Shown piece after piece: positions 1 through 32,000 of a stretch of DNA of 32,000 nt. The notes beneath the pieces were generated by a model, which worked only from the letters and a program-made list of their open reading frames with translations, made no database searches and had not been told where the DNA came from. How positions within the stretch are numbered: the stretch's first letter is position 1; each line of letters opens with the position of its first letter. Position numbers and translations under genes: made by a program. The stretch is taken from assembly GCA_031283585.1 (NCBI GenBank), contig JAITBP010000010.1, positions 43,944 to 75,943 of the forward strand. Direction: 5' to 3'. This DNA is from Puniceicoccales bacterium. Its GTDB lineage: Bacteria; Verrucomicrobiota; Verrucomicrobiia; Opitutales; LL51.

Positions 1-513
1 ATAAACAGTGATAGGCGTATTCAGAAAAGTCAATTCATAGCTGACATAGGCCCAGGATTCACCGGTTCTTTTTGTAAAGGCTAACTCGAGCACTGGATCA
101 TCCTCCGGGTTACTCCATTCTTTAAATTCAATTTTTGCGCCATAGACACCAGCCTCACCATTAAAATATACCATGGATAAATCAATACTGGCCAGGGAAC
201 TAAAATTCCACCAACTATCATAACTAGATCCTATAAATTTCGGGGCTCCAGTTATCCTATATCTTGGAAGCATTGAAGAATCCAATGCACTGAAATTCCT
301 GTTTATAACATATGGAGACTCCGGAGTTTGATCTAGAGTTATTGTATAGCTATAGTTAAAAGTTACCTTTTCCAGTAGCCAGTAAAAATTACACATATCA
401 CTGGGAACGAACCATAAAATCGTTACCGTATCCGTAATATTGCTATTAATGGGAATGAAATGTGGCACACCAGCTTCATTAACCCTACAGAGAAATGGAT
501 CGAAGTTCGTCAT
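1..513 (-). CDS. Phage structural protein, 5' part only (gene continues beyond window start)
   Basis: Hand translation from the ATG at 513 gives MTNFDPFLCRVNEAGVPHFIPINSN..., open for 171 codons to position 1. The start lies 3 nt after the stop of the upstream 584-aa gene. The ORF is absent from the track because it is truncated. No family recognised. Confidence 0.55.
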   Translation of the reverse strand, partial: MTNFDPFLCRVNEAGVPHFIPINSNITDTVTILWFVPSDMCNFYWLLEKVTFNYSYTITLDQTPESPYVINRNFSALDSSMLPRYRITGAPKFIGSSYDSWWNFSSLASIDLSMVYFNGEAGVYGAKIEFKEWSNPEDDPVLELAFTKRTGESWAYVSYELTFLNTPITVY

Positions 514-516
514 AGT

Positions 517-2265
517 TCATGGTACAAATGGTTCACTGGCAACGGAATAGCGTTTCTTGAAAACCCCCGAGTCTGAAACATCCTCTTCTCTCAACTTCAC
601 TAGCAAATCTGTTGGTAAAGTTGAAACGTCCAGGACCATCGATTTGCCAGAATCTTCAGGGTCTTGGAATGTGATTTTTTTATATTTACCTGGGCCATAG
701 GAAGAATTCTCGATTCGAGAAAATTTTCCCTGTTCCACAAAACCGCTGCCTTCAGCTTCAGCCGTTGACCGGATACCAAAATTTCTCGATGAGAATCTTG
801 TTCTATTTGTCCTGGTAAGCTCTGAAAGGTCATCGGCACCGAGATGCCTAGCCGGCCCAAACACCACCAGGGTTTCACCGGCATCGAGGTCTTCATTAAC
901 TTCTTGAACCACAGCATCCATCGTGTTCCAAACCGATTGTCCACCGGAAAGATTTAGTTTCTTACCCATGAAAGCCAGCGAAAGTTCCTTTTCACTGAAG
1001 CGAATAAATCCATCGAATTGCAACACACTTACACTATTATAAACCTGTTCGGCTAGATCCAGTGGCACATCTTCTTCGGTAACCAAGGAAGTAAGCCGTT
1101 TATATGTGTAGGTGGTGGCATTAGTGGCGTTCAATTTCACGGCCACAGCACGATTATAAACCGATTCATCCGTGGTTTGATAGGATATTTTTGCAGTAAT
1201 CACATCCTGTTCGACGGTTCTGTTCATCCAATCGGCCACATTGCCCTGGATGATTTCATTTGGGAGCAGGCTAGATCTGCTCTGATCTGAAATGGAAATA
1301 CTATCCGTTGGTACCTGTTGCAGGCCAGGAAGATGAGCTTTCCACCAGGCCACGCTGTCGATCTGGATTGGCTCGGTTTTCATGTATTGCTTAACATAGG
1401 TCGCCTGCACACCTTCGAGCTCTATGGCCATAACCAAGGATTTCAGTTCTGTTCCGGTGGCCGAAATTGGGCACCTTTGAACCTGTACCGTTTTCCAACT
1501 TTTACCATCTGTGGAGTGGGTTTTTTCAAACTTAAGCACCACCGAAGAAACCTGAAGATCATATCGTGGCTGAATGGAAAACTCAGCTATGTCAGTCTGA
1601 GATAGTATGTTAAATGTAACCGACTCCAGCTGGCTTCTGGTTTTAATATATAGGGTTGGAGTATCGGTGGAATAATCAAAATAGCATATGGCATCTGGAA
1701 TCCAGCGAAGTAATTTTTTTATGGCCTCGGCGCAGGAAAGATCTTTGCATTCATCGAATGGAATATTCACCGGCAGATCCAGCTGATCGTCAAGCAGGAT
1801 TGGCACAGCGCAGGCACCAATAGCATAGCTTACAATTTCATCGATCTGATCGCCTATGGTTATCGCATCACCGTCAGAATTTTGGCCCAAAATCAGGTGA
1901 CTTTTCGTAATATTTTTCAGCGAACTTGAGGGATCATCCGGATCCACAGGTTCTTTCCAAACCTGTTGATAGATAAGATTTTCAAGAAACCACCAGGTCC
2001 CAGATAAGGTATAGTTATGAAACTCCGCATCCATGGAACCGTAAACCGGTGTCATGGTAACCACGCCCTGGAACCAAATGCTAGCGCCATGGTATATTTT
2101 TATATATTCATTCGCATCAAAAACCGGTTCATCGAGTATTCCTTTCGATTTGACTGCAAAGGTAACCCTATCGGCAGCCTGATTGCGAAGTTGTCGCTTT
2201 AGGGCGCTGATCCCCCAGTCGGCCAACGATCGCTGTTCTCCTTTATAAAGCAATGACCAATCCAT
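517..2265 (-). CDS. Phage tail/baseplate structural protein (family not assigned)
   Basis: Long ORF inside the phage late block. The track start at 2271 is TTG. The ATG at 2265 is preceded by GAGGAG 6 nt upstream. The N-terminal pattern (MDWSLLYKGEQRSLADWGIS...VTFAV...IKIYHG...WFQGVV) resembles hub / late-control-D-like tail proteins, by impression only. Confidence 0.6.
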   Translation of the reverse strand: MDWSLLYKGEQRSLADWGISALKRQLRNQAADRVTFAVKSKGILDEPVFDANEYIKIYHGASIWFQGVVTMTPVYGSMDAEFHNYTLSGTWWFLENLIYQQVWKEPVDPDDPSSSLKNITKSHLILGQNSDGDAITIGDQIDEIVSYAIGACAVPILLDDQLDLPVNIPFDECKDLSCAEAIKKLLRWIPDAICYFDYSTDTPTLYIKTRSQLESVTFNILSQTDIAEFSIQPRYDLQVSSVVLKFEKTHSTDGKSWKTVQVQRCPISATGTELKSLVMAIELEGVQATYVKQYMKTEPIQIDSVAWWKAHLPGLQQVPTDSISISDQSRSSLLPNEIIQGNVADWMNRTVEQDVITAKISYQTTDESVYNRAVAVKLNATNATTYTYKRLTSLVTEEDVPLDLAEQVYNSVSVLQFDGFIRFSEKELSLAFMGKKLNLSGGQSVWNTMDAVVQEVNEDLDAGETLVVFGPARHLGADDLSELTRTNRTRFSSRNFGIRSTAEAEGSGFVEQGKFSRIENSSYGPGKYKKITFQDPEDSGKSMVLDVSTLPTDLLVKLREEDVSDSGVFKKRYSVASEPFVP

Positions 2266-2267
2266 AT

Positions 2268-2390
2268 TCAACTCCTCAAATTATTTATCTGTGAACGAAG
2301 CGTATCTATTTGCTGCTGAAGAGTATAGCTAAGCCTGTCCAGCTCATCTCTAAGTTTATTTATCTGACCAATGAGTATGTTATCATCCAT
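2268..2390 (-). CDS. 40-aa coiled-coil micro-ORF between fibre and tail genes
   Basis: Hand translation gives MDDNILIGQINKLRDELDRLSYTLQQQIDTLRSQINNLRS*. Its ATG is 1 nt after the fibre stop. Its TGA lies 2 nt before the ATG of the next gene, and its last codons contain that gene's GAGGAG. It is below the track size cutoff. Confidence 0.4.
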   Translation of the reverse strand: MDDNILIGQINKLRDELDRLSYTLQQQIDTLRSQINNLRS

Positions 2391-2391
2391 A

Positions 2392-3801
2392 TTAATTTAT
2401 GCCATAGATTGAAAAATTACCACCGGTAATATTGCCAGAAATGGCTTCTATTTTCAGTGAATTTACATTTACAAAGCCCGAGTTTAGGAATGTGGAGCTG
2501 TATCTTCCAGCACCAGCTTCATTGACGTAGGTATCAGAAGATGGCACATGCCACAGGTAATTAATTTCGGCCAACAGCTGTATGTAGCTACTGGTTTTAC
2601 CAGCTTTCCATAGAGAAACATCACCATTGAAAAATCCATCATAGGAACGGAAATTTGTACTGCTATTCCCCAGTGGCACATAACCCACGGTTCCATTATA
2701 CTTCTCATATCTTATTTCATTGCCTCTGAGATCTGATAGGGATGAAATATATTCTGAAGCTGTCGTTATCCAGGATGTTTCATTGTCCACGGTGTTTCCA
2801 AAGACAATGGATAGAAGTGCATAGACTGGACTTTTGGTACAACAATTCAGGACAATTTTGTAATGCAGGAACTGCGAACTATTCAGCACTTCGGTAAAAA
2901 TAACCGCTGCGGTGGAAGAACTCAGGCTGATCGTTTTCAGAAGTTTCCAGGGATAATTTTTCCAAGAAAGTCCGGTCTCGGAAGTCGAATCAACCATCAA
3001 TACCTGATTTTCATCACCCAAAGCTAATACCGTTGATGAATTTTCTCCACCGCCAACTATCATATCGCCGACACTGGATATGGGCGACAAGTTATTGAAT
3101 GCTGACACCTTATCCTCGGCACCTGTTCCTCCACAGCCAATGCTCAATGGGGTAATACCGGAAATGCTGCCACCGGTTATTGAGATAGCATCGCTATGCT
3201 GAACAGCCATCGACCCAAGGCCAAGATTAGATCTAGCAGCTGCTTCATCATCCACATCCAGCAGGTTTTTTGATCTGTTCATGAAGATGGCGTCGCATTC
3301 TGCGGCGGTGTAATATGATTCCAATGGCGGTGGCGGAATAATTGTATCGCTATTGCCGCCGTCAATCACCCTGATCTTACCAGCACAAACGGTTACGGTT
3401 TTTGCGTCGGGTTTCGTGATAACCCACAGGCTAAGCCAATAGTCATCGGCGGCCAGAGATGTTTCATTTTCGGAAAAATCAATGACCGCATGTTGAGCCG
3501 TTCCATTGGCCCAGGACTCCGGGGTGACACTGTTATCCAGCGAAGAAGTTTCGCCGTACATCAACACCTGATTACCGCTGTCCACCGTCGTTCCATCGCT
3601 ACTTAAGACCTTAACTGCCAAGCAGATCTTATCTATATTCGAAACATCTACCAAGGTTCCATTGGCAAATAATCCCAGCTGGAATTCCATGTCATTGGAC
3701 TTCCAAAATTGGACCATCTCCTTGCGATTTACATCTACTGGTAGACAAAATGTTTCTGTATCTATCCCAAGACGCAGTATAAACTTATCTATTGTTGTCA
3801 T
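2392..3801 (-). CDS. Phage tail fibre / receptor-binding protein
   Basis: 469 aa. The central segment (NLGLGSMAVQHSDAISITGGSISGITPLSIGCGGTGAEDKVSAFNNL) matches the motif common in phage tail-fibre proteins (LGLGS...ITGG.I.GITPL...GGTGA). The gene sits in the late operon. Confidence 0.6.
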   Translation of the reverse strand: MTTIDKFILRLGIDTETFCLPVDVNRKEMVQFWKSNDMEFQLGLFANGTLVDVSNIDKICLAVKVLSSDGTTVDSGNQVLMYGETSSLDNSVTPESWANGTAQHAVIDFSENETSLAADDYWLSLWVITKPDAKTVTVCAGKIRVIDGGNSDTIIPPPPLESYYTAAECDAIFMNRSKNLLDVDDEAAARSNLGLGSMAVQHSDAISITGGSISGITPLSIGCGGTGAEDKVSAFNNLSPISSVGDMIVGGGENSSTVLALGDENQVLMVDSTSETGLSWKNYPWKLLKTISLSSSTAAVIFTEVLNSSQFLHYKIVLNCCTKSPVYALLSIVFGNTVDNETSWITTASEYISSLSDLRGNEIRYEKYNGTVGYVPLGNSSTNFRSYDGFFNGDVSLWKAGKTSSYIQLLAEINYLWHVPSSDTYVNEAGAGRYSSTFLNSGFVNVNSLKIEAISGNITGGNFSIYGIN

Positions 3802-3818
3802 ATAAAAAAATAAAAATT

Positions 3819-4217
3819 CTATCCAATGCCATTGGTTATCCTTCCGCCGGTGATTTTATAATAATGCAGCGCTGTGTTACCATTGGCTGAAGATTGCACT
3901 GTAACCAGTACAGCATTATGCATATAGTAAGTATTATTACTGGGCTCACCGACCAGGGTTAGGTAGGACTGCAACCCGGTGAGCTCCGATGAATGTTCCA
4001 GAGAATTGATCTGGGCACTTTCTACCGAATCGTATTTCTTCATGACCTTGAATTCTATGGTGATTTGTAGATTTCCTCTATCTATGGCCTTGACTTCGGT
4101 CCCCCTTACGGTCTCGGCAATTTGGACGTTTCTCTGGCCGGAAATCTTCAGATCGAAAGGGTTCTCCCGTGCATTATCCCCGGCGGCCAACACTATTGTA
4201 CCAAATGATATTTTCAT
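3819..4217 (-). CDS. Small phage structural protein (possible tail tube/adaptor-like)
   Basis: The track ORF 3819..4244 starts at GTG and overlaps the upstream gene. The first ATG (MKISFGTIVLAAGDN...) is at 4217. Assigned by position between head-completion genes and the fibre. No family recognised. Confidence 0.45.
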   Translation of the reverse strand: MKISFGTIVLAAGDNARENPFDLKISGQRNVQIAETVRGTEVKAIDRGNLQITIEFKVMKKYDSVESAQINSLEHSSELTGLQSYLTLVGEPSNNTYYMHNAVLVTVQSSANGNTALHYYKITGGRITNGIG

Positions 4218-4231
4218 GATTTTATATTTTT

Positions 4232-4684
4232 TTATAGCGAGCACATCGCCGTGAAGGTTAAAATTATCAGGTTGGTTTGGTTCTCAACCTCTGATACCCA
4301 TGGTTTTGTCTCAGAACACGTTATATATCCTTGCCAGTGCTCCACATCAATTTTCACCAAATGAAGCAAGGCGGTGATTTTTTCTGCAACAGCTATGGAA
4401 CTTTTTCCCGAGCTGTTTGTATAAATATTATCTATTATCTTCAGCTGAATGCTGATGGTCTCAAACACCGGACCGGGGACATTTTTATCGATTCTTATGG
4501 GCACAGGAGGCATCACAAGAATCGCCACACTAATACCTTCACGCACAGCGTTTGTTATTATGCTCTCAACATTACTTTGCCTATGGGTAAATATCGGGAC
4601 GCCACGTAGTTCAACATTTTTTTCGATCAAAGTGACTAGGTAATCCTGAATTTTTTCTAAAATCCCATCGTTTGGCCTATACAT
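4232..4684 (-). CDS. Phage head-completion/neck protein (Mu gp37/DUF1834-like, tentative)
   Basis: 150 aa. Starts 1 nt after the stop of the gp36-like gene. Size and position match the Mu gp36-gp37 pair. Confidence 0.45.
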   Translation of the reverse strand: MYRPNDGILEKIQDYLVTLIEKNVELRGVPIFTHRQSNVESIITNAVREGISVAILVMPPVPIRIDKNVPGPVFETISIQLKIIDNIYTNSSGKSSIAVAEKITALLHLVKIDVEHWQGYITCSETKPWVSEVENQTNLIILTFTAMCSL

Positions 4685-4685
4685 A

Positions 4686-5135
4686 TCAGAATCCCCCTAA
4701 TGTTTCACCGGTTACAGTGTTTTCCCTATGGGTTACTACTTCCACGCCAACAGGTTGGTAATCTTTGGCTTCATCAGGAACCGATATGGCCACCTCTCCT
4801 TTAGCCACCCTTCGCAGAGATTCACGGGCCTGATCCGCCAGACGAATCTGATCTTCAGATAGCTTCAAACCAGGGATTCTGGTCTGGGCAATCTCCAATA
4901 TCAGGCTGCAGGCCGCGCTTTTTAATTCCAACGGAATAGCCCCGGCGGTAGCACTTAATACATTCTGCCGGTTGCTCTTGATTTCAGATCGAATCCTTGA
5001 AGAAACATCTTTGATGATCTCCATAATCGGATCGATCTGATGTTTGGCCAGCGCCTGTTTACGTAGTGCATCTACCTGTTGCGCAACCAAATAGTCATAT
5101 AAATCTTCGGGTATAATTTTAATCCAATTGGTCAT
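4686..5135 (-). CDS. Phage head-tail connector protein (Mu gp36/DUF1320-like, tentative)
   Basis: 149 aa, MTNWIKIIPEDLYDYLVAQQVDALRKQ.... It is the first gene after the capsid gene. The N-terminal pattern is typical of the DUF1320 family. Confidence 0.5.
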   Translation of the reverse strand: MTNWIKIIPEDLYDYLVAQQVDALRKQALAKHQIDPIMEIIKDVSSRIRSEIKSNRQNVLSATAGAIPLELKSAACSLILEIAQTRIPGLKLSEDQIRLADQARESLRRVAKGEVAISVPDEAKDYQPVGVEVVTHRENTVTGETLGGF

Positions 5136-5150
5136 GATATTTTTGTCTAT

Positions 5151-5256
5151 CCGGAGGATTTTTTACTTCTTTTATTTTTTCCATTTTTTCTGTTTTTTTG
5201 TTTTTTCTGCTTTTTCTGTTTTTGCTTCCTATTTTGAATTAAAAATCCCCCGGAGG
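5151..5256. repeat. Phased A-tract / short-repeat intergenic region flanked by direct CCGGAGG heptamers
   Basis: The minus strand reads ...gcaaaaacagaaaaagcagaaaaaacaaaaaaacagaaaaaatggaaaaaataaaagaagtaaaaaa.... CCGGAGG occurs at 5151-5157 and 5250-5256 on the plus strand. The region lies between the capsid stop (5287) and the next start (5135). Confidence 0.6.
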
Positions 5257-5286
5257 TTGTTTATTTTGGTTTTGTTAGCCTAGCTG

Positions 5287-6252
5287 TTAGGTGGCTGAAA
5301 CCACAAGTTTTCTTATTCCCGTGGTTGATGTTACCACAATGTTACTGTAGTGCTCTACGGTTATGTCGCTGAATTTGCTGTGTTCCTCGACATAAACCCT
5401 AAATGGTGAGCCATCGGCCGGTGTCACAAATCTTTTTATATTGGCCGGTTCATCTTTCATGATCTCATTGTTTGTAAAAAATGCATATATGCTATTGCCC
5501 AATATGGCTTCCTTGGATGTGGCCGCATTTTGGTAGCGTGCATTAATTACACGGACTTCATCTACAAATAATTTACAAGCAAGTTCTTCCAGCGTTAACC
5601 CCGCAGCACGACTAGCTCCGGCATTGTTCTGAGCGTCGTAGGAATTGGCTCTGATATCCCAGGCAGCTTCGCCTATTACAATCCTGTTCGGTCGCACACC
5701 GGTGATGTCCGTTGCGGCTTCTAACTCCGAGCGTATATCTGCATCCGGGTTTGACTCATCCGCCCATACATAGTTAGCGGAAGCAGTTTGAGCATTGGCT
5801 TCCAGAGCAGAAATTGCCCGGCGCAACTCATTGCGATATAACCTCTGCAGCAGCAGTTGGACATAGCGTTCACGCCAATCATCACCAGCCACATCATCGT
5901 GATCAATCCGAATTGTAAGTCCTTTATTAAAAGTCTTCGATGTAACGGATGTACCGGTAAATTCGACCCTTTTAAAGGCTGATCCAATGGAACGGATATC
6001 GTCGGTTTCAGATAAAAATGCCTCATTATTGTTGGCTACCTTAAACTCAAATCGACGGGAGACCGGAACTATCGGTGCCAAAAAGTTCAACAATGACTCT
6101 ATGTTTTCCCTGTCCTTCCACCCAACGGTAAATGCCGTAAGTGGTTCTGAATAATTGGATGCAGTAAACCGCGATTCGTTGGCTGCACAGACCGTTCCAT
6201 AGTCCTGAAAACCGTCATCTTTTGGTAATATTTCGAATGTATTCATTTTCAT
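5287..6252 (-). CDS. Phage major capsid protein
   Basis: 321 aa, immediately downstream of the protease and decoration genes. Size and order fit an HK97-fold coat protein. The exact family is uncertain. Confidence 0.7.
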   Translation of the reverse strand: MKMNTFEILPKDDGFQDYGTVCAANESRFTASNYSEPLTAFTVGWKDRENIESLLNFLAPIVPVSRRFEFKVANNNEAFLSETDDIRSIGSAFKRVEFTGTSVTSKTFNKGLTIRIDHDDVAGDDWRERYVQLLLQRLYRNELRRAISALEANAQTASANYVWADESNPDADIRSELEAATDITGVRPNRIVIGEAAWDIRANSYDAQNNAGASRAAGLTLEELACKLFVDEVRVINARYQNAATSKEAILGNSIYAFFTNNEIMKDEPANIKRFVTPADGSPFRVYVEEHSKFSDITVEHYSNIVVTSTTGIRKLVVSAT

Positions 6253-6268
6253 AATATACTTAAAATTA

Positions 6269-6685
6269 TTATGGCATTACGTGTTTAGTTGGTACGCAGG
6301 ATAATACCTCCACCATGCCATTTGCTATGGCACCATTCAGTGCTATCCCAATGCAATTATAGGTTCCTGTTGACGTACCGAGGGGAGTAATTTTTCCATT
6401 GGCCGCCGGCATAAGACGCGTACCGGCCGATATTTCTGCACTGGCAATGGCTTTTATGGTATCCGCACAGCCAAGTAATGCCACATTCACAATGTCTCCG
6501 GCCGATGCTTCGTCGGTTGCGACGCCTATGGGCAGATCCGAACCAGTACAAATATCGACTTCGGCAGAATTGCTGCTATCGATTTTAACCAGAGTATACT
6601 TTTCGGTGATGTCGGCTTTCGCAATCCTGGTGATATTGCCTTCGTGGGTACCTTCTGCAATGTTAGAGAATATTTCTTTTTTCAT
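6269..6685 (-). CDS. Head decoration/cement protein (DUF2190-like)
   Basis: The track start 6715 is TTG; the first ATG is at 6685 (MKKEIFSNIAEGTHEG...). It is Gly/Ala-rich (LPIGVATDEASAGDIVNVALLG...AGTRLMPAANGKITPLG), as in DUF2190 proteins that sit between protease and capsid genes. Confidence 0.55.
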   Translation of the reverse strand: MKKEIFSNIAEGTHEGNITRIAKADITEKYTLVKIDSSNSAEVDICTGSDLPIGVATDEASAGDIVNVALLGCADTIKAIASAEISAGTRLMPAANGKITPLGTSTGTYNCIGIALNGAIANGMVEVLSCVPTKHVMP

Positions 6686-6719
6686 ATTTTTATGGGTGAA
6701 AATTTTGTTAATCAACGAA

Positions 6720-7709
6720 TTAATCAGTGAACAGTGATGGATTGGTTCTTTTTGCCCAGGCCCAGGCTTCGCTATATTTATCGCCGGTGGCCATCATATG
6801 TTCCTGTACCAAAGCCAGGATTTTGTCCTTTTTTTCATAAAAGCACCTGGCCCGGCTGTTTAGACCGATGGTTTTTGTTTTAGTATTTAAATTGGTCGAT
6901 GGCAAAGATTCCTCATCCCTATCATTAGCCATGTCCATGGTGACCGGTGCCGAGCCATCCACAGCCAAATTCACTGCCATCGATTCATTTTCTTGTTTTT
7001 GCAACTCGTTGGGTTGGATCATGTGATAAAGGTTTTCAGCCTCGGCTCTGAGCTTTTTATTCTCGTCGATCAGTTCCTCGGCCTGAGTTTTCCATTTTAC
7101 TGAATTTTCCACCATGGATTTCAATGTGTTTAGTTGCTCTTCAAAATCCATTAACTCATTCAATCCGAGCAGGGTTATGAACCTTGCAAGCTTTTCGCCA
7201 TCGGATAGTCGCGCATTTTTCGAACCCGAGTGATCGACTAGCCTGCAGGTCCTGATATTTGGATTGTTTGTAAGACCGACCGACAGCAATTTTATAGGCT
7301 CAAAGCCATTGTTTCCTATATTTTTCATGCGCCACCTGGGCGATAAAAATCTGAAAAAACCATTTCTAATCAATTGATAACCTACACCGGACCAATGGAT
7401 TAAAAGCCACATACCATCGGATCTTGGCTCAATATCCTTGACCCTTCCATAGACCAGGTGACTTTTGTGACCCGGACTACCGGAAAACCTATCATCATCG
7501 GGATGGCCTATAAAAATCGGTAACCCGAGAAATTTTCTGCTCAGCCGACCTCGCAGTGATTTAAAATTTTTTGCGATTATCTCAGCCGACGACCTGTTGA
7601 AATGCTGCACACCTCTGGGATGTGGGTAGTCACCATAGGGCAGTAATTTGATCCACTGATCCAGCACCGGCTTTTCCATGGTTTTTAAATTAGTGTTCAT
7701 TTTATACAT
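6720..7709 (-). CDS. Mu gpI-like prohead protease with C-terminal scaffold-like coiled coil
   Basis: The N-terminus (WIKLLPYGDYPHPRGVQHF...AEIIAKNF...LPIFIGHPDD) resembles the Mu-like prophage protease family. The C-terminal half is coiled-coil (EEQLNTLKSMVENSVKWKTQAEELIDENKKLRAEAENL). The start is ambiguous, with ATGs at 7709, 7700 and 7679; the 7709 start overlaps the portal stop by 8 nt. Confidence 0.65.
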   Translation of the reverse strand: MYKMNTNLKTMEKPVLDQWIKLLPYGDYPHPRGVQHFNRSSAEIIAKNFKSLRGRLSRKFLGLPIFIGHPDDDRFSGSPGHKSHLVYGRVKDIEPRSDGMWLLIHWSGVGYQLIRNGFFRFLSPRWRMKNIGNNGFEPIKLLSVGLTNNPNIRTCRLVDHSGSKNARLSDGEKLARFITLLGLNELMDFEEQLNTLKSMVENSVKWKTQAEELIDENKKLRAEAENLYHMIQPNELQKQENESMAVNLAVDGSAPVTMDMANDRDEESLPSTNLNTKTKTIGLNSRARCFYEKKDKILALVQEHMMATGDKYSEAWAWAKRTNPSLFTD

Positions 7710-8907
7710 TTTTTATCAGAATATTTTCCGAATTTTCTGGAGTGGTAAGACCAAACTTTTCCCTGATATCCTCGATGGCCAATGGCACTCCCATGTCAAA
7801 AAGTTCGCGATAAATCACTATTTCATCCCTGGTATTAGCTCTGGGTTTTGTTACCAACCTGATATAGGCTTTCGGATTTGCGTCGCCGAATAAATGCCTG
7901 ATGACAAATTTGTCCACCTGCTCATTCAATGTCTCGGAAATCATGGTTGCATCATCCTCTTCTATCAGTGCAGTTTCATCGGCCTGAAGCGAAGCTCCCG
8001 TTCCAGATGCTCTTGATAATGTAGATAGATCTGACCCACGCCACAGGGCAGAGATAGCTCTGTCCATCCGATCAACCAACGCCGGATAGGGTAGCTCACC
8101 ACGGCTGGTTAAGTCTATGGCTTCGATGTTTGTGCCTTCGGACATTAGGGCATTAAATTCCGCTCCAAAGTCTTCCACCGCATCCCTGGCCGCCTCCCAC
8201 TGGGGTGATCCGGGCGAAGCATCGGTCACTCCTTTGACACCGGGCATTCCATTGCGCTCACAATATACAAGCCAATCCCGCAGAGGAAGATGCTTGAACA
8301 GATAGGCAATCGAAGAAGCCTCCATCAACCCATCTCCGACGGTTACAAGCCAGGCTCCATCATCCAGTGGAACGCCATCGGTGGCCGTGTCGCTTTCAAG
8401 AAATCTCAAGGACCCGGTCTTGTTCTCAAAGAACCACAGCGGCACAAACCTGAAAACAGCTGTCAATTTAAGTTTATCTCCATTGGCCAAAGGAATGTAG
8501 ATTATTTCATGTACTGCATACTTCTTGCCTATGGCATCCATCATTTGCTTCACCAGTAGGCCGAAGCCACCTCGCTCATTACCATCGCAGGCATGGGTAG
8601 CCGAAAGATTATTATAAAAATATTCCAGTGCACATTTATGATTCAGGGCTTCTTCGGATTGGTCCAACGCAATGATTTCCCATTGCAACCTGGCCACGGA
8701 TTTTTTCCTTTTTGCTGCCACACCCTGGATCACATCGTCTCTTCGTTCAATCGAATCCCAGGTCATCGCAGCGCTACGAAGATAGCCTGCCGCAAATGCA
8801 TCCAACATCTGGGATAGCGAATCTGGTGTCAAAGTTTTTATTGGATTAAACCTTGCTCTCATGGAGCTCTTAATCCTTGCTTCCGAAATCTGCGAAATTG
8901 TTTTCAT
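7702..8907 (-). CDS. Phage portal protein (DUF935 / Mu gp29-like)
   Basis: 401 aa. The N-terminus (LTPDSLSQMLDAFAAGYLRSAAMTWDSIERRDDVIQGVAAKRKKSVARLQWEI) fits the DUF935 portal pattern. It lies directly downstream of TerL. Confidence 0.8.
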   Translation of the reverse strand: MKTISQISEARIKSSMRARFNPIKTLTPDSLSQMLDAFAAGYLRSAAMTWDSIERRDDVIQGVAAKRKKSVARLQWEIIALDQSEEALNHKCALEYFYNNLSATHACDGNERGGFGLLVKQMMDAIGKKYAVHEIIYIPLANGDKLKLTAVFRFVPLWFFENKTGSLRFLESDTATDGVPLDDGAWLVTVGDGLMEASSIAYLFKHLPLRDWLVYCERNGMPGVKGVTDASPGSPQWEAARDAVEDFGAEFNALMSEGTNIEAIDLTSRGELPYPALVDRMDRAISALWRGSDLSTLSRASGTGASLQADETALIEEDDATMISETLNEQVDKFVIRHLFGDANPKAYIRLVTKPRANTRDEIVIYRELFDMGVPLAIEDIREKFGLTTPENSENILIKNV

Positions 8908-8911
8908 AAAA

Positions 8912-10294
8912 TTAAACTACTGTTAAGCGATTGGGTCTTTGTATCTTAGTAAAAAATTGTTGCCTGACTGCCGGCATACATTGCTGGGCGGCATATATTG
9001 CCAGGGCCAATGCCCAAAATCTATCCGCATGGCCATTTTTACCGCGATCGGCATAGAACCTGATATTGCCAGAAAAAGTTACCTCCTTCTTTATAGCCCT
9101 CAGATCGGCACGGATGGCCGGATCATCAGGAATCTTCACCGAACCAGTTTCGAAAGTCGTCAGCAACAAATAGGCCAATTTTTCTTTTATATAATTGGTA
9201 AAAGTGATGCCTTCGACCTTGTATTTTCCAAAAAACGCCGATGCACGCTCTGTAAATTGCCTACCGATACCGGTCTGATCTATGCCAATTCTTCTCAAAA
9301 ATGGTATGCTCAGAAACTCATGCAGAACCCGCTCTTGCTCGGAAAACGGTGCGTCTTTTAGGCAAATCACCCGCCTTGTTTCCAGGCAATCGCCACTTCT
9401 TTCTAGCAACCAAAACACCGTAAGGTCATGATCACGACCAATATCAATTCCAAGAAACACATTATCACTCTGCAAAGTTTCATAATTCAAAATCTCCCAA
9501 TCATCACCATGTTTATAGGTGCATTTATCGATCAGTTCCGTTGGCAGGAAAATTGACTGATCATCCCAGGGAACACACATATATTCCTGCATAAACGACT
9601 CCTCATCCGGGCAAGAACTTCTGACATAATCGAAATACTCTGCCTCATCCATATGCTGCCTAGGATCATCTTCGGGTAATTTTCCTTTTAGTTTTGCCAA
9701 AAACCCTTGATCGAGAGCATCCTGTAGCGTAACTCTGTGATGTGAAAATTTCCTAAAATTACCGTTTTCACTTATATCTTTCAGCAACCTATTGAAAAAA
9801 TTTTGAGAACCCCGGTGGGTGGATATGATTTCCAGTCGACCACCCCAGGTTATACCTGGGTAAGCCACTGAATATAAAGCCCTTGGGTTTTGATGAAGGG
9901 CAAATTCGTCCAATACACGATTGCCGCGCTTGCCAGCCTGCGCATCTGGGCTTGACGATAGGGAATGGATATGTGTATTATTTAAAAAGCGCAGGGAAAA
10001 AGAAGCAAAATGCCTCGATTCTGGCAATATTTCAGAGCCCAGGGCCCGCGCGGCAATGTGTAAAATTTTACTAAATTTCCTGCAATCTTCTAGGAAAAGC
10101 TTCGCCTGGATTTCGTCCCTTGATGATACCCAGGAATCGATCTTCTTGTCACAGTTAGCATGTTCTCTAACAAGGCCATAAGCCGAGGCCATAGATATTC
10201 CGATTTGCCTGGATTTTTCCATTATTTTCAGGCTTGAATCATCATTGATCCATCGCGACTGATAGGGTAAAAAAAATTTTTCCGAAACATCCAT
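8912..10294 (-). CDS. Terminase large subunit (Mu gp28-like)
   Basis: 460 aa. The N-terminus (FLPYQSRWINDDSSLKIMEKSRQIGISMASA) matches the LPYQ..W..D.S..K...KSRQ.G.S motif of gp28-like terminases. It lies upstream of the portal gene. Confidence 0.8.
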   Translation of the reverse strand: MDVSEKFFLPYQSRWINDDSSLKIMEKSRQIGISMASAYGLVREHANCDKKIDSWVSSRDEIQAKLFLEDCRKFSKILHIAARALGSEILPESRHFASFSLRFLNNTHIHSLSSSPDAQAGKRGNRVLDEFALHQNPRALYSVAYPGITWGGRLEIISTHRGSQNFFNRLLKDISENGNFRKFSHHRVTLQDALDQGFLAKLKGKLPEDDPRQHMDEAEYFDYVRSSCPDEESFMQEYMCVPWDDQSIFLPTELIDKCTYKHGDDWEILNYETLQSDNVFLGIDIGRDHDLTVFWLLERSGDCLETRRVICLKDAPFSEQERVLHEFLSIPFLRRIGIDQTGIGRQFTERASAFFGKYKVEGITFTNYIKEKLAYLLLTTFETGSVKIPDDPAIRADLRAIKKEVTFSGNIRFYADRGKNGHADRFWALALAIYAAQQCMPAVRQQFFTKIQRPNRLTVV

Positions 10295-10612
10295 CTATAA
10301 TAGCCTCAATTGGGTTTCAAGATCCTCGATTACAGCCTCGGACAAAGGCTGCCTAAAATCTGTGTTTTGACTCCCATGTTTTGACTGTTCCATGGAACAC
10401 ATGGTTGTGTGGCAGGTAAAAAGTTTTTGAATGACGCCGGACAGGGTATTCAGGTCCGAAACAGAAACCTCATCGGATCGACACAGTAAATCGAAAAGTA
10501 TTTGCCAGGTGCGAGCTAGAGAAGCCCCAGCTATGGACGAGGAAATTTCCAGGCTATCCAGCATCACATCAGCACCAGGTTTCACGGATTTTAATATCTG
10601 CTTGGGTTCCAT
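10295..10612 (-). CDS. Hypothetical phage protein (position suggests small terminase subunit)
   Basis: The track start 10618 is TTG; the ATG is at 10612. The stop codon directly abuts the TerL ATG. No recognisable motif. Confidence 0.35.
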   Translation of the reverse strand: MEPKQILKSVKPGADVMLDSLEISSSIAGASLARTWQILFDLLCRSDEVSVSDLNTLSGVIQKLFTCHTTMCSMEQSKHGSQNTDFRQPLSEAVIEDLETQLRLL

Positions 10613-10739
10613 TGACAACGAGCAGAGTATAACACAGAAATCCCCGATGATAATGAATCGGTTTGGGCTATTGGATAGGGTCGCAGGAACTATTAAATTG
10701 CGACAAATTGCAGGATTGGGTAGACAGATTTAACCACCC

Positions 10740-10813
10740 TGGCTGCCCGGCCAGGATTCGAACCTAGACTAACGGGACCAAAACCCGCTGTGCTACCGTT
10801 ACACCACCAGGCA
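10740..10813 (-). tRNA. tRNA-Gln (anticodon UUG), CCA encoded
   Basis: Hand-folded 74-nt cloverleaf. The 7-bp acceptor stem is UGCCUGG/CCGGGCA. The D arm is GUGU-AACGGUA-GCAC. The anticodon arm is GCGGG-UUUUGGU-CCCGU, giving anticodon UUG. The variable loop is 4 nt, the T arm is CUAGG-UUCGAAU-CCUGG, and the discriminator is G followed by CCA. Confidence 0.9.
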
Positions 10814-10880
10814 ATATTAGAGTGAATCGAATAAACAGCTCAAGGTCTTGCAAGTAAAAAGTAATGCAATCCATGGCCTG

Positions 10881-11924
10881 TCATTTATCCTCGCCATAGT
10901 AAACTTCACCTGGTATACCGCACTCTAGCCCTAGAGCCTTCATGGTTTCCCTGTTAACGCATATATGTGTAGCAGTTCTTTTCACAGGAATATATCCCAT
11001 TTTTACACCAAATTGATTGATCTCAATGATATCTGCGGCTGTTCTTCCGGCCATATTGTAATCAGGTGTGGTTCCCATAAGGGCACCTCCAGCAACCATC
11101 TCTTCGGTTTCAGCAATCAACGGAATCTTCAATTCGTTTGCCATGGCTACGATCTCCTTTATGTTTGAAGCAAACAGTGAACTAGCTGTCAGGAAAAGCG
11201 CATCAACTTTATACATAGCCCGATTGGTTTTCATATCGAATATTATACTCATTAGATCTTTACCTTTATTTACATCGATCCGCTGTACTACAAATCCAAA
11301 ATTTTTCGAACTTTCCACTATTTGATAGTAACTATCAACGCAACTTTGCTCCTTGGTACTGACAAACACACCAAGTTTTTTAAATTTCAGGAACTTTACC
11401 GCGTTGTTGATCTGCGATTCTATCGATACAGAACACTTAACACCGGATAAATTGCCACCGTTGTATTCACTGTTACTATTGATAAGCCCACATTTCTCTG
11501 GAAAGCTCACGATATTGAATACGTGTGGAATAGAATTATTGAGTTTTTCAGACACCATCAATGACGTGACCGTCCCAAATGTATAAACATAGTCAATCCT
11601 GTCTGTGGTTATTCCGGTTGATAGGAATTTTTTTAATGATTTTGCACTCTTCCCGGCGTCAAAAACTATATATTTGGCATCATAGCCAAGCTCTTTTAAT
11701 CTATCAAAAAAACCAAGTTCTGCCTCGGTTTCACCACGCCAGGTGATAACAAATATGGTCAGATCTTTTTTGCCGTAGTGCGGAAAATCAACTAACCTGG
11801 TTGCATCAGCCCCAGGGCCCTGGGACATTACAGCTTTTTTCGGTTTTGTATCACCACCACATGGGGAAAAATAACATAAGTATAATAAAGCCAATATACT
11901 TATGGATCGTATATTCATGACCAT
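10881..11924 (-). CDS. ABC-transporter substrate-binding lipoprotein (ABC_sub_bind-like), orphan
   Basis: 347 aa. Signal peptide with a lipobox-like ...LCYFSPCGG. The overall periplasmic-binding-protein pattern is by impression. No permease or ATPase gene is adjacent. Confidence 0.5.
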   Translation of the reverse strand: MVMNIRSISILALLYLCYFSPCGGDTKPKKAVMSQGPGADATRLVDFPHYGKKDLTIFVITWRGETEAELGFFDRLKELGYDAKYIVFDAGKSAKSLKKFLSTGITTDRIDYVYTFGTVTSLMVSEKLNNSIPHVFNIVSFPEKCGLINSNSEYNGGNLSGVKCSVSIESQINNAVKFLKFKKLGVFVSTKEQSCVDSYYQIVESSKNFGFVVQRIDVNKGKDLMSIIFDMKTNRAMYKVDALFLTASSLFASNIKEIVAMANELKIPLIAETEEMVAGGALMGTTPDYNMAGRTAADIIEINQFGVKMGYIPVKRTATHICVNRETMKALGLECGIPGEVYYGEDK

Positions 11925-11963
11925 ACCCTACAGGAATATAGGATTATGTCAATTTTTTGTGAA

Positions 11964-12731
11964 TCATAATCGAATATCGATCCCAACCGGAGCATGGTCC
12001 GAGCCATAGACATTATTGAATATGAATACCCCATCGACGTAACCTTGTAGCTTCCTACTTATGAGTATATAGTCCAGCCGCCAACCCACATTACGTTCCC
12101 TGGATTTCATCCTGTAGGACCACCAGCTATAGGCCTTCTTCTCCTCTGGATAGAAATGTCTGTAGCTGTCTAGGAAACCACTGGCTATATAATTCGAAAA
12201 TCCAGACCTCTCTTCGTCGGTAAATCCATTGCTGAAATGGTTGTGATCCGGATTCTCAAGGTCTATTTCCTGATGAGCCACATTGAAATCGCCACAGGCT
12301 ATCACCGGCTTCGTTGATTCCAATTTTAGCAACAATTTTAAAAATTCTGGATCCCATATTTTTTGCCTAAATTCCAACCTGGACAGATCGGGTTTGGAGT
12401 TTGGTGTGTAAACATTTACCAAAAAAAATTTGTCATACTCGACCACAATCACCCTACCCTCTTTCTCACCGGTGGTTGAATCAAGAACCGTATTTGAATC
12501 CACCGCTATGGTATCCAGTTTTGAAAAAATAGCCGTACCCGAATATCCTTTTCGGTTGGCGTTGTTAAACATCAGGTTACTGCACTCGAAATCGATAGTT
12601 GCGATGGCTTCCTGGTTCACCCTGGTTTCCTGTAGACATAATATATCCGGCTTAAGAAAAGAAACCGCACCGGAAAAATCTTTTTTCAGGATCGAGCGTA
12701 ACCCATTTACATTCCATGAAACGATTCTCAT
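11964..12731 (-). CDS. xth: Exodeoxyribonuclease III
   Basis: MRIVSWNVNGLRS...LCLQETR...GYSGTAIFSK...GDFNVAH...SWWSYR...GWRLDY...GSDHAPV are canonical ExoIII/AP-endonuclease motifs. The track start 12737 is TTG; the ATG is at 12731. Confidence 0.9.
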   Translation of the reverse strand: MRIVSWNVNGLRSILKKDFSGAVSFLKPDILCLQETRVNQEAIATIDFECSNLMFNNANRKGYSGTAIFSKLDTIAVDSNTVLDSTTGEKEGRVIVVEYDKFFLVNVYTPNSKPDLSRLEFRQKIWDPEFLKLLLKLESTKPVIACGDFNVAHQEIDLENPDHNHFSNGFTDEERSGFSNYIASGFLDSYRHFYPEEKKAYSWWSYRMKSRERNVGWRLDYILISRKLQGYVDGVFIFNNVYGSDHAPVGIDIRL

Positions 12732-12741
12732 CGGCAACCTT

Positions 12742-13863
12742 TTATTGTTTCCTTGTTTTTGGACAACCTGCTTTCAGCCAAGCATTTATGAACATATCTA
12801 TATCACCATCCATTATTGCCTGGAGATTTGTTCCTTCCACACCGGTACGCAGATCTTTCACCAATTGATAGGGCTGAAACACATAGCTGCGTATTTGGTT
12901 TCCCCAACCAATTTCACCTTTTTCGCCATAAAATTTGTCCATCTCCGAACGTTTTTCATCCTGCATTCTTTCATATATCCTGGCTCTAAGCGTTTTCATT
13001 GCTGAGTCTTTATTTTTATACTGGGACCTCTCGTTCTGGCATGTCACAACTATGCCCGTTGGCAGATGAGTTATTCTGATGGCAGATTCGGTTTTATTCA
13101 CATGTTGGCCGCCTTTTCCACTAGAACGGTAGGTATCTATCCGGATATCATCCTCCTGTATATTTACGGCAATGTCATCTTCTATTTCCGCAATAACATC
13201 CACCGAGCAAAAGGACGTGTGGCGCTTATGGTTTGCATCGAATGGGCTAAGCCTTACCAGTCTATGTACACCACGCTCGGCCTTTGCATAGCCATAGGCA
13301 TTCTTCCCAACTAACCTAAGGGTAATACTGTTCAGGCCTACACCATCACCTTCCTGAATATCCTGAACCTCGACCGTAAAACCTCTACGCTCGGCCCATC
13401 TCATATACATCCTAAATAACATATCGGCCCAATCACAGGATTCGGTTCCTCCGGCCCCGGCATGTATACTAAATATGGCATTACAGTGATCCTGGGGCTG
13501 ATTCAAAAAAGACACCAATTCCAGTGAATCAAGCTCGTTGGCCAAGGTACCAACCGTGGCTGAAAGCTCCTGAAGATGCTCTTCATTGTCATTCTGTTGG
13601 TCAATCAATTCAGCTAGAATCATCGCATCATCAAGCTTTTGCCTAAATTCAATAATCGCTTTGATCGAGGTTTTTAGATCGCTTACCTTGCCCACCGTAT
13701 TCTGTGCATTTTCCTGATTGTTCCAGAAATTATTAGTAGCCATTTCTGTTTCCAGCCTATTGATTTCAAGCTTCTTACCTGATACATCCAGGAAATCAGC
13801 AATTGCCTCGGAACGCTTGATTAAATCCTTGATAGATGCACTGATTTCTGCTGGAATGGCCAT
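12742..13863 (-). CDS. prfB: Peptide chain release factor 2 (single uninterrupted frame)
   Basis: Contains the SPF tripeptide (RLSPFDANHKRHTSF) and the GGQ motif (SGKGGQHVNKTESAIRITH). 373 aa in one frame with no internal in-frame stop near codon 25. Confidence 0.92.
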   Translation of the reverse strand: MAIPAEISASIKDLIKRSEAIADFLDVSGKKLEINRLETEMATNNFWNNQENAQNTVGKVSDLKTSIKAIIEFRQKLDDAMILAELIDQQNDNEEHLQELSATVGTLANELDSLELVSFLNQPQDHCNAIFSIHAGAGGTESCDWADMLFRMYMRWAERRGFTVEVQDIQEGDGVGLNSITLRLVGKNAYGYAKAERGVHRLVRLSPFDANHKRHTSFCSVDVIAEIEDDIAVNIQEDDIRIDTYRSSGKGGQHVNKTESAIRITHLPTGIVVTCQNERSQYKNKDSAMKTLRARIYERMQDEKRSEMDKFYGEKGEIGWGNQIRSYVFQPYQLVKDLRTGVEGTNLQAIMDGDIDMFINAWLKAGCPKTRKQ

Positions 13864-13918
13864 GTATGTGGAACTAATCTTACCTGGGACCAGCTATCGT
13901 CAATTAAAATTAAATAAA

Positions 13919-15274
13919 TTAAATAAAACCCTTGATGAATTGAATAGCACCTGGTTCATCAAAAAATTTACCATTCAGCTGTGCTTCAAAGGCCAAATCC
14001 AACAATTGACTAAAATTTTTCCCCGGTACCAGGCCAAGGTCGATTAGATGTCTCCCAAGCAACAGCGGTGTGGGTTTCTCATACAATACACCGAGCTTTT
14101 TGGCACGATCCTGTATTAACTCCTCATTGGTACCATGAATTTTTACCCTACGAAATGTGTCGCAAAGAGATACTTTTATCAACAGATCTATCCGCTCAAC
14201 CTGGGTTGCCAAAACCCGTATGTCTGTGTCCATGTCATTGCTTTTCACTATATCTCTGATATCCATATGATGCTCAACAAGATGAAGTACTTGGTCTACA
14301 ATGCGTTTTGGCACACGCATTCTTTCCAAAAATACTCTGGCAGGAGCAACACCACATTTGGCATGGCCATGGTTGTGTATTCCATTTTTATCGCGAAACA
14401 TGGTGGCTGGTTTGCCAAAATCATGGCATAGCAGTGCAAACCCAACGACCATATCGTCAAAAACATCACCGCTTCTAACCCTAGGAAAATAATCCATGGC
14501 CAGGCAAACATGTTCGAAAACGTCGCCCTCGGGGTGTAGTATTGGATCTTGTTCACAGCCAACAAGATTGCTCACCTCTGGAAAATATCTCAGCCATCCA
14601 CAGGCTTTCAGAAATCTGAGGCCTCTCGACGGGGTTTTCCCTAGCAATAGTAATTTTTTCCATTCTCCTAAAATCCGTTCACAAGAAATATTATCGCAGG
14701 AAAGACCTCGTGAAATCTCAATGGTTTCCTCGGCCACAGTCATATCAAATCTCGCCGTAAATTGCATCGCTCTGAGAACTCTCAGTGGATCCTCGGCAAA
14801 TTTATCGCTGGTGTGTCTAAGTAGTTTATTTTTTATATCCTTCAGGCCATCGAACCTGTCAATCACCTGGTTAGATAGCAGATCAAAATATAGGGCATTT
14901 ATGGTGAAGTCCCTACGTGATGCTGCCATGGCAATATCCATATCTGTCCTCTCAACTATGGAAAATGTTCTGTGAGTTTCACCAATCTTTTCCTCGGTTC
15001 TTGGCACAGAAATATCCATATCAAGGCCATGAATCTTGATTACACCAAAACTCTTACCAACATAATCTATATCGTGATCTTTAGCCAATATCGATGAAAG
15101 AACGTCAGAACTAATATTAAAAACTTCCAGGTCTAGGTCTGTGATCGGTTCGCCAAGAATCGCATCTCTAACACAGCCACCAACAAAATAACATTTCGCT
15201 CCATTTGAATGCAGGGTAGATAAAACTTTCCTAAGTTTTCCGGTTGATGCTAAATCTACGAGCTCCTGTAACAT
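13919..15274 (-). CDS. cca: CCA-adding tRNA nucleotidyltransferase with HD domain
   Basis: The N-terminus (YFVGGCVRDAILGEPITDLDLEV) is the polymerase-beta nucleotidyltransferase signature. It also has RRDFTINALY and a C-terminal HD-type region (LLCHDFGKP...HNHGH). Confidence 0.85.
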   Translation of the reverse strand: MLQELVDLASTGKLRKVLSTLHSNGAKCYFVGGCVRDAILGEPITDLDLEVFNISSDVLSSILAKDHDIDYVGKSFGVIKIHGLDMDISVPRTEEKIGETHRTFSIVERTDMDIAMAASRRDFTINALYFDLLSNQVIDRFDGLKDIKNKLLRHTSDKFAEDPLRVLRAMQFTARFDMTVAEETIEISRGLSCDNISCERILGEWKKLLLLGKTPSRGLRFLKACGWLRYFPEVSNLVGCEQDPILHPEGDVFEHVCLAMDYFPRVRSGDVFDDMVVGFALLCHDFGKPATMFRDKNGIHNHGHAKCGVAPARVFLERMRVPKRIVDQVLHLVEHHMDIRDIVKSNDMDTDIRVLATQVERIDLLIKVSLCDTFRRVKIHGTNEELIQDRAKKLGVLYEKPTPLLLGRHLIDLGLVPGKNFSQLLDLAFEAQLNGKFFDEPGAIQFIKGFI

Positions 15275-15310
15275 TTAGATTGGCTATATATAAACATAAA
15301 AATTTTACCA

Positions 15311-15337
15311 TAAAAAAGAGGACCATAAGGTCCTCTT
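15311..15337 (-). terminator. Rho-independent terminator of the 544-aa orphan gene
   Basis: On the minus strand there is a perfect 8-bp stem AGAGGACC / GGUCCUCU (15317-15324 / 15329-15336) with a 4-nt loop, followed by a U6 run. It lies ~30 nt after the stop at 15365. Confidence 0.8.
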
Positions 15338-15364
15338 GGTGGTAATTTTACCTAAATATAGTAA

Positions 15365-16999
15365 TCAATTGTTGATAATCTCCGCCACACTGGACACGAA
15401 ATTAACAACACTATTGCTCACACCCTTTCCAAAGTATCCATCAATCAATCTGGTAGTCAAGGTTTCAAGGTTATCATTCATACTTTTCAGTGACTCTTTT
15501 CTCTGTCTGCATTTTTTATCACCTGTGTTGCGAAAAAATCTACCCGTTGCCGGATCAAACAGATTCCGTTGCTGAAGCTCAAACATCAATGAGCGTATAG
15601 TAGGTACCTCCAGTGACCTGATCATATTTGCTGTAAAATTTTCAATTATTACATAGGCATTTTGTGTCATATGGATTTTCAATACATTACATAATAACTT
15701 AATATTGGTCAAGATTCGGACCAATATTATATTAAACAGCCCACCATTTCCTTTTATAGCCTCTGAAGAATTTCTAAGCATAGTAATCTGTTCCTGAGTA
15801 ACACATCCATTCAGTAATCCTTGATGGTACACTTCATCATTGGACAGGCATAATCTTATATTATCCTGCAATTCTGCAATATTATCAATATTATCATTTT
15901 CCAATGCACCTATTATCATTTCCTTTGCAAAATTTGGGAAAAACTTAGCAAGATTCATATAGATCATTATGATAATCATGTTTTGCAAATTTTGTGGTAT
16001 GCCGTTTGAAAAATCTATACCACAACCGACCTCTTCCCAACGCTTTTGTAAAATTGTGTTTACGAAACACAGATCAAACCCAATGCCATTTAATAATTCA
16101 TACTCAAGATTTGAGCACATACGCGCAAAACTCATTGGAAGAGGCATTTTGTCGACATGATTACAGAATCCGAAACAGGATACCTCAGAACATCTAGCTT
16201 CAGAAGCTCTATGATAATCTCCTGCATAACTGCCTAAGCAAGTTCCTACCAAATTGACCACATTAGAACCTACCTGATTAAGTATGGTTCGTATTTGATT
16301 TTCAATCTCACACATAACCTGCCTTGAAATTTTGATATCAAAACCATGGCAGACAAGCAGTATTTCATCGATGGCTCGCAGTCCTACTTGATGCAAAAAT
16401 CCATTATTTCCGGAAACAGCATTATTGACAAAATATCTTATGGCCATCTGCTCTCTACCGTTTAACCTATTGCTATCTGGCACATAGGTGAATGGATCAC
16501 TATTAGCTATAAATAGCCGCAGACTGTCCGATTCCTCCATACCTTGTATGACACAGCCATTATCTCTAAATTCATTTATAATTTGCCTAACAAACGATGG
16601 CAATTCATCTGCCACTATACGCAGAGCTATATACTTCATTGAATTTATTATATTCGAAACCGTATCTTCGTCGAATAATTCACTCAATGTTATGCTAACC
16701 GAAGACATAGTTTTTTTGAGCATTTTATTTCTGTATCTGGTCGATTCACGTCCTCGTGGATTCTCACCTAGATTAAATCCCATAGAAACCGGGTCATAGA
16801 CAAAAGATCTAGCTCCGTGTAACTTATTCAATAGTCTAGGCATTTCCAGATTACGCTGTTGTGCCACGACCAAATTACGCCGTTGTGCCACAATATTTTT
16901 ATCACTATTATTTTTATTAGTCTTGCCAGCCAATGCAATTCCTGATGATAACCCACTAATAGCTGCGTAGGCTAAATATTTCTTAATATTAATATCCAT
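15365..16999 (-). CDS. Orphan 544-aa protein with N-terminal signal-like segment; no family recognised
   Basis: Long ORF with an ATG start. The N-terminus is MDINIKKYLAYAAISGLSSGIALAGK. It has its own terminator and an AT-rich upstream region, and contains many Cys. No motif was identified. Confidence 0.7.
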   Translation of the reverse strand: MDINIKKYLAYAAISGLSSGIALAGKTNKNNSDKNIVAQRRNLVVAQQRNLEMPRLLNKLHGARSFVYDPVSMGFNLGENPRGRESTRYRNKMLKKTMSSVSITLSELFDEDTVSNIINSMKYIALRIVADELPSFVRQIINEFRDNGCVIQGMEESDSLRLFIANSDPFTYVPDSNRLNGREQMAIRYFVNNAVSGNNGFLHQVGLRAIDEILLVCHGFDIKISRQVMCEIENQIRTILNQVGSNVVNLVGTCLGSYAGDYHRASEARCSEVSCFGFCNHVDKMPLPMSFARMCSNLEYELLNGIGFDLCFVNTILQKRWEEVGCGIDFSNGIPQNLQNMIIIMIYMNLAKFFPNFAKEMIIGALENDNIDNIAELQDNIRLCLSNDEVYHQGLLNGCVTQEQITMLRNSSEAIKGNGGLFNIILVRILTNIKLLCNVLKIHMTQNAYVIIENFTANMIRSLEVPTIRSLMFELQQRNLFDPATGRFFRNTGDKKCRQRKESLKSMNDNLETLTTRLIDGYFGKGVSNSVVNFVSSVAEIINN

Positions 17000-17241
17000 G
17001 ATGAAAAGAATTTTATTGAATTTTTTTTTAATATCTATAGAGGGAGCACTTTTTTACTTTAAATGTAATTAACCATTCAATTTGATAATTAATTAATAAC
17101 TTTCTTGACAATTTTGATAATGTAACCTACCTCTGTTTTTACATTTGCATCCTTTAATATTTTTTATTATCTATGCATATATAAATCCCCGTGTGAATAT
17201 CTTGACAAAATTACAATCCTGTGATTTTGGTAAATAGAGTT

Positions 17242-18594
17242 ATGTTGACTAAATACAAACCAGGTAGCGTTGCTGAGTTATGGGCCATATCTTGGCCTAT
17301 GATGATGGCTGCCTTGTCGAATTATTTCATGACACTTGTCGATAGAATAATTCTGATAAAATACTCCATCGATGCATTTAATGCGGCTTCCTGCGCCCAT
17401 CCATTCTATTGGTCATGCATGCGAACCATGATGTCATTCATAGCTGTAACAAGCGTATTTGTCGGATATTTTAATGGTACAAGGAAATATCATCACATAG
17501 GCAACGTGGTATGGCAAACCATATTTGTTTCCTTTGCCTATTGGATAATTTTGATTCCAATGATGATATATGCCAAAGCATTTTTGGCAGAACCCATTGA
17601 AGCTCTTGGCACACCCTATCTCAGAATTATACTGGCATTTTTACCTTTTTCACTGGCTGGATTTGGGTCCATAGGGTCATTTTTCGTCGGTCGAGGAGAT
17701 ACGCTACTGATGCCGCTAGTGCTGATTATTTCAAACCTAGTAAACATTATTGCAGATGTAGTCCTCGTCTTTGGAAAGCTAGGTATGCCAGAGATGGGAA
17801 TAAAAGGTGCAGCCTATGCTACGGGAATATCAAATGTTACCGCTTTTATCATATTTCTAATGATATTTTTGAGAAAAAATTATGCAGAAAAGTTTCATAC
17901 AAACGAGATCAAGCTATCACCGGGATTATTAAAAAAATGTTTTTCCATAGGGTTTCCAAGCTCTATGAATTCGCTGATAAACTCTATTGGCACAGCAGTA
18001 ATATTCCAGATTATAGCAAAATTTTGTACCAGCGATGACCTGGTTTACTATAACATAGCTTCGTCCATATATATGTTTTTCTGGTTTGTTTTGGATGGTA
18101 TCGGCAAAGGTGTATGTTCCATATCATCGAATAGCATAGGCAGTGGCGAACTTCAGACGATCAAACACGTATTCCTGTCCTCGTTGAAAATAACCTGTCT
18201 ATTTGCCGTGGTAACAAGCTTTTTTATGATTATCAATACCGATATTATAATGTTTATGTTCTCCAATGATAATTATCAAAAAAACGCAGATAATATTTTG
18301 GCCAATATGCTGATCTGGACCTGGGTAAACATAGTAATCGAAAGTATTCGTTGGACCCTTCAAAACATATTGATTTCTGCCGGTGATACTAAGTTCACAA
18401 CCGTTTCCAATATAACATGCTTTTGGTTTTTTGCCTTCGCACCAATATCGGTACTGATATGTAAATTTGGCTATGGAGCATTGATATGCTGGCCGTTTTT
18501 CGCCTTCGACAATATCATGAGAATCATACCTAATATTATTAGAGTCACCTCATTAAAGTTTAAAAACAAAGCCATGACCTTGTCCTATTACTGA
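17242..18594 (+). CDS. MATE family efflux transporter
   Basis: About 450 aa with roughly 12 hydrophobic segments. The N-terminus (ELWAISWPMMMAALSNYFMTLVDRIIL) is typical of MATE proteins. The track start 17221 is GTG; the first ATG is at 17242. Confidence 0.8.
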   Translation: MLTKYKPGSVAELWAISWPMMMAALSNYFMTLVDRIILIKYSIDAFNAASCAHPFYWSCMRTMMSFIAVTSVFVGYFNGTRKYHHIGNVVWQTIFVSFAYWIILIPMMIYAKAFLAEPIEALGTPYLRIILAFLPFSLAGFGSIGSFFVGRGDTLLMPLVLIISNLVNIIADVVLVFGKLGMPEMGIKGAAYATGISNVTAFIIFLMIFLRKNYAEKFHTNEIKLSPGLLKKCFSIGFPSSMNSLINSIGTAVIFQIIAKFCTSDDLVYYNIASSIYMFFWFVLDGIGKGVCSISSNSIGSGELQTIKHVFLSSLKITCLFAVVTSFFMIINTDIIMFMFSNDNYQKNADNILANMLIWTWVNIVIESIRWTLQNILISAGDTKFTTVSNITCFWFFAFAPISVLICKFGYGALICWPFFAFDNIMRIIPNIIRVTSLKFKNKAMTLSYY

Positions 18595-18875
18595 TTCTGT
18601 CGATCGGTGTTATCTTTGCCATGCTTTGCACCGATTGAGGTTATACAAAACTCCAACATGCTATTGAGTGTTTCTTTATCCTGTTCTTCCAGCCATGAAA
18701 TCTTGTCGCCTAGCTTAAGTAATTGCACCTGCTTCCATTGGCAATTTTTACAACATTCACATTCATAGTCCAAAGGACAGGATAATAAAAGCCTGGCGAT
18801 CTGTTGTTCCCGTGACAATCTAAAAAACTCTTCTTGGTTTTCTAACACATTGCATATCCTGGAACTTTTGTACAA
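18588..18875 (-). CDS. Small Cys-rich hypothetical protein
   Basis: 95-aa ORF with a TTG start and a Cys cluster (LSCPLDYECECCKNCQWKQ). It is the only sizeable ORF in the ~410-nt gap. It overlaps the convergent MATE gene end by 7 nt. Confidence 0.35.
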   Translation of the reverse strand: MYKSSRICNVLENQEEFFRLSREQQIARLLLSCPLDYECECCKNCQWKQVQLLKLGDKISWLEEQDKETLNSMLEFCITSIGAKHGKDNTDRQNQ

Positions 18876-19004
18876 TTTTCAACTTGAGGTAATCGATATC
18901 ACAAGATTTACAAAAAATTATTTATGTATAAAAAGTATGTCGATTCTTGTAAAAACACATTTGCTCTTGCCCATTGATACCAGCAATTAATACTAATCAA
19001 GTCT

Positions 19005-20456
19005 ATGCATGAATCACAGACTGTCGAAAAAAACGAAAAAAACGAAAAAAACGAAAAAGACAAAAAAAAATACGACATAGCCATAATAGGTAGCGGATTG
19101 GCAGGGTTGACCGCCGCAAACTATCTCGCAAAACTTGGTTACAAGGTGTCAATATTTGAACAACACTACGAAATCGGTGGTCTTGCAGCCTGGTTTTCAA
19201 GAAAGGGAGGCCATATTTTCGATGTATCATTGCATGGGTTTCCCCAGGGTATGGTCAAATCCTGCAGAAAATATTGGACAAAAGAGATCGCTGACAGCAT
19301 CGTGCAATTGAAAAGGATCCGTTTCGTGAATCCACAGTTTGACATCGAAACAACCTTCACAAGAGAAGATTTTACGAAAATTCTTGTGAAAAAATTCGGC
19401 CTGGCCACAGAGCAGGTCGAGGCATTCTTTACCAGCCTACGTAAGATGAATTTTTATGATGACGACCTGCGCAGCACAAAGCAGCTATTCGAGGAATTTT
19501 TCCCAGGACGCAGCGATGTGCATAGATTATTACTGGAACCAATAGCCTATGCCAACGGTTCCACCCTGGATGACGAGGCAATAACCTATGGTATCGTGTT
19601 CTCTAACTTCATGAGCAATGGAGTGTTCACCTTCGAAGGAGGTACTGACAGCTTGATAAATAAAATGTCCAATGAACTAAAATCCCATGGCGTAGACATC
19701 TTTACCCGTAGCAAGGTCGAAAAAATTCTCGTAGATTCGGACGGAGTTTCACAAAAGAAGGTGATTGGTATTGTTGTAAATGGTCAAAATATCTATTGCC
19801 GAACTGTGATTTCAAATGCCAATATATTGTTTACCATATCCACATTGGTCGGTGAAGATAAATTTCCAAAAGAATTCCTGAAAAAAAACCGTTCTGTCCG
19901 GATTAATAATAGTTCCTGCCAGGCCTATCTAGGCATCAGAAAGGGAGAAACAATTCCGGATATAGGAGATCTGATTTTTTCTTCGGAAAATAAGGAACTG
20001 GACAGTAAGGAGTTATGCCATTTCCATACCAAAAGCAGGACCTTTTCGATGTACTATCCGAAAACCAGGCCACAGCATGAACCTAGCTACGCCATCGTGG
20101 CTTCAATGAACGCAAACTGGGATGACTGGGCCAGTCTATCCAAGGAGGAATACAAAAAAGAAAAGTCAAGAATCATCGAAGATTCTATAGTTTCGTTGGA
20201 AAAATTCATACCAGATGTCCGGTCAAAAATAGATTACACCGAAGCGGCAACTCCATTGACATTCAACCGGTATACATCCCATCCAAAGGGAACTTCGTTT
20301 GGTACAAAATTTGAAGGCCTCGAGGTTTCCATGGATCTCCCAAATCAGATAACCGGCCTATATCACACCGGCTCCGTGGGAATAATAATGTCCGGGTGGC
20401 TTGGAGCCATGAACTACGGAGTCATTGTGGCTCACAAAGTTGCTAGCATTTTATGA
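19005..20456 (+). CDS. FAD/NAD(P)-dependent oxidoreductase, phytoene-desaturase (CrtI)-like family
   Basis: Has a Rossmann dinucleotide motif ([31 protein letters not shown]). Its length (483 aa) and C-terminus (GLYHTGS) are typical of COG1233-type amine-oxidase-fold enzymes. Confidence 0.75.
19025..19070 (+). repeat. 9-bp tandem repeat (CGAAAAAAA x3 plus degenerate copies) ending in an A9 tract, inside the 5' coding end
   Basis: 19025-19051 holds three exact CGAAAAAAA units, followed by CGAAAAAGA and then C+A9 (19061-19070). The translation is (EKN)-rich: [16 protein letters not shown]. Confidence 0.9.
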
Positions 20457-20483
20457 TTAAACCCTTGTGTTTATTTAACATAG

Positions 20484-21818
<1,335 letters not shown>

Positions 21819-21857
21819 TGATTATGGATTGGCCAACCAATAAATTGCTAAACAAAA

Positions 21858-22322
21858 ATGGCCGAACATATATTAATCGATGGCTACAATGTTATCCATT
21901 CAATAAAAGAATTCAAAAAAAATTTATCTTTTGGTATAAATGCTTCGGCCCAAATTTTTATCCAGGAAGCATCCAGGTTGCTAATGATCATAGATAAGGT
22001 CACGCTAGTCTTTGACGGCAAGGATACTAAAACCACCATCGACTACCCCTATAATAGCAAAAGGTTTTGCGTGATATATTCGGATAAAAATACCACTGCC
22101 GACACACTTATAGAGCGGATTGTGAGAGAATCCAAGCACCCCATAAACTGCACCGTAATGACCAATGACCATGCCCTCGGTGATACCATAAGATCCGTCG
22201 GTGGGATCGTAATGCCATCAGAAGAGCTAATCAACCTTATTTCCGGTGGAGAATCTGTCTGTAAAAGAAGAATTATCTCCAGTAATAATGACCAATCCTT
22301 CGGCAATAAGCTATTTGAATGA
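21858..22322 (+). CDS. NYN-domain (YacP/Rae1-like) putative ribonuclease
   Basis: 154 aa. The N-terminus (ILIDGYNVIHS) and the later VTLVFDG and MTNDHAL segments fit the YacP-like NYN/PIN pattern. Confidence 0.6.
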   Translation: MAEHILIDGYNVIHSIKEFKKNLSFGINASAQIFIQEASRLLMIIDKVTLVFDGKDTKTTIDYPYNSKRFCVIYSDKNTTADTLIERIVRESKHPINCTVMTNDHALGDTIRSVGGIVMPSEELINLISGGESVCKRRIISSNNDQSFGNKLFE

Positions 22323-22420
22323 ATAAAATAGCAAATACATTTGAAAAATAGATTGAATATTGCATAATAGTAGTTAGCTAATTCAGAACAGCAAGTAGAT
22401 GCATTGCGTTTCGGCGTGAA

Positions 22421-22450
22421 GATTTCCAGGTTGTCACAGATTGTTACAAT
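22421..22450 (+). promoter_or_regulatory. Candidate extended -10 promoter (TGTTACAAT) for the RRM protein gene
   Basis: TGTTACAAT lies at 22442-22450, with only a weak -35 candidate upstream. It would give a leader of ~105 nt before the ATG at 22561. Confidence 0.3.
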
Positions 22451-22560
22451 CAAGAAAGTGGCTACTACAAGCAGATCGAAGGTATATCGTGCCATGGGGT
22501 TACTTTTCGATGACGATCTCGTGGCATAACAACATACAGTATAAAAAAAATAATAATATC

Positions 22561-22947
22561 ATGAGGATTTATGTAGGAAATCTTTCGCAGGACTCCACAG
22601 AGGATGGCGTGAAGATTGCATTTGAAGCTCACGGTGAAGTAGAAAGCGTGAGATTTATAGTTGATCGGGATACAAACCAACCCAAAGGATTTGGATTCAT
22701 CGAGATGCCGAAGCAAAACGAAGCAGTGGCTGCCATAACAGCATTGAATGGCAGCGAACTAGATGGCAATGAACTGATTGTCAGCGAAGCTAGGCCAAAA
22801 CCAAATCCAAGGTTCAGGTCCGGTGGCGGCGGCTTCCGGGGTGGCTATCGAGATGGAAGAGGTGGCGGTGGATCCCACGGTGACTTTGGTGACCGAAATC
22901 GGCGTTCCGGCGGAGGATTCCGCGGGAGTCGTGGTGGCGATCGCTAA
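22561..22947 (+). CDS. RRM-type RNA-binding protein with RGG/glycine-rich tail
   Basis: Has RNP2 (RIYVGNL) and RNP1 (KGFGFIEM) motifs and a C-terminal tail GGGGFRGGYRDGRGGGGSHGDFGDRNRRSGGGFRGSRGGDR. The track ORF begins upstream at a non-ATG codon; the ATG at 22561 fits the family N-terminus. Confidence 0.9.
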   Translation: MRIYVGNLSQDSTEDGVKIAFEAHGEVESVRFIVDRDTNQPKGFGFIEMPKQNEAVAAITALNGSELDGNELIVSEARPKPNPRFRSGGGGFRGGYRDGRGGGGSHGDFGDRNRRSGGGFRGSRGGDR

Positions 22948-22974
22948 CAGTTAAAACCTATTCCAAAGTTTTCA

Positions 22975-23008
22975 CCGGCCCTATCCATTGGGTCGGGTTT
23001 ATTTTTAT
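22975..23008 (+). terminator. Rho-independent terminator after the RRM gene
   Basis: Stem CCGGCCC / GGGTCGG (one G-T pair) with an 8-nt loop, followed by TTTATTTTTAT. It lies ~28 nt after the stop. Confidence 0.6.
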
Positions 23009-23129
23009 AATTATTTAGACCTAGGCATGCTGTGGTCCTAAAGTCGGCACAGTTTTTATTTCATCCTGGATTATAATTGCAATACATCGATATTGTTATA
23101 TGGATGTAGACCAATTGGATGGGTATATA

Positions 23130-23792
23130 ATGACCGATTCTGTCCCCAGTCACTGGGAAAACAGATGTTTCTCGATTATAGAGATCATCATTACCCTGGC
23201 AATCATTGGTATAATAGCCACGGCCACGGTACCGATGATAAAAAAACTTACATGGAATGCCAATAGGGCGAACGGTGCATCTAATATGAGGCAAATAACC
23301 TTGGCTTATGTTCTGCTCCTGTCCGAAAAAAACATTAGCCCAGCAACGGAAGCAGCTTCAATAGTTTCGAATGCCCAGCCGGGTCAAATAACCGACCATA
23401 TCTATGCAGCCATACTCACCAAACACAGAAATGATTTGAGTCCAAAAATCTTTGCCTGGAAGTCAGATAAAATGGTAAAAACATTCGTCAGGACCAATAA
23501 ATTTCCATCCACCATCCTTAGCAAACAAACCGGTCAGATGGCCGATAATTTTTCAAACCTTCCGCTGAGTGTGCATTTTTTTGAGGTGGATCCGGATGTT
23601 TTTAATAGGCGTATGTCCCCATCTCTAGTACCAGTGGTATGTTCCCGTGGCCTAGCCATTGAACCAGATGGCACATTTAAACTTGATCCGGAAACCGGTG
23701 TGTTTGGAGACACGGGTGCTTTCCTAGGCTTTCTTGATGGCCATGTGGAATGGTGTGATACGGCTGATCTAGCCACACTAAATAGGCATTAA
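23130..23792 (+). CDS. Prepilin-like (type II secretion pseudopilin / type IV pilin N-terminal domain) protein
   Basis: The N-terminus is MTDSVPSHWENRC-FSIIEIIITLAIIGIIATA, i.e. the FxxIE + hydrophobic helix class-III signal. The C-terminus (FLDGHVEW) is as seen in PVC-type prepilin-like proteins. ATG at 23130 is chosen over the longer track ORF. Confidence 0.7.
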   Translation: MTDSVPSHWENRCFSIIEIIITLAIIGIIATATVPMIKKLTWNANRANGASNMRQITLAYVLLLSEKNISPATEAASIVSNAQPGQITDHIYAAILTKHRNDLSPKIFAWKSDKMVKTFVRTNKFPSTILSKQTGQMADNFSNLPLSVHFFEVDPDVFNRRMSPSLVPVVCSRGLAIEPDGTFKLDPETGVFGDTGAFLGFLDGHVEWCDTADLATLNRH

Positions 23793-23794
23793 AG

Positions 23795-24913
23795 CTAATG
23801 CTTCCATACCTTCATGATCAATGGAATTGCTATGCCAAGTAGAGCCATATTGGGCAGCCACACCAGCCAATGTCCATGGGCTACACCGCTGAGAGATGAT
23901 AGAAAAGACATCAGGAAATAGTAGCAAAGACTCAGGATTAGTGCCAGGGTAAAATGAAAAAAATTATCCGATTTTTTTGCTATCAGTGCCAGTGGTATCG
24001 CCAGTAATGCTAGAACAAACACACCACAGGCCATGGCTAAATTTTTATGTAACTGCATCATTATCAAAGCACTTCTCTGGGTATCTCCAGTCAAATCTGC
24101 CTGATTCTTAGCTTCCACTAGGGCTGACAAATTCATGTGGCTTATCTTCCCAGACTTCCAGTCATTGTGGCTAAATATATCATCCAGGCACAAATCAATG
24201 GAGAGCCTATCATAGGATATCATTGGCATGCATTTCTCGTAAAACGATTCCGGAGATAGCTCGGGCCTCTTCTCTATATTGCCATTCTCCAGCACAAGAA
24301 CCAATGCAGCGGAATTTTCATCGTAGGCCAACTCACCGCTCTTTGCACGGCCATAGGATATGACCTTCCTGGCCGTATCCATTTCCCATATATGAAAGTT
24401 ATAAAACTTATCACGGCCCATTTCTCCACAGTAGATCAAATAACCTGGAAAATCATCTATAAAAGTCCCAGGGGCAATAAATTCCATTGGATTTTCCTTC
24501 ACCGCATTATGCAACCCACACCTATACAGCTCCATAGAATTTGGGCCCCAGTAAAAATTCACCACCAGCGCAAACACTGAGGATATCACGGCAATAATTA
24601 TTATCGGCTGCGCGATTTTTTTTATACCTACGCCAGCAGACTTCATAGCCGTTATCTCACCGCTACTACCCATTCGCCCTAGAACTATGAATATTCCTGA
24701 TATCAGGCCAAGTGGCATGGCATAGGAAATCACCGCCGGCAGCAGTGCCAAAATCAGGCAAAGTGCAGGCAACAGGGATAACTTCCTGGTGGCAACCAGG
24801 TCCAATAAGTCCCTGACAGTGTTACCACTTAACAAAACAAATACGAAAAACAACAACGAACCCAACGATGTTTTCAGGATTTCAACGGATATATATCTTG
24901 GCAAAAGCTTCAT
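23795..24913 (-). CDS. LptF/LptG-family LPS export permease
   Basis: 372 aa. The N-terminus (LLPRYISVEILKTSLGSLLFFVFVLL) is followed by 3 TM segments, a large periplasmic loop and 3 more TM segments, which is the YjgP/YjgQ topology. Confidence 0.75.
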   Translation of the reverse strand: MKLLPRYISVEILKTSLGSLLFFVFVLLSGNTVRDLLDLVATRKLSLLPALCLILALLPAVISYAMPLGLISGIFIVLGRMGSSGEITAMKSAGVGIKKIAQPIIIIAVISSVFALVVNFYWGPNSMELYRCGLHNAVKENPMEFIAPGTFIDDFPGYLIYCGEMGRDKFYNFHIWEMDTARKVISYGRAKSGELAYDENSAALVLVLENGNIEKRPELSPESFYEKCMPMISYDRLSIDLCLDDIFSHNDWKSGKISHMNLSALVEAKNQADLTGDTQRSALIMMQLHKNLAMACGVFVLALLAIPLALIAKKSDNFFHFTLALILSLCYYFLMSFLSSLSGVAHGHWLVWLPNMALLGIAIPLIMKVWKH

Positions 24914-24916
24914 GGT

Positions 24917-25549
24917 TCACCCTGGTTCCTCTAGCAATCTGATCGCTTCCATAATCCTGTCAGCGGCATACTGGTATCTGTCTTCATGGTTAGGTCCAGG
25001 ATCATAGATAATACTATGCATTGGCCTCCCCACAACTACGGTGGCTTCAGTATTTATATTTGGCCACCTGGTTTCTTTGCTCCAAATTTCATAGGTTCCA
25101 AATAATCTGATAGGTATCACCGGAACCGAAGACCTGCAGGCTAACAGGCCGATTCCTGCCCTAGCCTCATGGATCGCTCCATCCGGAGACCTAGCACCTT
25201 CAGGAAATATGACAACGCCATGACCATTTTTCAATAAATTAAACACTTTTTTAATGGCAGCCACATCACTACCGTTATCCCTATCGACGGGAATTGTATT
25301 GATCCTACTAAGGATAAACCCAAACAATCCTGGTACTATAAGTGTTTTCCTTGCAAAAAAAAATACATCGCTGCGTTTCATAATTGCACTTATAAACGGC
25401 GGATCAAGAAAGCTAGCGTGGTTGGCAGCGGCTATAAACGCACCCGTTTCCGGAATATTTTCAACCCCATAGACACAACCATCAAAAATTTCCACGAAAC
25501 ATAACTTGAAAAATGACTGAACAACAAGGTAGTATGGATTCCAAGCCAC
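24917..25549 (-). CDS. plsC: 1-acyl-sn-glycerol-3-phosphate acyltransferase (PlsC family)
   Basis: Has the HX4D motif NHASFLD and the FPEGARS motif. The start is GTG; no ATG lies upstream of the catalytic motif. Confidence 0.8.
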   Translation of the reverse strand: MAWNPYYLVVQSFFKLCFVEIFDGCVYGVENIPETGAFIAAANHASFLDPPFISAIMKRSDVFFFARKTLIVPGLFGFILSRINTIPVDRDNGSDVAAIKKVFNLLKNGHGVVIFPEGARSPDGAIHEARAGIGLLACRSSVPVIPIRLFGTYEIWSKETRWPNINTEATVVVGRPMHSIIYDPGPNHEDRYQYAADRIMEAIRLLEEPG

Positions 25550-25704
25550 AACTCTAGATTCGATTAAGCTGGGAATTTGTCGAGATAAATGTTATTAATC
25601 CATCCCAACAACATATTCTTCCGAATTGATAATGTCAACATGCATAGAGGCAAACAGATAGCACACTTGACTAGGTGAAAAATTTAATAAAACTACCCTA
25701 GTCT

Positions 25705-25941
25705 ATGGCGAATAAAAATAATAAAAATCGAGAAAATTGCCCTGGTAAATTTTATGTCGATGATCTATGCATTGACTGTGATATGTGTCGTGACATGGCC
25801 GGTGAGTTTTTTGTTAGGCAGGAAGAAGAGGGCTATTCATATGTTATCAAACAACCTACATCTAAAGAGGATATAGAAATTTGCGAAGAGGTTGTGGATA
25901 GCTGTCCCGTCGGAGCCATAGGCAATGATGGAGATGTCTGA
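25705..25941 (+). CDS. Small ferredoxin
   Basis: 78 aa with cluster ligands CIDCDMC ... CP(VGAI), typical of single-cluster bacterial ferredoxins. Confidence 0.8.
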   Translation: MANKNNKNRENCPGKFYVDDLCIDCDMCRDMAGEFFVRQEEEGYSYVIKQPTSKEDIEICEEVVDSCPVGAIGNDGDV

Positions 25942-25993
25942 TAGTAAAAATTAATGCCAATTTCGATTCTATGTTGGGATTCTGTATCTGTGG

Positions 25994-27103
25994 ATGGGTT
26001 TTGGCTTACTTGTTTATTTGATTGTGTTTCTTTCCCTAGGGACGACAGGTCTAGCCAGTCCAATGGTGACAGTCAGTGGGAAAGCAGGAGTTATATATAC
26101 AACCAACCTGTTTTGTGATGAAAAAGGTACCATCTCTGATAAAAAGGCCTATGTAACACCAAAGATTTCCGTATCCAGCGGTGATATGAATTCCACCGTA
26201 GTGACTTCGACATCATTAAAACTGGACGCGTATAGATACGCCAAAATGCACGGTCTAGATGACCTGAATATAGCATCTAGATCGAAACTTGAGGTATTTC
26301 TACCATCGAATAACCTAAAATCGAAATTTTCCTATGTCCAGGCAGACACAAACAAACCAGGATTAAATGTGAAAGGCCAGCTGGTTAGCCTGGATACATT
26401 CGATACCTATTTCACCTCCGAGCATGAACTTACCGATAAACTGACATTGTCCACCTTGGCCGAGCTTGAAAAGATCCATCTGACGAAAAAGTACAATAAT
26501 CTCTATGATAGTCAAACCACGTACCTTGAAACCAGCCTTAGCCATGCATTTTCAGACAAAATTAAATTAGGACCACTGGTAAAAACTTCCTACACAAAGA
26601 ATAAAAGGCCAAAAAAATTTTCCAGCCAGACCATTGCAATCACTTCAAAATATGACCCCAGCTTCAGACTAGAATTAAATGGCTACATTGGACTACAATT
26701 CTACAACAGTGACAATAATCAGACTAAAAATTCATTTGCATTTAAAGGTTCCATAGAGTACATTCTTTCGTTTCCGTCAAAAATTATTGCCGAGTTCAAG
26801 CAAAAGATGGCTAGCAGCCTTGAAGGCAGCCTACTGCAGAAAACCGTCGCCGAGCTAAAGCTCTTTCTATTAGTATATAGAATGATAGCTGTTGGTATAT
26901 CTGGCACAGCCCAATATCATAACTACAACAGCTACAAAAGGCATGACAGGGTTGTAAAATTTGGAATAGACTTTCGGGCCTATTTTGGAGAGAATAGATA
27001 CATCGATATGGTGTCCTATCAATTTATCCAGAATCATTCCGATGTTATTGGAAAATCCTATGTGACCCATATGGTTGGTGTTGGTATAACCTGTGACTTT
27101 TAA
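25994..27103 (+). CDS. Outer-membrane beta-barrel protein (putative, polysaccharide-export associated)
   Basis: Has a signal peptide and alternating hydrophobic beta-strand patterns throughout. The C-terminus (...VGVGITCDF) has a terminal Phe. It lies immediately upstream of the Wza-like gene. Confidence 0.5.
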   Translation: MGFGLLVYLIVFLSLGTTGLASPMVTVSGKAGVIYTTNLFCDEKGTISDKKAYVTPKISVSSGDMNSTVVTSTSLKLDAYRYAKMHGLDDLNIASRSKLEVFLPSNNLKSKFSYVQADTNKPGLNVKGQLVSLDTFDTYFTSEHELTDKLTLSTLAELEKIHLTKKYNNLYDSQTTYLETSLSHAFSDKIKLGPLVKTSYTKNKRPKKFSSQTIAITSKYDPSFRLELNGYIGLQFYNSDNNQTKNSFAFKGSIEYILSFPSKIIAEFKQKMASSLEGSLLQKTVAELKLFLLVYRMIAVGISGTAQYHNYNSYKRHDRVVKFGIDFRAYFGENRYIDMVSYQFIQNHSDVIGKSYVTHMVGVGITCDF

Positions 27104-27115
27104 TGCTCAAATATT

Positions 27116-27694
27116 ATGAAGTGGAATATAGATATTTTGGCTAGCTTAGCCATAATGATTATGAGTTGTGCATCTTTTGCATCAAAATCCGAACAACTGA
27201 ATAAACTGGTACCTCTGGACGAGATATCTATTTCTATTTTTGGAAACCCGGATCTTGAAACCAAAACAATGATATCAGAAAATGGCGAAATATCATTGCC
27301 ATTAATTGGAAGCATCAAGATTTCTGGACTGACCCAGGATGAAGCGCAAAATATCCTGGAAACTAAATATAGCAATGGCTACCTGAAATCTCCTTGGGTT
27401 TCTATCAATATAACAAAGCGAGCGATAAAATATGTAACCGTACTTGGCCATGTTCAAAAACAAGGCGTAGTTGAATTCGAGGCCCATCGCGGCCTTACTC
27501 TGACCGAGGCCATTGGTAAAGCCAACGGCCCCACACTAAAAGCTGACATTTCAAAGGTCACTTTGACCTCCACCGATGGTAGCGGTAAAATCAAATCAAC
27601 CCAAATTGATCTGAAAATGATTATCCAGGGAAAAGCCGAAGACATTCAGCTAAAGGATGGCGACCTGATCTATGTCAAAGAATCCATGTTCTGA
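27116..27694 (+). CDS. Polysaccharide export protein (Wza N-terminal Poly_export + SLBB domains), lipoprotein
   Basis: Lipobox-like IMSC. Contains ISISIFGNPDLETKTMISENGEISLPLIGSIKISGLTQDEAQNILE and ...VTVLGHVQKQGVVEF...LTLTEAIGKANG...GDLIYV, as in the Poly_export/SLBB families. Confidence 0.8.
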   Translation: MKWNIDILASLAIMIMSCASFASKSEQLNKLVPLDEISISIFGNPDLETKTMISENGEISLPLIGSIKISGLTQDEAQNILETKYSNGYLKSPWVSINITKRAIKYVTVLGHVQKQGVVEFEAHRGLTLTEAIGKANGPTLKADISKVTLTSTDGSGKIKSTQIDLKMIIQGKAEDIQLKDGDLIYVKESMF

Positions 27695-27827
27695 TCTATA
27701 TCTATATGGCTATAAAGAAGTAACAACTTACGATGCTTTGGATAATTTTACGTAAAAATTCACCAACAAGACAATAATTTATTGCATATAGATCTATTAT
27801 GTAAATCATGTCATTTGGAGGTTTAAT

Positions 27828-28832
27828 ATGAATAAAAATAAAATAAATAAATGTAGTTTAGCTATCATGTTGGTATCAATGGCTTGCTTTGATGCTGGCA
27901 GATGTTATGCCGTACAAGGCTCAGACTCAGATAGCGATGAGGAGTTTGTTGTTGAGGTATCAAATGATGACAATAATATGCAAGGGGAAGATTACTTAGA
28001 TTTGTGCCCAAATCTTTCTACTGCTATCAAAATAATCACACAGAAATATTATAGAGGCGAAATCACACGTAGAGATTGTTTAAAAAAATACAAGGAAGCT
28101 TGTAAGTTATTTGGTTCCGAGTATACATCGTCATTTCGTAAAAATTTAGAGGACTGGTGCCTTAAGTCTAATCGTAAAAATTTAGATTGCTGGGACCTTA
28201 GGTCTAATGAGATTGTAAAAGATATTGAGCTTGGTGTAGAGCTTGGTGATATTTTATATTCAATTAGGTATAGGCTCGACCGAAGTGTAGCCGTTGCCAA
28301 GAGTAGTGATGAGTATCGTAAAGGATTCATACCTGAGATACTGGAAGCTAAATACCTAATGAGTCGTAAAATTAAAGAAAAAGTGAAAAAATATACCGAA
28401 AGCATTGTTGGACTACGTTACGTCCCAAATAATAGCGATAGATTGGCATCACTAAATAACTTAAATAAGAATATAAATGCGTGTCTCTCAGAATGGAAAA
28501 ACATAAGCAAGTATATCTATGACAGCATTATACCGCTAATAAAAGCCCCTGAGAATTTTGATGAAGAAACTAAGAAGAAGTATCAAATTTCAGAAATGCG
28601 TTATGGTTATTTGAAGCCCTATATTGAAGATGTACAAAGAGGAAATGAGTCTCTTGATTCTGATATTGCTAAGGAAATTTTAGATCTTTATAAAAATACA
28701 AAGGATAATGGTTTTGATAATGAAAAAAAGATAAAAGAATTAGTGAAAGCGGTTAGAAGTATTATTCTTAATGCTAATAATCCTGAGTTGACCGAAATAT
28801 TGGATGGATATAATATTGATGAAAATCTGTAA
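27828..28832 (+). CDS. Orphan secreted Lys/Glu-rich protein
   Basis: GGAGG lies 7 nt upstream of the ATG. Signal peptide MNKNKINKCSLAIMLVSMACFDAGRCYA. The coding sequence is very AT-rich. No family recognised. Confidence 0.7.
   Translation: MNKNKINKCSLAIMLVSMACFDAGRCYAVQGSDSDSDEEFVVEVSNDDNNMQGEDYLDLCPNLSTAIKIITQKYYRGEITRRDCLKKYKEACKLFGSEYTSSFRKNLEDWCLKSNRKNLDCWDLRSNEIVKDIELGVELGDILYSIRYRLDRSVAVAKSSDEYRKGFIPEILEAKYLMSRKIKEKVKKYTESIVGLRYVPNNSDRLASLNNLNKNINACLSEWKNISKYIYDSIIPLIKAPENFDEETKKKYQISEMRYGYLKPYIEDVQRGNESLDSDIAKEILDLYKNTKDNGFDNEKKIKELVKAVRSIILNANNPELTEILDGYNIDENL
28137..28208 (+). repeat. Intragenic 36-bp tandem duplication (RKNLEDWCLKSN / RKNLDCWDLRSN)
   Basis: The copies at 28137-28172 and 28173-28208 differ at 6 of 36 positions by hand count. 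Confidence 0.85.
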
Positions 28833-28850
28833 TCAATATAATATACAACC

Positions 28851-30047
28851 ATGAGTTTTGGAAGTGTTGGTAGTGGTTCCATTCCGGATGGGATATATGT
28901 TAATGGTATACTCGTGGATCCAACAGCGATCCCCGAGGTTACCACTAACGTCAAAAAGAAAAAAGTTTCCGGCGATGCTCAGATTGGTGGTCAGGTGCTA
29001 AAAATCGTAGGACCTGAGGGAGTAGGAATCACCAGCGCGCCTGGTGAAGTGGCTGGATATTACCCTACCCTCACCGCTGACCCGACTTTCACCACCGAAG
29101 ATGGCAAATGGGCAAAGGTGTTACAAAGCTTTGAGCAGGATACCAGTATGCGTATTGGGAACAGTGCAATCACAGCCAATGCAGAAGAATATAACGCCAT
29201 GTTAAATGGCCTCGATGCCTCTTCAAACATAGCACCAAGTTCACGCACAGCCGCTAGTATTGGTACCCTTGCGGCCCAGGTAGCCATTCTAATGACAAAG
29301 AACGCTTCTTTGCAAAAATCCATCGAGCGTGAAATGAAAGCCGAAATGACTCAGCTGCAATATCAGATAGGAATGGATGTGGCCCAAAAAATAAGAGAAA
29401 AAGGTGAATTGGAGTTCAACCAAAAGATGGTCGAGGCTTTCAGTGGTATCGTTGAAACTGCCGCCGGAATGATTGCTCAACAAATCGGCCGAAAGATATC
29501 TGAACATAATTTGCAAAAATATGACGAAGGTGTTGCACAAATTGACACCACTGCACCCACATCCACACCCAGCGCAAAAGCTGCCGAAACAAGATCAGAA
29601 CAGGCAGCCGACGAAAATTTTAATCGTGACCAATTTAATGCAAAGCAAGAAATCATAGATCAAAAAATTCAAAACGAGGAAATCATCAATAAAGATGCCA
29701 AGACCCTAAGTGGCCCAGCGAATCTAGAACAAAATCAAAGAATGGCCATACCACTTACCGAAGCGGAGAAACAACAGGTTAATATGGAGGCTAGCCTGGC
29801 CGGCGATCTAGGTAAAGCCATAGCCGGCTTTGCCATGAAAACAGTTTCCGCACATCTGGGTCTGCAAATCTCCAATAAAGAAGCCGATATCCGTGGTATG
29901 GAAGCGCTTAATCAATTGGTTGGAAATATCATACAGAATACCGAAAGTAGCATACGCTCCGCTGACCAAGCTACACAGGCGGCCATGCAATTATTCCAGC
30001 AAATCTGCCAGACCCGTCATGAAGCTTTCCAAAGTGTGGTAAGGTAA
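28851..30047 (+). CDS. 398-aa helical/coiled-coil protein with two hydrophobic segments (translocator- or pore-former-like; unassigned). Referred to as gene A.
   Basis: ATG lies 18 nt after the upstream stop. No signal peptide, and a Ser/Gly-rich N-terminus (MSFGSVGSGSIPDG). Hydrophobic segments are AASIGTLAAQVAILM and LAGDLGKAIAGFAMKTVSAHLGL, with long Gln/Glu/Lys-rich helices between them. Confidence 0.75.
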   Translation: MSFGSVGSGSIPDGIYVNGILVDPTAIPEVTTNVKKKKVSGDAQIGGQVLKIVGPEGVGITSAPGEVAGYYPTLTADPTFTTEDGKWAKVLQSFEQDTSMRIGNSAITANAEEYNAMLNGLDASSNIAPSSRTAASIGTLAAQVAILMTKNASLQKSIEREMKAEMTQLQYQIGMDVAQKIREKGELEFNQKMVEAFSGIVETAAGMIAQQIGRKISEHNLQKYDEGVAQIDTTAPTSTPSAKAAETRSEQAADENFNRDQFNAKQEIIDQKIQNEEIINKDAKTLSGPANLEQNQRMAIPLTEAEKQQVNMEASLAGDLGKAIAGFAMKTVSAHLGLQISNKEADIRGMEALNQLVGNIIQNTESSIRSADQATQAAMQLFQQICQTRHEAFQSVVR

Positions 30048-30051
30048 TTAT
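29908..30051 (+). repeat. Repeat copy 1: the authentic 3' end of gene A
   Basis: Encodes ...NQLVGNIIQNTESSIRSADQATQAAMQLFQQICQTRHEAFQSVVR*. It is the master copy of the two downstream fragments. Confidence 0.95.
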
Positions 30052-30053
30052 AT

Positions 30054-30860
30054 TCATAAAAGGCCACAATCGTAAATGGAAAAATCACCTAAGTCTTCTT
30101 CTTCTTTTTTAATGTCAACGTTGTTGACTCCTTCTCCAGTACCTGGTGGTGTTTCCATCGAACCAGATTTCCTTACTGTTCTGATTTTGATTTCTATTGC
30201 ATTACATAGATCAGTGGATGGGTTACCAACCTCTTTAGCTATTTTGTATGCATTTTCAAAGAGATCAACATTTTCCTCGGTTACTCCTTCGCATTCCGGT
30301 GTAGAGAGCTTTTCAAGAATCTTTAACCAGGGCAGATATACATCACCATGTACTTTACACCAAACCTCATATACAGTAGAGCATTCAAATATATAACACA
30401 ACATATTAGTCAGCCTACACTTCAATTCTTCTTGACTATTATATAAATTGCCCACATTGTTGTACGACCAGTCTGACATGGCTATAATCTTGCTGCTATC
30501 AGGGTTAAGGATGTAGGTAAACCCTAGAAATTTTGGCACTTGACAGAAAAGATTTTTCAGGTTGTAAAAGAATAAAGTGGGAATATCCACGTATTCACCA
30601 CAACAGATGTTAAAAGCGCTATTATACGTGTTGTTACCAGGACAAAACCAATTTGTGTTTTTGTCGTCTTCAATAAAACTAAAGCTATTGTCACGACAAA
30701 TTTTACAGAAATTATGCCAAGTTATATAATTACCGTCACAATCAATCCATGATTTGTCTCTTGCATCTTTTAACCAATCTTGCCAAGGGTCAGCACTCAA
30801 AAAATTAAACACTGACATGGCCATAAACAACAATATACATTTTCTACTATTATTACACAT
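30054..30860 (-). CDS. Cys-rich secreted protein, paralog B1 (novel family)
   Basis: 268 aa. Signal peptide MCNNSRKCILLFMAMSVFNFLSA followed by DPWQDWLKD. Contains many Cys. Its stop is 6 nt from the convergent stop of gene A. It is a paralog of 31012..31833. Confidence 0.75.
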   Translation of the reverse strand: MCNNSRKCILLFMAMSVFNFLSADPWQDWLKDARDKSWIDCDGNYITWHNFCKICRDNSFSFIEDDKNTNWFCPGNNTYNSAFNICCGEYVDIPTLFFYNLKNLFCQVPKFLGFTYILNPDSSKIIAMSDWSYNNVGNLYNSQEELKCRLTNMLCYIFECSTVYEVWCKVHGDVYLPWLKILEKLSTPECEGVTEENVDLFENAYKIAKEVGNPSTDLCNAIEIKIRTVRKSGSMETPPGTGEGVNNVDIKKEEEDLGDFSIYDCGLL

Positions 30861-30902
30861 GTCGTTGATTTTGATAGAGTTATATTTTTTTACAATATTT
30901 GT

Positions 30903-31046
30903 TTAATCAATTGGTTGGAAATATCATACAGAATACCGAAAGCAGCATACGCTCCGCTGACCAAGCTACACAGGCGGCCATGCAATTATTCCAGCAAATC
31001 TGCCAGACCCGTCATGAAAATTTCCAATGTGCGATAAAATAATTAT
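30903..31046 (+). repeat. Repeat copy 2: start-less, in-frame orphan fragment of the gene A 3' end
   Basis: There is 1 mismatch in the first 116 nt versus 29908-30023, and 8 of 144 overall, by hand count. An in-frame TAG lies ~35 nt upstream and there is no start codon. The fragment reads NQLVGNIIQNTESSIRSADQATQAAMQLFQQICQTRHENFQCAIK*. Confidence 0.95.
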
Positions 31047-31833
31047 GCCTACGAAGCATGTCAGCGTTGTAAGGGTTTCCTCCAGTATCTGGTGGTGTTT
31101 CCATCGGATCAGGTTTCCTTACTGTTGCGATTTTTTCTTCTATTGCTCTGCATAGATCAGTGTTCATGTGACAAACCCTTTTGGCTATTTTGTATGAGTT
31201 TTCAAAGAGATTAACATTTTCCTTGGTCACTACTTCGCATTCCTGCGAAGAGAGCTTTTCAAAAACCTTTAACCAGGGCCAATATACATACCCATATACT
31301 CTCCTCCAAACCTCAAATACACTAGAGCAATCAAATATATAACACAACGCACTGGCCATCTTATCTTTCATTTCTCCTTCATATAAACTGCCCACATCGT
31401 CAGACATCCAGTCTAACATGTTTATAGTCGAGTGATTACCATCGTTGAATTCATAGGGATATTTTAAAATATTTTGCATATGACAGAAAAGATCTTCCAG
31501 TTTGATAAATAATAAAGTGTTAATATCCCCGTATTCATCACAACAAAACCAATTTGTGTTTTTGTCGTCTTTAATAAAATGAAAGCTATTGGCATGACAA
31601 ATTCTACAGACATAGGCCCAATTTATATAATTACCGTTACAATCAACCCATGATTTGGCTCTTATATCTTCTAACCAATCTTGCCAAGGGTCAGCACTAA
31701 AAAAATTAAACACTGACATGGCAAATTTGTCTCTTATATCTTTTAACCAATCTTGCCAAGGATCAGCACTCAAAAAATTAAACACTGACATAGCAATAAA
31801 CAACAATATACATTTTCTATTGCTATTGCCCAT
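31012..31833 (-). CDS. Cys-rich secreted protein, paralog B2 (novel family)
   Basis: 273 aa with the same signal peptide and DPWQDWL motif as B1. It carries a duplicated N-terminal block. Its last ~11 codons (HNYFIAHWKFS*) are encoded antisense to repeat copy 2. Confidence 0.75.
   Translation of the reverse strand: MGNSNRKCILLFIAMSVFNFLSADPWQDWLKDIRDKFAMSVFNFFSADPWQDWLEDIRAKSWVDCNGNYINWAYVCRICHANSFHFIKDDKNTNWFCCDEYGDINTLLFIKLEDLFCHMQNILKYPYEFNDGNHSTINMLDWMSDDVGSLYEGEMKDKMASALCYIFDCSSVFEVWRRVYGYVYWPWLKVFEKLSSQECEVVTKENVNLFENSYKIAKRVCHMNTDLCRAIEEKIATVRKPDPMETPPDTGGNPYNADMLRRHNYFIAHWKFS
31651..31794 (-). repeat. 72-bp intragenic tandem duplication in B2
   Basis: AMSVFNFLSADPWQDWLKDIRDKF is followed by AMSVFNFFSADPWQDWLEDIRAKS. 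The DNA copies are offset by exactly 72 nt (for example 31659-31722 versus 31731-31794). Confidence 0.9.
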
Positions 31834-31874
31834 GTCACTGATTTTAGTAGAGTTATATTTTTTACAATATTTGT

Positions 31875-32000
31875 TTAATCAATTGGTTGGAAACATAACA
31901 CAGAATACCGAAAGCAGCATACGCTCCGCTGACCAAGCTACACAAGCGGCCATGCAATTATTCCAGCAAATCTGCCAGATCCGTCATGAAGCTTTCCAAA
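31875..32000 (+). repeat. Repeat copy 3: another orphan fragment of the gene A 3' end, truncated by the window end
   Basis: There are 6 mismatches in 126 nt versus 29908-30033 by hand count. The frame is retained (NQLVGNITQNTESSIRSADQATQAAMQLFQQICQIRHEAFQ...). The 42-nt spacer preceding it is also conserved with 30861-30902. Confidence 0.95.

Follow-up and report, generated by a model that had tools for sequence, protein, structure and literature searches.

Chromosomal integrons carry conserved attC repeats of ~120 nt between variable cassettes of ~1 kb. Concerted evolution, which acts on tandem arrays, usually homogenises the genes themselves. Orphan C-terminal/immunity modules of Rhs and CDI loci have been described in terms of 'C-terminal displacement' (Jackson, 2009; Poole, 2011; Koskiniemi, 2014; as cited in PMC5361080). 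For the immunity gene arrays of the Vibrio cholerae T6SS, sequential displacement has been put forward, with a conserved upstream stretch as the proposed recombination anchor; these arrays have heterogeneous members from different strains, and duplication was excluded, with copies that do not cluster within a genome (PMC5361080). The array described here resembles each of these systems in part. Like integron arrays, it alternates conserved repeats of ~140 nt with variable genes of ~0.8 kb. Like the Rhs/CDI orphan modules, it has start-less 3' fragments downstream of a master gene, a retained stretch of homology that can serve recombination, and a variable gene next to it, and as in the V. cholerae arrays these variable small genes lie downstream of a conserved, putative secretion-system gene. 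Its near-constant period, common junction, mosaic identity with sharp edges and discordant phylogenies are likewise those of tandem arrays under concerted evolution.

The window analysed is a stretch of 32,000 nt, and its host is an uncultured termite-gut bacterium. Gene A (28851-30047, plus strand) is an ORF for an all-helical product of 398 aa. Its last 46 codons, with the stop codon and 4 nt, make up A-tail copy 1, the master copy (29908-30051, plus strand), which is followed by gene B1 (30054-30860, minus strand), a spacer of 42 nt (30861-30902) that is the sole native sequence remaining upstream of the B1 start, and an orphan fragment, A-tail copy 2 (30903-31046, plus strand). The same order is repeated by gene B2 (31012-31833, minus strand), a second spacer of 41 nt (31834-31874) and the orphan A-tail copy 3 (31875-32000, plus strand), which is cut by the window end. 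A repeat search of the window returned a three-copy repeat at 29891-30032, 30886-31027 and 31858-31999, with spacings of 995 and 972 nt, and a pairwise repeat between 29908-30051 and 30903-31046 at 94% identity. Together with the ORF coordinates, these matches establish that the tandem array of A 3'-end repeats and minus-strand B paralogues proposed in a preliminary description of the sequence is real, and they recover both its unit periods and its conserved spacer of ~42 nt. The units are arranged head-to-tail in the order fragment, B, spacer, and number at least three.

Unit comparison revealed a sharp onset of homology at 29908 (TTAATCAATTGG), and the preceding 17 nt are unrelated. The novel duplication junction connects the spacer to TTAATCAATTGG, such that the 3' part of spacer 1 belongs to the junction. 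This junction is identical before copies 2 and 3, where an exact match of 36 nt (30886-30921 and 31858-31893) spans spacer and fragment, which indicates one origin followed by amplification. Furthermore, the convergent genes A and B1 are separated by only 6 nt from stop codon to stop codon, so that a duplication can include B in full only if it starts within A, and a piece of A is then almost unavoidable. The A fragment would be a passenger of such a duplication. We read the array as a clear if rather ordinary instance of duplication combined with gene conversion, and we consider it probable that a young tandem duplication, unequal crossing-over and gene conversion together produced it, with the A fragment carried along as a passenger. 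For the order of events, we infer that one head-to-tail duplication of ~1 kb would have taken in 144 nt of the A end, the convergent B gene and the 42 nt that precede the B start, which would have made the single novel junction, and that unequal homologous crossing-over between units would have raised their number to at least three with the same junction in each. The B copies would then have diverged through substitutions at a dN/dS of ~1, indels and an internal duplication. The A fragments, presumably devoid of a function of their own, would have been held near the master by gene conversion, and the master by selection on protein A.

Apparent tandem units could also be an artefact, partly or wholly, of short-read metagenome assembly or binning, through which alleles of different strains are joined in series. 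The source is indeed a metagenome-assembled genome, and contigs of related assemblies end conspicuously often just downstream of A. In addition, the further B paralogue that had been predicted from the third fragment is present in the same assembly but on another contig, whose edge cuts its 3' end (B3, the putative B gene of unit 3; P0006, LBB20_02430; 82% identical to B1), and such an artefact would make B3 an allele rather than a third unit. However, the junction of spacer and A tail is present twice and cannot come from joined alleles, and B1 and B2 differ at ~22% of nucleotides plus indels, which is far above the divergence of strain alleles. At 75 nt, the longest exact match shared by units falls short of the k of 119 that contig names in sister assemblies show; paths through the graph are unique as a result, and repeat collapse is unlikely. 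Analogous duplications also appear in independent assemblies. We regard an assembly or binning artefact as very improbable.

Identity varies sharply along the unit, with ~99% in the core of the A tail, 77% in the last 24 nt of A, 50-87% in the B body and 90-97% at the B 5' end. Site-by-site comparison reproduced the mismatch counts reported earlier, namely 1/116 in the core, 8/144 for copy 1 versus copy 2 and 6/126 for copy 1 versus copy 3. Between copies 1 and 2, the single core mismatch is at site 29948, and the 116-nt core (30903-31018 in copy 2) differs significantly from the next 28 nt, which hold seven mismatches (Fisher P = 4e-5), with identity falling from ~99-100% to 77% at 30020-30024. 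Copy 3 differs from both others at five core sites, but at its end (GCTTTCCAAA) it agrees with copy 1 and not with copy 2. The grouping also switches along the fragment, as five core sites join copies 1 and 2 and three end sites join copies 1 and 3 (P = 0.018). Identities among the B proteins match the picture at the fragment end, as units 1 and 3 group together, with 82% identity between B1 and B3 versus 52% between B1 and B2. The core shared by copies 1 and 2 would represent one recent conversion tract, placed at 29908-30023 in copy 1 and 30903-31018 in copy 2 (plus strand) with a breakpoint between 30013 and 30024, and unit 3 would be the younger sister of unit 1.

The observation that the fragments are better conserved than the B genes was confirmed. 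The 116-nt cores of the orphans are 95-99% identical to the master, and the one core difference between copies 1 and 2 contrasts with a pS of 0.20 and a divergence of ~22% in B (binomial P = 1e-11). Among the explanations offered in the preliminary description, gene conversion from A combined with change in B is the one supported by the data: the identity step and the switch in grouping favour conversion alongside a fast-evolving B, whereas the diversifying selection invoked for B is only suggested. As for direction, we infer that conversion runs from the master copy, and the fragments would be nearly identical to it because they are overwritten. Four of the six variable core sites are synonymous in the frame of A, and copy 1 versus copy 3 gives a pN/pS of 0.18; this lean is unexpected for a pure passenger unless conversion comes from a selected master, and the sites are too few to settle the matter. 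In contrast to arrays under concerted evolution, what is homogenised here is a non-coding remnant of a neighbouring gene, while the genes of the units diverge fast.

B1 encodes a protein of 268 aa that is rich in Cys and Trp, has a Sec-type signal peptide and ends in CGLL, and B2 encodes 273 aa that are 52-59% identical to B1. The alignment of B1 with B2 contains all of the differences noted previously, including a 39-nt indel, unlike C-termini and a 72-nt duplication, which is internal to B2 (31653-31724 and 31725-31796). Owing to a 3' deletion, the reading frame of B2 overlaps the antisense strand of A-tail copy 2 by 35 nt. Comparison of these two DNA sequences yielded a dS of 0.234, a dN of 0.268 and a dN/dS of 1.14, values that may hint at diversifying selection. 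Ten mature Cys residues are invariant across the three paralogues, the eight Trp residues are all conserved, and members of the family were found in this assembly only. Thus, B evolves fast while keeping its signal peptide and its Cys/Trp scaffold.

On the minus strand, each orphan fragment also sits upstream of a B start, and nothing but the 42-nt spacer and a fragment lies upstream of B1 and B2; spacer and fragment may carry a B promoter or leader. Selection could then keep the fragments in a co-opted role, as promoter or 5' leader of B, in which case the B transcripts would be complementary to the A mRNA over ~140 nt at its 3' end. Alternatively, they could be kept as a translated 47-aa helix from the C-terminus of A. 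Consistent with the first role, one conserved block runs without a break from the B signal peptide across the spacer to the fragment, a -35-like TTGATT lies within the first bases of the fragment, and minus-strand promoter-like sites occupy the same relative place before copy 1 (30076-30047) and copy 2 (31064-31036). Terminator prediction returned none between A and B1 and none between units, again in keeping with co-option. However, promoter-like matches are common in such AT-rich DNA (21 observed versus 10.9 expected), and the spacer nearest the B start is ~73% conserved versus 99% for the distal core, the reverse of what a promoter would lead one to expect. The step at 30020-30024, from 100% to 77%, likewise resembles the edge of a conversion tract rather than a gradient of selection. 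With respect to translation, the fragments had been described as lacking a start codon, with an in-frame TAG upstream of copy 2. The TAG is located at 30875-30877 and no ATG is present, but an in-frame TTG was made at the junction in both orphans. In copy 2, the TTG at 30899 opens a mechanical ORF of 47 aa (30899-31042), and the presence of this frame in copies 2 and 3 and the synonymous bias of their variation agree with a translated product, as does the precedent of a chimeric ORF in related lineages, described below. Conversely, the TTG is preceded by no Shine-Dalgarno-like sequence, neither strand of the fragment folds significantly (z of 0.3 and 1.0), and the fragment has no match in Rfam. 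The lack of a fold, of an Rfam match and of a predicted terminator applies equally to a possible shared 3' UTR or antisense role, as put forward in the preliminary description. Overall, we find co-option of the fragments doubtful.

The layout of the locus, with a conserved anchor of 116 nt, a variable tip and a variable cargo, also invites comparison with recombination cassettes of the C-terminal displacement or orphan-module type, for which anchor-mediated displacement is a described model (PMC5361080). The A tail would then anchor the gain, storage, loss and swapping of modules composed of an A tip and a B gene, which would bring variation to the secreted repertoire and to the C-terminal 8 residues of A. 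The last 8 codons do carry seven changes, of which six are replacements. Nevertheless, copies 2 and 3 have the same junction, which argues for simple amplification rather than separate insertions, and all B copies belong to one paralogous family restricted to this assembly, as duplication predicts. Furthermore, the variable tip comprises 8 residues rather than a domain, B runs convergent to A instead of being co-transcribed with it, and a recombinase is absent nearby among the ORFs scanned.

Several of the likened systems differ from the locus in specific ways. A variable toxin C-terminus of the Rhs/CDI type was ruled out, given that only the last 8 residues vary and that family searches detected no toxin domain and no Rhs/CdiA domain in A. 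The co-directional immunity gene of such loci has no counterpart either, with B convergent to A, Cys-rich and equipped with a Sec signal peptide. Whereas Rhs/CDI modules pair toxins with immunity genes, B shows no sign of an immunity protein, A is a translocator paralogue rather than a toxin, and the orphan junctions are all identical. In contrast to the V. cholerae arrays, the copies are paralogues from this one assembly that have their junction in common. An integron cassette array was rejected on the basis of the fold scores given above, the lack of an integrase or recombinase nearby among the scanned ORFs, and the identity of the repeat as the coding 3' end of A; also unlike integrons, the cassettes are paralogues, and another lineage repeats the same protein region with different DNA.

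Related lineages contain comparable duplications of an A tail with its neighbour (L003 and L004/L010), which support our preferred explanation in that they represent further stages of this process. In L003 there is a collapsed tandem with a period of 1018, L004 has a second A tail that is ~75-81% identical together with a B-like gene that is mostly deleted, and mosaicism of master and orphan is visible in L010. Units that start inside the A tail are thus found in three lineages and in two gene orientations, a recurrence that exceeds a single accident and counts against our preferred explanation of duplication with a passenger fragment. In L001, a B-like gene lies between direct repeats of 86 nt, which have an origin other than A; B-type genes therefore duplicate with or without a piece of A. 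The genes adjoining A are completely different between lineages, and such lineage-specific cargo beside recurring A-tail duplications is in keeping with cassettes. So is the finding that 3 of 11 related contigs end less than 450 nt after A, versus 0.26 expected (P = 0.002), which points to repeats or strain heterogeneity at this position. Separately, we note that the 3' flank of A is a hot spot where differing secreted genes are born, duplicated and lost, some of them with a CaaX-like end.

The L004/L010 locus is far more diverged than its flanking gene, as would also be expected of cassettes: between these lineages, dS is 0.148 for A and 0.26-0.49 for the orphan but 0.015 for the flanking thioredoxin gene. 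Comparison of the two orphans with each other gave a pS of 0.32-0.36 and a pN of ~0.075 (binomial P = 2e-4), and the chimeric ORF that contains the orphan tail has a dN/dS of 0.22. These substitution patterns show that the tail is clearly under purifying selection at the protein level; orphan tails can therefore acquire function, which also counts against our preferred explanation. A broader possibility is that the tail of a translocator paralogue is a reusable anchor, and sometimes a translated module, for effector-diversifying cassettes in termite-gut Puniceicoccales, where host-directed secreted proteins specific to each lineage would be copied, stored, fused or swapped, with orphans kept by selection as L004/L010 suggest; such a system would resemble the Rhs/CDI orphan arrays, on a type III secretion gene. 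We judge it improbable, and a cassette origin of the present array is similarly unlikely.

Gene A matches no Pfam or NCBIfam family. Its own family numbers 24 representatives among 1.84 billion proteins, and all ten of its genome loci examined are from Puniceicoccales metagenome-assembled genomes, such that it is a small, previously unnamed family known solely from this source. Using hhalign, A was aligned with a 297-aa family of a chaperone-translocon operon (probability 99.4%, E = 4.7e-22) over ~210 columns that include the C-terminal tail. In L009, L011 and L013, this operon consists of an LcrH/SycD-family chaperone gene, a 555-680-aa translocon-like gene and the 297-aa gene, which is the gene order of type III translocon operons of the lcrH-yopB-yopD and sicA-sipB-sipC type, with A homologous to the last product. 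The operon chaperone matches TIGR02552 with E = 1e-27 at 94-96 bits (cutoff 104.8), and a 572-aa operon protein matches NF011889 (E = 1.4e-6). This homology makes gene A a paralogue of a putative minor translocator of type III secretion (SctB/YopD-like), and its product may be secreted by a type III apparatus. Curated translocator models had no significant match to A, PF04888 SseC was matched by 3 of 21 family members, all below threshold (best E = 1.9e-4), a PDB search by sequence returned no match, and no type III apparatus genes occur among the window ORFs scanned. Unlike the last gene of the translocon operons, A is isolated and lies outside this operon, with no chaperone gene adjoining it in the window.

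Taken together, the array documents, for a lineage of uncultured symbionts, the growth of a fast-evolving secreted-protein family beside a putative secretion-system gene. In addition, it provides a clean worked example of a pseudogene fragment whose seemingly excessive conservation is attributable to a dated conversion tract instead of a function. The array itself may matter less than the side results, namely the A family, the hot spot at its 3' flank and the chimeric ORF with an orphan tail. If the A tail proved to be a recombination anchor, the orphan-module principle would reach from toxins to type III secretion loci.

ORF calling and a repeat search bore out the layout proposed in the preliminary description, in which fragments of a plus-strand gene alternate with minus-strand genes. 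Gene A (28851-30047, plus strand, 398 aa), whose tail is the master copy of the repeat (copy 1, 29908-30051), is followed by B1 (30054-30860, minus strand, 268 aa), which encodes a secreted Cys-rich protein and has a stop codon 6 nt away from that of A. Next, a 42-nt spacer (30861-30902) leads into A-tail copy 2, which corresponds to the last 144 nt of A (30903-31046), the B1 paralogue B2 (31012-31833, minus strand, 273 aa), a 41-nt spacer (31834-31874) and A-tail copy 3, which starts at 31875 and is cut by the end of the window. The array periods are 995 and 972, the homology among A tails has an abrupt left edge at 29908, and site-by-site comparison of the tails returned the same mismatch values as the earlier hand counts. 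The fragments had been called start-less, which holds for ATG but not for an in-frame TTG that is made by the junction and opens a mechanical 47-aa ORF (30899-31042). A 28-nt pattern from the repeat core had no match in genome contigs or metagenome contigs. Just upstream of A, a low-GC ORF (27828-28832) encodes a 334-aa signal-peptide protein and contains a 36-nt direct tandem duplication, 83% identical (28136-28207).

A third B paralogue, P0006 (LBB20_02430), lies on another contig of the same assembly, where its 3' end is cut by the contig edge. At the protein level it is 82% identical to B1 and 52% identical to B2, and B1 and B2 share ~52-59% identity, with dS of 0.234, dN of 0.268 and dN/dS of 1.14. 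A 13-codon indel also separates B1 from B2, and relative to B1 the B2 gene has an internal duplication of 24 codons and a 3' deletion. Across the three paralogues, ten mature cysteines are invariant and all eight tryptophans and the signal peptide are kept, which indicates that the B genes are not decaying pseudogenes. We found no B relatives outside this assembly and no match to B in Pfam or NCBIfam, and the AlphaFold model of B (pLDDT 38) was unusable for fold search. The C-terminus of B2 has been replaced through a 49-nt deletion relative to unit 1, such that its final 11 codons and stop (35 nt, 31012-31046) are the antisense of A-tail copy 2.

The contrast between conserved fragments and divergent B genes is real because fragment 2 departs from the master at a single site within its 116-nt core, against B divergence of ~22% (binomial P 1e-11). 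The identity profile of the units is stepwise rather than graded, with 99-100% identity over 29908-30020 followed by 77% in the final 24 nt of A, and copies 1 and 2 differ at 1/116 core positions versus 7/28 end positions (Fisher P 4e-5). Five core sites set copy 3 apart from copies 1 and 2, which agree, whereas three sites within the last ten readable bases set copy 2 apart from an agreeing pair of copies 1 and 3, a switch of grouping between core and end with P 0.018. The B protein grouping agrees with the fragment end and not with the core, and because both group in this way we infer a sister relationship between units 1 and 3, with unit 2 being older. We thus read the core shared by copies 1 and 2 as a tract of gene conversion, in which the master would have overwritten the core of fragment 2, or fragment 2 that of the master, and we place the breakpoint of the tract between 30013 and 30024. 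The divergence of copy 3 from copy 1 (~5%) is unremarkable if the DNA of B1 and P0006 has diverged similarly. Of the earlier proposal that gene conversion is combined with diversifying selection on B, these comparisons support only the half concerning gene conversion. Among the window fragments read in the A frame, four of the six variable core sites are synonymous and pN/pS between copies 1 and 3 is 0.18, although the counts are small. We rejected this bias as proof that the fragments are translated, since six sites are too few, and the counts are likewise too small to separate selection on the fragments from conversion by a selected master.

Copies 2 and 3 have the same junction between spacer and fragment, and an exact match of 36 nt spans it, which suggests that the junction formed once and would then have spread by unequal crossing-over. 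Because the A and B stops are so close, a duplication that keeps B whole would have to begin inside A, and the A fragment is probably a geometric by-product of that constraint. Collapse or expansion of the array during assembly could mimic such an arrangement and is unlikely because the longest exact repeat between units, 75 nt, is shorter than the k of 119 recorded in the contig names of sister assemblies.

On the minus strand, every fragment doubles as the region upstream of a B gene, which would accommodate a promoter role for the conserved sequence. However, conservation is lower in the spacer beside the B start than in the distal core, which argues against this explanation. The fragments had also been proposed to serve as a shared 3' UTR that provides antisense complementarity to A mRNA. 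A terminator scan revealed no terminator-like site within or between units or between A and B1, so that minus-strand transcripts of the array would contain sequence antisense to the 3' end of A. The only two sites that the scan returned are both on the minus strand, upstream inside A. No significant RNA fold was found for the fragment on either strand, and there was no Rfam match.

The other earlier proposal, that the repeats act as recombination cassettes, finds a parallel in the anchor-and-cargo layout of the array, which is similar to that of Rhs/CDI orphan modules and of the Vibrio T6SS immunity arrays (PMC5361080). The array nevertheless lacks the defining features of those systems: its variable tip comprises 8 residues, the B genes are convergent to A and their products Sec-exported, every junction is the same, and the copies are paralogues that are, as far as known, confined to this assembly. 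Membership in a toxin/immunity system was rejected on the grounds of the short tip, the orientation and export of B, and the putative relationship of A to a translocator. An integron attC site was also rejected, as the repeat is A coding sequence without structure and no integrase was nearby among the ORFs scanned.

Gene A has no match in Pfam, NCBIfam or PDB, the last searched with A profiles, and its AlphaFold model (pLDDT 38) was unusable for fold search. A profile search of 1.84 billion representatives returned only 24 relatives, a genome scan returned ten loci, all in Puniceicoccales metagenome-assembled genomes, and a metagenome scan with a tail-only alignment gave 412 pattern matches with 0 confirmed. 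In three related loci, a convergent minus-strand operon that putatively encodes a type III translocon lies just downstream of the A homologue (L009, 8662-11600; L011, 2033-5081; L013, 8627-11731). Its chaperone, seen in L011 and L013, is a 164-aa member of the LcrH/SycD family (TIGR02552, E 1e-27, slightly below cutoff), its second protein (555-680 aa) is a weak type III translocon match (NF011889, E 1.4e-6), and its third protein (297 aa) is homologous to A. Because the A family aligns to this 297-aa family by hhalign (probability 99.4%, E 4.7e-22) with the C-terminal tail within the alignment, A is best read, from sequence, as a paralogue of a putative minor type III translocator and would presumably be secreted. 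L011 encodes an additional 1227-aa protein with the same ...NNIR end.

Several genes that neighbor A encode CaaX-like ends, namely ...DCGLL in B1 (window 30054-30068) and ...GGCC[EA]V[QF] in ankyrin-like proteins (L003 1036-1059; L004 3705-3725 and 4061-4081; L009 8622-8642; L010 3138-3158; L013 8479-8499), and these proteins begin with signal-peptide-like hydrophobic segments. Such ends recall the host-prenylated effectors of intracellular bacteria, with prenylation being our guess from eukaryotic CaaX boxes. Elsewhere in the window, 517-10618 looks like a Mu-like prophage or remnant, with minus-strand genes that include a Mu-type portal, a Mu-like protease, a large terminase and phage cement proteins, and the block ends beside tRNA-Gln (10740-10813).

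The gene adjoining the A 3' end varies with lineage. In the window subclade (L001, L005 and L015) it encodes a convergent signal-peptide protein, as it probably does in L002, where the contig ends within the ORF and includes only its 3' end. The window B proteins have only the first ~40 residues in common with those of L001 and L005 (signal peptide and A[DN]PW..L) and no homology to the neighbor genes of L003 and L009. In L003, L004, L009 and L013 the neighbor is co-directional and weakly ankyrin-like, with the C-terminus CC[EA]V[QF], of which L013 retains a C-terminal remnant only. The L015 A homologue (2-945 of a 1389-bp contig) appears split by a frameshift into genes at 2-175 and 223-945, with an overlapping TTG ORF (145-945), and a convergent small lysine-rich signal-peptide protein lies 36 nt past it. 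L001 (4473-4560) and L005 (3817-3900) have in common the palindrome TGTCAA-N8-TTGACA, ~40-60 nt ahead of the B-like start, which is absent upstream of window B1 and B2, where an A fragment stands instead.

Additional A tails occur in several related loci. L003, a 1137-bp contig with identical ends (1-119 and 1019-1137), is a collapsed tandem with a period of 1018 nt that consists of an orphan tail, with an in-frame stop at 60-62 and an ATG ORF of 62 aa, and a neighbor gene for a 226-aa signal-peptide protein. In L004, a second tail lies 1053 nt past the first, is ~75-81% identical to it, and has become joined, through a deletion, to the end of the neighbor gene; L010 has the same fusion. Both assemblies retain an intact chimeric ORF, with dN/dS of 0.22, 13 synonymous versus 10 replacement differences in the tail part (binomial P 2e-4), and pN/pS of 0.36 between orphan and master, a substitution pattern which indicates that this orphan tail has been under protein-level constraint. 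The orphan is also mosaic with the master. Between L004 (1973-4793) and L010 (1595-3912), dS is 0.015 for the flanking thioredoxin gene, 0.148 for A, 0.26 for the orphan-tail ORF and 0.49 for its tail part, a difference that is due to locus-specific hyper-divergence or allele exchange. A B-like gene is frameshifted in L004 and absent from L010.

Three of 11 related contigs end <450 nt past A, compared with 0.26 expected (P 0.002), at 116 nt (L002/L006), 224 nt (L008) and 443 nt (L014), as expected if repeats or strain variants are present there. L001 contains 86-nt direct repeats (3500-3585 and 4666-4751; 94% identical, 1166 nt apart) that are not A-derived, flank a B-like gene just ahead of tRNA-Val and tRNA-Lys (4870-5087), and may mark a cassette boundary or be what is left of a further tandem duplication. 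Taken together, the lineage-varying neighbors, extra tails, L001 repeats and contig breaks indicate that the sequence flanking A on its 3' side is a hot spot for duplication and turnover, in which a piece of A is included where geometry requires. The process itself is known, and the array adds a new example of it from an uncultured symbiont lineage, at an unnamed type III translocator-like locus; the recurrent, occasionally domesticated orphan tails are the part that most deserves attention.
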